A DNA stretch of 54,752 nt, taken from the NCBI GenBank assembly GCA_038148335.1, contig JAYQVF010000003.1:1-54752 (forward strand). Direction: 5' to 3'. Below, in pieces: positions 1 through 54,752 of the stretch. Source of the stretch: Alphaproteobacteria bacterium (GTDB taxonomy: Bacteria > Pseudomonadota > Alphaproteobacteria > SHVP01). Under the pieces are notes generated by a model. The model was not told where the DNA came from, did not search any database, and saw only the letters and a list, made by a program, of their open reading frames with translations. Both the position numbers and the translations under genes were made by a program. Positions within the stretch are counted from its first letter, which is position 1. Each line of letters opens with the position of its first letter.

Positions 1-1000
1 GCAACGACTTGACCAGGCTGTCGACCCCGGCCGCGGCGTTGGCGGCATCGTAGGGCCCCTCGCGGCGGCGCACTTCGAAGCCCGAGTGGTAGATGAGGAA
101 ATTGATATCCGGGAACAGCCGTGCCGCGCGCCCGACGTCAACGCAGGAGGCGTATTGCGCCTGCTGGCCGCCGAACGACAGGCCCTTGTGGATGGCGATC
201 GTCCTGATGCCGAGCTGGCGGGCCTTCTCGATGAAAGGAATTCCGATTTCGGGGTCGTCGAGCCACCAGCCGACGCCGTCGATCCCCCATTGGGTGTAGA
301 CCTTCCAGGCAGCGATGTCGTAGTCGGCCGCGGCCTGCTCCATGCGCTCGAGCTGGAGGGCGCGGTTCGGCAGGTTGGGCATCACCATGGCATGCAGCAG
401 CAGGCGGTGAGTGCCGTCGAGCTGCTCAACCAGGCGCGCGGCCCGTGCAGCCTCCTGCAGCGACAGCGGATTGGTTTCGGGCGGCGACGGCACGAAGCTC
501 ATCACGGCGAGATCGGTGTCGGAATCGAGGAACACTTCCTTGACGAACATGTCCGCGGAGAAACACTCCGCGGCATCGGCCTCGCCGCAGGCCCCATGCG
601 GAAAACTGCGCAGGGCATTGATGAAGCCGCGCCCGGCGTTACGCCGCCACGGTCCGTCGGGATCGACCATGTGGCATTGGACGTCGAAGATGAACTCATC
701 GCCGCCGAGCACCGCCTGCGCCACCTCCTGGTCGAGCGCCGCGGCGGCGGGCACGCGGTAGAAACCGTCCGCCGCGCCGCGGGCGGCGAAGGCCTGGTTC
801 AACGCCAGCAGCGACGTCGCGGCGCCGGCCAATGAAGACAGAAATGCGCGTCGGCTTTGGCCGGTGCGCCGCGCATTGTCGTCGAGCCGCCGGGCCGCCT
901 CGTGCTGGGCCGCGACGATGGCGCGCGACACCGGGACCGGCGCGTACTCGCCGTTCGACGTCGAGTCGATCTTGATCGGCAGCAGGGGGTGTCGGGTCAT
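1..1000 (-). CDS. amidohydrolase-family (TIM-barrel metal-dependent hydrolase) protein; C-terminus cut by window edge
   Basis: Not in the ORF track because it runs off the window. Manual minus-strand translation from the ATG at 998-1000 (GGAGG about 6 nt upstream) reads MTRHPLLPIKIDSTSNGEYAPVPVS...GQSRRAFLSSLAGAATSLLALNQAFA...EFIFDVQCHMVDP...RTIAIHKGL...NFLIYHSGFE. It stays open to position 1 and has GC-rich third positions. Plus-strand ORFs such as 86-835 are its antisense shadows. Confidence 0.75.
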   Translation of the reverse strand, partial: MTRHPLLPIKIDSTSNGEYAPVPVSRAIVAAQHEAARRLDDNARRTGQSRRAFLSSLAGAATSLLALNQAFAARGAADGFYRVPAAAALDQEVAQAVLGGDEFIFDVQCHMVDPDGPWRRNAGRGFINALRSFPHGACGEADAAECFSADMFVKEVFLDSDTDLAVMSFVPSPPETNPLSLQEAARAARLVEQLDGTHRLLLHAMVMPNLPNRALQLERMEQAAADYDIAAWKVYTQWGIDGVGWWLDDPEIGIPFIEKARQLGIRTIAIHKGLSFGGQQAQYASCVDVGRAARLFPDINFLIYHSGFEVRRREGPYDAANAAAGVDSLVKSL

Positions 1001-1105
1001 GCGAGCCTCCTCGCCATGTTTCACGGCCCGGGGCGAGCCGATCCGTTGCCGTCCCAGTCTATCACGGTGCCCTGCCGGCCCCGGGTCACAGGCGGATGAG
1101 GAAGA

Positions 1106-1960
1106 TCAGGCGGTTTCGAAAGCGACCAGCGTGCCGGTTGCGTGCGGCGGCAGCATATAGGGACCGGCGACGCCTTCGCGGGCCCTCGCCCCGAGGATTC
1201 GCCTTGCTGCGTCGAGGTCGGTGGCCTCCAGAACCAGGGCCATGGCCCCCACGTCGGGGAGGCCCTCCGCCTCAAGATCGGGATAGCGCCGGCGCAGGCC
1301 GGCGAGGGTCTGAAACACGATCGTCGGACCGTCGCTCAGGACCACGACCGCCCTATTCGTCTCCATCGTCCCCACCACGCCGCCGGTCGCCGCCGCCATG
1401 CGGGCCGCATCGGCGGACGGATCCGACGTGACGATCCCGATCTCCTTGAGACGATGCGCGGTATTGGCGTGGCCCTGCAGTTCCTTCCGCCAAACGGCCT
1501 CGGGCGTCAGGTGCTCGCAAACGAACAGCCGGACCGAAGCCGGAGCGACATCGGCCGGCCAGCGCGCAATGCGGAAGCGCGCCTCCACCTCGCCGCCGCC
1601 GGGCAGCGGCACCGGGCGACCGAAGGCGAACGGCCCCGTCGCGGCGATCCCGGCGTGCCGCAGTTCGTCGGCGGCTGCGGCCGCGTCGGCGGTCGCCAGG
1701 GCGAGGCGTTCGATCCCGTCGCCGCGTCGCGCGAGAAAGGCACGGCTGGGGGCATTGGCCTCGGTTTCGCGCAGCACGCCGAGCAATTCGATGTAGTCGT
1801 TCTGCAGGACCACGGTGTGGTTCGCGGCGCCGACGTGGGCGCTGTGCACGCCGCGCGGCGACACCGTGAAGCCGAGATCTGCCCACTGCGCCGCAGCTGC
1901 GGCGAGATCGCGCACCATGATCACCGCATGGTCGATGCCGCCGACGTGCGCGAGGGGCAT
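1106..1960 (-). CDS. VOC/glyoxalase-like domain protein
   Basis: ORF 1106-2044. Start moved to the internal ATG at 1958-1960 (MPLAHVGGIDHAVIMVRDL...) because the upstream gene stops at 1971. Two glyoxalase-like halves (IDHAVIMV..., LKEIGIVTSD...). Confidence 0.75.
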   Translation of the reverse strand: MPLAHVGGIDHAVIMVRDLAAAAAQWADLGFTVSPRGVHSAHVGAANHTVVLQNDYIELLGVLRETEANAPSRAFLARRGDGIERLALATADAAAAADELRHAGIAATGPFAFGRPVPLPGGGEVEARFRIARWPADVAPASVRLFVCEHLTPEAVWRKELQGHANTAHRLKEIGIVTSDPSADAARMAAATGGVVGTMETNRAVVVLSDGPTIVFQTLAGLRRRYPDLEAEGLPDVGAMALVLEATDLDAARRILGARAREGVAGPYMLPPHATGTLVAFETA

Positions 1961-1970
1961 CGCGGGCGCG

Positions 1971-2819
1971 TCAGGGAATGTCGGCGAGGAACGCGTCGAT
2001 CGCCGCCAGCGCCACCGGTTCGGTGAGCATCGGGCAGTGGCCACGGCCGGGCACGATCACGGTCCTGAGGTCGGGCTTGCGCCGCTGCATCTCGTCCAGC
2101 GTGTCCTGGTCGAGGATGTCCGAGACGGCGCCGCGCACCGCGAGCACCGGGACCGGCTTCATGCCATCGAAGAAGTGCCAATAGTCGGGCAGGCGTTTGC
2201 GTTCGCGGAAGACGCGGCCGTACATCGGGTCCATGTTGGCCTTCACCTTGCCGTCGCTGTCCTCGAAGTAGATCCGGTGGGCGCGCAGCAGCCATTCCTC
2301 CGGCGTGAAGTCGAACCCCTCTTCCGCCCTCTCCTTGATGGCAATTGCCGCCTCCTCGAACGAGTCGAAGACCATCGGCTTGCCCATGTTGTCGTGCAGG
2401 CGTTTGCGGCCGGCCAGGCCGATGACGGGACCGACGTCGTTCATCACGGCGCCGGAGAGGAGTTCGGGGCGGTGGCCGGCGATGTGCATGGTCACGATGC
2501 CACCGAGCGACGTGCCGACCGTGACGATCTTCGGCAGGCCGAGCATGCCGAGGAACTCGATCACGTCGTCGCGGTCGACGTTGTAGTGGTAGTGCTGCCA
2601 GTCCGGGTCGTAGCCCGAGCGACCGTGGCCCCGCCAGTCCATCGTCAGGACGCGGCGCGTCGCGGCGATGTGCGGCGCGAGGTCGTCGTAGACCCTGGAG
2701 TTGCCGCCGGTGCCGGACAGGCAAAGGACCGGAGTCTTGCCGGCGGGTCCATCGTAGTCGCGGTAATAGAGATCGAGGCCGTCGCGGGTGCGGAAGGTCT
2801 TTTCTACGTAACCCGGCAT
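1971..2819 (-). CDS. alpha/beta hydrolase with canonical Ser-Asp-His motifs
   Basis: 282 aa. Motifs: DWRGHGRS, nucleophile elbow G-T-S-L-G-G, and a late His in GRGHCPM. Lies immediately downstream of the TRAP genes on the same strand. Confidence 0.85.
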   Translation of the reverse strand: MPGYVEKTFRTRDGLDLYYRDYDGPAGKTPVLCLSGTGGNSRVYDDLAPHIAATRRVLTMDWRGHGRSGYDPDWQHYHYNVDRDDVIEFLGMLGLPKIVTVGTSLGGIVTMHIAGHRPELLSGAVMNDVGPVIGLAGRKRLHDNMGKPMVFDSFEEAAIAIKERAEEGFDFTPEEWLLRAHRIYFEDSDGKVKANMDPMYGRVFRERKRLPDYWHFFDGMKPVPVLAVRGAVSDILDQDTLDEMQRRKPDLRTVIVPGRGHCPMLTEPVALAAIDAFLADIP

Positions 2820-2835
2820 GTTTGGCCGTTCCTCT

Positions 2836-4143
2836 CTACAAATAGCCCCAGACTTCGGGCAGCCACAGGGCGATCGCCGGGAAGATCGTCACCAGCGCCA
2901 GGCGCACGAGATCGGCGGCGGCAAAGGGCGCAATGCCCCTGAAGATCGTGGTCAAGGGTATGTCCTTGGCCATGCCGTGCATGATGAAGACGTTCATCCC
3001 GATCGGCGGCGTGATCATGCCGATCTCCATGATGATGACGTTGACCACGCCCCACCAGATCGGATCGAAGCCGAGGCTAACGATCAGCGGGTAGACGAAA
3101 GGCAGCGTGATCACCATCGCGGCGATGGTGTCGAAGATGCTGCCCAGAAACAGGAACATCACGTACAGCAGCAGCAGGATCGCCCACTTCGACAGGCCCG
3201 ACGCCTCGATCGTGCCGACGATCGATTCCGGCAGGCCGGACAGCGTCATGAAAAAAGAGAAGATGTGCGCGCCGATGATGATCACGTAGATCATGCCGGT
3301 GGTCGCCGCCGCCTCGAGAAGCGTCTCGAAGAAGGTGCGCCAGTTGACCTTGCCGCGGAACACCGCGAAGAGGAAGGCGACGACGACGCCGACCGACGCG
3401 GACTCGGCTGGGGTCGTGATTCCGGAATAGAGGCCGCCCGACACGATCAGCGCGAGCGTAACGACGCCCCACGACTGACCCAATACGCGCAGGCGCTCCG
3501 ACCAAGGCGTCCTGGGGCCCGGCGGACCGGCCTCGGGGTTGAAGAAGACCAGGACGCGGATCGCCACGAAGTACACGAGCACGGACAACAGCCCGGGAAT
3601 CAGCGCCGCAGCAAACAGGGCGATGACGAACTGCTCGGTCAGGATGCCGTAGATGATCATGACGATCGACGGCGGGATCAGCATACCCAGCGTGCCGCCG
3701 GCGGCGATGCTGCCCGAGGAGAGCGTCACCGAGTAGCCGCGCTGCATCATCTCGGGCAGCGCGATGCGGGTCATCGTCGCGGTGGTCGCCACGGACGAGC
3801 CGCTGACCGAACCGAAGCCGCCGCAGGCGCCGACCGTCGCCAGGGCGAGACCGCCGCGCATATGGCCGAGAAACGCATAGGCAAGCCGGTATAAGTCCTG
3901 CGCAAGGCCGCTAAGATTCGCGAACGCCCCCATGAGAATGAAGGTGGCGACAACGGCGAGGCCTTCGCTCGAGACGACTTCGCGGCCCTCGGCGCCGAAC
4001 AGGCCGATCGCCGGACCGAAGCCGATGAGATAGCCAATGGTGACGAACCCGGTCAGCCCCATCGAGACGCCGATCGGGACATGCAGGGCAATCAGCAGAA
4101 ACAGGAGGGCGAGCCCCAGGACTCCAATGACGATGCCAGACAT
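2836..4143 (-). CDS. dctM: TRAP transporter large permease subunit
   Basis: 435 aa, highly hydrophobic polytopic protein of DctM type (MSGIVIGVLGLALLFLLIALHVPIG...). Standard P-Q-M gene order. Confidence 0.9.
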   Translation of the reverse strand: MSGIVIGVLGLALLFLLIALHVPIGVSMGLTGFVTIGYLIGFGPAIGLFGAEGREVVSSEGLAVVATFILMGAFANLSGLAQDLYRLAYAFLGHMRGGLALATVGACGGFGSVSGSSVATTATMTRIALPEMMQRGYSVTLSSGSIAAGGTLGMLIPPSIVMIIYGILTEQFVIALFAAALIPGLLSVLVYFVAIRVLVFFNPEAGPPGPRTPWSERLRVLGQSWGVVTLALIVSGGLYSGITTPAESASVGVVVAFLFAVFRGKVNWRTFFETLLEAAATTGMIYVIIIGAHIFSFFMTLSGLPESIVGTIEASGLSKWAILLLLYVMFLFLGSIFDTIAAMVITLPFVYPLIVSLGFDPIWWGVVNVIIMEIGMITPPIGMNVFIMHGMAKDIPLTTIFRGIAPFAAADLVRLALVTIFPAIALWLPEVWGYL

Positions 4144-4173
4144 CGATTTATTCGCTCTTTGTTGGAGGAGGCT

Positions 4174-4704
4174 CTAGTGCGCGCCTTCCGGCGGATCGAT
4201 ATCTTCGCGGAGCCGGAACGACAGGTAGGCCTTGTAGATCATCCAAGTCTGTACCGGGAGGCACAGGATCACCAGCGCCACGGCGATCCACCACCAGAAC
4301 GCCACCGGGATCTTCTGGACCGGCGTCACGCGATCATTCACCTGCAGGTCGACACCGAGAATGGTGAACTGCCAGGCGATGAACACGAAGAACACCAGCG
4401 TCAGGAGGCCGGCGAACAGTTCCAGACCGCGCCGCCAATTGGGCCCGAGCCCTGCGCCGAGGAAGCCGATGCTGACGTTGCGCCGGTAAAGAAGCACCGC
4501 CGGAAACACCGAGCAGATGATGATCGGAAAGGCGATGCGCCCCCAGTCGCCGAAACCGGGAATACTGGGCCAGATCATCCAGCGCATCACGGCATCGAAC
4601 ATGGTGAGGAACGACATCGCCACCAGGGCGACGAAACCTACAGAGGCGAGCAACCGGCACAACCGGTCGAACCACCTCTGCAGGTTTTCAAGCGCGGGTG
4701 TCAT
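4174..4704 (-). CDS. dctQ: TRAP transporter small permease subunit
   Basis: 176 aa with four hydrophobic segments. Located between the binding-protein and large-permease genes. Confidence 0.85.
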   Translation of the reverse strand: MTPALENLQRWFDRLCRLLASVGFVALVAMSFLTMFDAVMRWMIWPSIPGFGDWGRIAFPIIICSVFPAVLLYRRNVSIGFLGAGLGPNWRRGLELFAGLLTLVFFVFIAWQFTILGVDLQVNDRVTPVQKIPVAFWWWIAVALVILCLPVQTWMIYKAYLSFRLREDIDPPEGAH

Positions 4705-4726
4705 CCGCTAACTCCGGAAACCGGTC

Positions 4727-5758
4727 CTAGCTGGACGAGCCGCTCCGCATCTCCTTGAGCAGCTTGACCGCCGCGTCGAACGCCTTCCGGTTGCCCGGGG
4801 TCTGGTCCGCCCACTGCTCCCAGATCTTCTTGGCGTCTTCTTCGTAGCGGGCCATTTCGGCGTCGGAGAAGGTGATCATCGTGTGCTTGCCTTCATCCTT
4901 GATCTGCTTGCGCAGGTCGACACCGGCCTTGGCATAGGCCTCACCCGAGTCCTTGGCGATGTGGATGCCGCCGTTGTCCTGAAGCGCGGCCTGCTCTTCC
5001 GGCGTCAGGCTTTCCCAGGTCTTCTTGTTCATCAGCAGCAGGAAGCCAAGCGTTCCGACCGGCACGTCGACGGTGTGCGTGACCAGCGGGAAGGTCTTGA
5101 ACGTCTGCATGCCCGACCAGCCCTGGATCACGGCCGACATCGTGCCGCGATTGAGCTTTTCGTTCATTTCGGTCGAACCCGCCGCTTCCGGCACGGCGCC
5201 GATCGACTCGAGCCAGGTGGCCTGCGTCTGGCCGACGCTGCGCACCTTCTTGTTCTTCAGGTCTTCGAGCTTGGCGATCGGATCCTTCGAGAAGACCGAC
5301 GCCGGCTCGCCGGCGAAGAAGCCGACCAGATGCGTGTCCTCGAAGCCCGAGAACAGGCCCATTTCATAAAGCTTCCAGCCGACGACCGAGGCTTCTTCTG
5401 CGCTGCGGAAGAAGAACGGAAGTTCGACGATTTCCATCTCGGGGAACTGACCCGGCGTATTGGCGGGCAGCACCCAGGCGATGTCGGCGACGCCGGCCTT
5501 GACCAGGTCGTACTGCTGGAACGGGCTCTTGCCGAGCGTGCCGCCCCAGTAGGCCTTGATGTTGTCGTCGGAGCCGATCTTCTGCAGCGCGGCGTTGGCG
5601 CGCTCGATCCACGGCGCAATGACGAAGCGGCTGCCGAAGCCGCGTTCGGACACGAACGAACCGACCTTGATTTCCTTGGCCTGCGCGATCCCGGCGGCAC
5701 CCAGTGCAACGGTACCGGCCATGAGCGCAGCCAGACAGGTTTTGGCAATAGGACGCAT
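4727..5758 (-). CDS. dctP: TRAP transporter substrate-binding protein
   Basis: 343 aa. N-terminal signal peptide (...ALGAAGIAQA/KE) followed by DctP-type periplasmic binding-protein sequence. Confidence 0.88.
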   Translation of the reverse strand: MRPIAKTCLAALMAGTVALGAAGIAQAKEIKVGSFVSERGFGSRFVIAPWIERANAALQKIGSDDNIKAYWGGTLGKSPFQQYDLVKAGVADIAWVLPANTPGQFPEMEIVELPFFFRSAEEASVVGWKLYEMGLFSGFEDTHLVGFFAGEPASVFSKDPIAKLEDLKNKKVRSVGQTQATWLESIGAVPEAAGSTEMNEKLNRGTMSAVIQGWSGMQTFKTFPLVTHTVDVPVGTLGFLLLMNKKTWESLTPEEQAALQDNGGIHIAKDSGEAYAKAGVDLRKQIKDEGKHTMITFSDAEMARYEEDAKKIWEQWADQTPGNRKAFDAAVKLLKEMRSGSSS

Positions 5759-5889
5759 GTTAGACCCCTTTTGATTTCCTCCCAGACGAGCGCATATCCT
5801 AGGCGCTCAAGCCCATATGGCAACCTCGAACAGCCGGTTTTGCGCCGATTCCGGGGTTGCCGCTCGCCATGCAGACAGGGGTTGGGCCG

Positions 5890-7089
5890 CTATTCGATGG
5901 TTTCGGCGTAGCGGACGGCGTTGATCATCGAGGAATCCATCAACCAGGCCTTCATGCGGACGTCGTCCGCTGTGATCTGTTTCATCTCGTCCATGATGGC
6001 GCGGCGCTTGTCCGGATCGCGCTCGCGCATGCGGTGGTGGTTGGCGTCCGACATGCGGTGGACGTAGTCGGTGGCGATCGTCTTGCGCTGGCGGGTATAG
6101 CGGTCGAACACATCCATCCCGGCGCGGCCATGCCAGACGTCGTGGATCTTGCCGGTCAGGTTGATCGCGTCGTGCACGCCGCAGTTCAGGCCGAGGCCGC
6201 CGTTGGGCGTATTGAGGTGCGCCGCGTCGCCGGCGAGCAGGATACGGCCGACGTTGAACGTCTCGGTGACGCGCATGTGGGTGCGGTAGCTGCCGCGGGC
6301 CAGGATGTCGTAGCGCTCGGCGCGCGGCACGATGCGCTGGAAGTGGGCGTTGATGTTGTCGTCGGACAGCGCCTGCTCCGGCGTCTGATCGGGTTGCGGC
6401 GTGATCCCCGAACGCCAGCGATCGGGCACGCGCAGCAGCGAGAAGTTACCGTCGTCGGTCCACACGTAGCTGACGTTCGACAGGCCCTCGTAGTACTTTT
6501 CGAACGGGAAGTCGGTAATCGCGACCATCGTGAAGATGGGATAGGTCTTGCCGTCGAAGCCGAGATCGAGCACCTGGCGGATGGTGGAGCGCCCGCCGTC
6601 GGCGGCGATCGCAAAGCGCCCGGCGACGGTTTCTTCCTCGTCGCCGCGGCGGACCGTGAACGCGGCATGATCGTCGCCCTGGGCGACGCCGACGACCTCG
6701 GCGCCCCAGTGGATCTCGACGTTGTCGCGCTGCCCGAGCACGTCGACGAGATGGCGCACGACGTGGAACTGTTCGCACTGGACGCGGTAGGGGTGTCCGG
6801 TTTCGCCCTCGAGCACCCGTAGATCGAAGACCGCCCGTTCGCTGGTGTTCTGGAAGCGGTACTGCCAGGACGGGCATTTCGCGCCCTTGGCGAGAATGAC
6901 GTCGGTGACGCCCATCTCTTCGAGCATGTCGAGGGTCGCGGGATGCCAGGTCGAGGCGCGCAGATCGGTCGGGATCTCTTCCGATTTGTCGAAGACCACC
7001 GTCGGGATGCCCATGAGGGACAGCCGGTAGGCACAGATCAGGCCGATCGGGCCGCCGCCCGCAATGATGACGCGCTCGGGGATGCTCAT
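5890..7089 (-). CDS. FAD-dependent (group A, aromatic-hydroxylase-type) monooxygenase
   Basis: ORF 5890-7188. Start moved to the ATG at 7087-7089 (MSIPERVIIAGGGPIGL, dinucleotide-binding GxGxxG). Also has the ADGGRS and LAGDAAHLNTPNGGLGLN motifs typical of PheA/TfdB-like flavoprotein hydroxylases. Confidence 0.85.
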   Translation of the reverse strand: MSIPERVIIAGGGPIGLICAYRLSLMGIPTVVFDKSEEIPTDLRASTWHPATLDMLEEMGVTDVILAKGAKCPSWQYRFQNTSERAVFDLRVLEGETGHPYRVQCEQFHVVRHLVDVLGQRDNVEIHWGAEVVGVAQGDDHAAFTVRRGDEEETVAGRFAIAADGGRSTIRQVLDLGFDGKTYPIFTMVAITDFPFEKYYEGLSNVSYVWTDDGNFSLLRVPDRWRSGITPQPDQTPEQALSDDNINAHFQRIVPRAERYDILARGSYRTHMRVTETFNVGRILLAGDAAHLNTPNGGLGLNCGVHDAINLTGKIHDVWHGRAGMDVFDRYTRQRKTIATDYVHRMSDANHHRMRERDPDKRRAIMDEMKQITADDVRMKAWLMDSSMINAVRYAETIE

Positions 7090-7292
7090 GGGCCCCTCAT
7101 CCTTCTTGCCGAAACAAAGCCAACGCCCGCGCGGTTTTCCTAGCACCTTGCGCCGCCGCGCGCAGCCTCTCGGCGTCGGCATGCGCATCTGGCGATCGCC
7201 GCGGCTCCGGATACCCGCCGGCGGCCGCGCGCAACGGTGACCTCCGGCCGGCGAGGTTTCTTGTTATCGTGCCAGCGGAAGGAGAACGGGAC

Positions 7293-8294
7293 ATGGGCAA
7301 ACTGATCGCCGGCACCTGGACCGAGGAGGACCAGTTGCCGACATCGAAGGACGGCGCGTTCGAGCGGCCGGATTCGGTGCTGCGCAACTGGGTGACCGCG
7401 GACGGCGCCGCCGGTCCGAGCGGCGACGGCGGCTTTGCGGCGGCGGCGGGTCGCTATCACCTCTATGTCGCGATCAACTGTCCCTGGGCGCACCGCACGA
7501 TGATCATGCGCGTGTTGAAGAAGCTCGAAGACGCGATCTCGATGTCGGTGGTCAGGCCCAGCCGCGGCGGCGAGGGCTGGGCGTTCGATGCAGACGGCGG
7601 CTTTCCCGACCACCTGTTCGGCGCGACCTACTTGCACGAGATCTACACCCGCTCGCACCCCGACTACACGGGCCGGGTGACGGTGCCGGTGCTGTTCGAC
7701 AAGGAGCGCGGCGTCATCGTCAGCAACGAATCCTCCGAGATCATCCGGATGCTGAACGAGGCGTTCGACGCGTGGGCCGACACCGGCCACGACTATTATC
7801 CGCACGACTTGCGGCCCACGATCGACGGGTGGAACGAGAAGATCTACGCCAGGCTCAACAACGGGGTCTATCGCGCGGGCTTCGCCCGTTCGCAGGAAGC
7901 CTATGAACGGGCCTACGACGACGTCTTTGCGATGTTGGACGAAATGGACGCGCACCTGGCGGCGCACCGCTACCTCGCCGGCGGCACGCTGACGGAAGCC
8001 GACATCCGGGCGTTTCCGACGCTGGTGCGCTTCGACGTCGCCTACTACGGCGCCTTCAAGTGCAACAAGAAGATGATCCGCGACTATCCGCACCTGTCGG
8101 GCTACCTGCGCGAGCTGTACCAACTGCCCGGCGTTGCGGCGACGGTGAATACCGACATCTACAAGGCGGGCTATTACTCCATCAGCAAGGAGCGCAATCC
8201 CCTCGGCATCGTGCCCAAGGGGCCCCTGGTCGACTTCGACGCGCCGCACGGGCGCGAGCGTACGGATCAGCCTGACGGCGTTACGACCTCATAG
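7293..8294 (+). CDS. yqjG: Xi-class glutathione S-transferase / glutathionyl-hydroquinone reductase-like
   Basis: ORF 7269-8294; ATG at 7293 is preceded by GGAAGGAGA. Has the C-P-W-A-H-R active-site motif and the YqjG/PcpF-like length (about 333 aa). Confidence 0.85.
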   Translation: MGKLIAGTWTEEDQLPTSKDGAFERPDSVLRNWVTADGAAGPSGDGGFAAAAGRYHLYVAINCPWAHRTMIMRVLKKLEDAISMSVVRPSRGGEGWAFDADGGFPDHLFGATYLHEIYTRSHPDYTGRVTVPVLFDKERGVIVSNESSEIIRMLNEAFDAWADTGHDYYPHDLRPTIDGWNEKIYARLNNGVYRAGFARSQEAYERAYDDVFAMLDEMDAHLAAHRYLAGGTLTEADIRAFPTLVRFDVAYYGAFKCNKKMIRDYPHLSGYLRELYQLPGVAATVNTDIYKAGYYSISKERNPLGIVPKGPLVDFDAPHGRERTDQPDGVTTS

Positions 8295-9181
8295 AGTTCG
8301 CCGCCGGCGCCGCGCACGGTGATGGCGCTGCCGCCGCGATAGGGCCAGGCCGGGTCGCCGGCGTAGGCCGGACCGAGCGCATCCTGCGCGAGGCGGCCGT
8401 GGTCGGCGCGGGCCAGCGTCACCAAGGCGACGCCCGGCGGCAGTTCTCCGTCGCTGCAGGGACGCGGCGTCGCCGTGGGCTGCATGCCGTCGACCTGGAT
8501 CACGCTGCGACCGTCGAGCTGCACGGTCGACATCGGCAGCGGCTGCCCGGCGTCGACGAGGCCATAGCCTTCGCCCAAGAAATTCATGCCCCGCGTGCGA
8601 CTGGTCGTCCTGGCGAGGCCGAAGCGCGCGAGCAGATCGTCATGGGTGGCATCGAAGTCGGGAACGCCCAGCACCATGATGAAGATGCGGTCGATGTCGC
8701 TCTGCGGTTGCGGCAACTGATGCACGGGGCTCGCGCCCTTGGGCACGTTGGTCAGGTAAAGCGCCTCGCCGTCCGGTCCGACGACCTGCATCGCCTTGAT
8801 GTCGGGCGATGACTTCAGCGGATGCGGCTCGCCGATGATGGTGAATTCGCTGCCCTTCATGCGCTCGTGCATGGCGTCGGTGTCGCGCAGGAGAATCTCG
8901 ATCGCCGACCAGCCGTGGTGGGCGAGCGGGCGATAGTCCGGCGGCCGCGTCCCTTCGACGAGTCTGACCCATCCGGGCTCCCCGCTTTCGGGCCGCATCA
9001 ACTGCCAGCGGCGTCCCGTCATCGCCGGGGCACCCCACGAGGCGGCCAGCGCGTCGCCGACCGTTCCCGAGTCATCGGCGACATAGCCGACGGTCCGCGT
9101 GTAGCGGGCGATGGCGGCTTCGAGGTCGGCGACCGTCACCGTTGCCGCCAATACCGGACCCGCACCAAATCCCTGCACCAT
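8267..9181 (-). CDS. VOC/glyoxalase-fold protein (two-domain), function unknown
   Basis: ORF 8267-9226. Start moved to the ATG at 9179-9181 (MVQGFGAGPV...), with GGGAGG about 9 nt upstream. Its 3' end overlaps the convergent GST gene by 28 nt. Confidence 0.65.
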   Translation of the reverse strand: MVQGFGAGPVLAATVTVADLEAAIARYTRTVGYVADDSGTVGDALAASWGAPAMTGRRWQLMRPESGEPGWVRLVEGTRPPDYRPLAHHGWSAIEILLRDTDAMHERMKGSEFTIIGEPHPLKSSPDIKAMQVVGPDGEALYLTNVPKGASPVHQLPQPQSDIDRIFIMVLGVPDFDATHDDLLARFGLARTTSRTRGMNFLGEGYGLVDAGQPLPMSTVQLDGRSVIQVDGMQPTATPRPCSDGELPPGVALVTLARADHGRLAQDALGPAYAGDPAWPYRGGSAITVRGAGGELYEVVTPSG

Positions 9182-9239
9182 TACCTTCGCCTCCCGTCTA
9201 TCAGGACGCGCGCATAGTGCCTGCACCTCGGAGCGACCG

Positions 9240-9392
9240 CTAGCGCCGGATTTCGAAGGCGCCCTTCTCGCCGCTCAGAAGACCGGGGCCGGCCGGAATC
9301 TCGCCGATCGGCTGGCGCTCGCGCGGCGTGCCGCAGGCGGCGACGACCAGCAATGCGATGGCAAGAACGAATGGCAGCGGCTTGACCGACAC
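9240..9392 (-). CDS. small putative lipoprotein
   Basis: In frame with ORF 9240-9503. The GTG at 9390-9392 gives VSVKPLPFVLAIALLVVAAC/GTPRER... with a lipobox (VAAC). The longer ORF would overlap the porin gene. Confidence 0.4.
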   Translation of the reverse strand: MSVKPLPFVLAIALLVVAACGTPRERQPIGEIPAGPGLLSGEKGAFEIRR

Positions 9393-9394
9393 GA

Positions 9395-18106: not shown

Positions 18107-19018
18107 ATGACCGGATACGCCAGAACAGCCCTTCTTCTCGCCGGCCTGACCGCGCTTTTTCTCGGCGCCGGCTTTCTGGTCGGCGGCCAGGGCGGCCTGC
18201 TGATCGCGCTCGTCCTGGCGCTCGGGATGAACCTTTTCGCCTACTGGAACTCCGACAGCCTGGTGCTGCGGATGTACGGCGCCAAGCAGGTCGGGGCGGA
18301 CAGCCATCCCCGGCTGTTCCGGCTGGTGGAGCAATTGGCGGCGCGCGGCGACCTGCCGATGCCGAAGGTCTACATCATGGAGAATGCCCAGCCCAACGCG
18401 TTCGCCACCGGGCGCAACCCGCAGAACGCCGCCGTGGCAGTCACGAGCGGCCTGATGAACAAACTGAGCGAGGCGGAACTCGCCGGCGTCATCGGCCACG
18501 AACTGGCGCACATCAAGAACCGCGACACACTGATCATGACGATCACGGCGACCATCGCCGGCGCGCTCGGCATGCTGGCCAACTTCGCCCTGTTCTTCGG
18601 CGGCCGGCGCGACAGCCCGCTGGGGCCAATCGGATCGATCGCCGTGATGATCCTCGCGCCGCTGGCGGCGATGCTGGTGCAGATGGCGATCAGCCGCAGC
18701 CGCGAGTACGAGGCCGACCGCGTCGGCGCGGAGATCGCCGGCAACCCGCTTTGGCTCGCCGCGGCGCTCGACAAGATCGCGGGCGGCGCGGCGCGGATCG
18801 ACAACGTGGCCGCCGAGAACAATCCGGCGACGGCGCACCTGTTCATCATCAACCCGCTGCACGCCCACAAGCGCGACAACCTGTTCTCGACCCACCCGTC
18901 GACCGCGAACCGCATCGCGCGCCTCGAAGCGATGGCGTCCGGCGTGGCGGGATCGTCGTACCAGACGGAAGAGCGACGCAGCCCCCGCCGCGTGCGTCCG
19001 GGCCACCTGCCGCACTAG
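18107..19018 (+). CDS. htpX: zinc metalloprotease HtpX
   Basis: ORF 17981-19018. Start moved to the ATG at 18107 ([14 protein letters not shown]...). HELAH zinc motif, NAFATG, and four TM segments typical of HtpX/M48. Confidence 0.9.
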
Positions 19019-19068
19019 TACCGACGTCGACGCTCCCCTCGGGTGCGACGATGGGGTAGAACCGGGTC

Positions 19069-20166
19069 ATGGAACTCGGAATCTTTCTCATGCCGGCGAG
19101 CGACCCGAAGCGGCCCCTCGCCGACGTCATCGACTGGAACATCGAGGTCATTCGGCAAGCGGACGCGCTCGGCTATGCCGAGGCGTGGGTCGGGCAGCAC
19201 ATCACGACGCCATGGGAGCCCCTGCCCTCGCCGCAGCAGATCATCGCCGGCGCCATCGGGCAGACGCAGAACATCCGGCTGGGCACCGGCGTCGAGGTGC
19301 TCTACCAGCAGCACCCGCTGCGGCTCGCCGCGGAGCTGATCCAGCTCGACCACATGAGCCGCGGACGGCTGATGTTCGGCTTCGGCGCGGGCGGCACCTT
19401 GACCGACGGCCAGCTCTACGGCCTCGACTTCGCCAAGGGCGAGAACGGCGCGCGGTCGCGCGAGGCGCTGGAAATCATCCTGCAGGCGTGGTCGCCCGAG
19501 GGGCCGGACGATTTCGACGGCGAGTTCTGGTCGACGCGGCGGCCGAACTACAACGATCGCTACTACTGGCACCTCAAGCCCTATGCGCCGGCAGAGCCGC
19601 GCATCGCCTTTGCCGGGTTCATGCCGAAATCGGGATCGCTGATGATCGCGGGCGAAAAGGGTTACATCCCGATGAGCTTCAACGTGGCGCCGCAGCACGT
19701 CTCGGTGCACTGGCCGTCGATCGAGGAAGGCGCGGCACGGTCCGGGCGGACGCCGTCGCGCGACAACTGGCGCCAGATCCGCGAGATCTACGTCGCCGAC
19801 ACCGACGCCGAAGCGCGCAGGGCCGTCGTCGACGGCTTCGCCGGGCGGTTCTGGAACGGGTATTTCAGCATCATCGCCGAACGGCTCGGCATCGCCGACA
19901 TGTTCCGCCGCGACGGTGCGCCACCGGACGCCAAGGTCGATGCCGCCTATCTCGTGGATCACGGCACGTGGTTCGTCGGCAGCCCGGACAAGGTCGCGAA
20001 CGAGATCGTCGACCAGTACGAACAGACCGGCGGCTTCGGCGTGCTGCTGCAGATCGGCTTCGACTATGCCGATGCGGACGCGCGCGGCGGGTGGTTCCGT
20101 TCGATGGCGCTTCTGGCCCAAGAAGTCATGCCACGGGTCAACCGGCGGCTCGGCCGCAAGACATAG
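19069..20166 (+). CDS. LLM-class (luciferase-like) flavin-dependent oxidoreductase
   Basis: 365 aa, MELGIFLMPAS...AWVGQH...LGTGV...FGFGAGG. Typical bacterial-luciferase-family TIM-barrel sequence. Confidence 0.85.
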   Translation: MELGIFLMPASDPKRPLADVIDWNIEVIRQADALGYAEAWVGQHITTPWEPLPSPQQIIAGAIGQTQNIRLGTGVEVLYQQHPLRLAAELIQLDHMSRGRLMFGFGAGGTLTDGQLYGLDFAKGENGARSREALEIILQAWSPEGPDDFDGEFWSTRRPNYNDRYYWHLKPYAPAEPRIAFAGFMPKSGSLMIAGEKGYIPMSFNVAPQHVSVHWPSIEEGAARSGRTPSRDNWRQIREIYVADTDAEARRAVVDGFAGRFWNGYFSIIAERLGIADMFRRDGAPPDAKVDAAYLVDHGTWFVGSPDKVANEIVDQYEQTGGFGVLLQIGFDYADADARGGWFRSMALLAQEVMPRVNRRLGRKT

Positions 20167-20251
20167 CGAACGCCGGGCCAGCGCTTTTCAAGGCCGGCCC
20201 GAGCCCCCATACTGCGAACGCTTTGCAGATTCGCGGATGGGAGGCCAGATC

Positions 20252-21445
20252 ATGACCAAATACGTCCATCACGACCTCAAGATCGATCCGACGCCCGAAG
20301 AGGCGGCACGCCAGGCCTTCATGACGAGCATGCGGCTGTATGTGCTGCACGACATGGCGAACGGCATGCGCACGGTCTACGAGAACGAGGTCGAACCCGC
20401 CTTCAAGCGCAAGAACCGACGCGCACCCAAGGACGGCGTCGAGGTTCATCGCGCGCTCAAGAGCGACACGACCTTCAAGTTCTATTCGTCGATGCGCTGC
20501 AACGCGCAGGAGATGGTGTTCCGCTCCATCCTGCCGACCGTCGAACGCAACCAGGACACCCTGAACAAGAAGGCGAAGGCGCTCAGCAAGTCGAAGAAGG
20601 CCAAGGGCACAGTCGACACCGACCCGAAGTTCGAGGTGCCGCGCAGCGTCGCCGCGATCGACATCCATCTGATGCCGGGCAACTACGACACCGAATACGG
20701 CCCCGACGACGTGACCCAGGGCGCGGTCTACGACAACGGCATCTCGGTCTTCAGCATGGGGTTCTTCGGCGACAATCTTGACGACATCGGCAGCTCGATC
20801 TCGCTGTTCATCAAGACGAAGTATCCCAAATTCAAGCCGGCGCGGATCCTCGACATGGGCTGCACCATCGGCCACAACACGGTGCCGTGGGCCAAGACCT
20901 TTCCCAAGGCCGAGGTGCACGCGATCGACGTCGGCGCGCCGGTGGTCCGCTACGGCCACGCCCGGGCGCAGTCCGAGGGCGTCAACGTCCACTTCCATCA
21001 GCAGAACGCCGAAGCGACGACGTTCGAGGACGAAACCTTCGACCTGATCTTTTCGTCGATGTTCCTGCACGAGGTGCCGAAGAAGGGCATCAAGAAGGTG
21101 TTCAAGGAAGCGCGCCGCCTGCTGAAGCCGGGCGGGCTGATGCTTCACATGGAACTGCCGCCGAACAAGATGCTGGGCGCCTACGACCAGTTCTATCTGG
21201 ACTGGGACTCCTACTACAACAAGGAGCCGTTCTATAAGCCGTTCCGCGACGCCGACCCGCAAGCGGTGTGCGCCGAGGCCGGCTTCGCCAAGAGCAAGTT
21301 CGTCCAGTTCATCATTCCGAGCCTGGGCCAGTACGGCACCAAGGCCGTCACCGACGCGGTCAAGCACCAGACCGGCAAGGCCGACGACCACACCGGCCGG
21401 TTTGCGGCCGGCATCCACTGGTACTGCTTCGGGGCGTGGAAGTGA
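20252..21445 (+). CDS. class I SAM-dependent methyltransferase with ~190-aa N-terminal extension (paralogue 1 of 4)
   Basis: ORF 19916-21445; ATG at 20252 preceded by GGGAGG. Motif I ILDMGCTIG, AIDVG, FDLIFSSMFLHE and LLKPGGLMLHME. The conserved pre-core string IDIHLMPGNYDTEY is shared with the paralogues. Confidence 0.85.
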   Translation: MTKYVHHDLKIDPTPEEAARQAFMTSMRLYVLHDMANGMRTVYENEVEPAFKRKNRRAPKDGVEVHRALKSDTTFKFYSSMRCNAQEMVFRSILPTVERNQDTLNKKAKALSKSKKAKGTVDTDPKFEVPRSVAAIDIHLMPGNYDTEYGPDDVTQGAVYDNGISVFSMGFFGDNLDDIGSSISLFIKTKYPKFKPARILDMGCTIGHNTVPWAKTFPKAEVHAIDVGAPVVRYGHARAQSEGVNVHFHQQNAEATTFEDETFDLIFSSMFLHEVPKKGIKKVFKEARRLLKPGGLMLHMELPPNKMLGAYDQFYLDWDSYYNKEPFYKPFRDADPQAVCAEAGFAKSKFVQFIIPSLGQYGTKAVTDAVKHQTGKADDHTGRFAAGIHWYCFGAWK

Positions 21446-21783
21446 GCGGCGACGGCAAGAAACCGTTGCGCTACAGCGTCCGCGGCAAGAAGTCCCAGTT
21501 CTTTTCCGCCGAGGGGGTCGACGAGCTGGTGTCGATCACCATGGCGCTGGCCCAGGAACTGTGGGTGGTGAAGGAGCGGCTGGCGGCCTTCGAGACGCTG
21601 GCGACCAAGAAGAAGGTCTTCACCCAGAAGGAACTGGACAGCGTCAGGTTCACCCCGGCGCAGCGCGCCAAGCTGGACGCCGAGAGCCAGGCGTTCATCG
21701 ACCGCGTGTTCTTCGTGCTGCGCGAGCGCGTCGAGGGGCTGGCCGCCGATCCTGACGAACCGGCGCCGCCGAAAGAGCCGTGA
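21442..21783 (+). CDS. 113-aa hypothetical protein, translationally coupled
   Basis: In frame with ORF 21268-21783. The GTG at 21442 overlaps the methyltransferase stop (GTGA). Predicted helical and charged (…VSITMALAQELWVVKERLAAFETLATKKK…). I recognise no family. Confidence 0.55.
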   Translation: MSGDGKKPLRYSVRGKKSQFFSAEGVDELVSITMALAQELWVVKERLAAFETLATKKKVFTQKELDSVRFTPAQRAKLDAESQAFIDRVFFVLRERVEGLAADPDEPAPPKEP

Positions 21784-22079
21784 TCGTCATCGTCGGCACG
21801 GTGCGCGTGCCGCCGGACAAGATCGATGCGGCGCGGCCGCACATGAGCGCCATGCTCGAGGCATCGCGCGCCGAGGACGGTTGCCTCACCTACAACTACG
21901 CACAGGACGTGCTCGACCCCGGCCTGATCCACGTCAGCGAGGTGTGGGAGAGCGAGGCGGCGCTGAAGGCGCACTTCACGACGCCGCACATGGCGGCGTG
22001 GCGCAAGGCATGGCCCGATCTCGGTATCGGCGAGCGCAACCTGACCAAATTCACGGCCAGCGAGTCGGAGACGATCTAG
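21780..22079 (+). CDS. ABM (antibiotic-biosynthesis-monooxygenase/Dabb fold) domain protein
   Basis: 99 aa. GTG start overlaps the previous stop (GTGA). Typical YgiN-like strings: IVIVGTVRV..., GCLTYNY, VSEVWESEAALKAHF. Confidence 0.8.
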   Translation: MIVIVGTVRVPPDKIDAARPHMSAMLEASRAEDGCLTYNYAQDVLDPGLIHVSEVWESEAALKAHFTTPHMAAWRKAWPDLGIGERNLTKFTASESETI

Positions 22080-22192
22080 CGCGTTCCCGACTCGGACGCT
22101 CGATCTCGAACGATCCTCGGTCAGGACGCCCATGAACGGGGCGCAGCGCGCGCCGGACCGCTATGATGCGGCCACATCAAGGGGAGGCCAGC

Positions 22193-23890
22193 ATGGGCGA
22201 CACCACCATTCGCAGTCACTACGTCGCGGTCGGCAACCGCCGGGTCCACTATCGGCGGGCGGGTTCAGGACCGCCGGTGGTGATGCTGCATCCCTCGCCG
22301 AGCTGGGCGAAGGGCCTGGACGCGTATACCCGCGTCTTCGCCGAGAAGTTCACGGCCATCGCCCTGGATACGCCCGGCTACGGGCATTCCGACCTGCTCG
22401 ACATGGTGAAGCCCGAGATTCCGGACTTCGCGGAAGCGCTCAAGGATACGCTGGATGCGCTCGGTATCGAGAAGTGCGGGCTGTGGGGGTCGCATACCGG
22501 GGCGTCGATCGCGATGGAGTTCACCGTGCGCTACCCGGAGCGGGTGACCGTGTTCGTCATCGACGGCTATCCGGCCTACGAGGACGCCTACCGCGAGGAC
22601 ATGACGAAGTACTACCTGCCGCCCTATGCGCCGAAGTGGGACGGCTCGCACCTGATGTACCAGTGGCACAAGTTCCGCGAGCAGTTCATCTTCTCGCCGA
22701 CCTTCCGCTGGCATCGCGATAGCCGCACGACGACCGCCGCACCGCCGCCGCCGGGCCCGATGCAGGATATGGTGCTGCCGCGGTTTCTCACCGGCGAGGC
22801 CTACAACGTCGGCTATTCGGCCGTCTTCCGCTATGCAGGCCTAGAGCCGATTTCGAAGCTGAAGGTGCCGACGTGCTTCGGCGCGCGGCTGGGCGATTCG
22901 CTGATCAAGGGCTTTCCGCTGATTGACGCGCGCAAGTCCGAAGGGTCGTGGCTGGAGGAGTTGCCGCGCGACATCGGCGAGGCGGCGCTGCGCTATCGCG
23001 AGATCCTGGAACAGCACCCGGCGCCAACCGACGCGCCGCCGGCGCCGGCTTCCGCGCCGATCGCCGGCAAGCTGAACCGCGGCCATCTCGACCTCGGGTT
23101 CGGGCAGATGGCGATGAGCAGCGCCGGGCCCGCCGACGGCGCTCCGCTGATCCTGCTGCCGCAACTGCCGGGCGACGTGTCGCTCGACGCCGGCTTCATG
23201 CTCGAACTTGCCAAGCTCGGGCATCGCGTCATCGCGCTGGACATGCCGGGCAATGGCGATTCGGACGACTGGGCCCTGCCCCACTCGATCGTCAACTACG
23301 CGGGCGCCTTTGCGGAAGCGATCGACGCGCTGGGATTCGACAAGATCGATCTTCTCGGCCACCAGGGCGGCGCTTCGGTCGCGGTGGAGTTCGTGCGTCA
23401 CCAGGCTGCACGGGTGCGCAACCTGCTGCTGTTCGCGCCGCTCGCCATGCCGGACCCCGTGCGCCTCGCCATCGCGCCGCACTATGCACCCCCGATCGAG
23501 CCCAAGTGGGACGGCACCCACCTGATCAGTCTGTGGTTCGCGCTGCGCAACGAGCAGCTGTTCTGGCCGTGGTACAACGAATCGATCCAGGCCGTGCGCA
23601 AGATCGAACCCGAAATCGACCCCAAGCTGCTGGAGCGCAAGATCACCGGCATCCTCAAGCACTACCGCAACTACCACAAAGTCTGGCAGGCGGTGTTCGA
23701 CTATCCGGTGCGCGACAACCTGCAAATGATCCCGGTGCGCACGCTGGTGGCGTCGATCGAGGACGATCCGTTCCATCGTTTTGCCCCCGAGGCGGCGGCG
23801 CTCGTGCCGGGCGGCGACTATGAGATGGTCGACTTCCAGAACGACGCCATCGCCACCGCCGTGGACAGGTTCCTCAAGGCCGGATCGTGA
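22193..23890 (+). CDS. double-module alpha/beta-hydrolase-fold protein (elbows G-S-H-T-G-A and G-H-Q-G-G-A)
   Basis: ORF 22163-23890; ATG at 22193 preceded by AAGGGGAGG. N-module: LHPSPS, LDTPGYGHSD, WGSHTGAS. C-module: LPQLPG, LDMPGNGDSD, LGHQGGAS. Confidence 0.85.
   Translation: MGDTTIRSHYVAVGNRRVHYRRAGSGPPVVMLHPSPSWAKGLDAYTRVFAEKFTAIALDTPGYGHSDLLDMVKPEIPDFAEALKDTLDALGIEKCGLWGSHTGASIAMEFTVRYPERVTVFVIDGYPAYEDAYREDMTKYYLPPYAPKWDGSHLMYQWHKFREQFIFSPTFRWHRDSRTTTAAPPPPGPMQDMVLPRFLTGEAYNVGYSAVFRYAGLEPISKLKVPTCFGARLGDSLIKGFPLIDARKSEGSWLEELPRDIGEAALRYREILEQHPAPTDAPPAPASAPIAGKLNRGHLDLGFGQMAMSSAGPADGAPLILLPQLPGDVSLDAGFMLELAKLGHRVIALDMPGNGDSDDWALPHSIVNYAGAFAEAIDALGFDKIDLLGHQGGASVAVEFVRHQAARVRNLLLFAPLAMPDPVRLAIAPHYAPPIEPKWDGTHLISLWFALRNEQLFWPWYNESIQAVRKIEPEIDPKLLERKITGILKHYRNYHKVWQAVFDYPVRDNLQMIPVRTLVASIEDDPFHRFAPEAAALVPGGDYEMVDFQNDAIATAVDRFLKAGS
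23543..23581 (+). repeat. 39-nt exact repeat, copy 1 (inside the C-module of 22193-23890)
   Basis: CTGCGCAACGAGCAGCTGTTCTGGCCGTGGTACAACGAA is identical to 25213-25261 and encodes LRNEQLFWPWYNE. Confidence 0.9.
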
Positions 23891-25554
23891 CGCTCAGCAG
23901 ACACTTCGTCACCGTCGGCAACCGGCAGGTGCATTACCGGCGCGCGGGTGCCGGCGCACCGGTCGTGCTGTTGCATGCAAGTCCAAGCTCGTCCTGGGCG
24001 CTGACGACGTTCATCGAGACGTTCGGCCGTGAGTTCGCGGCGATCGGCCTCGATACGCCGGGCTATGGCCTGTCCGATCCCCTGGCGATCGAAACGCCGG
24101 AGATCGGCGACTATGCCGAGGCGCTGGCCGAGACGCTGGACGCGCTGGGCATCGGACGCTGCGCGCTGTTCGGCTCGCACACCGGCGCCACAATCGCGCT
24201 GGAATTCGCCCGGCGCTATCCGGAACGCGTCTCGGTGGCGCTGTTCGACGGCTACCCGGCGTGGCCCGAGCACGAGCGGCTCAACATGGAGCGGGAGTAT
24301 CTGCCGCCGTGGCAGCCGGTGTGGACCGGCCTGCATCTCGTCGATTTCTTTCTGCGCTACCGCGAGATGAGCCTGTACTGGCCGTGGTACGACCGGCGCA
24401 AGGCGACCCGCGCCAAAGCGGGCCTGCGAAATCTGGACATGCTGCACCGGATGACCCTGGCCGGCTTCGTCGCGGGGCGCGGCTACGCCAAGGGCTATGC
24501 CGCGGTGTTCCGCTACGACCAGATCGGCGCAGTGCGCGATCTCAAGGTTCCGACGTGCTTTGCCGGTCGCGCCGAGGATTCGCTCAACGAATCGCTAAGA
24601 CTTCTGGGCGACCTGCAGGATATCTGCTGGCGCGAGACCCTGCCCGCAGACGACCATGCCGCGGCGCTGCGCTATCTCGAGATCATTCGCGAGCGGCCCG
24701 GCGACGGCGAGACGCCGCTGCCCGAAACGCGGCCCCTGACGGGACGCATCGCGCGACGATTCGTCCGGTGGTCGGGCGGCGACGTCCTCGTGCGCGAAAC
24801 CGGTAACGGCGACGGCACGCCGCTGATCGTCCTGCCGCAAGTGCCGGGATCGAGCGAGCCTTACGAGACGCTGATGCAGGCGCTGTCGCGCGGCCGCCGG
24901 GTCATCGCCATCGACCCGCCCGGCAACGGCGATTCGGACCTGGCCGCGGCCTTGCCGTTTGCGCAACTTGCGCAGGCGGTGACGGAGGTTCTCGACGGCC
25001 TCGGCCTGGCGATGGTGGACCTCTACGGCCATCAGGGTGGCGCGACGCTCGCCGCGGCGGTGGCGGCGCTGGCGCCGGGGCATGTCCGGCGAATGGTCCT
25101 CGATGCACCGCCGCTGCTGCCGGAGGACCTGCGCGACGCGCTGGCACCCCACTATGCGGCGCCGATCGAGCTGGACGCCGAGGGCGGCCATTTGTTGAAA
25201 CTATGGCATGCCCTGCGCAACGAGCAGCTGTTCTGGCCGTGGTACAACGAAACCCTGGCCGCGGTCCGCGCGGTCGAGCCGGACCTCGAACCGTCACGGC
25301 TGACCGTGCGCGCGATCGGGATTCTGAAGCAGCATCGCAACTACGCACCGAGCTACGCCGCCCTGTTTGCGGCCGATCTCGGCGGCTGGCTCGACACCAT
25401 CGCCTGTCCGACGCTGGTGGCGGCAGCGGAGAACGATCCGTTTGCGGCGTTCGCGCCCGCCGCCGCCGCGCGCATCGCCGGCGCAGAAACGGCCACCCTG
25501 CCGATCCCGGCCGTGGACCGGGCGGTGCCGATCCGGAACTTTCTGGAAAACTAG
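23887..25554 (+). CDS. double-module alpha/beta-hydrolase-fold protein (elbows G-S-H-T-G-A and G-H-Q-G-G-A)
   Basis: 555 aa. GTG start overlaps the previous stop (GTGA). Same N/C module pattern as 22193-23890. Confidence 0.85.
   Translation: MTLSRHFVTVGNRQVHYRRAGAGAPVVLLHASPSSSWALTTFIETFGREFAAIGLDTPGYGLSDPLAIETPEIGDYAEALAETLDALGIGRCALFGSHTGATIALEFARRYPERVSVALFDGYPAWPEHERLNMEREYLPPWQPVWTGLHLVDFFLRYREMSLYWPWYDRRKATRAKAGLRNLDMLHRMTLAGFVAGRGYAKGYAAVFRYDQIGAVRDLKVPTCFAGRAEDSLNESLRLLGDLQDICWRETLPADDHAAALRYLEIIRERPGDGETPLPETRPLTGRIARRFVRWSGGDVLVRETGNGDGTPLIVLPQVPGSSEPYETLMQALSRGRRVIAIDPPGNGDSDLAAALPFAQLAQAVTEVLDGLGLAMVDLYGHQGGATLAAAVAALAPGHVRRMVLDAPPLLPEDLRDALAPHYAAPIELDAEGGHLLKLWHALRNEQLFWPWYNETLAAVRAVEPDLEPSRLTVRAIGILKQHRNYAPSYAALFAADLGGWLDTIACPTLVAAAENDPFAAFAPAAAARIAGAETATLPIPAVDRAVPIRNFLEN
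25213..25261 (+). repeat. 39-nt exact repeat, copy 2 (inside the C-module of 23887-25554)
   Basis: Identical 39-mer to 23543-23581. The flanking bases differ on both sides. Confidence 0.9.
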
Positions 25555-26384
25555 CCGGCCAGGCGGCGCTTGAGAAACTCGTCGATCAGGCGGGCCATGG
25601 TTTCCGGTTGGTCCTGGCTGACGCGATGGTCGCAGCCTGCCACGTCGTGCGCTTCCGATCCGGGAATGAGATCCTTGAGGCGCGCCATCTTGTCGGCGGG
25701 GAATACGTGAGAGCTGTCGCCGCGAAGAATGAGAGTCGGACAAGCGACCTTGATCTCATCCCACATGTCTTGTTCGAGAATGCCTTCGGTGTATTGCGCC
25801 CCCGAAGGATAGTAGAACCACTCGACCTCGCCGGAATCCAAGTGGCGAAAGCTGTGCTCGGCGTAGTGGTCCTTCATGTCCTGCGACCACAGGCTGCTGA
25901 ACGGCATCGCCGCCTTGGCGGTGGCAAAGTCGGGAAAGCGATGCTTGCTGACGATCTCGTCCTTCACGTCGGCGCTGATCTGCTTGTCGAGCGAAAGACC
26001 GGGGTCCGCAACGACAAGGGCGGAAACGCGCTTCGGGTATTGCGACGCCACCAGCAACGCAATGTTGCCGCCGGTGGCAGCGCCGACCAGGACCGCCTTG
26101 GGCACCTGCAGTTCGTCCAGCAGTTCCATCAAGTCCCAAACGTATTCCTGCAGGACGTAGCCGCGTTCGGGGTAATCCGAGTGGCCGTGGCCGCGCGCGT
26201 CCGGCGCGATGAAACGGTTGGGGAGCGTGCTCGCCTCGACCACGAAATCCCAGACCCGGGCATTGGTGCGGTTGGGGTGCAGGAGGACGATCGGCGGCGC
26301 CTCGCCCGGCCAATCGAGGTAACTGACCCGCAGGCGGGACAATCGAATCTCCTCGGGGATCGCCGGACGGGTGAAATCGACCAT
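25551..26384 (-). CDS. single-module alpha/beta-hydrolase-fold protein with Ala at the elbow (G-A-A-T-G-G)
   Basis: ORF 25551-26420 has a TTG start; the ATG at 26382-26384 is preferred but uncertain. Motifs: LLHPNRTNARVW, APDARGHGHSD, VGAATGGN, and a late His in GCDHRV. Confidence 0.75.
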   Translation of the reverse strand: MVDFTRPAIPEEIRLSRLRVSYLDWPGEAPPIVLLHPNRTNARVWDFVVEASTLPNRFIAPDARGHGHSDYPERGYVLQEYVWDLMELLDELQVPKAVLVGAATGGNIALLVASQYPKRVSALVVADPGLSLDKQISADVKDEIVSKHRFPDFATAKAAMPFSSLWSQDMKDHYAEHSFRHLDSGEVEWFYYPSGAQYTEGILEQDMWDEIKVACPTLILRGDSSHVFPADKMARLKDLIPGSEAHDVAGCDHRVSQDQPETMARLIDEFLKRRLAG

Positions 26385-26470
26385 GCCGCGATGGGTATTG
26401 TGTCGCCGTTCGCGGGTCAAGGAAATTGCAACGCTCTGCGGGCTGCGGCGGGTGTAGTAAAGTCCCGGCC

Positions 26471-27445
26471 ATGCCCGACGCCGCCCCGCCTGCGCACAAG
26501 CGCATCCTGGTCATCAAGCACAGCGCGCTGGGCGACTTCATCCTGGCGCTGGGCGCCTTCAGAGCCATTCGGAACCACCATCCCCCGGCGCACATCACGC
26601 TTCTGACGACCGCGCCCTACGCGGATATGGGGCGGGCCTGCGGCTGCTTCGATGCGGTCGAGATCGACCCCAAGCCGAACGCTTTCGAATGGGCCAAGTG
26701 GCTGCGCCTGCGCCGCTTCATCGTGAAGAGCGGCTTCGACCGGATCTATGACCTGCAGCACAGCGACCGGACGCATGCCTATTTCCGGTTCTTCGGGCGG
26801 CGGCCGCCGGAATGGTCGGGCATTGCGCGTGGATGTTCGCACCCGCACGCCAATCCGCGGCGCAACGAGATGCACACGCTGGAGCGCCTTGCGGAACAAC
26901 TGGCCGACGCGGGCATTACGGAGACGCCGGCGCCGGACCTGTCATGGCTCAGGGACGACATCGGAAGTTTCGCGATTGCCGGACCCTACGCGCTACTGGT
27001 TCCCGGCGGCGCGCCGCATCGGCCGGAGAAACGCTGGCCTGCCGATCACTATGCGGCATTGGCGCGACGCCTGGCAGACGCAGGCTTGACGCCCGTCGTC
27101 CTGGGCGGCGACGCAGAGGCAAAGGAGATCGAGCGGATCGTAGAGGGCGAAACCCGCGCGCTCAGCCTGCGCGGCCGCACCTCCCTCGCACAGATTGCGG
27201 AACTCGCGCGTGGCGCGACGGTTGCAATCGGTAACGACACCGGACCGATGCACATCATTGCCGCCGCCGGGTGCCCTTCGGTGGTCCTTTTTTCGAAAGC
27301 ATCGATCCCGGCGCAGACACAGCCGCGCGGCGCCGCCGTCGCCGTTCTGCAACGCGACCGCCTGGACAGTCTGGATGCGGAAACGGTGTACGGCGCCACC
27401 TGCAACCTCGTCCCGACGCTTGCGCGGGCTATTGCGCCAGCCTGA
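26471..27445 (+). CDS. glycosyltransferase family 9 (LPS heptosyltransferase-like)
   Basis: ORF 26426-27445; ATG at 26471. KRILVIKHSALGDFI and GNDTGPMH motifs typical of ADP-heptose:LPS heptosyltransferases. Confidence 0.85.
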   Translation: MPDAAPPAHKRILVIKHSALGDFILALGAFRAIRNHHPPAHITLLTTAPYADMGRACGCFDAVEIDPKPNAFEWAKWLRLRRFIVKSGFDRIYDLQHSDRTHAYFRFFGRRPPEWSGIARGCSHPHANPRRNEMHTLERLAEQLADAGITETPAPDLSWLRDDIGSFAIAGPYALLVPGGAPHRPEKRWPADHYAALARRLADAGLTPVVLGGDAEAKEIERIVEGETRALSLRGRTSLAQIAELARGATVAIGNDTGPMHIIAAAGCPSVVLFSKASIPAQTQPRGAAVAVLQRDRLDSLDAETVYGATCNLVPTLARAIAPA

Positions 27446-27491
27446 CCCGGCAGCGACAATCCGCCCCGACATTCAACGAGCGAGGGTCGAC

Positions 27492-28259
27492 ATGGCGACG
27501 GTCATCAAGCTGTTCAACAACGAAGCCGCGACGGAGTTGCAGCGGCTCCAGCGCGAACTCGTGCTTGCCCATCACATCCTCGACCGTGACGGCCAGGCGC
27601 TCGACATTGCCGGTCACATCACCGCACGGCTGCCGGGCGCATCAACCTTCTGGTCCAACCGCTTCCGGCTCGGCTTCGACGAGGCTGTCCCGAGTGAGCT
27701 GCACGAAGCCGACTTCGACCTCAACGTTGTCAGCGGTCATGGCGAGATCAGCCCGGCGCTCGACGTGCATGCGGCGGTCTATCGCGTCCGTCCCGACGTC
27801 AACGCCATCATCCACACCCATGCACCGAATGCGATGGCACTATCGTCGATCGGCGCCAATCTCGTCATGATCGACCAGCAGGCCTCGATCTTCTTCGAGG
27901 ACATCGTTCTCTTCAACGAGCACCACGGTGTCTTCTTCGAGGGCGAAGGCGAAACCAACCGGATCGCCGCGGCGCTGGGCAAGAACCGCGCGGCCCTGCT
28001 CAAAAACCACGGGATCGTCGTCGTCGGCGCCACGATCCAGGAAGCCGTGATCGGTGCGCAGGTCCTGGAGTACGCGGCCGCCGTGCAGGTCAAGGCCCTG
28101 GCGGCCGGCAAACTCGATCCAATGCCAGAGGCCGCGGCGCGCCAATCCAAGAAATTCCTGGGTTCGAAGGACATCTACGACTGGAAGTTCGACTATTACG
28201 CGCGCCGCGTCCTGCGCGAACGCCCGGATTTGCGCCGCTCTCTCGAGGCCCACGCCTAG
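27492..28259 (+). CDS. class II aldolase/adducin-family protein
   Basis: ORF 27195-28259; ATG at 27492 (MATVIKLF...). The metal-ligand region IIHTHAPNAMAL and LLKNHGIVVVG are typical of the family. Confidence 0.85.
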   Translation: MATVIKLFNNEAATELQRLQRELVLAHHILDRDGQALDIAGHITARLPGASTFWSNRFRLGFDEAVPSELHEADFDLNVVSGHGEISPALDVHAAVYRVRPDVNAIIHTHAPNAMALSSIGANLVMIDQQASIFFEDIVLFNEHHGVFFEGEGETNRIAAALGKNRAALLKNHGIVVVGATIQEAVIGAQVLEYAAAVQVKALAAGKLDPMPEAAARQSKKFLGSKDIYDWKFDYYARRVLRERPDLRRSLEAHA

Positions 28260-28332
28260 CCCAGTTGCGGCCTTCGGGCCGCGCCTGCACAATGGCCGCT
28301 CAAGGCCGACCGCCAACCCCGGGAGCAAAACC

Positions 28333-28908
28333 ATGCCCAATCCTGTACTCCGCCGCGTGCCCCGCGATGAAATGACCGAGCGCATGCGCGCCGATTTCGA
28401 TACCGCGAAGTCCCTGCGCGACGATGCAACCATGAACGAAGTCGGCGCCAACGCGCCCGAACTGATGGAATGGTACAAGGACGAGTTCTACGGGAAGCTG
28501 TTCTTCGCCGGTCGCGTCGAACCGCGGCTCAAGGAACTGCTGCGCTATCGCCTGTCGATGACCCACGGCTGCGCCTATTGCAACAAGGGCAACCGCGTTT
28601 CGGCCCAGAAGCATGGGGTCAAACCGGAGCAGATTAAGTGGATCATGAACGAGGATGCGGACTGCTTCGACGCCAAGGAGCGCGCCGTCCTGCATCTGGC
28701 CGCCCGGGTCGTCGTGTCCAACATGCACGGCAACCTGGACCAGAAGCTCTATGCGGAACTGAAGCCGCACTTCGACGATGCCCAGATTTTCGAACTCGGC
28801 ATGGTCGCCGGCATCCTGACAGGCATGGCGAAGTTCATCTTCGTCTACGACCTGGTCGAGAAAGAAGCGAACTGTCCGGTCGTGCCGCTGACGGAAGCCG
28901 CCGAATAG
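28333..28908 (+). CDS. carboxymuconolactone decarboxylase/AhpD-like family protein
   Basis: ORF 28054-28908; ATG at 28333 after GGGAGC. CxxC in MTHGCAYCN. Helical AhpD-like length (191 aa). Confidence 0.8.
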   Translation: MPNPVLRRVPRDEMTERMRADFDTAKSLRDDATMNEVGANAPELMEWYKDEFYGKLFFAGRVEPRLKELLRYRLSMTHGCAYCNKGNRVSAQKHGVKPEQIKWIMNEDADCFDAKERAVLHLAARVVVSNMHGNLDQKLYAELKPHFDDAQIFELGMVAGILTGMAKFIFVYDLVEKEANCPVVPLTEAAE

Positions 28909-28922
28909 GTTTCCCCGGCACC

Positions 28923-29156
28923 GTGAACGCGCGTTTTCAGGGAACCGCCGGACGCGGCCTCGCACTCCTGACCGCGGGGACGATGGCGGTTCTCGCGCTG
29001 TCGTCCTGCGGCTATCTCAGCATCACCGACCGCTGCTATCGCTCGTACCCGAAGGGCACCGAAGGCTACCGGGAGTGCGTCCGCCGCGAGCAGGCCGAGG
29101 CCGAGCGCGTCCGCGAGCGCGCCGCGCGCCAATTCCCCACGCCCAACCTGCCCTAG
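28923..29156 (+). CDS. small putative lipoprotein (Cys-x-ECV motif)
   Basis: In frame with ORF 28638-29156, with a GTG at 28923. Lipobox LALSSC/G. The mature part is DRCYRSYPKGTEGYRECVRREQ.... The start could instead be the ATG at 28983. Confidence 0.45.
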   Translation: MNARFQGTAGRGLALLTAGTMAVLALSSCGYLSITDRCYRSYPKGTEGYRECVRREQAEAERVRERAARQFPTPNLP

Positions 29157-29160
29157 CGCG

Positions 29161-29562
29161 ATGGCGCGCGAGCGGCAGTTCTATATCGACGCGATCGTCA
29201 GAGACTACTTCGGCGCGATGGATTCGGGCGACGTCGACGCGACCGTCGCCTGCTTCGCCCCCGACGCGACACTGACTTGCGAATCGAGCGACATGCGCCT
29301 CAAGGGGCATGACGAGCTGCGGGCGTTTTTCTCGGACTTGTGCGCGCGGACCGCGGCGATGGTCCACCAGGTGACGAACTTCGTCGTTGACGAGGTTAAC
29401 GGGCGGTGCGCCGTGGAGATCGTCTATCGCAACGAGCACAAGGACGGCACGCTGTTCGACATGGAGAACTGCAACTTCTTCGACTTCGGGCCGGACGGGA
29501 AGTTCGCGCGGGTCCGCTTCTGGACCGGCGAGTTCGTCGACCAGGGCGAACACGGCCGGTAG
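29161..29562 (+). CDS. SnoaL/NTF2-like fold protein
   Basis: 133 aa. IVRDYFGAMDSGDVDATVACFAPDA...ENCNFFDF is typical of SnoaL-like domains. Confidence 0.75.
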   Translation: MARERQFYIDAIVRDYFGAMDSGDVDATVACFAPDATLTCESSDMRLKGHDELRAFFSDLCARTAAMVHQVTNFVVDEVNGRCAVEIVYRNEHKDGTLFDMENCNFFDFGPDGKFARVRFWTGEFVDQGEHGR

Positions 29563-29605
29563 CCGCCTACGGTCGCACCTTCGCCGCGACCGGCTTCTGA
29601 AGTCC

Positions 29606-30727
29606 CTACGCCGGCTTGCGCGCGTCCAGGACGTAAATCCGCATCCCCGGGATATCGGTCGGCGCCAGCGCCACGGTGGCAGCGTTGTGCGAGAAGCCGG
29701 CCTCAACCGCGACCTCGGCCCAGTCGGTGTCGCCCAGCGCCGTCACAAAAGGTTCTGCGTTGTAGTGCGTGCTCCAGCCCGACATTGCCTGCGCGTAGGG
29801 AGACTTGCCTTCGTTGTGGGCGAAGTCCATGTGCAGCGCGATGCCGCCCGGCGCCAACAAGCGATAGGTTTCCTTGAGATAGTTGCGCAGCGCCTTTGAT
29901 GAAGTCTCATGCATCATGATGCATGAGGTAATGAGATCGAAGCTGCCGTCGGGAAAGTCGGTCTTCTCAGCGTTCTGCTGCGAGAAATGGACGGTATAGC
30001 CGAGCGAATCGGCCCGCTTGTGTCCGTAGCGCAGCACGGGCGCGCCGATGTCGATGGCGTGGACCTCGGCATCGGGAAACTTCGCCGCGGCGAGACAAGC
30101 GACCGGCCCCACGCCCGTCCCCATGTCGAGAATGCGTTTCGGCTTGAGGCTGGCGCAGTACTTGTCGAAGTAGGCCATGAGGTTGCGGCCGAAGCCGTCG
30201 TGATAGGGGCCACGATGCCCCCGTGCGTACATGAACGCACCCCGATCGAGCAGCGCACCCTGATAGGCGTCACCGTCGACGTATTCGGTGTGGTAGTTGC
30301 CCGGCATGACGTGGATATCGATGCCGGCGAGGTAGCGCGGCGCCTTGAGCGTCGGATCGAGCCGGAGCGTGCCCTTGGTGCGGCCGGTCCTGGCAATCTT
30401 CCTGTTGAGCGCATCGTCCTGACGATCCAGCGAGTCCTGAACGGAATCCCAGATCATTTCCTGGGTCGTCCGGCTGAGCGAACCCCAGGCCTGATGGAAG
30501 GGATGCCTTTCCATCGCCTGGCGCACCTCCTTGCGATCCTGCGGCTTGCGCCCGTGCGTGCGCTCGAACGACGGCTCAACGGCCAGCCGATAGACGTCGT
30601 CGTTGCCGCCGGCAATATCGGCGGCGACGTATTCACGCAGGCGCAAGGTGAAGTCCTGGCGCGCGAGTTCGTCGTGACTGATCTCCGGGGAGGCGCCGTG
30701 ACGCGCCTGGCGGGTCATGACCTGCAT
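29606..30727 (-). CDS. class I SAM-dependent methyltransferase with N-terminal extension (paralogue 2)
   Basis: 373 aa. ILDMGTGVG, AIDIG, FDLITSCIMMHE, LLAPGGIALHMD, and pre-core IDIHVMPGNYHTEY. About three quarters identical by eye to the adjacent paralogue. Confidence 0.85.
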   Translation of the reverse strand: MQVMTRQARHGASPEISHDELARQDFTLRLREYVAADIAGGNDDVYRLAVEPSFERTHGRKPQDRKEVRQAMERHPFHQAWGSLSRTTQEMIWDSVQDSLDRQDDALNRKIARTGRTKGTLRLDPTLKAPRYLAGIDIHVMPGNYHTEYVDGDAYQGALLDRGAFMYARGHRGPYHDGFGRNLMAYFDKYCASLKPKRILDMGTGVGPVACLAAAKFPDAEVHAIDIGAPVLRYGHKRADSLGYTVHFSQQNAEKTDFPDGSFDLITSCIMMHETSSKALRNYLKETYRLLAPGGIALHMDFAHNEGKSPYAQAMSGWSTHYNAEPFVTALGDTDWAEVAVEAGFSHNAATVALAPTDIPGMRIYVLDARKPA

Positions 30728-30754
30728 TGATTGCCCCTTTCAGGATTGGCCGGA

Positions 30755-31879
30755 CTATTCCGGGATGCGGGCGTCGAGAACGTACATGTGGTTACCCGGC
30801 GCAACGGTCGACATCGGCACGACGACCGCAGCGTTGTGCGAGAAGCCCTCTTGCACGGCAACCTCGGCCCAGTCGGTGTCGCCGAGCGTGCCGATAAACG
30901 GCTCCGCGTTGTAGTGCGTGCTCCAGTCGACCATCGCCTGGAGATAGGGCGTCTTGTCCTCGTTGTGCGGGAAATCCATATGCAGCGCCATGCCGCCTGG
31001 CGCCAGCAGACGCCTGGTTTCCTTGAGGTAGTTGCGCAGCGCCTTGGACGAAGTCTCGTGCATCATGATGCAGGAGATGATCAGGTCGAAGCTCTCCTCC
31101 GCGAAGTCGGTCGATTCGGCGTTCTGCTGCGAGAAGTGAATCGTGTGGCCGAGCGACTCGGCCCGCTTGTGGCCGTAGCGCAGCAACGGCGCGCCGACGT
31201 CGATGGCATGGATCTCCGCGTCGGGAAAACGTTCGGCGAAGGCGCAGGTGACCTGTCCTGCCCCTGAACCCATGTCGAGAATCCGCTTGGGCCGAAATCC
31301 CGGACGCGCCTTGTCGAGGTAGGCGAGAAGATCGCGGCCGTACGAATCGTGATAGGCGCCGCGCATGCCGCGGGCATAGATGAACGCGCCGCGGTCGAGC
31401 AGCGCGCCCTGATAGGCGTCGTCGTCGGTGTATTCGGTGTGGTAGTTGCCAGGCATGCAATGGATGTCGACGGCAGTGAGGTAGCGCGGCGCGGCGACCG
31501 AAGGGTCGAGACGCAGGGACCCCTTCGCCTTGACCACTTGGGCGATGCGCTTGTTGAGCGCATCGTCCTGACGATCAAGAGAATCCTGCACCGAATCCCA
31601 GATCAGTTCCTGAGTCGCGCGATTCAGCGAGCCCCAGGCCTGGTGGTAGGGATGGCGCTCCATGGCCTGACGCACTTCCTTGCGGGACGCCGGCTTGCGG
31701 CCGTGTGCGCGCTCGAAGGCAGGCTCCACATCCAGGCGGTAGACGTCATCGTTGCCGCCGACGATGTCACCGGCGACGTATTCGCGCAGGCGCTGGGCGA
31801 AGTCCTGCCGCGCCATCTCGTCGTGACTGATGTGGGGGAACGCGCCGTGGGGTGCCTGCCGGGTCATCATCGTCGCCAT
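30755..31879 (-). CDS. class I SAM-dependent methyltransferase with N-terminal extension (paralogue 3)
   Basis: ORF 30755-31951. Start moved to the ATG at 31877-31879 (MATMMTRQAPHG...), with AAGGAGG about 6 nt upstream. The N-terminus is colinear with paralogue 2. Confidence 0.85.
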   Translation of the reverse strand: MATMMTRQAPHGAFPHISHDEMARQDFAQRLREYVAGDIVGGNDDVYRLDVEPAFERAHGRKPASRKEVRQAMERHPYHQAWGSLNRATQELIWDSVQDSLDRQDDALNKRIAQVVKAKGSLRLDPSVAAPRYLTAVDIHCMPGNYHTEYTDDDAYQGALLDRGAFIYARGMRGAYHDSYGRDLLAYLDKARPGFRPKRILDMGSGAGQVTCAFAERFPDAEIHAIDVGAPLLRYGHKRAESLGHTIHFSQQNAESTDFAEESFDLIISCIMMHETSSKALRNYLKETRRLLAPGGMALHMDFPHNEDKTPYLQAMVDWSTHYNAEPFIGTLGDTDWAEVAVQEGFSHNAAVVVPMSTVAPGNHMYVLDARIPE

Positions 31880-31949
31880 GGGTGCCTCCTTGGTTACGCG
31901 CCAGTCTAGCGCCCAGCCGAGAAGCCCGCCATCAACCCGAACCGGCAGC

Positions 31950-31977
31950 AAAAAGCCGCCTGGAAGGCGGCTTTTTG
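31950..31977 (-). terminator. rho-independent terminator (symmetrical A/T-flanked hairpin)
   Basis: AAAAAGCCGCC-TGGAA-GGCGGCTTTTT lies 32 nt downstream of the stop of 32009-32866 (minus strand). The T-run follows the stem on the minus strand. Confidence 0.7.
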
Positions 31978-32008
31978 GTCCTAGCTGGGCCGGACACCCA
32001 AGGACGGC

Positions 32009-32866
32009 CTAGACCCGCGTGCGCGGGAAGCCGTGTTCGGCCATGTCGTTCCACACCATCTGGTCGACGATCTTGCCGTCCCGCAAGGTGAAGCGATCGA
32101 TGTAACGGATGTTCTGATACTTCGGCCCGTTAGCCTTTTCACCTTGCAACGTGCCGTAGCAGAAGACGATCGTACCGTCGTCGGCTTCGATTTCATCGAA
32201 GCGCTGGAAGGCCTTCCAGCTGTTCTGGGTGCGCCCCTTCTGGAACGCGATGAGTTCGTCGGGCGTGGTGAAACGGTGGCCGCCCATGAAGATCGTGAAG
32301 AAGCCCTTGCCGATCATCGACCGGGCCGTGTCGAGATCGCGCGCCTCCATGGTGCGGAGGTATTTGAGCACGAACTTCGACGCCTCGCCTTCGGCGGTCT
32401 CGTCGCCGCGCGCGGGCGGGTTCGGCGGGATGGGGCGATCGCCCGGACCGAAGCCGTGCTCGCCCATGTCGTTCCACACCATCTGGCTGACGAACTTGCC
32501 GTCGCGCACCAGAAAGCGGTCGACGAAGCGAATGCCGTTGTACTCCGTCTTCATGTCGAGCTTCTTGCCGTAGAGCGTGCCCCACGCATAGACGACCGTG
32601 CCGTCCGACACGTCGGCCTCGTCGAACCGGTCGAACACCTTGAGCGCCGTTCCCTGGCGGCCTTTGCCGTAGGCGATCAGGTCCTCAAGCGTGTCGAAAT
32701 GGCAGTCGCCCGGAAACACCATGTGGAAACCCGGCGCCAGCATTGCTTTGGCGGCGGCGAGGTCGCGCGCCTCCATGGTACGCAGGTAAGTCAGGACCAT
32801 GTGCGACGCGGATCCCCGGATGAGCAGGGATTCGGCGTCCTGCGGGGCTTCGGCGAGATTGGCCAT
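32009..32866 (-). CDS. tandem (2x) SnoaL/NTF2-like domain protein
   Basis: ORF 32009-33079. Start moved to the ATG at 32864-32866 (GGAGGA upstream). Two homologous halves, each with YLRTMEARDL...RF(V/I)DRF.(V/L)RDGK(F/I)V.QMVWNDM.EHGF. Confidence 0.8.
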   Translation of the reverse strand: MANLAEAPQDAESLLIRGSASHMVLTYLRTMEARDLAAAKAMLAPGFHMVFPGDCHFDTLEDLIAYGKGRQGTALKVFDRFDEADVSDGTVVYAWGTLYGKKLDMKTEYNGIRFVDRFLVRDGKFVSQMVWNDMGEHGFGPGDRPIPPNPPARGDETAEGEASKFVLKYLRTMEARDLDTARSMIGKGFFTIFMGGHRFTTPDELIAFQKGRTQNSWKAFQRFDEIEADDGTIVFCYGTLQGEKANGPKYQNIRYIDRFTLRDGKIVDQMVWNDMAEHGFPRTRV

Positions 32867-32919
32867 AGGGGTGTCCTCCGTTGGTTGAGCGGACCTTAGC
32901 AGGCGATCGCCGCCAGCCG

Positions 32920-33171
32920 CTAGTGATCGGCCTCGTCGGCCCGCAGGAGGGTCAGAAGGAGTGAAAACACCTGAAACCAGACCACGCCGAGAAGCAGGAT
33001 GAAGAGCACGACGCCGGGGATGATCAGGATCGACAGGCCACGCGCTTCGAGCACCGGCAGGCCCGCGGCCACGAACCACAGCCAGCCGCCGACCCCGAGG
33101 GCGAAAGTGACGAGCCCGGCCCCGCCGAGGCTGAGCGCAATGCGCCAGGTAATGAACGGACCTTCTTCCAT
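32920..33171 (-). CDS. small membrane protein (2-3 TM), function unknown
   Basis: ORF 32920-33309; start moved to the ATG at 33169-33171 (MEEGPFITWRIALSLGGAGLV...). Hydrophobic, codon usage consistent with coding. Confidence 0.45.
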   Translation of the reverse strand: MEEGPFITWRIALSLGGAGLVTFALGVGGWLWFVAAGLPVLEARGLSILIIPGVVLFILLLGVVWFQVFSLLLTLLRADEADH

Positions 33172-33298
33172 GCCCCCACTGCCTCGGACTTTCGGCTCCA
33201 GAACCCTTGGACTATGGTACCGCCCGCACGGGCGGTCCAGCCGACCCTCGCACGTCGCCGATGCGGCGCCAACCGGACCATCAACAGGACGAGATATC

Positions 33299-34195
33299 GT
33301 GAGCAGCAACGGACACGGCCCCTATCCCACCCTCAAGGACCAGCTCGCCGGCGACGAGATCATCATTGCGCCCGGCTGCTTCGACGCATTTTCCGCGATG
33401 ATGGTCCAGCAAGCCGGCTTCTCGGTGGGCTACATCACGGGCGCCTCGATCGCCTATACCCGGCTCGGACGGCCGGACATCGGCCTGGTGTCGATGAACG
33501 AGGTCGCGATGACGGTGTCCCTGATTGCCGAACGGGTCGAGATTCCTCTCATCGTCGACGGCGACACCGGCTGGGGCAATGCCATCAACACCCAGCGGAC
33601 CGTGCGCCTGTTCGAGGCCTCGGGAGCGACCGCGATCCAGCTCGAGGACCAGACCTTTCCCAAGCGCTGCGGCCACCTGAAGGGCAAGAGCCTGATCCCG
33701 GCCGCCGAGATGGTGGGCAAGATCAAGGCCGCCGCCGACGCACGGCGCGCGGACGATTTCCTCATCATCGGCCGTACCGACGCCATCGCGGTCGAGGGCT
33801 ACGACAAAGCGATCGAGCGTGCCGAACGCTATGTCGAGGCCGGCGCCGATATCCTGTTCATCGAAGCCCCGGAAAGCGAAGACCAGCAGCGCGACATGTG
33901 CGCCCGCTTCAAGGGCCGGGTGCCGCTGCTGGCCAACATGGTCGAGGGCGGTTCGACGCCGCTCAAAACCGCCGCCGACCTGCAGGAACTCGGCTATTCG
34001 ATCGTGATTTTCCCGGGTGGCCTGTTCCGCGCCTACAGCCTGCTCGCCGGCGAGTACTTCGCGAGCCTGAAGAAGCACGGGACGACCAACGCGTTCCGCA
34101 ACCGGATGTACGATCTGAAACAGATCAACGATCTGCTGGGGACGGACGAAATCCTGAAGAACGGCGCGCAATACGACGCTGCGAACTTCGAATAG
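33299..34195 (+). CDS. isocitrate lyase/PEP mutase superfamily enzyme (methylisocitrate-lyase / carboxyvinyl-carboxyphosphonate phosphorylmutase-like)
   Basis: In frame with ORF 32999-34195, with a GTG at 33299. Motifs: APGCFDAFSA, IVDGDTGWGN, EDQTFPKRCGHLKGK, GADILFIE. Confidence 0.85.
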   Translation: MSSNGHGPYPTLKDQLAGDEIIIAPGCFDAFSAMMVQQAGFSVGYITGASIAYTRLGRPDIGLVSMNEVAMTVSLIAERVEIPLIVDGDTGWGNAINTQRTVRLFEASGATAIQLEDQTFPKRCGHLKGKSLIPAAEMVGKIKAAADARRADDFLIIGRTDAIAVEGYDKAIERAERYVEAGADILFIEAPESEDQQRDMCARFKGRVPLLANMVEGGSTPLKTAADLQELGYSIVIFPGGLFRAYSLLAGEYFASLKKHGTTNAFRNRMYDLKQINDLLGTDEILKNGAQYDAANFE

Positions 34196-34205
34196 GAAGC
34201 AGAAC

Positions 34206-34523
34206 GTGCGCCTGTTGCGATTCGTCGTCGTCGGGCTGGCCTGCCTTGCGCTGTCGGGATGCGCGGGGTTTTCGAACGTCACGCTGAAACCGTTCGGCCT
34301 TGGGGCGAGCAGCCTGAGCAGTGCTCAGAAATGTACCGGCCAAGGCTACCGCAAGGGCAGCACCATCTTCGGCGAATGCGTGTCCTTCTACGACAAGCAG
34401 ACCGCCACGAACCGGCGCAACATCGCCCTGGCTATCGGCGTCGCGGCCGTTAGCGTTATCGCTTTCGAGGGCCAGTGCGACTGTCTCTTCGGACCCGACC
34501 GCGGCGACAAGTTCAGCCGTTAG
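34206..34523 (+). CDS. small lipoprotein (Cys-x-ECV motif)
   Basis: 105 aa, GTG start after AGGAAG. Lipobox LALSGC/A. The mature part contains KCTGQGYRKGSTIFGECVSFYDKQ and a C-terminal hydrophobic segment. Followed by a terminator. Confidence 0.6.
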   Translation: MRLLRFVVVGLACLALSGCAGFSNVTLKPFGLGASSLSSAQKCTGQGYRKGSTIFGECVSFYDKQTATNRRNIALAIGVAAVSVIAFEGQCDCLFGPDRGDKFSR

Positions 34524-34542
34524 GCCGGCCCACCCTCAAAAC

Positions 34543-34570
34543 AAAAAGCCCCGCCAAGGCGGGGCTTTTC
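34543..34570. terminator. bidirectional rho-independent terminator
   Basis: AAAAAGCCCCGCC-AA-GGCGGGGCTTTT lies between the convergent genes 34206-34523 (+) and 34591-35124 (-). Confidence 0.75.
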
Positions 34571-34590
34571 ATGTCAGGTCGATCGACGGA

Positions 34591-35124
34591 TCAGGATTCG
34601 GAGATCGTGAACGTCAGCGTCTCGCTGTAGTCCGTCGCCTGGTCGAGGTTGGCGGACGTGCCGTCGTAGGTGACGTTGGCATCGAAGCTGTCACCGCCCA
34701 CCGCGGAGCGCGCCGCGCTGGAGATGAACGTACCGGTCGCACCGGTGAACGAAACCGCCACCGCGTTGCGAAGCAGGGTGAACGAAAGGTCGTCGTTGGT
34801 CGTTGCCGTCGGGCTGTGGAAACAGGGGCCGTTGGCGGCGCCGCAATCGCTGGCACCCTGGTTCAGCGAACTGACGCTGACCGAGTAGCCGGATGGATTG
34901 TTGGCTTCCGCAACCACAGTGGCGACCTTCAACTGGGTCACCGACCCGGTGAGATCGAGCCCCGACGCCGAAGCGGTCGGCGTGACCGTGATCGCCAGAA
35001 TCTGTTGAACGGTGCCGGTCAGGGTCAACTGGCCGGAGGTGGCCGCGAGGGCCGCCGTGCCCCCCGCAAGAATGCCCGCTGCTGCCGCGCCAGCGACAGC
35101 GCGCCGCAGATTTCTTCTGCTCAT
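34591..35124 (-). CDS. secreted Thr/Ser/Ala-rich beta-type protein (fimbrial/SCPU-like?), function unknown
   Basis: ORF 34591-35163; start moved to the ATG at 35122-35124 (GAGGAG upstream). Signal peptide ...GGTAALA/ATSG, alternating beta pattern, one Cys pair (DCGAANGPC), C-terminus YSETLTFTISES. Confidence 0.6.
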   Translation of the reverse strand: MSRRNLRRAVAGAAAAGILAGGTAALAATSGQLTLTGTVQQILAITVTPTASASGLDLTGSVTQLKVATVVAEANNPSGYSVSVSSLNQGASDCGAANGPCFHSPTATTNDDLSFTLLRNAVAVSFTGATGTFISSAARSAVGGDSFDANVTYDGTSANLDQATDYSETLTFTISES

Positions 35125-35269
35125 ACTAAACTCCTCATGTGCCGCACGCTTATGATGGCACAATTAGATGCATTTTCGAGAAATAAATCCTTGATTCTCC
35201 TCAATAACCTTATGGTTGCACCAAGATGCCCAAGGCGACCTATCCGCGCACCTGCCAGGACGACCCCCG

Positions 35270-36856
35270 ATGACCGCTGACGGAGACGGAGACGCAGCCG
35301 CCTGCGCCGCGAACCTGCGCCAGATCCTGGGCGCCACGCATGTCTTCGACGACGCGGAGACCCGTCAGTTCTTTTCGACCGACATCTTTTACGAGAACGC
35401 TCCCTGCGCGCTGGTGGCCGCGCCGGGGACGCCGACCGAACTGGCCGAGACCGTCCGGATCGCAACCGCCGCCGGACTCGCCGTGGTGCCCCGCGGCGGC
35501 GGGATGTCCTACACGCGCGGCTACCTCGGCGGTCCGGACTCGGTCCTGGTCGACACGCGCCGTCTCGACCGGGTGGTCGAGATCAATGCCGCGGACATGT
35601 TCGTCACGGTGGAGTGCGGGATTACCTGGGAGGCGCTCGACGCGGCGCTGGCGCCGCATGGCGTACGCACGCCGTTCTGGGGCACCGGCTCGGGCCGCTA
35701 TGCGACGGTGGGCGGCACGCTGTCGCAGAACGCGATCAACTACGGGTCGGGCCGCTTTGGGCCGGCGGCCGATTCGGTCCTGGGGCTGACGATCGCGGTC
35801 GCCGACGGGCGTCTGCTGACGACCGGTTCGGCGGCAACGCCGCACGCGCCCTCGCCGTTCTTTCGTACCTATGGACCCGACCTGACCGGCCTGTTCCTGG
35901 CCGACACCGGCGCCCTCGGCATCAAGGCGACCGCGACGCTGAAGCTGATCCCGCGGGCGCCCGCCACCGCCTATGCCTCGTTCTCGTTTCCCAGCGTCAC
36001 CGGGCTGTGCACGGCGATGAGCGAACTGGCGCGCCGGAGCCTGACCAGCGAATGTTCCGGTTACGACGCGCTGCTGCTGGCCTACATGATCCGCAAGCAG
36101 AGCCTTGCCGACGACGTCCGCAAGATCGGCCAGGTCGTTCGCTCCGGCCGCGGCCTGCTGGGCGGGCTGCGCGACGCCGCGCGGGTCGTTGCCGCCGGCC
36201 GCCATGCGTTCCGCGACATCGACTACTCGATCCACTTTACCGTCGACGGCCGCGACGATGGCGAGGCCACCGCCAAGATGGCCGAGGCCAAGGACATCTG
36301 CAGCCGTCTTGGCGAGGAGATCGAGCCCAGCGTTCCGCGGCTGGTGCGCGCCGGCCCCTTCCCGCTCCCGACGCTGCTGTTCAACGCCGACGGCAAGCAA
36401 TGGGTCCCGGTGCATGCCATCGTTCCCCATTCCAGAGCACTCGCCTTCGTCGCCGCGGTGGAGTCGTTTTTCGACAGCCAGCGCACCCTGCTCGACACCC
36501 ATGGCATCGAGTGGGGCAGCTTCATCGTTCCGGCGAGTACGCAGGCCATCCGCATCGAGCCCTGCCTGTTCTGGCCCGATGCGCCCAATGCGCTGCGGCG
36601 AAGCTTCTTCGATCGCGACTTTCTCGACACCCTGCCAAACCAGGCACGCAACCCGGCCGCGCACGACGCGGTTCGCGAACTGCGCAAGGGCGTTACCGCC
36701 CTGGCCAAGGATTTCGGCGCCGTCCATTTCCAGATCGCGAGGCAGTATCCCTACCGCGAGACGCGCGATCCCGAGACCTACGCGCTGTTGCGCGCGATCA
36801 AGGCCGCGGTGGATCCTAAAGGGCTCATGAATCCCGGAGCCCTCGGCCTCGACTAG
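35270..36856 (+). CDS. FAD-binding (PCMH-type, FAD-linked oxidase) oxidoreductase
   Basis: ORF 35216-36856 has a TTG start; ATG at 35270. Motifs VVPRGGGMSY and TVGGTLSQNA are typical of the FAD_binding_4 family. Confidence 0.8.
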   Translation: MTADGDGDAAACAANLRQILGATHVFDDAETRQFFSTDIFYENAPCALVAAPGTPTELAETVRIATAAGLAVVPRGGGMSYTRGYLGGPDSVLVDTRRLDRVVEINAADMFVTVECGITWEALDAALAPHGVRTPFWGTGSGRYATVGGTLSQNAINYGSGRFGPAADSVLGLTIAVADGRLLTTGSAATPHAPSPFFRTYGPDLTGLFLADTGALGIKATATLKLIPRAPATAYASFSFPSVTGLCTAMSELARRSLTSECSGYDALLLAYMIRKQSLADDVRKIGQVVRSGRGLLGGLRDAARVVAAGRHAFRDIDYSIHFTVDGRDDGEATAKMAEAKDICSRLGEEIEPSVPRLVRAGPFPLPTLLFNADGKQWVPVHAIVPHSRALAFVAAVESFFDSQRTLLDTHGIEWGSFIVPASTQAIRIEPCLFWPDAPNALRRSFFDRDFLDTLPNQARNPAAHDAVRELRKGVTALAKDFGAVHFQIARQYPYRETRDPETYALLRAIKAAVDPKGLMNPGALGLD

Positions 36857-36982
36857 CCGACCTTGAACTCGCGGCAGCGCATTTGGCTGTCCGCCATCGT
36901 GTCGACGCACCGGGCCTCGTGACGATAACGTGCGAGTCTGCGAACATAGGTCAATTAGTGCGCATCCCAAGAAACTGACGCC

Positions 36983-37462
36983 ATGAAACGCGACTGGATC
37001 ACCGGCCTCCTGCTCCTTGCCGCGGCCCCGCTGTTCGTGGCTGGCCTCGTCATGCCGGCGATCTCGGTAACCAGCCTGATGGTCTTCGAGCACAACTACT
37101 CGCTGGTCGACGGGGTCGTCGGCTTCTTCGAGAGCGGCAGCTATTTTCTGTTCGCGCTGGTCGGCATCTTCACCATCCTGCTGCCGACCCTGAAGATCGG
37201 CACGGCGCTCGTGGCGTGGCTGCTCGGCGTCGAACATGGCTGGGTGCCGCGGCTCGTGCGCGCCTTCGACCGAATTTCGCGCTGGTCGATGCTCGACGTG
37301 CTGGTCGTGGCCGTCACGATTCTGCTGCTCGAGGGCAGCCTGGTGAACCGCGCCGACGTCGGCCTCGGCATCATCTGCTTCGCGCTGGCGGTCATTCTGT
37401 CGGCCATCGCCACCCATCGCATCGCGCGCTGGAATCTGGGATCGGCCAACGATCGGCTATGA
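36983..37462 (+). CDS. PqiA-family-like membrane protein (single half-size unit)
   Basis: 159 aa with 4 hydrophobic helices. Has the conserved PqiA-like string ISRWSMLDVLVVAVTILLLE. Confidence 0.6.
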   Translation: MKRDWITGLLLLAAAPLFVAGLVMPAISVTSLMVFEHNYSLVDGVVGFFESGSYFLFALVGIFTILLPTLKIGTALVAWLLGVEHGWVPRLVRAFDRISRWSMLDVLVVAVTILLLEGSLVNRADVGLGIICFALAVILSAIATHRIARWNLGSANDRL

Positions 37463-37469
37463 TCGACCC

Positions 37470-38291
37470 ATGACATCCTTCGTTTCAGTCGACGAACTTG
37501 CCGCGATGATTTCCGACGGATGCCGCCTCGCCGTCGTCCGCGACGGCTGCGGCGTCGCCATGTCCGCGACCCGTGCCCTGATCCGCCGCGGCGTGCGCGA
37601 CCTTCGGCTCGTCAACGTGCCGACCGGCGGCATGCAGACCGATCTCCTGATCGGCGCCGGCTGCGTCACCGAGCTGGAGACCTCCGGCGTGTCGCTGGGC
37701 GAATACGGTCCCGCCGGGCGCTTCGCCGCCGCGGTCTCGAACGGCGACATCCATATCAAGGAGGCGACCTGTCCCGCGATCCACGCCGGCCTGCAGGCCA
37801 GCGAAAAGGGCGCGCCGTTCATGCCGCTGCGCGGCATCCTCGGTTCGGACATCCTGCGCGCGCGACCGGACTGGCGGACGATCGACAACCCGCTGGCCGA
37901 ACACGACGATCCGCTCGTGATCATTCCCGCCATTGCACCGGACGTCGCGCTGTTCCACTGCCCAATGGCCGACGACGAGGGCAACGTCTGGATCGGGCGC
38001 GAGCGCGACCTGGTGACGATGGCCCATGCCGCGCGCCAGACGCTGGTCACCGTCGAGCGGCGCTATGCCGGCAATCTCTACGACGACCGGGAACTGGCGG
38101 CAGGCACGCTGTCGTCGTTTTACGTGACGGCGATTGCCGAGGCTGCCGAGGGGTGCCGACCTCTGGGCTTCCCCGGTTACTACGAAGAGGACGGCGACGG
38201 CCTGCGGGCCTACGCCGAGGCCTCGCGATCGGCCGCGTCGTTTCTGGCCTACGTCGGGCGGCACGTGACGCAGGCGGTACGGGCGCCATGA
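37470..38291 (+). CDS. CoA-transferase-like protein, subunit A (glutaconate-CoA-transferase/IpdA-like)
   Basis: 273 aa. Class I CoA-transferase alpha-type sequence (…LVNVPTGGMQTDLLIGAGCV…EATCPAIHAGLQASEKGAPFMPLRG…). Confidence 0.75.
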   Translation: MTSFVSVDELAAMISDGCRLAVVRDGCGVAMSATRALIRRGVRDLRLVNVPTGGMQTDLLIGAGCVTELETSGVSLGEYGPAGRFAAAVSNGDIHIKEATCPAIHAGLQASEKGAPFMPLRGILGSDILRARPDWRTIDNPLAEHDDPLVIIPAIAPDVALFHCPMADDEGNVWIGRERDLVTMAHAARQTLVTVERRYAGNLYDDRELAAGTLSSFYVTAIAEAAEGCRPLGFPGYYEEDGDGLRAYAEASRSAASFLAYVGRHVTQAVRAP

Positions 38292-39022
38292 CCCCCTACA
38301 ACAAGGAAGAACTGCTGATCGCGGCCATTTCGCGCCTGCTGGACGGCGTGCACCACATCGCGGTGGGCGTGGCCTCGCCACTGCCGGCCTCCGCCGCTTT
38401 GCTCGCCCGCCACCGGTCGGGCGGCGCCATGCGGGTATCGATTCTCGGCGATCCATCGAACACCTTCTGGTCCGACGGCGGCAAGGAGCTGTTCGACTGC
38501 GCGGCACAGGGCCGGGTCGATGCGTTCTTCTTTTCGGGCGCCCAGATCGACGGCCACGCCAACATCAACCTGGTGGGGATCGGCGACTATCCGAAATCCA
38601 AGGTGCGCTTCGGCGGCTCCTACGGGTCGGCGTTCCTATACTACATGGTGCCGCGAATCATTCTGTTTCGGCCGGACCACGACCCGCGCGTGCTGGTGCC
38701 GGCAGTCGATTTCATCAGCGCCGCCGGCACGAGCCCGCCCGGCGTCTGGCGGCGCGGCGGTCCGTTCGCGCTGGTCACCGGCAAGGCGCTCTTTCTCTTC
38801 GACCGGGAAAAGGGCAGGTTCCGGTTGGCATCCATCCACCCCGGATCGACCCTCGAGGAAATCCGCGACCTCACCGGATTCGACTTCGACATCGCCGCAG
38901 ACCTCAGCGAGACGCCGGCCCCCGATGCCGGCACCCTGGAACTGATACGAGGGCCCGTCGGGCAGGAGATCGCAATGACCTATCCGAAATTCGCACGCGA
39001 AGCCCTGGGAGTCGCGGCGTGA
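38288..39022 (+). CDS. CoA-transferase-like protein, subunit B (no (S)ENG motif seen)
   Basis: In frame with ORF 37520-39022. The ATG at 38288 overlaps the subunit A stop (ATGA). Beta-subunit-like sequence (…HIAVGVASPLPASAALLA…FFFSGAQIDGHANINL…). Confidence 0.7.
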   Translation: MTPYNKEELLIAAISRLLDGVHHIAVGVASPLPASAALLARHRSGGAMRVSILGDPSNTFWSDGGKELFDCAAQGRVDAFFFSGAQIDGHANINLVGIGDYPKSKVRFGGSYGSAFLYYMVPRIILFRPDHDPRVLVPAVDFISAAGTSPPGVWRRGGPFALVTGKALFLFDREKGRFRLASIHPGSTLEEIRDLTGFDFDIAADLSETPAPDAGTLELIRGPVGQEIAMTYPKFAREALGVAA

Positions 39023-40212
39023 CGCGCGCCCTCGAGGGACTCAAGGTCATCGACCTGTCGCGCGTTCTGGGCGGCCCCTACTCCACGCAGATGCTGGCCG
39101 ATCATGGCGCGGACGTCATCAAGGTAGAGCCGCCCCAGGGCGACGAGACCCGCGAATGGGGACCGCCGTTCCAGCACGGCCTCAGCGCGTATTTCGCCAG
39201 CCTCAACCGGAACAAACGAAGCCTCGCGCTCGACCTGTCAAAGGAGGAAGGTCGCGCGGTCCTGATGCGGATGCTCGAGGGCGCCGACATCATGGTCGAG
39301 AACTTCAAGGTCGGCACCATGGAGCGCTGGGGCATCGGACCCGAGGTACTGCAGGAACGTTTCCCCCGGCTGATCCATGCACGCATCACCGGTTTCGGCA
39401 GCGACGGCCCGCTGGGCGGCATGCCCGGCTACGACGGTGCCGTGCAGGCATGGTCCGGGCTGCTCAGCGTCAACGGCGATCCGGAGACAGGTCCCGTGCG
39501 GGTCGGCGTTTCCATCGTCGACATGGTGACGGGACTCAACACGGCGATCGGCATCCTGATGGCAGCAGAGGAGCGCCACCGTTCGGGCAAGGGCCAGTTT
39601 CTCGAAGTGACGCTGTACGACGCGGCGCTGTCGATCCTGCTGCCCTATCCGCACAACTGGTTCATGTCCGGCAACCCGCCACGCATGATGGGCAACCGCA
39701 GCCCCAACATCGCGCCCTACGACCTGTTTCCGACCGCCGGGCACAAGCTGTTCCTGGCGGTCGGGAACGATCGCCAGTTCCGCCGCCTGTGCGCCGAACT
39801 CGGGCGCCCCGAGATCGCCGAGGATCCACGCTTCGCCACCAACGCGGACCGGCTGAACCACCAGGTGGAACTTCGGTCGGCTCTGGAGGAGCCCCTGTCG
39901 GGCGAAGATGGCGAAGCCTTCGCCAAACGGCTGATGGAGATCGGGATTCCGGCCGGTGCCGTGATGTCGGTACCGGACGCCATGACCCACCCCCATACCG
40001 TTCACCGCGGCATGGTGGTGGACGCCGGCGGCATCCGCACGATCGGGACCCCGATCAAGATGGCGCGAACCCCAGCCGGGCCGCCCCGCGAACCACCGGG
40101 ATTCGCGGCGCAAAGCGCGGAAATCCTGGCGGAATTCGGCTTCTCGACCGACGAAATCGAAACCCTGACCGAGAACGGCGTCGCGCCCCGTACGACGCGC
40201 AAATTGACCTAG
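39019..40212 (+). CDS. CaiB/BaiF-family (class III) CoA-transferase
   Basis: 397 aa. GTG start overlaps the previous stop (GTGA). LKVIDLSRVLGGPYSTQMLADHGADVIKVE and the catalytic-Asp region PGYDGAVQAWSGL are typical of class III. Confidence 0.88.
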   Translation: MTRALEGLKVIDLSRVLGGPYSTQMLADHGADVIKVEPPQGDETREWGPPFQHGLSAYFASLNRNKRSLALDLSKEEGRAVLMRMLEGADIMVENFKVGTMERWGIGPEVLQERFPRLIHARITGFGSDGPLGGMPGYDGAVQAWSGLLSVNGDPETGPVRVGVSIVDMVTGLNTAIGILMAAEERHRSGKGQFLEVTLYDAALSILLPYPHNWFMSGNPPRMMGNRSPNIAPYDLFPTAGHKLFLAVGNDRQFRRLCAELGRPEIAEDPRFATNADRLNHQVELRSALEEPLSGEDGEAFAKRLMEIGIPAGAVMSVPDAMTHPHTVHRGMVVDAGGIRTIGTPIKMARTPAGPPREPPGFAAQSAEILAEFGFSTDEIETLTENGVAPRTTRKLT

Positions 40213-40341
40213 GTCACGGCCCCGGCGGCGGCCAAGCCGCAGGATTGCCCACCGTACGTACATCCCTCGGGGACGGTCCCATTGCCGACCCCTCGTGTGG
40301 TATCTTTAGGCACGTTCTGGGGCGCACGAGCGCAGGAGACA

Positions 40342-41505
40342 ATGATGACCCTTACTGATTCGACATTTCGCGGCTTCGGCAAGCACGGCATGACGTCGGA
40401 CACGACGCACGACGACGTTGCCCGCCTCGACTTCGCGATGAACCTGTTCCGGCACATGGGCAACGAGATCGTGCCGGGCCATCGCAAACTTTACGACAAC
40501 AAGGTCGTCCCCCAATTCGTCAAGAGCCACGGACGCAAGCCGAAGGACCGCCACGAGGTCCGCAAGGCGATGCTCGACGAGGACTATTTCCGGATGTGGA
40601 GCATGTTGCGCATCTACGCCCAGGAAAACACCTACGACGAGCGCCGCAAGATCGTCGAGCGCAACCTGGACGACCTGATCGCGCGCGCGAAGCCGCGGCG
40701 CGAGGACAAGGGCAGCGTCGAGATCGACCCCGAGTTCGAGGTGCCGAGGTACCAGAAACCCTTCGACATGCACTGGATGCCGGGCAGCTTCTTCACCGAC
40801 TTTACCGACAACGACGTTGCCGCCGGCGCGATGTACGACCTGGGCGGTCTCTACATCACGACCAACGGCATGCTCGGCAAGTACAACAACGGCGCCGGCT
40901 ACGCTGTCGCTACCTGGATCAAACAGAACTACCCGCACCTCAAGCCGAAGCGGATTCTCGATCAGGGCTGTACCGTCGGCGCCAACACGTTGCCCTACAA
41001 GGATGCCTGGCCGGATGCCGAAGTGATCGGCATCGACATCGGCGGGCCCTGCCTGCGCTACGCGCACCGGCGCGCTGAAAGCCTCGGGTATGGCGTCACG
41101 TTCTCGCAGCAGAACGCCGAGCACACCAAGTACGAGGACGAGTCCTTCGACATGGTGCTGTCGACGATGTTCCTGCATGAGACCTCCAACAAGGCCGTCC
41201 ACAACATCGTCAAGGAAAACCACCGGCTGCTGAAGCCCGGCGGGCTCATGCTGCATGTCGAACAACCGCCGTTCGACATGATCGACGACCCGTTCGACCA
41301 GCTGATGAAGGACTGGGACACCCATAACAACAATGAGCCGTTCTGGGGCCGCATGCACGACATGGACCTCGAGGACGTGGCCATCCGCGCCGGCTTCAAG
41401 AAAGAAAACATCGTACAGACGATGGCGGCAGGCATTCGTCCGACGGACGAGAACACCTACAACCCGAGTCCGGCAAAGTGGTTCATCTACGCGGCGACAA
41501 AGTAA
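40342..41505 (+). CDS. class I SAM-dependent methyltransferase with N-terminal extension (paralogue 4)
   Basis: ORF 40282-41505; ATG at 40342 after CAGGAGA. ILDQGCTVG, GIDIG, FDMVLSTMFLHE, LLKPGGLMLHVE, and pre-core FDMHWMPGSFFTDF. Followed by a terminator. Confidence 0.85.
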   Translation: MMTLTDSTFRGFGKHGMTSDTTHDDVARLDFAMNLFRHMGNEIVPGHRKLYDNKVVPQFVKSHGRKPKDRHEVRKAMLDEDYFRMWSMLRIYAQENTYDERRKIVERNLDDLIARAKPRREDKGSVEIDPEFEVPRYQKPFDMHWMPGSFFTDFTDNDVAAGAMYDLGGLYITTNGMLGKYNNGAGYAVATWIKQNYPHLKPKRILDQGCTVGANTLPYKDAWPDAEVIGIDIGGPCLRYAHRRAESLGYGVTFSQQNAEHTKYEDESFDMVLSTMFLHETSNKAVHNIVKENHRLLKPGGLMLHVEQPPFDMIDDPFDQLMKDWDTHNNNEPFWGRMHDMDLEDVAIRAGFKKENIVQTMAAGIRPTDENTYNPSPAKWFIYAATK

Positions 41506-41524
41506 CGTTGCGACATAGCGCAAG

Positions 41525-41555
41525 AAAAAGGGCGCCTCGCGGCGCCCTTTTTTTG
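41525..41555. terminator. bidirectional rho-independent terminator
   Basis: AAAAAGGGCGCC-TCGC-GGCGCCCTTTTTTT lies between the convergent genes 40342-41505 (+) and 41573-42538 (-). Confidence 0.8.
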
Positions 41556-41572
41556 TGCCTACGTCGCGGCTG

Positions 41573-42538
41573 CTATTGCTGCTTTTTCCATTCCTGCATG
41601 ATCTCGCTGCCCGTCGCGACCCACACGTCCTTGTGCTTGCCGACGTAGTTGAGAGCATCTTCGAGATACTTGATGCGATGCGGCTGGCCCGACATCCACG
41701 GATGGATGGTGATCGCCATGACGCGACCGCCCTGGCTGCCGGCTTCGTTGTACATCAGGTCGAACTGGTCCTTGACCTGATCGACGAAGTCCTGCTCCTG
41801 GTGCTTGTAGTGCACCCAGACCATCGCGTCGTCGATCCAGTGCTGATGGGGCATGGCGACGATCTCGCCGGACTTGGTCCGGAAGGGATAGGGCATGTCG
41901 TCGTTGATCCAGTCGCAGAAGTACTCGATCCCTTCGGCGGCGATGTAGTCGGGGGTATCCCACGACTCCGAGCGCGCCGGGGACCACCAGCCCTTGACCG
42001 GCTGGCCCGAGATCTCGCGCAGGGTCGAGATCGACTCCTTGATGATCGCCTGTTCCTGATCGGCCGGCAGCCCCGTGTAGAGCAGCTTCGCCATGTCGAC
42101 GCCGTAGGCCATGACTTCCCAGCCCTTGGCGTTCACCTGGTCGACCAGATAGGGGTAGCGTTGCGCCACCTTTGAGTTGAACGCGGCGGTCGCCTTGTTG
42201 ATCCCGGCGGCATCGAGCGCGTCCATGACCCGGAAGATGCCGACGCGGTTGCCGTAGTCCCGCAGCGAGAAGTGCCGCAGGTCGGGGTAGGACGTCACCA
42301 TGCCGCCGAGTGCCTTGAACGGCTTCGCTGGCGTGTCGAGAGGGAAGAACTCGAAGGCCACGTTCACCCAGAGCGCAACCCGTGCGTTGTTCGGCCATTT
42401 GACCGGCTTGCGGCGAACCAGCAGCGACCAATCGTAGCGGTCGTGGTCCATGCCGTAGGACCGGTGAGGGTATTGCAGATAGCTGTCCGGAATCGAAGCG
42501 CCGGCAACTTCCTTCTGTTCGATAGGGGGTCTTGCCAT
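41573..42538 (-). CDS. polysaccharide-deacetylase-fold protein, PuuE/allantoinase-like branch (paralogue A)
   Basis: 321 aa. KWPNNARVALWV, RDYGNRVGIFR and GWEVMAYGVDM are colinear with the PuuE-type strings as I recall them (YEYGSRAGVWR, CHGWRW). Confidence 0.75.
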   Translation of the reverse strand: MARPPIEQKEVAGASIPDSYLQYPHRSYGMDHDRYDWSLLVRRKPVKWPNNARVALWVNVAFEFFPLDTPAKPFKALGGMVTSYPDLRHFSLRDYGNRVGIFRVMDALDAAGINKATAAFNSKVAQRYPYLVDQVNAKGWEVMAYGVDMAKLLYTGLPADQEQAIIKESISTLREISGQPVKGWWSPARSESWDTPDYIAAEGIEYFCDWINDDMPYPFRTKSGEIVAMPHQHWIDDAMVWVHYKHQEQDFVDQVKDQFDLMYNEAGSQGGRVMAITIHPWMSGQPHRIKYLEDALNYVGKHKDVWVATGSEIMQEWKKQQ

Positions 42539-42542
42539 GGTT

Positions 42543-43469
42543 CTAGCTCCGTGCCGGGTTCTTCTTCTTGAAGTCTTTGATCGCCTGAACGTACTCGTCG
42601 TAGTAGTGCTCGTAGTAGTACTCGGCGATCTCGCGGCCCGTCGCGACCCAAACGTCGTCGTGACCGGTGATGTACTTCAGCGCATCGTCGAACGCCGCGA
42701 GGCGATGCCCCTGGGCGACCGCATAGGCGTGCAGCGGGATGCACATGACCGTCCCGTTTTTTGCGCCATCGGCACGCAGGCGATCGAAGTTCGCCTTGAG
42801 CATGTCGGCATAGCGACGGGGCGGCACCATGCTGCCGTTGTAGACGATGATGTCGTTCATCTCGAGCGAGTACGGGATCGAGATGAACTTCCCTTCCTTC
42901 ACGTTGACCGGGAACGGCTGGTCGTCAATGAACAGGTCGCAGGTGTAGAGAATCCCGTTCTTGGCGAGCAGATCCATCGTCCGCTCGGTATGGGTCAGTG
43001 CCGGCGCCAGGTAGCCCGCAATCATCTGACCCGTGTGCTTTTTCACGTTCTCGATCGAGTCCGTGATGATCGCCTGTTCCTGCACCTCGGTCATCGCATA
43101 GGAGTAGCGTGTGTTGTAGATGCCGTGGGAGAAGAACTCCCAGTTGCGCTCCTTGCAGGCTTCGATGATTTCCGGGTGGTGATCGAGGAGCGCCACCGAC
43201 AGGGAGATCGAGCCCCTGACGCCGTAGCGGTCCATCACCTCCATCATCCGCCAGTGACCGACGCGGTTTCCGTGGTCACGCTCGGCATAGCCGACGACAT
43301 CGGGGACCGGACGGCCCCAGGGCGTGCGCAAGGGATTCACCGGCGGATCGATTTCGTAGTACTCGATGTTCGGTGCGACCCAGAACGCGACCTTGGCACC
43401 GTTCGGCCATTTGATCGACGGCCGGGCGTTCCAAGGCAAATATTCGTAAAGACCGAGATCGGCTTTCAC
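42543..43469 (-). CDS. polysaccharide-deacetylase-fold protein, PuuE/allantoinase-like branch (paralogue B)
   Basis: In frame with ORF 42543-43706. The GTG at 43467-43469 is preceded by AAGGAGG. Motifs: KWPNGAKVAFWV, RDHGNRVGHWR, FFSHGIYN. Confidence 0.75.
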   Translation of the reverse strand: MKADLGLYEYLPWNARPSIKWPNGAKVAFWVAPNIEYYEIDPPVNPLRTPWGRPVPDVVGYAERDHGNRVGHWRMMEVMDRYGVRGSISLSVALLDHHPEIIEACKERNWEFFSHGIYNTRYSYAMTEVQEQAIITDSIENVKKHTGQMIAGYLAPALTHTERTMDLLAKNGILYTCDLFIDDQPFPVNVKEGKFISIPYSLEMNDIIVYNGSMVPPRRYADMLKANFDRLRADGAKNGTVMCIPLHAYAVAQGHRLAAFDDALKYITGHDDVWVATGREIAEYYYEHYYDEYVQAIKDFKKKNPARS

Positions 43470-43500
43470 GGCGCCTCCTTGTTGGTTCTTTTCAGCGCGA

Positions 43501-44175
43501 CTAGTTCGCCGGCCGATAGTTTTCGAGATACTCCTTGACGACGGCGAAGGGCTCGACGTCGGCATACTTGAGCTGCATGTCGCAGAGATTCGAGAAGTGC
43601 GGAATCTCGTGCTTGTCGGCAACGCATTCCTCGGCGACGATCGTGCGGTAACCGCGCGACAGCGAATCCACGCAAGTGGCGCGGACGCAGCCCGAGGTCG
43701 ACCCACCGGTAAGGATCACGGTATCGACCTGGTGCCAGATGCACAGCGACTGCAGCGACGTCTCATGGAACGCCGACGGCATCAGCTTGTTGTAGATGGC
43801 GTCCCGCTTGTGATCGATCTTGAGACGCTCGTCGAACTGGAAGCGCTCCGAATCGACCTTGATGTTCTGCAACGAATCGGGCGTATCGGTCCGGGTGCCC
43901 CAGACACCGGCGTCTTCGCCCGACTCCATGTAGCCGACATGGGTCCAGACGACGGGAAGGCCCCGCGAACGGCACAGGTCCGAGAGTTCGTTGATGAACT
44001 CGAGCTGCTGGGGATGGGTTTCATAGGCCGTCTTGAACTTGCCGACGGCCGTGTAGGCCTTCTGCAGGTCGATGTTGACCAGGATCGGCTTGCGGCCAAA
44101 CCCGAACTTCGCGCGGTTCGGATTCGCCTTTATCTGTGCGTAGTACTCACGTGGCGTGAGATCCGAAGATTCCAT
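43501..44175 (-). CDS. isochorismatase-family cysteine hydrolase (N-carbamoylsarcosine-amidase-like)
   Basis: 224 aa. D-K-C triad context: LVNIDLQ, YNKLMPSAF, LTGGSTSGCVRAT. GGAGGAGG lies upstream. Confidence 0.82.
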   Translation of the reverse strand: MESSDLTPREYYAQIKANPNRAKFGFGRKPILVNIDLQKAYTAVGKFKTAYETHPQQLEFINELSDLCRSRGLPVVWTHVGYMESGEDAGVWGTRTDTPDSLQNIKVDSERFQFDERLKIDHKRDAIYNKLMPSAFHETSLQSLCIWHQVDTVILTGGSTSGCVRATCVDSLSRGYRTIVAEECVADKHEIPHFSNLCDMQLKYADVEPFAVVKEYLENYRPAN

Positions 44176-44300
44176 CCCTGGGTCCTCCTCCCAAAACGAT
44201 CTAGTTCTTTGAAATTGGCGGTAGAATTGAGGCCACTCGGGCCAATGTCAAGCCAAGGCGCGGCTCTGCCCGACCTGCCGACGGGCCGTTTCCGACCTGC

Positions 44301-44825
44301 TCAGGAGAACTTCTCGATGGCGCGCTCGAGGGCGGTCAAGAGCTCGCGGCCGAGGATTCCGCCGTCGCCCTCGACGCGCTCCTTGATGACGGCGTTCATC
44401 GTGTCGATGTGGGACTTGACGATCTCGAGGTGGCTTTCGCCGCTGTGGGCGCGCGCGCCGGTGAACTTGTAAAGCGAGTCGGCGACGGTCGTGACCAGCG
44501 GATAGCCGAAGGTCCCGCCTTGCCCGCGCATGTCATGCGCGATGTCGTTGATGCGCTTCAGCTCGGAGGCGCGCCGGTTCTCTTCCTTCTCACGCGCCTT
44601 GCGAAGCTCGTCGTAGAGCTCGCGCACCTGTCCCTGCACCCAGTCGGGATAGTCTTCGGCGAACTTCTCGAGTTCGGCCATCGCCTCCTCGAGCGCCTTC
44701 ATCGTGAACTTCCCGGGTTCCCGCACCTGACCGGAACTGGCCTTTTCCTTCAGCCGGTTGCGCAGGCGGAAGTACCTGACCTTGATTTTGCCCTTCGGGT
44801 CGAGATCAAGAGATTTCGTCGTCAT
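44301..44825 (-). CDS. Hpt (histidine phosphotransfer) domain protein
   Basis: 174 aa. Hpt consensus around the phosphorylatable His: INDIAHDMRGQGGTFGYP. The start lies 20 nt inside the 3' end of the receiver gene. Confidence 0.75.
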   Translation of the reverse strand: MTTKSLDLDPKGKIKVRYFRLRNRLKEKASSGQVREPGKFTMKALEEAMAELEKFAEDYPDWVQGQVRELYDELRKAREKEENRRASELKRINDIAHDMRGQGGTFGYPLVTTVADSLYKFTGARAHSGESHLEIVKSHIDTMNAVIKERVEGDGGILGRELLTALERAIEKFS

Positions 44826-45360
44826 AGATGATCTCTATTTCTTCCTGCTTGATCTTGCGCCGGTCCGAGAGGCGCGACTCCGTCTTGCGCCGGCGCCGGT
44901 CGGGCCCGAAATAGGTCGACGTCAGGACGAACTGGCGCGGGCGTTCGATCACCTGCCCGATCCGCTGGGTCAGCGACTGGATCGAATAGGGCTTGCTGAG
45001 GATTTCCGTGACGCCCAGGTCGCGGGCCTCGTTGACGTGCCCCATATCGGCGTAGCCGGTGACCATGACGAACGGCAGGAACTTGTCCGGCGACTCCTTG
45101 TGGCGGCGCACCCACTTGAGCAGCAGAAGTCCGTCGACAGGCGACATCTGCCAGTTGGCCATGATGAGATCCACCGAATTGATGCCGCCGCGCGAGGGAT
45201 CCTGACCGACCCGCTTCAACGTTTCGATCGCCTCGGAGCCGTCGTTGACCGCGAAGACGGTGCCCACCCCCATGGTGTGCATGACGGTCTTCAGCAGACT
45301 GCGCATGTAGGCGTTGTCGTCCGCGACGATGACCGTAAAGAGGCCCAGATCGTAGTCCAT
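44806..45360 (-). CDS. CheY-like receiver protein with Asn at the phospho-acceptor position and an Arg-rich C-terminal tail
   Basis: 184 aa. VIVADDN (acidic pocket), VDLIMANWQMSPVDG (aligns to CheY FVISDWNMPNMDG; Asn codon at 45154-45156), VMVTG (Thr), LSKP (Lys). Tail: FGPDRRRRKTESRLSDRRK. Confidence 0.8.
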   Translation of the reverse strand: MDYDLGLFTVIVADDNAYMRSLLKTVMHTMGVGTVFAVNDGSEAIETLKRVGQDPSRGGINSVDLIMANWQMSPVDGLLLLKWVRRHKESPDKFLPFVMVTGYADMGHVNEARDLGVTEILSKPYSIQSLTQRIGQVIERPRQFVLTSTYFGPDRRRRKTESRLSDRRKIKQEEIEIIYDDEIS

Positions 45361-45426
45361 CGCCCTCTTCCGCTACCGATTACGGGGCCAACTTGCCCAA
45401 TCGGCCGGCCGCAGCGAAGCGCGGCC

Positions 45427-46443
45427 TTACACTTTCCAAGTGTAGCCGGAACGCAGCAGCTTGTTGAGATCGGCGTCGGGCGCTTTCGCCTTGGCGTCGT
45501 CGATCTGGCCAACGACACCGCTCTCGTAAGTTGCCGCCGGATTGCAATAAAGAACGCCCAGGGCCACCGGCAAGGTATCGGTGTCCATCGAAGCCAGCAT
45601 CGTGGCGAGGATCTTGTCGGTTTCGTCATGGACGAGGATGTCGTCAGCCGTGATGCCGTTCTCGCCGATGGTGACCGCTTCCAGCTCGTAGCTGCCCGCG
45701 CGAACGCGCAGGCCCCGGTTCGACTCCTTGCCGAACAGCATCGGCTTTCCATGCTCCAGACGCACCTGACGTTCGGTGGCGACCGCCGAATCCTTGAAGC
45801 TGTCGAAGACGCCGTCGTTGTAGACGATGCAGTTCTGGAAGATCTCGACCAGCGAGGCGCCTCGATGTCCGTGCGCGCGCTTGAACATCTCGGGCAAGTG
45901 CTTCTGGTCGGTATCGACCGAACGCGCGACGAAACGCGCGCCCGACCCCAGCGCAAAGAGCGCCGCCGTCACCGGCGCCTCGACCGAGCCCTGGGGCGTC
46001 GAGGGAGAACGGGTGCCGATGCGCGAGGTGGGTGAATACTGCCCCTTGGTCAGGCCGTAAATCTCGTTGTTGAAAATCAGAATCTGCAGATCGACGTTGC
46101 GCCGCAGGGTGTGCATCAGGTGATTGCCGCCGATCGACAACATGTCCCCATCGCCACCTACGACCCAAACGTCGAGTTCGGGGTTGGCGAGCTTGATGCC
46201 GGTCGCGAAGGCCGGCGCGCGGCCATGGATGGTGTGGAACCCGTAAGTGTCCATGTAGTAGGGGAAACGGGCGGCGCACCCGATACCCGATACGAACACC
46301 GTCTTTTCGCGCACCGCACCGATCTCGGGCATCGTGCGCTGCAACGCCTTGAGAATGGCGTAGTCACCGCAGCCCGGGCACCAACGCACTTCCTGATCGG
46401 TAGCGAAGTCCTTCGCCGTCAACTGTTGTGGTGCGACGTTCAT
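45427..46443 (-). CDS. korB: 2-oxoacid:ferredoxin (acceptor) oxidoreductase, beta subunit
   Basis: ORF 45427-46464. The ATG at 46441-46443 (MNVAPQQLTAKDF...) lies 1 nt after the korA stop. Cys motif WCPGCGDY and TPP-binding GGDGD. Confidence 0.9.
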   Translation of the reverse strand: MNVAPQQLTAKDFATDQEVRWCPGCGDYAILKALQRTMPEIGAVREKTVFVSGIGCAARFPYYMDTYGFHTIHGRAPAFATGIKLANPELDVWVVGGDGDMLSIGGNHLMHTLRRNVDLQILIFNNEIYGLTKGQYSPTSRIGTRSPSTPQGSVEAPVTAALFALGSGARFVARSVDTDQKHLPEMFKRAHGHRGASLVEIFQNCIVYNDGVFDSFKDSAVATERQVRLEHGKPMLFGKESNRGLRVRAGSYELEAVTIGENGITADDILVHDETDKILATMLASMDTDTLPVALGVLYCNPAATYESGVVGQIDDAKAKAPDADLNKLLRSGYTWKV

Positions 46444-46444
46444 C

Positions 46445-48313
46445 CTAGGCCCCCAGACGCGCACGGACGGCGCTCTCGATTTCGCTGATCTTGAACGGCT
46501 GGCCGGACACTTTGGACACCTTCTCGGCCGGCACCAGATACTCGGCGCGCAACACCGTGGAAAGCTGCCCGGTGTTCATCTCCGGCACGAGGACGTGTTT
46601 GAAGCCGGAGAGCAGTTGCCCGAGATTGCGCGGCAGCGGCCAGATGTGACGCAGATGGATTTGCGCGACCGAATGCCCTTCGGCCAGCAGGTTCGACACC
46701 GCGCGATCGATAGGTCCGTACGTCGAACCCCAACCAACCACAACGATGTCGCCGGAGGTCGGCCCCTGCTCAACCGACTGCTCGGGAATATCGTTGGCGA
46801 TGCCGTCGATCTTGGCCTTACGGACGTCGGTCATCTTCTGGTGGTTTGCGGAGTCGTACGAGATGTGACCCGTCGTGTAAGACCGTTCGATGCCGCCAAT
46901 CCGATGTTCCAGACCGGGCGTACCGGGAATCGCCCAGTTGCGGGCAAGCGTCTTCTCGTCGCGCCGGAACGGGTGGAAACCTTCGGTTTCCGTACGGAAC
47001 GAAACGGGGAAGGCCTCGATGTCCTTCATGTCCGGGATAAGCCACGGCTCGGCAGCATTGGCGATGTAGCCATCGGTCAGCAGCATGACCGGGGTCATGT
47101 ATTTCGTCGCCAGACGAACGGCTTCGACAGCCGTGTCGAAACAATCGGAAGGCGACCGCGACGCGAGCACAACCAGCGGCGCATCGGCGTTGCGGCCGTA
47201 AACCGCCTGATAGAGATCCGACTGCTCGGTCTTCGTCGGCATGCCGGTAGATGGACCGGCACGCTGCGAGTTGACCACGACCAGCGGCAGTTCTGTGCCG
47301 ATGGCAAGACCAATGGCCTCGCCCTTGAGCGCAATGCCGGGCCCGGAGCTCGAGGTGATGCCCAGCATGCCGGCAAACGATGCGCCGATCGCAGAGCACA
47401 CGGCCGCGATCTCGTCCTCGGCCTGGAAGGTGACCACGCCGAACTGCTTCATGCGCGCCAGGATATGTAGAAGCGGCGACGCCGGCGTGATCGGGTACGA
47501 GCCGAGCATGATCTCAAGACCAGCCTTTTGGGCACCAGCGACCAGGCCCCAGGCCAGCGCTTCACCCCCCGACACCGTCCGATACTGACCCGGGGTAATT
47601 TCCGCCGGACGCACCGTGAACGTCGGCATGTCGCCAGCCAGTTCAGCCGTCTCGCCAAAGGCATGGCCGGCATTGAGCGCCGCGATATTGGCGTCGGCCA
47701 GATCCTTGCGGTCGGCGAATTTCCGATTGAGCCAGTCAACGGTCGTCTGCCGATCCCGGCCGTACATCCAGTAGATGAGGCCGAGGGTCCAAAGATTCTT
47801 GCAGCGCAGCGCCTCTTTCTTGCCGAGACCCGTGTCCTTTACCGCTTCCATGGTGAGTGTCGAAACGTCGATCTCGACCACGCGGTAGCTTTCAAGCGTC
47901 GCATCTTCGAGCGGATTCGTGTCGAAGCCGGCGCGCTTGATGTTCCGCTCGTTGAAACTTCCGGTATCGACGATGATGACGCCGCCTTTTCGGACGTTCC
48001 CCAGCTCGACCTTGAGCGCGGCCGGGTTCATCGCGACGAGAACATCGATAGCGTCGCCCGAAGTCTTGATCCGGCGCGCACCAAAGTTGATCTGGAACGA
48101 GGAAACGCCAAATGTCGTCCCCGTGGGCGCCCGAATTTCGGCAGGAAAATCCGGGAATGTCGCCAAGTCGTTGCCGGCGAGAGCCGTCGCCTGGGTGAAC
48201 TGGCCGCCGGTCAGCTGCATACCGTCGCCGGAGTCGCCGGCGAAACGAACAACGACCGATTCGCGCTCCTGGCGCGGCTCGGAAACCTCAGCCACGGCGG
48301 CCGTACTTGCCAT
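46445..48313 (-). CDS. korA: 2-oxoacid:ferredoxin (acceptor) oxidoreductase, alpha subunit
   Basis: 622 aa. N-terminal gamma-like domain (VVRFAGDSGDGMQLTG) fused to an alpha domain (GSYPITPAS...), typical of the KorA/OorA type. Confidence 0.9.
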   Translation of the reverse strand: MASTAAVAEVSEPRQERESVVVRFAGDSGDGMQLTGGQFTQATALAGNDLATFPDFPAEIRAPTGTTFGVSSFQINFGARRIKTSGDAIDVLVAMNPAALKVELGNVRKGGVIIVDTGSFNERNIKRAGFDTNPLEDATLESYRVVEIDVSTLTMEAVKDTGLGKKEALRCKNLWTLGLIYWMYGRDRQTTVDWLNRKFADRKDLADANIAALNAGHAFGETAELAGDMPTFTVRPAEITPGQYRTVSGGEALAWGLVAGAQKAGLEIMLGSYPITPASPLLHILARMKQFGVVTFQAEDEIAAVCSAIGASFAGMLGITSSSGPGIALKGEAIGLAIGTELPLVVVNSQRAGPSTGMPTKTEQSDLYQAVYGRNADAPLVVLASRSPSDCFDTAVEAVRLATKYMTPVMLLTDGYIANAAEPWLIPDMKDIEAFPVSFRTETEGFHPFRRDEKTLARNWAIPGTPGLEHRIGGIERSYTTGHISYDSANHQKMTDVRKAKIDGIANDIPEQSVEQGPTSGDIVVVGWGSTYGPIDRAVSNLLAEGHSVAQIHLRHIWPLPRNLGQLLSGFKHVLVPEMNTGQLSTVLRAEYLVPAEKVSKVSGQPFKISEIESAVRARLGA

Positions 48314-48430
48314 CAGACTTCTCCACTCCTCGGGGCGTCGCGGACCATAAGTCCGGCCTATTGGCTAATCAAGGGAATTGACTGGCCAGCTTCATCGGCA
48401 AACCCGCAGAAAAGCTAGGGTCTATAGCCT

Positions 48431-49735
48431 CTAGTTGCCCAGTACAGAGAGCATCTCCTGCACCGTCTCAAACTTCCTGCGCGGCGCGGGATCGGGCGCC
48501 GCCGCGACTTCGGCGGACTCGATTTTCTTCCAGTCGTGGAAGTTCACAACGCGCACGCCGCGCTCGGCGAGCAGTTTCGCCAGCGCATCCCGTCCCGGCT
48601 TGGCACCGGCTCCGCAGTCCTGGGCGATATGTTCGGCAGCCGCAGCCCCATCGGGCCGGTTGGTCGAGATGACGCCGCTCGGCCCGCGCTTGACCCAGCC
48701 CACGGCATAGAGGCCCGGCGCCACCCGGCCGTCGTCGTGGACGACCACAGAGTTCTTTTCGTCGAACGGGACATCGTCGATCGGAAGCGAGCGATAGCCC
48801 ACCGCCGGAATGACCAGTCCGCACTCGATCTCGAAGAACTCGCCGGTACCAACCGACCGACCGTTCTCGACGCGCGTTTTCTCGAGCCGCAGCCCTTCGA
48901 CGTGGTCGCCGCCCAGGACCTCGACCGGATTGGCGTAGAAAGCGAAATGAACATGCTTTGGCGCATCGCCGGGCTTGTTCCTGGCAAATTCCTTCAACGT
49001 CGCGAGGTTCTTTTCCTTGAGGCGCTGGTCACGGTCGTCCTCGAGCTTGCCGACTTCATCGGGAAGCTGCGCCGGGTCTACCAGCGCCACCGCGTTGTGG
49101 AGTTCCCCCATTTCGCGCAGTTCGACGTTCGTGAACTTGGCCTCGATGGGACCGCGGCGGCCGAACATATAGACATCCGTAATCGGCGAGGCCTCGATCG
49201 CCGCCGCCGCGTATTCCGGAAGATCCGAATCGGCCATTTCCTGGCGTGTCTTGACGAGGACTCGGGCAATGTCGATCGCCACATTGCCATTGCCGATCAC
49301 CGCCACGTTTTTCGTGTTCAGGTCTGGGTCGAGGTGCCGCAGATCGGGGTGGGCGTTGTACCAACCGACGAACGTCGCCGAGCCGATCACGCCTTTCTTG
49401 TCTTCGCCGGGAATGCCGCAGAGCCGGTCGTGCCCGGCCCCTACGGCCAGAACGACGGCATCGTACATCTCGCGCAGCTCCGCCAGCGAAACATCGCGCC
49501 CGATCTCGACGTTGCCGAAGAATTCGCAGCAGTCGGTCTGTGCGGTTTTCTCGAATGCGCGCGACACCTTCTTGGTGGTCTGGTGGTCGGGAGCAACGCC
49601 TGCACGGATCAGTCCGTAGGGCGTCGGCAAGCGGTCGATCATGTCGATCCGGCAGTCGACGCCCTTCTTGATCAGGGCATCGGCAGTATAGAAGCCGGCC
49701 GGACCGGTCCCGATGATGGCGACGCTGATGGTCAT
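48431..49735 (-). CDS. FprA/adrenodoxin-reductase-type NADPH:ferredoxin reductase
   Basis: 434 aa. IIGTGPAGFY, LPTPYGLIRAGVAPDH, and a second Rossmann motif VIGNGNVAIDIAR. Colinear with my recollection of mycobacterial FprA. Confidence 0.85.
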   Translation of the reverse strand: MTISVAIIGTGPAGFYTADALIKKGVDCRIDMIDRLPTPYGLIRAGVAPDHQTTKKVSRAFEKTAQTDCCEFFGNVEIGRDVSLAELREMYDAVVLAVGAGHDRLCGIPGEDKKGVIGSATFVGWYNAHPDLRHLDPDLNTKNVAVIGNGNVAIDIARVLVKTRQEMADSDLPEYAAAAIEASPITDVYMFGRRGPIEAKFTNVELREMGELHNAVALVDPAQLPDEVGKLEDDRDQRLKEKNLATLKEFARNKPGDAPKHVHFAFYANPVEVLGGDHVEGLRLEKTRVENGRSVGTGEFFEIECGLVIPAVGYRSLPIDDVPFDEKNSVVVHDDGRVAPGLYAVGWVKRGPSGVISTNRPDGAAAAEHIAQDCGAGAKPGRDALAKLLAERGVRVVNFHDWKKIESAEVAAAPDPAPRRKFETVQEMLSVLGN

Positions 49736-49813
49736 GGTGCCCGTCCTCCCCTACGCGGCAGACCCAGTATTTTCATGGAGTATAGGGGCAACCATCCCCC
49801 GCGCAACGCACCC

Positions 49814-50638
49814 TCAGAGCAGGTTGAAGCGCATATTTTCCCGCGCAACGATGGCGCCGCTCCACATCTGCCGCGCCTCGGTCTCGACCTGCTCCATGAA
49901 GCCGTCCTCGTGGTCCGGATCGTGATGGAAGATGCCGAGGGTCTTCACGTTGGCCGCCTGGCAAAGGCGCACGCCTTCTTGCCAGGTCGAATGGCCCCAG
50001 CCTACGCGGCCGGGAAATTCCTTGTCCGTGTAGGTGCAGTCGTAGACGACGAGATCCGCTCCCTCGATAAGGGCGAGGATATTCTGGTCGGGCGAGCCGA
50101 CGATGTGCTCGGTGTCGGTGACGTAGCACATCGACTTGCCGCCGTGTTCGATCCGGTATCCGGTCGCACCGTTGGGATGGTTCAGCGCCGCCGTCCTGAC
50201 GGTCACCTCGTTAAAGAGCTTGAACGTCTCGCCCGCCTCGAAATCCTCGAATGCCATGCTGGCGCCCATCATCTCGAGCGGCACCGGGAAAGTCGGCTGC
50301 GCCATCGTGCCGGCGAGGATCTTTTCGATCCCCCCATGATCCGTCAGATGGCCGGCCATGACGACGAACTCGTTGCCCTTGGAGAATGCGGGCGAAAAGA
50401 AGGGAAACCCGTTGATGTGGTCCCAGTGGGTATGGGACATCAGAAGCCGGGCCGAAGTGATGCCCTTGCGCTGCAGCCAGTGACCGAGATTGCGGATTCC
50501 CGTGCCAGCATCGAGAATGAGGCGATTGCCGTTGACGGCGACCTCGATGCAGCTGGTGTTCCCGCCAAAGGCGACGTGGCGCGGCGAAGGACACGCAATG
50601 CTTCCGCGCACGCCCCAAAACTTGATCTTGAAACTCAT
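49814..50638 (-). CDS. MBL-fold metallo-hydrolase
   Basis: 274 aa with the SHTHWDH metal motif. Class II phosphodiesterase/PhnP-like layout. Confidence 0.85.
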   Translation of the reverse strand: MSFKIKFWGVRGSIACPSPRHVAFGGNTSCIEVAVNGNRLILDAGTGIRNLGHWLQRKGITSARLLMSHTHWDHINGFPFFSPAFSKGNEFVVMAGHLTDHGGIEKILAGTMAQPTFPVPLEMMGASMAFEDFEAGETFKLFNEVTVRTAALNHPNGATGYRIEHGGKSMCYVTDTEHIVGSPDQNILALIEGADLVVYDCTYTDKEFPGRVGWGHSTWQEGVRLCQAANVKTLGIFHHDPDHEDGFMEQVETEARQMWSGAIVARENMRFNLL

Positions 50639-50832
50639 TGCCAGTGAGGTCTCTGCGGGGTTCCGTGGCCGCTTATTGAGGACATCCGGACTACTTTGAC
50701 CGGTCTTGGCCCGACATTCCAGCCGAAATGTTGCCCTCTATCTGGCTGGTTTGCGAGGAAAATCCGATAGTTACCGCGCTTTTATGCGGCAAGATGTTAA
50801 CAAATCGCTCAGCTGTGGCATCACAGTGCGCC

Positions 50833-51087
50833 TCAAGGCCCATCCTCAAGGATATCTCGACCGCGCTCCGTCAGGCGGCATACAAGCCAGTCCGGCTTGA
50901 TGGGATTCTCGAACCAAGGCTCCGCCCATCCCTGCGCGATGCAATGGCGAATGGTTCGGGTGCTGATCTGTTGGCCAGCGGAGTCGAATAGAGGCAGTTT
51001 GCCACCCGGCTGGACCAGGCCACGGCGAAGATAGCGCCGTTGTGCGGCGGTGGGCTTGGTGGGCTGCTTGATTTGCTTGCCGGACAT
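50833..51087 (-). CDS. small basic hypothetical protein (possible winged-helix?)
   Basis: ORF 50833-51129. The start is uncertain (ATG at 51087 or 51129; neither has a good SD). MSGKQIKQPTKPTAAQRRYLRRGLVQPGG.... I recognise no family. Confidence 0.45.
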   Translation of the reverse strand: MSGKQIKQPTKPTAAQRRYLRRGLVQPGGKLPLFDSAGQQISTRTIRHCIAQGWAEPWFENPIKPDWLVCRLTERGRDILEDGP

Positions 51088-51206
51088 GGCCAGGAGCCTA
51101 GACCAGGCGCTGGGCCGCGCCAATCGCATTTGCTGGCGTTGTCCACTAGGACTGGTTGCAGCGGCCGAAGTCTTGTATCAGTACCCACCGGCTCGGGAGG
51201 GGAGGC

Positions 51207-52130
51207 GTGCCAGTTTCTACGCTGGACAGGTTTCGCGGCGCATTGCTCGGCGGCGCAGTGGGGGACGCCATTGGCGAGCTTGCATCTGTACACGGGGACG
51301 CCGATTCGCTGACCGACTGGCTCAGCGAAGGCGATACTTTGCGCTATACCGACGACACGGCGATGTCGATCGGCCTGGCGGAAGCGCTCAGCCTCTCGGG
51401 CGGCGTCAGCGAGGACGAGATCGGCCGGATTTTCCAGCGCAACTACGGACGCGAACCCTGGCGCGACTACAGCTCAAGCGTTCCCGCCATCTTCGCCATG
51501 GTCAAACGGCACGACATCTCGTTTTCCGAAGCCGCAGGACGCCTGCACGACGGCGTCGGTTCCTGGGGCAACGGCGCCGCCATGCGGATTGCGCCGCTGG
51601 GCGTCCTGTATCGTGAGTCCGAAGACCTGCGCGACCTGGCAGAGCGGTCGGCGCGGATTACCCACACCCATCCGCTGGGCATCGACGGCGCCGCGGTGAT
51701 GGCCTGGGCCGTCGGGCAGCTGGCTAAATACGACGCCAAGGACAAGTTCCCTTTCGCGGCATTCTGCACCGGGCTGGTGCGGTTTGCGCAAACCAAGGAG
51801 TTGCGGCTCAAGCTGGCACAGGTCGTCGAGCTGATTGCACGCAAGGCGCCACCCCGCGAAGCTGCCACCACCCTCTCGCTGTCACAGTCAGTCCACGAAT
51901 CCCTGCCCTTCTCGCTCTATGCGTTCCTGCGTCACCGCAATTCCTACAAGGATTGCGTCTATACCGCGGTTCTGCAGGGTGGCGACGAAGACACCCTGGG
52001 ATCGATGGCGGGTGCCCTTTCGGGCACGTATCTGGGCGCCGGCAGCATTCCCAAGGACTGGCTGCAACGCATCGAGAACAAGGAACTCTTGGAAGACCTG
52101 GCAAAACGTCTCGCCAGCATGGACGTCTAG
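51207..52130 (+). CDS. ADP-ribosylglycohydrolase-family protein (ARH/DraG-like)
   Basis: In frame with ORF 51156-52130. The GTG at 51207 follows GGGAGGGGAGG. Motifs: GGAVGDAIGE, RYTDDT, GNGAAMRIAP, QGGDEDT. Confidence 0.85.
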   Translation: MPVSTLDRFRGALLGGAVGDAIGELASVHGDADSLTDWLSEGDTLRYTDDTAMSIGLAEALSLSGGVSEDEIGRIFQRNYGREPWRDYSSSVPAIFAMVKRHDISFSEAAGRLHDGVGSWGNGAAMRIAPLGVLYRESEDLRDLAERSARITHTHPLGIDGAAVMAWAVGQLAKYDAKDKFPFAAFCTGLVRFAQTKELRLKLAQVVELIARKAPPREAATTLSLSQSVHESLPFSLYAFLRHRNSYKDCVYTAVLQGGDEDTLGSMAGALSGTYLGAGSIPKDWLQRIENKELLEDLAKRLASMDV

Positions 52131-52185
52131 TCCCCGCGCCTCGCCGGTTCTGCTACCATTCCGCAGCAACGCCATGGAGGGAGCC

Positions 52186-53007
52186 ATGAAGAAAATCGCC
52201 GTCATCGGAACCGGCTTTCGGCGGACCGGCGACCGCAAGCCCCCGAACGAAATCCTCGCCGTTCGCGGAGAGGGGTTCGAGCCGCTGCTCGCCGAGACCC
52301 GGATGCCTGCGTTTCCGATCAACGAGATCAACCGCAACATGAGCGAGATCGCCAATATCGAGACCGGCCTCAGATCCGAGGCCGAAGGCTTCGACGCGAT
52401 CTTCATCAACACAGTCGGCGACTACGGGCTGAGCGCGCTGCGCTCGGCGGTCCGGATTCCGGTTATCGGCGCCGGTCAGGCAACGATGCACGCAGCTTGC
52501 CAGCTCGGCACCAAGTTCTCGATCGTCACGATTTGGCCGCCGCAGCTTCTGTTCATCTATCACGGGCTTCTACAGCTCTACCGGATGGAAGACCGCTGCG
52601 TGTCGATCCGATGCGTCAGCCAGGACGAGGAACTCGACACGCTGGCCGAAGACCAGAACTTCGTCACTGACATGCGTTCAGGCGAGGTGACGCAGCAGGA
52701 CCGGATCGTTCGCCAGTGCGAGAAGGCGATCAGCGAAGATGGGGCCGACACAATCATGCTCGGTTGCACCTGCATGTCGCCGATCGCCCACGAGATTGCC
52801 GCGCGGGTGAGCGCCCCAGTCCTCAACCCACTGACGACCGGGTACAAGGCGACGGAGATGGCGCTTTCGCTGGGCCTCAGCCACAGCGTCCACCGGTATC
52901 CGCAGGCCGGCGGCGAGCGACTCTCGCACTACCAGGCGATGGCTGGCGCCGTTTCGGCGCTCGACCAGAGCGACCCGCGCGGAACGGCCAAGGAAGCGGC
53001 CGAATAG
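52186..53007 (+). CDS. Asp/Glu/hydantoin racemase-family protein
   Basis: In frame with ORF 51835-53007; the ATG at 52186 follows GGAGGGA. Two Cys-containing half-site strings (…FINTVGDYGL…, …IMLGCTCMSP…) typical of hydantoin racemase-like proteins. Confidence 0.78.
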   Translation: MKKIAVIGTGFRRTGDRKPPNEILAVRGEGFEPLLAETRMPAFPINEINRNMSEIANIETGLRSEAEGFDAIFINTVGDYGLSALRSAVRIPVIGAGQATMHAACQLGTKFSIVTIWPPQLLFIYHGLLQLYRMEDRCVSIRCVSQDEELDTLAEDQNFVTDMRSGEVTQQDRIVRQCEKAISEDGADTIMLGCTCMSPIAHEIAARVSAPVLNPLTTGYKATEMALSLGLSHSVHRYPQAGGERLSHYQAMAGAVSALDQSDPRGTAKEAAE

Positions 53008-53010
53008 ACG

Positions 53011-53652
53011 CTAGCGCGGCTGATAGGCCGAAGCGCCCGTACGAAGACTCCACTCGACGGTACGCCGGATGACCTTTCCGAGCGCTTCGTCGAACGCAAA
53101 GATCACCTGCTCCATGCCGGTGCCCTCTGCGGTCACGCGAGCGTCGAAATTTTCGGAGGCGATGATCTCGCGCCGCGGCTGCTGAATGAGCCGAGCGCTC
53201 AGGCGGACGTGCACCACGGGCGGCTGATTGGACCCGCTGTACTCTGCCTGGAATTCGCGCAGTTCCGTCTTGAGGTTGAAGTCAGACCGCAGGCCGATCG
53301 CCTGTCGTCCCACGGCGACGATCTTGCCCGAGTTTTCGAACGACTCGACCAGCAGGGTCTGGACCATCCGTGGCGCGCGTTCGGTCCACCGGGCGCTGGC
53401 GAAGTACTGCAATTCGATCGCGCGTGTGCGCAGGGCGATATTCTGGACCTGAAGTCCACCTGCCGAACTCGGTTCCTCGACGACGAGTTGCCACGGCACC
53501 CGGGGCAGATCCTCATCGAAGGTGTTCTTCGGCGTCAGCGTGTAGAGGTTCGCCGGCGGCCCGCTTCCCGGTAATACACCCGTGCAGCCGGCCAGAAGTA
53601 CCGCCGCCACCCCCAACGCGCCGAGGCGCGACATCGCCCTGGTTAATCTCAT
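53011..53652 (-). CDS. ABC-type transport auxiliary lipoprotein (DUF330-like)
   Basis: 213 aa with lipobox LLAGC/T. Start overlaps the MCE gene stop (ATGA). Usual position downstream of an MCE/MlaD gene. Confidence 0.75.
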   Translation of the reverse strand: MRLTRAMSRLGALGVAAVLLAGCTGVLPGSGPPANLYTLTPKNTFDEDLPRVPWQLVVEEPSSAGGLQVQNIALRTRAIELQYFASARWTERAPRMVQTLLVESFENSGKIVAVGRQAIGLRSDFNLKTELREFQAEYSGSNQPPVVHVRLSARLIQQPRREIIASENFDARVTAEGTGMEQVIFAFDEALGKVIRRTVEWSLRTGASAYQPR

Positions 53653-54671
53653 TCCGCTTCAAATCCTCGCTGTGCGTCGCCGAACAGGAACTGCGCCGGA
53701 TCGGATTCGATCTGTGTTGTCAGCCGCGACAGGTCGCCCATCAACGCCCGCATGTCCGCAATCAGGCCGGAGAATTCATAGAGGCCCTGCGCCGAGAAGT
53801 CGGCGATCGGCTGGCGGGTGTCCTGGACGATCGAATTCAGGCCCTGCGAGACCTGGGTTACCGACGTCGCCGTGTTCCGGAGATCCTCGATCAGGATTCG
53901 AAGATCGTTCTCGACGACGCCATCCGCCGTCGTCACGGCGCCGCGAACGACGGCCAAGGTGGCGTCGGCGCTTTCCGACAGCGTCACAACCTGGGCATCA
54001 AGGCTTTCGACGAGACCGTTGAGCGAGGCCGCAGCCTTGCGCATCTCGCTCGATGTCCGCTCGACGTTGTCGAGAATGCTCGCAATGTCGCCGGTGCGAT
54101 CCGAGAGTTCTCCCGAAAGTGTCTCGACATCGACCAGGATCGACGAGAGCGAGCGAATGTTCTCGTCGCTGACGAGCTTTTTCGTCTGTTCGAGGAGCTC
54201 CACGCCACGGGCGATCAGGTCCGGAGCGCCCTGGAACAGCCTCTGGAACTGGGAGGGTCGCGAGTCGATCACGGGATAGCGCTCGCCCGGCGGCACCTCG
54301 ACGAGGGCCGGACTCTCGGCGCTCCCGCCCGTCAGAGCGACGAGCGACACGCCGGTGATCCCCTGGGCCTGGAGCTCGGCGACCGAGTCCTTCTTTACCG
54401 GCGTGTCCGACGCGATATCGACAGTCACGCGAACACGCTGGGGGTTGTTCGGGTCGATGCTGATCGAGTCGACGGTGCCGACGGGTATGCCGTTGTAGAG
54501 GACGTTGCTCGCCGAACTGAGCCCCGATACCGAGCCATCGAAGTAGATGGTATAGCGCGCGAACTCGCGATCGACCTCAAGCTTGGCGAGCCAGATCACG
54601 AAGCCGAAGAGCCCGAAGACGATCAGCAGGACGAAGGAACCGACGAGAACGTAGTTCGCTCTGTTTTCCAT
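53649..54671 (-). CDS. MCE/MlaD-family substrate-binding protein with long helical C-terminal region
   Basis: 340 aa. N-terminal TM (YVLVGSFVLLIVFGLFGFVIWL), an MCE domain (YTIYFDGSVSGLSSASNVLYNGIPVGTV), then a long helical region. Confidence 0.85.
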   Translation of the reverse strand: MENRANYVLVGSFVLLIVFGLFGFVIWLAKLEVDREFARYTIYFDGSVSGLSSASNVLYNGIPVGTVDSISIDPNNPQRVRVTVDIASDTPVKKDSVAELQAQGITGVSLVALTGGSAESPALVEVPPGERYPVIDSRPSQFQRLFQGAPDLIARGVELLEQTKKLVSDENIRSLSSILVDVETLSGELSDRTGDIASILDNVERTSSEMRKAAASLNGLVESLDAQVVTLSESADATLAVVRGAVTTADGVVENDLRILIEDLRNTATSVTQVSQGLNSIVQDTRQPIADFSAQGLYEFSGLIADMRALMGDLSRLTTQIESDPAQFLFGDAQRGFEAE

Positions 54672-54680
54672 CGGCGCCGC

Positions 54681-54752
54681 CTAACCCATTGCCGCCCGCG
54701 CGCGAGGGCCATGGAAATATTCGCGGACCCAAGGGTGATCGCTTGTCATCAT
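54681..54752 (-). CDS. ABC transporter ATP-binding protein (MlaF-like), C-terminal 23 codons only
   Basis: Manual minus-strand translation of the window end gives ...MMTSDHPWVREYFHGPRARAAMG with a TAG stop at 54681-54683. The P-x-V-x-x-[FY]-[FL]-x-G ending is typical of MlaF-type ATPases. The N-terminus lies outside the window. Confidence 0.55.
   Translation of the reverse strand: MMTSDHPWVREYFHGPRARAAMG

Follow-up and report, generated by a model that had tools for sequence, protein, structure and literature searches.

Do six adjacent genes on one strand of an alphaproteobacterial contig form a single metabolic unit, or are they parts that happen to lie side by side? The block lies in a window of 54,752 nt (the whole stretch of DNA that was analyzed), and its open reading frames were called on the plus strand as a luciferase-like oxidoreductase gene (LLM, 19069-20166), a methyltransferase gene (MT, 20252-21445), the gene for a 113-aa small helical protein (21442-21783), an ABM gene (21780-22079) and two genes for double alpha/beta-fold proteins, dABH3 (22193-23890) and dABH4 (23887-25554). 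A single-module alpha/beta-fold gene on the minus strand (25551-26420) converges on the block and shares a CTAG stop-stop overlap with dABH4 (25551-25554). GC3 is of the coding type (0.77-0.92) in the six frames of the block and in the convergent frame. Three junctions are 4-nt GTGA overlaps (21442, 21780 and 23887), the intergenic gaps measure 50 nt (htpX-LLM), 85 nt (LLM-MT) and 113 nt (ABM-dABH3), and the ribosome-binding sites GGGAGG and GGGGAGG precede MT and the 22193 start. Re-reading of the sequence bore out the coordinates, overlaps and gaps of the original prediction, and Pfam agreed with its fold calls (LLM, methyltransferase, ABM and two hydrolase-like modules in each double protein).

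This layout, with its shared strand, three overlaps and short gaps, is what would be seen if the six genes were one co-transcribed operon encoding one pathway that acts on one small aromatic or methylated molecule. The gaps had been described as free of terminators; the scan returned 9 terminator-like sites compared with 9.7 expected by chance, none of them in the gaps. Because no terminator lies between the genes, read-through over all six is possible. Searches of Pfam, NCBIfam and PDB sequences gave at most generic superfamily matches for every gene of the block and no match to a known pathway or curated family, as had been anticipated, and the predicted theme of small-molecule tailoring or breakdown is in line with the enzyme families present.

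Comparison of gene order across related loci revealed a different arrangement. A conserved backbone runs through the region in the order CN-hydrolase, 222-aa membrane protein, SDR, dABH1/2 and a 70-aa protein, followed by a slot, and past the slot in the order single alpha/beta-fold gene, GT9, class II aldolase, CMD, SnoaL and MT paralogs. The content of the slot varies. The identical six-gene order was found in species-level MAGs (L012 and L094), and the full set, in which htpX, ABM and the FAD4 plus opposite-strand glyoxalase genes are optional, in L004-6, L010-12, L064, L067 and L094-96. Even among these close relatives there are indels: htpX, ABM and the FAD-oxidase and glyoxalase insert are variably present, L096 is missing dABH4, a glyoxalase gene on the opposite strand takes the place of ABM in L010, and a FAD oxidase (plus strand) and a glyoxalase (minus strand) are inserted ahead of dABH3 in L004, L064 and L095. 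In L008 and L013 the slot holds only MT and the small-protein gene, with LLM, ABM and dABH3/4 absent; in L092 and L097 it holds htpX-dABH3-dABH4, with LLM, MT, the small-protein gene and ABM absent. The single-module gene 25551-26420 is retained in all four of these loci regardless of slot content and belongs to the syntenic backbone, outside the variable slot.

The block had been proposed as one coherent unit, with gene-order conservation named as the check. The full order is confined to loci with an MT identity of 84% or more, and the same set and order do not recur across phylogenetically distant genomes, as they would for a conserved operon. The presence of MT and the small-protein gene alone, or of dABH3-dABH4 alone, in the slot of relatives divides the block into the modules LLM, MT-small protein(-ABM) and dABH3-dABH4, and its parts are inherited in a modular way. 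We therefore favor, with a probability of about 60%, the reading that the block is a lineage-specific mosaic of separable modules, occupying a slot of variable content within a conserved chromosomal backbone. The stable order in L012 and L094, together with genes of the MT and dABH families lying directly side by side in five unrelated loci (L090, L100, L125, L141 and L149), makes functional coupling of the whole block possible. However, the sub-blocks occur apart in the same slot, L010 carries a replacement for ABM, the block is broken by an opposite-strand gene in L004, L010, L064 and L095, and a dABH-like gene of any kind lies within 10 kb in only 2 of about 66 MT loci outside the clade. 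A single operon with a single pathway is accordingly improbable.

Two conserved promoter-like motifs, ahead of MT and of dABH3, also speak against one operon. The first (TTTCAA-N16/17-CATACTG, 20186-20214, plus strand), in the gap between LLM and MT, was retained in 7/7 clade loci and in part in L008, where LLM is lacking upstream; it matches the sigma-70 consensus at 7 of 12 positions, so its function is one that we infer. The second (GCTATGATG, 22160-22168, plus strand) lies approximately 25 nt upstream of the dABH3 start and was invariant in the eight loci compared, including the window, whether the upstream gene was ABM (plus strand) or glyoxalase (minus strand). A 2-nt deletion in L010 indicates that this region is not conserved as coding sequence. 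GCTATGATG is likely to be the -10-type element of a separate promoter, and dABH3-dABH4 would very probably be under a promoter of their own. Both motifs are weak matches to the consensus, and a consensus scan of the window for promoters did not identify a sigma-70 site. In L004, L010 and L095, the glyoxalase gene on the opposite strand between the small-protein gene or ABM and dABH3 requires at least two transcripts; separate transcripts may likewise be made within the block of the window.

The only deeply conserved unit of the block is MT together with the small protein. The original prediction had called the 113-aa protein an orphan; instead, it belongs to a conserved family (1178 representative clusters; 326 clusters at 90% identity; alignments A1 and A5) and is the partner of the methyltransferase. 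We defined the pair as a long-N-terminus methyltransferase whose next gene, in the same orientation and directly behind it, encodes a protein of about 90-160 aa with a GVDELV...AQELWVVKERL...FIDRVFF core, and found this arrangement at 20252-21783 of the window, GTGA overlap included. In species-level GTDB loci the small-protein gene lies directly 3' of MT in 66/74 cases. Unbiased clustering of open reading frames placed MT in 78 loci and the small protein in 68, with the next real neighbor family in at most 19. The two genes are tightly coupled, with a median gap of 3 nt (-4 in 19 loci; 30 nt or less in 59/67). The pair is found in hundreds of uncultured Proteobacteria, is present in L173 and is retained at 31-35% identity in Humitalea.

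The structure model of the small protein is a helical hairpin (helices 24-56 and 72-100), for which Pfam, PDB and Foldseek searches gave no meaningful match. Its N-terminus is predicted to be disordered, yet L9, R10, G15, F20 and F21 are invariant or near-invariant within it, which is typical of a segment that becomes ordered upon binding. Identities as a GvpK-like protein, a UbiK/UbiJ-like protein or a RiPP precursor were rejected, as profile matches were absent and the conserved part is the helical core. No fusion of MT with the small protein was observed among the top 150 representatives, and when the window and four distant loci were scanned with Rfam, only tRNAs were identified; neither a riboswitch nor any other RNA lay close to the pair.

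MT is a class I SAM-dependent methyltransferase, a class recognized by its Rossmann-type fold, by motif I (D/E-x-G-x-x-x-G), by an acidic residue that follows strand 2 and by motifs II/III. Pfam places the class I domains at approximately residues 190-300 (Methyltransf_25, 83 bits; Methyltransf_11, 71 bits; Methyltransf_31 also matched), behind a helical N-terminal domain of about 190 aa, and the C-terminal tail is conserved as TGRxxxGIxWYCFGAWK. The family is 50-93% identical over its full length in Alpha- and Gammaproteobacteria, with D201, G203, G207, D226, A253, D264, H273 and E274 invariant and E254 near-invariant (alignment A2); a look-up in the contig index gave no exact match to the MT of the window. 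Strands and helices alternate in the AF2 model (pLDDT 87), which Foldseek matched to class I methyltransferases with a probability of 1.0, over the Rossmann domain only (TMq of 0.43 or less).

More specific names for MT were rejected. The JGI label is UbiE/MenG quinone C-methyltransferase; NCBIfam UbiE scores were 35-43 bits compared with cut-offs of 216-378, TIGR01934 gave 51.6 compared with 158, and the PF01209 match (50 bits) is limited to the generic methyltransferase core. UbiE/MenG proteins are about 250 aa long, MT has the extra 190-aa N-domain, and ubi/men neighbors are absent. The BioC model (malonyl-ACP O-methyltransferase, TIGR02072) gave 62 bits compared with a cut-off of 184.95. 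RquA, DsyB, MmtN and OlsG types differ in size and domains, and NCBIfam scores were far under cut-off. As a separate observation, an M48 peptidase recurs with the methyltransferase; a Ste24-ICMT-like link between the two was considered, but the pattern is recorded as a recurrence only.

The two-gene unit could in principle act independently of its neighbors, with the small protein as the substrate of MT, or with the pair carrying out a housekeeping modification of a protein, quinone or lipid. In most lineages the pair has no other conserved neighbor, in Rhodospirillaceae it lies beside sdhCDAB, the (R/K)-G and FF motif, which is invariant in the disordered N-terminus, might serve as the methyl acceptor, and MT has a weak PDB match to the protein-lysine methyltransferase 5dnk. 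Against this, the family occurs in a small fraction of genomes, which is ill-suited to housekeeping, and the top structural neighbors of MT in Foldseek are small-molecule methyltransferases. Three further MT paralogs lie in the window (at 29606, 30755 and 40282), and up to four occur per 20 kb, most without a small protein. Together with the direct adjacency of MT and dABH genes elsewhere, these data leave a substrate or housekeeping role a poor prospect. Under the modular reading, MT and the small helical protein are an ancient, translationally coupled two-gene unit and probably form a physical complex, in which the small protein would be a stoichiometric non-catalytic partner docked on the helical N-domain or the C-terminal tail of MT. 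Such a complex may methylate a small metabolite or a lipid-like acceptor.

A close parallel is Trm112, the small obligatory partner of the Trm9, Trm11, Mtq2 and Bud23 methyltransferases. Both systems pair a non-catalytic protein of about 100 aa with a class I SAM methyltransferase, the two here being co-encoded and translationally coupled in a putative complex. In contrast to the all-helical hairpin of the small protein, Trm112 has a zinc-knuckle/beta fold, with no similarity between the two, and the acceptors in Trm112 systems are tRNA, rRNA or protein, whereas here a small molecule appears likely.

The LLM product carries the luciferase-like domain over residues 1-321 (PF00296, 157.5 bits compared with a gathering threshold of 27.9), and its best PDB match, over residues 1-357, is 3,6-diketocamphane 1,6-monooxygenase (4uwm, E 4e-49). 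The two share an FMN-type luciferase-like fold and are similar over the full length; unlike 4uwm, LLM has no identified flavin reductase gene in the block and lacks further camphor genes nearby, and its ortholog was found only in loci with MT at least 84% identical. Type II Baeyer-Villiger enzymes are recognized by close 2,5-/3,6-DKCMO homology, by conversion of ketones to lactones and by a partner FMN reductase, and LLM is a relative only: its gene, a clade-specific accessory upstream of MT, is predicted to encode a luciferase-like flavin monooxygenase akin to these enzymes. The ABM product has the ABM fold (PF03992, 71.1 bits compared with a gathering threshold of 23.1), and its PDB relatives are uncharacterized ABM proteins. 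ABM is absent from L010, where MT is 93% identical, and from all loci outside the clade, and is a dispensable clade-specific accessory. Both would be accessory oxygenase-type genes recruited in the clade of the window only.

The dABH3 and dABH4 proteins (approximately 560 aa each) each contain two Abhydrolase_1 stretches (70-109 bits), which places them in the alpha/beta-hydrolase fold. They are tandem paralogs (N-modules 46% and C-modules 43% identical) that travel together in L092 and L097, and would represent tandem duplicates within the double alpha/beta-fold family. The original prediction rightly described the modules as non-canonical. Catalytic members have a Ser, Asp or Cys nucleophile in an Sm-x-Nu-x-Sm elbow and an acid and His triad; to our knowledge, all known catalytic members of the fold use one of these three nucleophiles. 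None was found in the nine alpha/beta modules of the window, where the nucleophile position is His in N-modules, Gln in the C-modules of dABH3/4 and Ala in the single-module protein, whose G-A-A-T-G-G aligned to G-N-S-I-G-G of esterase 5egn. The N-module of dABH3 carries G-S-H-T-G-A, with His101 aligned to Ser112 of BphD, and the C-module a degenerate G-H-Q-G-G-A; the triad His is deleted in dABH3/4. A second tandem pair, dABH1 (14305-16017, plus strand) and dABH2 (16001-17722, plus strand), also called from Abhydrolase stretches in Pfam, has G-x-H-T-G-S in 4/4 modules and keeps the triad Asp and His; it belongs to the backbone and is present in L008, L013, L092 and L097. Across the double family, 75/79 members have His at the nucleophile position. 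Identities as a catalytic Ser/Asp hydrolase (esterase, MCP hydrolase, dehalogenase, BioH or PcaD) were rejected on these residues, and every NCBIfam equivalog score was far under cut-off. A literature search on tandem or His-nucleophile alpha/beta hydrolases yielded nothing relevant.

The missing nucleophiles in 9/9 modules, the deleted triad His and an unconstrained nucleophile position in the C-modules raise the question of whether the double proteins are non-catalytic pseudoenzymes that bind, carry or scaffold, leaving the block without a hydrolase step. Faint Ndr-family matches point the same way, since NDRG proteins are non-catalytic. However, the N-module motif G-x-H-T-G is near-invariant and His-x-Ser is also kept, a constraint that argues for chemistry or for specific ligand or metal binding, and double-family genes elsewhere lie within CoA-type catabolic operons, overlapping adjacent enzyme genes. 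We consider pseudoenzymes unlikely. The N-module has a conserved non-serine site (His33-x-Ser35, His101-Thr102), and the C-module is a degenerate structural copy.

Two known hydrolase systems were compared with these proteins. The meta-cleavage product C-C hydrolases BphD and HsaD are the best sequence matches of the dABH N-modules, and dABH genes likewise occur in CoA-type catabolic clusters of other bacteria; unlike BphD/HsaD, the dABH proteins have His for the catalytic Ser, no triad His in dABH3/4, scores under curated cut-offs and a duplicated architecture with a degenerate second module. The malonyl-ACP O-methyltransferase BioC and the pimeloyl-ACP methyl ester esterase BioH also combine a class I methyltransferase with an alpha/beta-fold protein. 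MT scores highest in NCBIfam against BioC, and dABH proteins are labeled 'pimeloyl-ACP methyl ester carboxylesterase' in source databases; however, scores are 62 compared with 185 bits for BioC and approximately 30-35 compared with 207 bits for BioH, the nucleophile Ser is replaced by His and biotin gene context is absent.

Several of these families are recurrently adjacent in other genomes. A 222-aa membrane protein (12584-13252, minus strand), predicted to have 5-6 TM segments and assigned to no family, has homologs that adjoin the MT-small-protein pair in L073, L088 and L173 and a dABH gene in L158, L169 and L172, and FAD4 adjoins a dABH gene in 13 loci; a related FAD oxidase gene lies at 35216 of the window. 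Side-by-side recurrence in unrelated genomes suggests that MT, the double-hydrolase family, the FAD oxidase and the 222-aa membrane protein form a loose small-molecule-metabolism guild, and the families may share a role in oxidizing or tailoring small alicyclic or aromatic acids. It is conceivable, though doubtful, that MT, its helical partner, the 222-aa protein, the G-x-H-T-G proteins and the FAD oxidase make up a widespread, previously unrecognized modular small-molecule system of aquatic and soil Proteobacteria, with His (possibly with a metal) as a new catalytic type and MT requiring the helical subunit.

The window is dense in such genes, with four methyltransferases and nine alpha/beta modules; SnoaL, VOC, CoA-transferases, a TRAP transporter and a flavin monooxygenase of the type II BVMO-like kind are encoded there too. 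The original prediction had not noted the dABH1/2 pair, the three further MT paralogs or the FAD oxidase gene at 35216. The expansions in SAR202 are reportedly tied to type II BVMOs. In the window, dense local paralog expansion beside a BVMO-like flavin monooxygenase may be comparable to the way in which families of catabolic enzymes have expanded into paralogs in dark-ocean SAR202 (Landry et al. 2017, PMC5395668). The window belongs to another phylum (Alphaproteobacteria) and the families expanded differ from those given there, so the likeness would be one of analogy only.

Taken together, the units worth study are the methyltransferase with its partner, as a two-gene pair, and, as a separate subject, the G-x-H-T-G proteins, rather than the six-gene block. 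Annotation is entirely lacking for three conserved families, namely the N-terminal domain of the methyltransferase, its small helical partner and the 222-aa membrane protein, and the double alpha/beta-fold family is annotated as esterase or dehalogenase, names that its active-site residues contradict. All four families occur commonly among uncultured Proteobacteria of marine, freshwater and soil habitats, and their genes cluster there with those for oxygenases, CoA enzymes and transporters. Knowledge of the methyl acceptor of MT and of how the His-for-Ser fold works chemically would allow hundreds of database annotations to be corrected and could expose an unrecognized route of dissolved organic matter turnover.

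Inspection of the window sequence placed six same-strand open reading frames (ORFs) and a convergent seventh exactly where the original prediction had put them, all seven with coding-type GC3 values (0.77-0.92). Pfam domains agreed with the folds proposed for the LLM gene (19069-20166, +; PF00296), the 397-aa long-N-terminus class I methyltransferase (MT; 20252-21445, +; domain at residues ~190-300), the ABM gene (21780-22079, +; PF03992) and the two hydrolase-like genes dABH3 and dABH4 (22193-23890 and 23887-25554, both +), each encoding a protein of ~560 aa with two alpha/beta-hydrolase stretches. No Pfam family was found for the 113-aa ORF 3' of the MT gene (21442-21783, +). The sequence reads as claimed at the three GTGA overlaps (21442, 21780 and 23887) and at the CTAG stop-stop overlap; gaps of 50 nt (htpX-LLM), 85 nt (LLM-MT) and 113 nt (ABM-dABH3) were measured, with good ribosome-binding sites 5' of MT and of the start at 22193. 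Terminator-like hairpins occurred at chance level in the window and none lay within the block gaps, as had been claimed. Curated families (NCBIfam) and solved structures yielded no specific function for any block gene.

Conservation of the block was analyzed in relatives collected from contigs encoding methyltransferase homologs, from scanning GTDB, one genome for each species, with an MT alignment (at least 589 matches, 80 loci) and from a double-hydrolase alignment scan of metagenomes (80 loci). The comparative map revealed a conserved backbone with one variable slot in a clade of uncultured Alphaproteobacteria. The backbone comprised CN-hydrolase, a 222-aa membrane protein (-), SDR, dABH1(-dABH2) and a 70-aa protein (-) 5' of the slot, and a single alpha/beta-hydrolase gene (-), GT9, (Wzy), class II aldolase, CMD, SnoaL and MT paralogs 3' of it. 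The slot held htpX-LLM-MT-orphan-ABM-dABH3-dABH4 in the window and L012, the same genes without htpX in L067, and LLM to dABH4 in window order in L094, where the contig starts within the LLM gene. Five loci (L004-6, L064 and L095) carried an additional FAD oxidase (+) and glyoxalase (-) before dABH3, and the closest relative (L010, MT 93% identical) had a glyoxalase (-) in place of ABM. Only MT-orphan was found in L008 and L013 (MT 64-69% identical), and only htpX-dABH3-dABH4 in L092 and L097. The block therefore resolves into LLM, MT-orphan(-ABM) and dABH3-dABH4, and by the original prediction's own measure the order of the six genes as one unit is not conserved. Of that interpretation, the folds stand and no known pathway matches the block, but the reading as one conserved unit is not supported.

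In loci where an opposite-strand gene lies between MT-orphan(-ABM) and dABH3-dABH4, the latter pair must have its own promoter. The motif GCTATGATG (22160-22168), ~25 nt 5' of the dABH3 start, was invariant in 8/8 loci whatever the upstream gene, and is not conserved as coding sequence because L010 has a 2-nt deletion there. Before MT, TTTCAA-N16/17-CATACTG (20186-20214) was conserved in relatives and, in part, also in L008, where the LLM gene is absent upstream. Conservation suggests that both are candidate promoter elements; neither is a strong consensus match, and a consensus promoter scan of the window reported neither.

The 113-aa product, labeled an orphan in the original prediction, proved to belong to a real protein family: six alpha- and gammaproteobacterial homologs aligned with 20 invariant residues, and a database search returned 326 clusters, none of them named or carrying a Pfam domain. 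An exhaustive profile search gave 1178 representative clusters, all small proteins. Of 74 species-level loci offering sufficient sequence, 66 encoded the small protein directly 3' of MT on the same strand. When every ORF within 7 kb was clustered without bias, MT was recovered in 78 loci and the small protein in 68; no other genuine neighbor family exceeded 19 loci, which reflected lineage synteny only. The median distance from MT stop to small-protein start was 3 nt; 19 loci had the 4-nt overlap, and in 59/67 the distance was ≤30 nt. The pairing persisted at ~31-35% identity in Humitalea sp. and one metagenome fragment. The MT model was confident (pLDDT 87), with SAM-binding motifs intact and invariant in the family alignment; its Rossmann core alone found structural matches, the best being small-molecule N-, O- and C-methyltransferases, and none was found for the N-terminal domain of four helices. 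The small protein was predicted to form a helical hairpin (helices 24-56 and 72-100) with a disordered N-terminus in which L9, R10, G15, F20 and F21 are nevertheless invariant or near-invariant; searches outside its own family gave neither sequence nor fold relatives. We infer that MT and the small protein form a stoichiometric enzyme-partner complex, the main alternative being that they are an enzyme and its substrate.

Further neighbors of the pair were also observed. An M48 peptidase lies within ~1.5 kb of it in two unrelated lineages, which may be coincidence: upstream htpX (17981-19018, +) in the window clade, present or absent among close relatives, and downstream LemA plus a 654-aa M48 protein in Steroidobacteraceae (L003 12298-14262 and ~12 other loci). 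In Rhodospirillaceae MAGs the pair is divergent from sdhCDAB (L002 6170-14006 and 13-15 other loci) and followed by a convergent glyoxalase (VOC), a distant LLM and an HpcH/HpaI aldolase; these LLM and VOC neighbors are a second, non-orthologous association of the pair with such genes.

The block belongs to a far larger region rich in paralogs. Three MT paralogs, ~37-40% identical to the block MT (29606-30727, -; 30755-31951, -; 40282-41505, +), bring this methyltransferase to four copies in 21 kb; none of the three has a 3' small-protein gene, and the C-terminal TGR...WYCFGAWK tail is missing from the two at 29606 and 30755. A second tandem pair, dABH1-dABH2 (14305-17722), overlaps by 17 nt in different frames (16001-16017), and identity among its four modules is 42-50%. 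Between dABH2 and the convergent 70-aa hydrophobic protein (17719-17931, -), a conserved backbone gene in related loci, there is another CTAG stop-stop overlap (17719-17722). The region also contains a FAD_binding_4 oxidase (35216-36856, +), whose homolog in sister loci is inserted after ABM and before dABH3, and the 222-aa membrane protein (12584-13252, -; 5-6 predicted TM segments), which had no match in Pfam or NCBIfam. A TRAP transporter, an aromatic-type FAD hydroxylase, GST, CoA-transferases, a methylisocitrate-lyase-like gene and class II aldolase, CMD and SnoaL genes surround the paralogs and the oxidase. Upstream (1971-10693) are a further single alpha/beta hydrolase, the TRAP transporter (DctPQM), a FAD_binding_3 hydroxylase, a 341-aa GST, a 319-aa protein without family and a porin. 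Synteny reaches far past the block, because L008 has the same TRAP, hydroxylase, CN-hydrolase order.

Active-site residues were read from an alignment of all nine window modules and from alignments to BphD, a meta-cleavage product hydrolase, and an esterase. The nucleophile position was occupied by His in all N-modules and all four dABH1/2 modules, by Gln in the C-modules of dABH3/4 and by Ala in the convergent single-module protein (25551-26420, -). Asp and His were kept at the triad positions alongside this His in dABH1/2; the triad His was missing in dABH3/4. Across 79 family members (30-100% identity), 75 had the nucleophile-position His in the N-module, 78 an adjacent Thr and 77-78 a His-x-Ser/Cys oxyanion loop, and the C-module position showed no constraint (N, H, G, W, Q or S). 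In this family, module 1 therefore carries a conserved non-serine site and module 2 is degenerate. Database names such as 'pimeloyl-ACP methyl ester carboxylesterase' or 'haloalkane dehalogenase' are unsupported.

Elsewhere, most occurrences of the dABH family were within catabolic clusters of the CoA type (AMP-ligase, acyl-CoA dehydrogenase, MaoC hydratase, thiolase-like/DUF35, RidA, OYE, Liv-type ABC transporter), and it directly adjoined the FAD oxidase in 13 metagenome loci. A dABH-like gene lay ≤10 kb from MT in only ~2/66 non-clade loci, and an MT-family gene immediately adjoined dABH in five unrelated loci (L090, L100, L125, L141 and L149), in Humitalea (L090) together with the small protein, FAD oxidase, class II aldolase, GntR and an SBP_bac_5 transporter. 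The densest co-occurrence outside the window clade is metagenome locus L100 (2223-15549), with two dABH, two SBP_bac_5 binding proteins, two MT-family genes, a PAS-GGDEF protein and a zinc-type dehydrogenase on a single strand. Homologs of the 222-aa membrane protein adjoined MT-orphan in L073 (Eilatimonas), L088 and L173, and dABH in L158, L169 and L172. We read MT, dABH and their associated families as a loose guild of frequently combined families rather than a fixed pathway.

The LLM protein is related to 3,6-diketocamphane monooxygenase over its full length, and this similarity and the surrounding gene content would fit a role in oxidizing or tailoring small alicyclic or aromatic acids. 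The region appears analogous to the paralog expansions described in SAR202 (PMC5395668). The block enzymes are new members of known superfamilies, and new variants are seen in the pairing of methyltransferase and partner and in the G-x-H-T-G double alpha/beta architecture. The families concerned are conserved and widespread and have so far carried no annotation.

Follow-up and report, generated by a model that had tools for sequence, protein, structure and literature searches.

Among alpha/beta-hydrolase-fold proteins, an acid at the end of strand beta6 is known in one dehalogenase subfamily, and the homodimeric fluoroacetate dehalogenase, described by Kim et al. in Science in 2017, reportedly shows half-of-sites behaviour. 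The fold is one of the best-studied scaffolds of enzymes, and the nucleophile-His-acid layout found in it is treated as nearly universal. The His after beta8 has been described as totally conserved (PMC11878206). Two cofactor-independent dioxygenases of the fold, HOD and AqdC, work with a His-Asp pair alone as general base, and their elbow residue, which is naturally Ser or Ala, is dispensable (PMC10548524). Proteins of the fold that are non-catalytic include ABHD5/CGI-58, in which the Ser is changed to Asn, NDRG and DPP10 (compare PMC4350108).

The family described here comprises at least 617 clusters at 50% identity; it has a His at the elbow and no His in the beta8 loop, and is nonetheless conserved in the manner of a working site. 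Two of its members, B1 and B2, are encoded side by side in the window, by which we mean the whole stretch of 54,752 nucleotides that was analyzed (contig JAYQVF010000003.1 of Alphaproteobacteria bacterium assembly GCA_038148335.1).

Gene layout, fold and family names

B1 is a fused double alpha/beta-hydrolase-fold protein of 565 aa, encoded on the + strand at 22193-23890. A longer reading from an ATG at 22163 is possible; we set the start at 22193 because homologues of 565 aa, with 79-97% identity, cover 100% of the query. B2, a fused double protein of 555 aa, is encoded on the same strand at 23887-25554, and its GTG start overlaps the TGA stop of B1 (GTGA). The Pfam model Abhydrolase_1 matched both proteins in two stretches each (E 4e-19 and 5e-31), and with 69.7 and 108.8 bits, where the curated cut-off is 25.8, both belong to the superfamily by sequence; matches to Ndr were faint, at 19-22 bits and under the cut-off of 23.3. 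The ORF list, the codons and the double Pfam match in each protein bear out the preliminary description, which had read the two genes as overlapping two-module frames. In B1, the N module (aa 1-273; 22193-23011, + strand) runs from beta1 to helix F at residues 7-273 and has a conserved, non-canonical pocket, while the C module (aa 295-565; 23075-23887, + strand) has a degenerate pocket, marked by substitutions and a higher dN/dS.

The AlphaFold2 models of B1 (pLDDT 96.6, pTM 0.94) and B2 (pLDDT 95.5, pTM 0.93) had no low-confidence segment, the linker between the modules being at a pLDDT of at least 95, and both proteins are predicted to be rigid two-domain bodies. The order of strands and helices in the models fits a sheet of eight strands that is flanked by helices and has its cap between beta6 and beta7. 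Among the 50 PDB matches listed by Foldseek, single-domain structures reached target-normalised TM-scores of 0.59-0.76, and there was no tandem counterpart, each match covering about 280-430 columns and so no more than a part of the chain. Of the 617 family representatives, the best 150 were nearly all 500-620 aa long. An obligate pseudo-dimer design had been proposed for these genes, and it is supported, in that the two-module body is fixed across these best 150 and the domains of both proteins are predicted to pack as a rigid unit.

The window also encodes A1 and A2, a paralogous double-module pair at 14305-17722 (+ strand), each of whose four modules carries His at the elbow, Asp following beta7 and the His of a G-H-G motif. 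The count of eight modules in the window was correct, and the two subfamilies into which they had been divided became three classes: A, in which the N and C modules are alike, B-N and B-C. These groups lay apart in the module tree, with 100% bootstrap for all three splits. N and C modules were 44% identical within A-type proteins versus 24% within B-type proteins, and the grouping of the A modules together, apart from B-N and B-C, suggests that their internal duplication was separate or has been homogenised. Identity between B1 and B2 was 43% for the N modules and 32% for the C modules.

No NCBIfam model reached its cut-off for B1 or B2. The top match was acetoin dehydrogenase E2 (PRK14875), which scored 99.7 and 110.9 bits versus 307; its profile was matched only from position ~111 on, and Pfam found no lipoyl domain. 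BioH (pimeloyl-ACP methyl ester esterase), the JGI label of relatives, was rejected at 30 and 34 bits versus 206.95 for TIGR01738 and for want of a Ser nucleophile. Haloalkane dehalogenase, epoxide hydrolase and fluoroacetate dehalogenase were rejected on the grounds that there is no elbow Asp and no beta8 His, and the NCBIfam models for this group failed as well (PRK03592, 67-83 bits versus 241; PRK03204, 58-61 versus 466). Relatives bear generic names only, and the public names (esterase, dehalogenase, tropinesterase) are probably all wrong. The best explanation is that the B1/B2 family is related to the epoxide-hydrolase/dehalogenase branch of the fold and that the proteins are cytoplasmic.

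Pocket residues of the N and C modules

The elbow codons of the N modules are CAT at 22493-22495 (B1 His101) and CAC at 24178-24180 (B2 His98), and those of the C modules are CAG at 23363-23365 (B1 Gln391) and CAG at 25033-25035 (B2 Gln383), all on the + strand. A phmmer alignment placed B1 His101 under the catalytic Ser of BphD, and in the AlphaFold2 models each of the four elbow residues (101 and 391 in B1, 98 and 383 in B2) is the single residue between beta5 and helix C, with His101 lying between strand 95-100 and helix 102-113. Codons, alignment and models agree with the preliminary description: where a nucleophile would sit, the N modules have His and the C modules Gln. By the same three approaches, no Ser, Cys or Asp nucleophile was found at the elbow of any of the four B modules.

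There was also no His in the loop following beta8 in these four modules; in the model of the B1 N module, the loop from beta8 to the last helix is 3 residues long (258-260). A missing beta8 His is what a dead enzyme would show, which speaks against a live N site. In the wider family this His occurs in 23 of 144 N modules and 13 of 144 C modules. The G-H-G base motif, said to be absent from at least three of the four B modules, is in fact missing from all four; the 14305-17722 pair has it in every module, and the B modules are ~8 residues shorter at this point. The acid after beta7 is kept in every B module (Asp235 and Asp525 in B1, Asp231 and Asp517 in B2). As for the shorter motifs, LPQLPG and LPQVPG of the C modules read as had been described, and H-[PA]-S-P-S-S holds for B2 (HASPSS) and fails for B1, where the last Ser is Trp (HPSPSW).

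Seven residues of the B1 N module, H33, S35, H101, T102, D124, Y208 and D235, form a set that is near-invariant in ~120 close relatives. Ser35 (codon at 22295-22297) stands two residues past the His of the H-G-type motif after beta3, and presumably corresponds to Asn41 of DhaA, with which it aligns pairwise. His101 and Thr102, the elbow and the next residue, are encoded at 22493-22498. Asp124 (22562-22564) ends strand beta6 (118-124), at an alternative site for the catalytic acid; Tyr208 (22814-22816), which covaries with the set, is in a cap helix; and Asp235 (22895-22897) takes the canonical acid position, where a loop joins strand 227-232 to helix 236-245. B2 has the same signature, HSHTDYD, with its N-module elbow His98-Thr99 at 24178-24183 and the rest of the set at 23980-23982 (S32), 24247-24249 (D121), 24496-24498 (Y204) and 24577-24579 (D231); all of these codons, on the + strand as in B1, were checked. 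From the fold topology, and for Ser35 also from the alignment with DhaA, we infer that Ser35, His101, Asp124 and Asp235 would lie close together.

Conservation was counted in 93 B-type sequences. H101, T102, G103, Y208 and D235 were invariant (93/93), and H33, S35 and D124 were each found in 88/93. Near-invariant positions numbered 31 in the N module versus 16 in the C module. Co-occurrence was assessed in 144 family representatives at 50% identity, 26% of this wider family having no N-elbow His. When that His was present, as opposed to absent, Ser35 was found in 84% versus 49% of N modules, Asp235 in 96% versus 51% and Tyr208 in 92% versus 51%. The corresponding values for the C module were 56% versus 8% for Ser, 68% versus 20% for Thr and 88% versus 54% for Asp. 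Most conserved overall were cap residues His153/His443 and Arg162/Arg452/Arg178, which persist with or without the seven-residue set and may mark a binding or interface role independent of catalysis.

The site was present in the N module only in 83 of the 144 representatives, in both modules in 24, in the C module only in 10 and in neither in 27. In four members from the Actinobacteria, namely an Actinomycetes MAG, Micromonospora and two Nocardioides, both modules carry HSHTDYD, and one Acidimicrobiales member carries it in the C module only. It is probable that the ancestral protein carried a pair of equivalent pockets, both with the seven-residue set, and the proteobacterial lineage that includes this window has kept the N-module pocket alone.

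In the B1 C module the pocket is degraded, with Gln391 at the elbow, Leu325 in place of the Ser, Pro323 in place of the His and Phe414 in place of the Asp after beta6. Among the 93 B-type sequences the C-module elbow was most often N (51), followed by H (18) and then Q (15), and close orthologues (~70-85% identity) had Q or W in B1 and Q, N or G in B2. Because the position varies among such close orthologues, Gln reflects drift and not the conserved design that had been proposed for it. The asymmetry between N and C modules, on the other hand, proved to be real and old, the N modules being more conserved both in mean column entropy (1.65 versus 2.16) and in dN/dS (0.07-0.17 versus 0.12-0.33). 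The C module evolves faster yet remains under purifying selection; constraint at its former catalytic positions is relaxed while the fold is retained, and the N-module set is invariant. The phrase "catalytically stripped" therefore describes the C modules, which have lost the set, but not the N modules, whose invariant polar set is kept or lost together.

Gene neighbourhood and candidate roles

Upstream of B1, on the + strand, Pfam identified a luciferase-like monooxygenase (19069-20166), a methyltransferase (20252-21445) and, after a 113-aa ORF (21442-21783), an ABM monooxygenase (21780-22079). The 113-aa ORF overlaps the methyltransferase gene and the ABM gene by 4 nt each, and a gap of 113 nt precedes B1. 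This upstream order is conserved in loci L001, L006, L007, L012 and L014. Across the family, genes found within 400 bp of a B-type gene, mostly on the same strand, encode FAD_binding_4 oxidases (11 loci), AMP-binding ligases (11) and acyl-CoA dehydrogenases (8), an enrichment judged against a rough expectation; several of these lie at gaps of 9 nt or less. One methyltransferase family occurs within ~1.6 kb of a B-type gene in 7 loci, and similar gene sets are carried on plasmids pJE1 and pSMS3-3. Cupins were also seen among the neighbours of B-type genes. Most relatives are far from any gene of the 14305-17722 type.

We give roughly an even chance to the explanation that B1 and B2 are enzymes of a non-canonical kind, in which the N site is live and the fused partner is a structural relic, and the family as a whole is probably made up of non-standard enzymes and not of inert scaffolds. 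The N pocket would be a working catalytic site without a classical Ser, Asp or Cys nucleophile and without the His of the beta8 loop. Held by one or both Asp residues, the His at the elbow would most likely be a general base, acting on water, on the substrate or on the neighbouring Ser35. The C module would pack rigidly on the N module as a permanent structural partner, in the role that the second subunit has in homodimeric relatives. The gene neighbours suggest that the substrate may be a small organic acid or an acyl-CoA-type metabolite, which in this window might be processed jointly with the upstream monooxygenases, the methyltransferase and the A-type paralogues.

The preliminary description had suggested dead pseudo-enzymes that bind a ligand or scaffold catalytic A-type proteins, which we consider rather unlikely. 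Such proteins would lack a nucleophile and a beta8-loop His, as all four modules do, and would be expected to hold on to cap His and Arg residues for binding or interfaces whatever the state of the elbow set. Pseudo-enzymes usually drift at such catalytic positions, as the B C modules do; the N-module set, however, is invariant, co-retained and duplicated in the actinobacterial members. The proposed partnership with A has some support: in the closest clade the gene directly upstream of the B-type gene is of the A type, with a 4-nt overlap in L013. An A-type gene is within 10 kb in only 11 of 79 related loci, however, so B is not an obligate partner of A, and B-type genes elsewhere adjoin the ligases, oxidases and dehydrogenases named above. 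The A pair, moreover, is not canonical and not an obvious active counterpart, because its elbow residue is also His. A-type and B-type proteins share their two-module length, the elbow H-T-G, H-x-S-P-x-S, the Asp after beta7 and a cap D-G-x-H-L; they differ in that the A family keeps the G-H-G His (~85% of members), has Ser where B has Asp at the end of beta6 and has W-G-H in the cap where B has x-G-Y.

It is less likely still that the conserved His, Asp and Tyr bind a metal or other cofactor, making the N module a metal-dependent enzyme, such as an oxygenase or lyase, or a sensor. His33, His101, His153, Asp124, Asp235 and Tyr208 are typical ligands, all of them conserved, and among the neighbours are cupins, FAD oxidases and both luciferase-like and ABM monooxygenases; against this, the His of an H-G-type motif is usually structural, and the fold is not known to have a metal-dependent member, the literature searched showing none. 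That B1 and B2 are ordinary Ser or Asp hydrolases with a triad elsewhere, their odd residues being alignment artefacts, is largely refuted and highly improbable: the generic annotations "pimeloyl-ACP methyl ester carboxylesterase" and "haloalkane dehalogenase" and the Ser next to the elbow His in both proteins (Ser100 beside His101 in B1) would fit it, but position 100 varies (Arg in 45 of the 93 B-type sequences, Ser in 41, others in the rest), the BphD alignment and the secondary structure of the models fix the register of the elbow, the NCBIfam scores fall far short, and the beta8-loop His is as scarce as given above.

The live N site can be put in a bolder form, which we regard as unlikely. 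The general-base His would have moved from the beta8 loop to the elbow, where an Asp at the end of beta6 and another at the end of beta7 would hold it and where it would activate Ser35 of the oxyanion loop or the substrate, and a fused dimer with two sites would have become a permanent machine with one live and one dead half. If this were true, hundreds of bacterial protein clusters would have a catalytic layout undescribed for this fold.

Relation to described members of the fold

In this family the loss of one of a fused dimer's two sites can be traced, with both sites in Actinobacteria, the N site only in most Proteobacteria and the C site only in a few members. This makes the family a natural system in which to ask what leads enzymes with two bodies to tolerate a dead partner, or to favour one.

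HOD and AqdC offer a non-hydrolytic precedent for a His-Asp pair, and the B genes of this window lie among monooxygenase-type genes. The base in HOD, however, is the canonical beta8-loop His251, whereas B1 and B2 are without that loop and have their conserved His at the elbow; we found no sequence kinship between these dioxygenases and B beyond the fold. The B C modules resemble ABHD5, NDRG and DPP10 in that the elbow residue is replaced (most commonly by Asn in close relatives) and the fold persists as the site drifts. Those proteins are unrelated lineages, whereas the dead module of B is fused to one with an intact set.

The epoxide hydrolase/haloalkane dehalogenase/fluoroacetate dehalogenase branch was among the best sequence and structure matches of each B module. 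Its H-x-x-P after beta3 resembles the H-G-x-P of B, and its elbow G-H-D-x-G-A resembles the G-H-Q/N-G-G-A of the B C modules, with the Asp replaced. B differs from this branch in having His (N) or Q/N/G (C) instead of the Asp nucleophile, in missing the beta8 His and in having two modules in one chain, both of which were aligned by 0 of the 50 structure matches listed. In fluoroacetate dehalogenase, where two equivalent bodies reportedly have only a single site at work at any moment, the homodimer is symmetric, both sites are intact and the triad is Asp-His-Asp; the fusion in B, with one site decayed, would be the permanent version of that arrangement.

Elbow residues and the beta8 loop of B1 and B2

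B1 (22193-23890, 565 aa) and B2 (23887-25554, 555 aa), each composed of two fused alpha/beta-hydrolase-fold modules, are real genes, as had been proposed, and the GTG start of B2 does overlap the B1 stop codon, as GTGA. An ATG at 22163 is a possible alternative start for B1; we favored 22193 because homologues of exactly 565 aa span the entire query. Pfam Abhydrolase_1 matched two separate stretches in each of B1, B2 and the paralogous double-module proteins A1 and A2 (14305-17722). With intact reading frames and dN/dS values of 0.07-0.33, the possibility that B1 and B2 are decaying pseudogenes was rejected.

The codons at the elbow, the nucleophile position of the fold, read as the preliminary description had them: CAT and CAC (His) in the N modules, and CAG (Gln) in both C modules. 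The concern that this placement was an alignment artefact was not borne out, since the register held both in a phmmer alignment, where B1 His101 fell under the catalytic Ser of the C-C hydrolase BphD, and in the secondary structure of the AlphaFold2 models, where the residue between beta5 and helix C was 101 or 391 in B1 and 98 or 383 in B2. Alignment and models together place the elbow His and Gln at the true nucleophile position. Ser100 and Thr102 were both rejected as nucleophiles because the strand-helix apex is residue 101; position 100 is, in addition, variable. The motif given as H-[PA]-S-P-S-S needed correction for B1, which reads HPSPSW.

The statement that at least three of the four B modules lack the G-H-G motif was right as to its absence and understated as to its extent. 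When all eight modules were aligned, the G-H-G His was present in 4/4 A modules and 0/4 B modules, and around this region the B modules were approximately 8 residues shorter than the A modules. In the model of the B1 N module, only residues 258-260 separate beta8 from the last helix. A survey of the alpha/beta-hydrolase fold calls the beta8-loop His, which the B modules lack, "totally conserved" (PMC11878206).

Retention and decay of a seven-residue set

We counted conservation over 93 B-type sequences. His101, Thr102, Gly103, Gly125, Arg162, Tyr208 and Asp235 (B1 numbering, N module) were invariant in 93/93, and His33, Ser35 and Asp124 were each present in 88/93. Judged by the secondary structure of the model, Asp235 is at the canonical acid position following beta7, Ser35 lies two residues past the His of an H-G-type motif, and Asp124 is the final residue of beta6, which is where one dehalogenase subfamily carries its catalytic acid. 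A pairwise alignment with the dehalogenase DhaA, which serves as a lead and not as a test, paired Ser35 with Asn41 and Thr102 with Trp107, two residues that face the dehalogenase active site.

Co-occurrence was assessed over 144 representatives of the wider family. N modules with an elbow His carried Ser35 in 84% of cases, compared to 49% of those without it, and the corresponding values were 96% and 51% for Asp235 and 92% and 51% for Tyr208. In these sequences, the residues of the set (H33, S35, H101, T102, D124, Y208 and D235) are retained or lost jointly. The set read in order, H-S-H-T-D-Y-D, occurred in both modules of four actinobacterial members (an Actinomycetes MAG, a Micromonospora and two Nocardioides; L037, L066, L073 and L082 among the recovered loci, all Actinomycetota) and solely in the C module of one Acidimicrobiales member (L067). 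Two carriers of the set in both modules are cultured, Nocardioides gansuensis WSJ-1 and N. gilvus XZ17, and these strains are good experimental entry points. Because the residues are co-retained and the identical string occurs in both actinobacterial modules, the set behaves like a functional site and not like a relic. Together with the invariance of the set, these observations contradict the suggestion that the N modules are "catalytically stripped".

The C-module equivalents in B1 and B2 are Pro, Leu/Val, Gln, Gly, Phe/Asp, Trp/Tyr and Asp. Rather than a fixed Gln design, the C-module elbow exhibits drift: even among close orthologues it is Q or W in B1 and Q, N or G in B2, and the commonest residue is Asn among the 120 closest relatives and Gly in the wider family. 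Among the 144 representatives, C modules with an elbow His had the Ser, Thr and Asp of the set in 56%, 68% and 88% of cases, versus 8%, 20% and 54% when the His was absent. Mean column entropy was 2.16 in C versus 1.65 in N modules, within-class identity was 32% versus 43%, and dN/dS against three orthologues was 0.12-0.33 versus 0.07-0.17, the last being rough values with dS near saturation. By all three sequence measures the C modules are less conserved than the N modules. Their dN/dS of 0.12-0.33 indicates that they are still under purifying selection, and AlphaFold2 modeled them with high confidence. On its sequence, the C module is best described as a relic half in which the set has decayed. 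The N/C residue pattern is real and above chance; the asymmetry, the single dead half and the fixed pseudo-dimer of the preliminary description all stand. Its reading of the N half as stripped does not, nor do the Gln as a design feature and a tie of B to A.

Family, history and genomic setting

Relatives of B1 numbered 617 representatives at 50% identity (E<=1e-30), and the two-module fusion is evidently fixed, since nearly all of the best 150 of the 617 were 500-620 aa long. A locus search built on a 23-sequence alignment recovered 79 genomic loci from Alphaproteobacteria (Rhodospirillales, Acetobacteraceae, Rhizobiales, Kordiimonas and roseobacters), Burkholderiales, Actinomycetota and one Methylomirabilota MAG; the genomes nearest to the window were uncultured Alphaproteobacteria. 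All public names of the relatives were automatic or otherwise generic, among them these three ("alpha/beta hydrolase", "pimeloyl-ACP methyl ester carboxylesterase", "haloalkane dehalogenase"). NCBIfam returned only sub-threshold matches to B1 and B2, with no model near its cut-off, and in a PDB sequence search no match to B1 went beyond its first ~150 residues. The AlphaFold2 models (pLDDT 96.6 and pTM 0.94 for B1; 95.5 and 0.93 for B2) had no low-confidence segments, the proline-rich linker included, and both proteins are predicted to be compact, rigid two-domain bodies. The 50 Foldseek PDB matches listed were generic members of the fold, namely epoxide hydrolases, dehalogenases, fluoroacetate dehalogenase, chloroperoxidases and esterases, aligned over 279-426 columns and part of the chain only; none of them spans both modules or is a solved tandem counterpart. 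Literature searches yielded no relevant paper on a His elbow, on alpha/beta-hydrolase proteins in tandem or fused form, or on plasmid pJE1. B1 and B2 are a variant of a known fold within a sizeable uncharacterized family.

The site was present in the N module only in 83 of the 144 representatives, in both modules in 24, in the C module only in 10 and in neither in 27, for which the simplest history would be a two-site ancestor with repeated loss of one site, usually that of the C module. The eight modules had been assigned to two subfamilies; a neighbor-joining tree instead gave three groups, B-N, B-C and all A modules, each with 100% bootstrap, and A1-N and A2-N clustered inside the A group (78%). 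Identity between A-N and A-C was 44%, versus only 24% between B-N and B-C, which are about as distant from each other as either is from A, indicating that the internal duplication of B is ancient. That of A would be either separate and younger or homogenized. The duplications that gave A1/A2 and B1/B2 came later, within the closest alphaproteobacterial clade; in three related genomes a single A gene lies directly upstream of a single B gene (4-nt overlap in locus L013). Both modules of the A family have an invariant elbow His with an invariant Thr after it, and an invariant beta7 Asp; the beta8 His is kept in ~85% of members, and Ser, not Asp, ends beta6. Its elbow His makes the A pair likewise non-canonical.

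The window shares a conserved gene block with its closest relatives. The block begins with a two-module nitrilase-like gene, a 222-aa membrane protein and a short-chain dehydrogenase, continues through A1 and A2, HtpX, a luciferase-like monooxygenase, a methyltransferase, a small ORF, an ABM monooxygenase, B1 and B2 and an opposite-strand single-module hydrolase-fold gene, and ends with GT9, aldolase II, CMD, SnoaL and further methyltransferases. A promoter/terminator scan of 17700-26600 gave chance-level results, so operon structure was inferred from gene spacing only.

The nitrilase-superfamily gene (10845-12587, + strand) has Pfam CN_hydrolase in two stretches and encodes a fused two-module protein. 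Its N half has Glu, Lys and Cys-type residues (LPEF, DKQ, FSCMDG), its C half has Gly in place of Cys (VTGGDS) and Gln in place of Lys, and from its sequence it appears to be the block's second protein with one live and one dead half. The closest related loci conserve the membrane-protein ORFs beside it (12584-13252, - strand, 222 aa, no Pfam match) and after A2 (17719-17931, - strand, 70 aa). Three paralogous class I methyltransferases of ~370-400 aa (20252-21445, + strand; 29606-30727 and 30755-31951, - strand) each have an uncharacterized N-terminal extension of ~190 aa; for the one beside B1, the sole PDB matches were generic class I methyltransferases, with the extension unmatched. Members of this family also lie close to B in seven distant loci and on two plasmids. 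A small ORF (76-114 aa, no known family) often precedes or follows them; here it is 21442-21783 (113 aa, upstream of B1, no Pfam or PDB match). A 356-aa protein (32009-33079, - strand) with two SnoaL_2-like stretches, perhaps an internally duplicated small-domain protein, adjoins a PEP-mutase/isocitrate-lyase-family gene (32999-34195); the two are recurrent parts of the conserved block. Ordinary fold members coexist with non-canonical ones in this region: 1971-2819 (- strand), adjoining a TRAP transporter (2836-5758), is a canonical single-module hydrolase with a GTSLGG elbow and a GRGHCP His. The single-module gene 25551-26420 (- strand) is convergent with B2, which it overlaps by 4 nt, has a G-A-A-T-G-G elbow without Ser and keeps the beta8-loop His (GCDHRV); seven related loci have a homologue of this gene behind B2, again on the other strand. 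The gene matches the pattern of an Ala elbow with a kept His-Asp pair reported in some cofactor-independent dioxygenases (PMC10548524).

B is not obligately tied to A, as an A-type gene was found within 10 kb in just 11/79 loci. Within 400 bp of B in 66 distant loci, mostly on the same strand, were a FAD_binding_4 oxidase in 11 (several gaps were <=9 nt), an AMP-binding ligase in 11 and an acyl-CoA dehydrogenase in 8, with a ligase, B and oxidase set in at least 5 loci. The long methyltransferase family lay at most ~1.6 kb from B in seven loci, and Amidohydro_2 (16 loci) and Cupin_7 (14 loci) genes recurred no more than 5 kb away. On Sphingomonas plasmid pJE1, B is accompanied by genes for a FAD oxidase, a methyltransferase, an ABM-like protein and a cupin, and on Antarctobacter plasmid pSMS3-3 a truncated B, a methyltransferase gene and a small ORF overlap. 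Opp-type ABC transporters near 40/66 loci were not taken as evidence because they are very common in these taxa. In our judgment, these neighbors are enriched and point to an enzyme that metabolizes a small organic acid or an acyl-CoA-type compound, and the setting does not look like that of a dedicated partner of A.

A candidate mechanism

We infer that the N-module pocket is catalytic and would form no covalent intermediate on Ser or Asp. Its elbow His could act as a general base oriented by Asp124 and/or Asp235, and the C module may be a structural partner, by analogy playing the part that a second subunit plays in dimeric relatives. A bolder version, drawn only from topology and co-retention, would make Ser35 the nucleophile and His101 its base. 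The first reading of B1 and B2, a non-catalytic binding or scaffold role, would suit the decayed C modules, and the co-retained N-module set argues against it. A metal or cofactor site in the two proteins is a further alternative. A hidden canonical triad is essentially excluded in proteins with His or Gln at the elbow and no beta8 His. For catalysis by the N pocket there is a precedent in HOD, a cofactor-independent dioxygenase in which a His-Asp pair alone catalyzes within this fold. The elbow Ser of HOD is dispensable, and Ala occurs there naturally in some relatives (PMC10548524).
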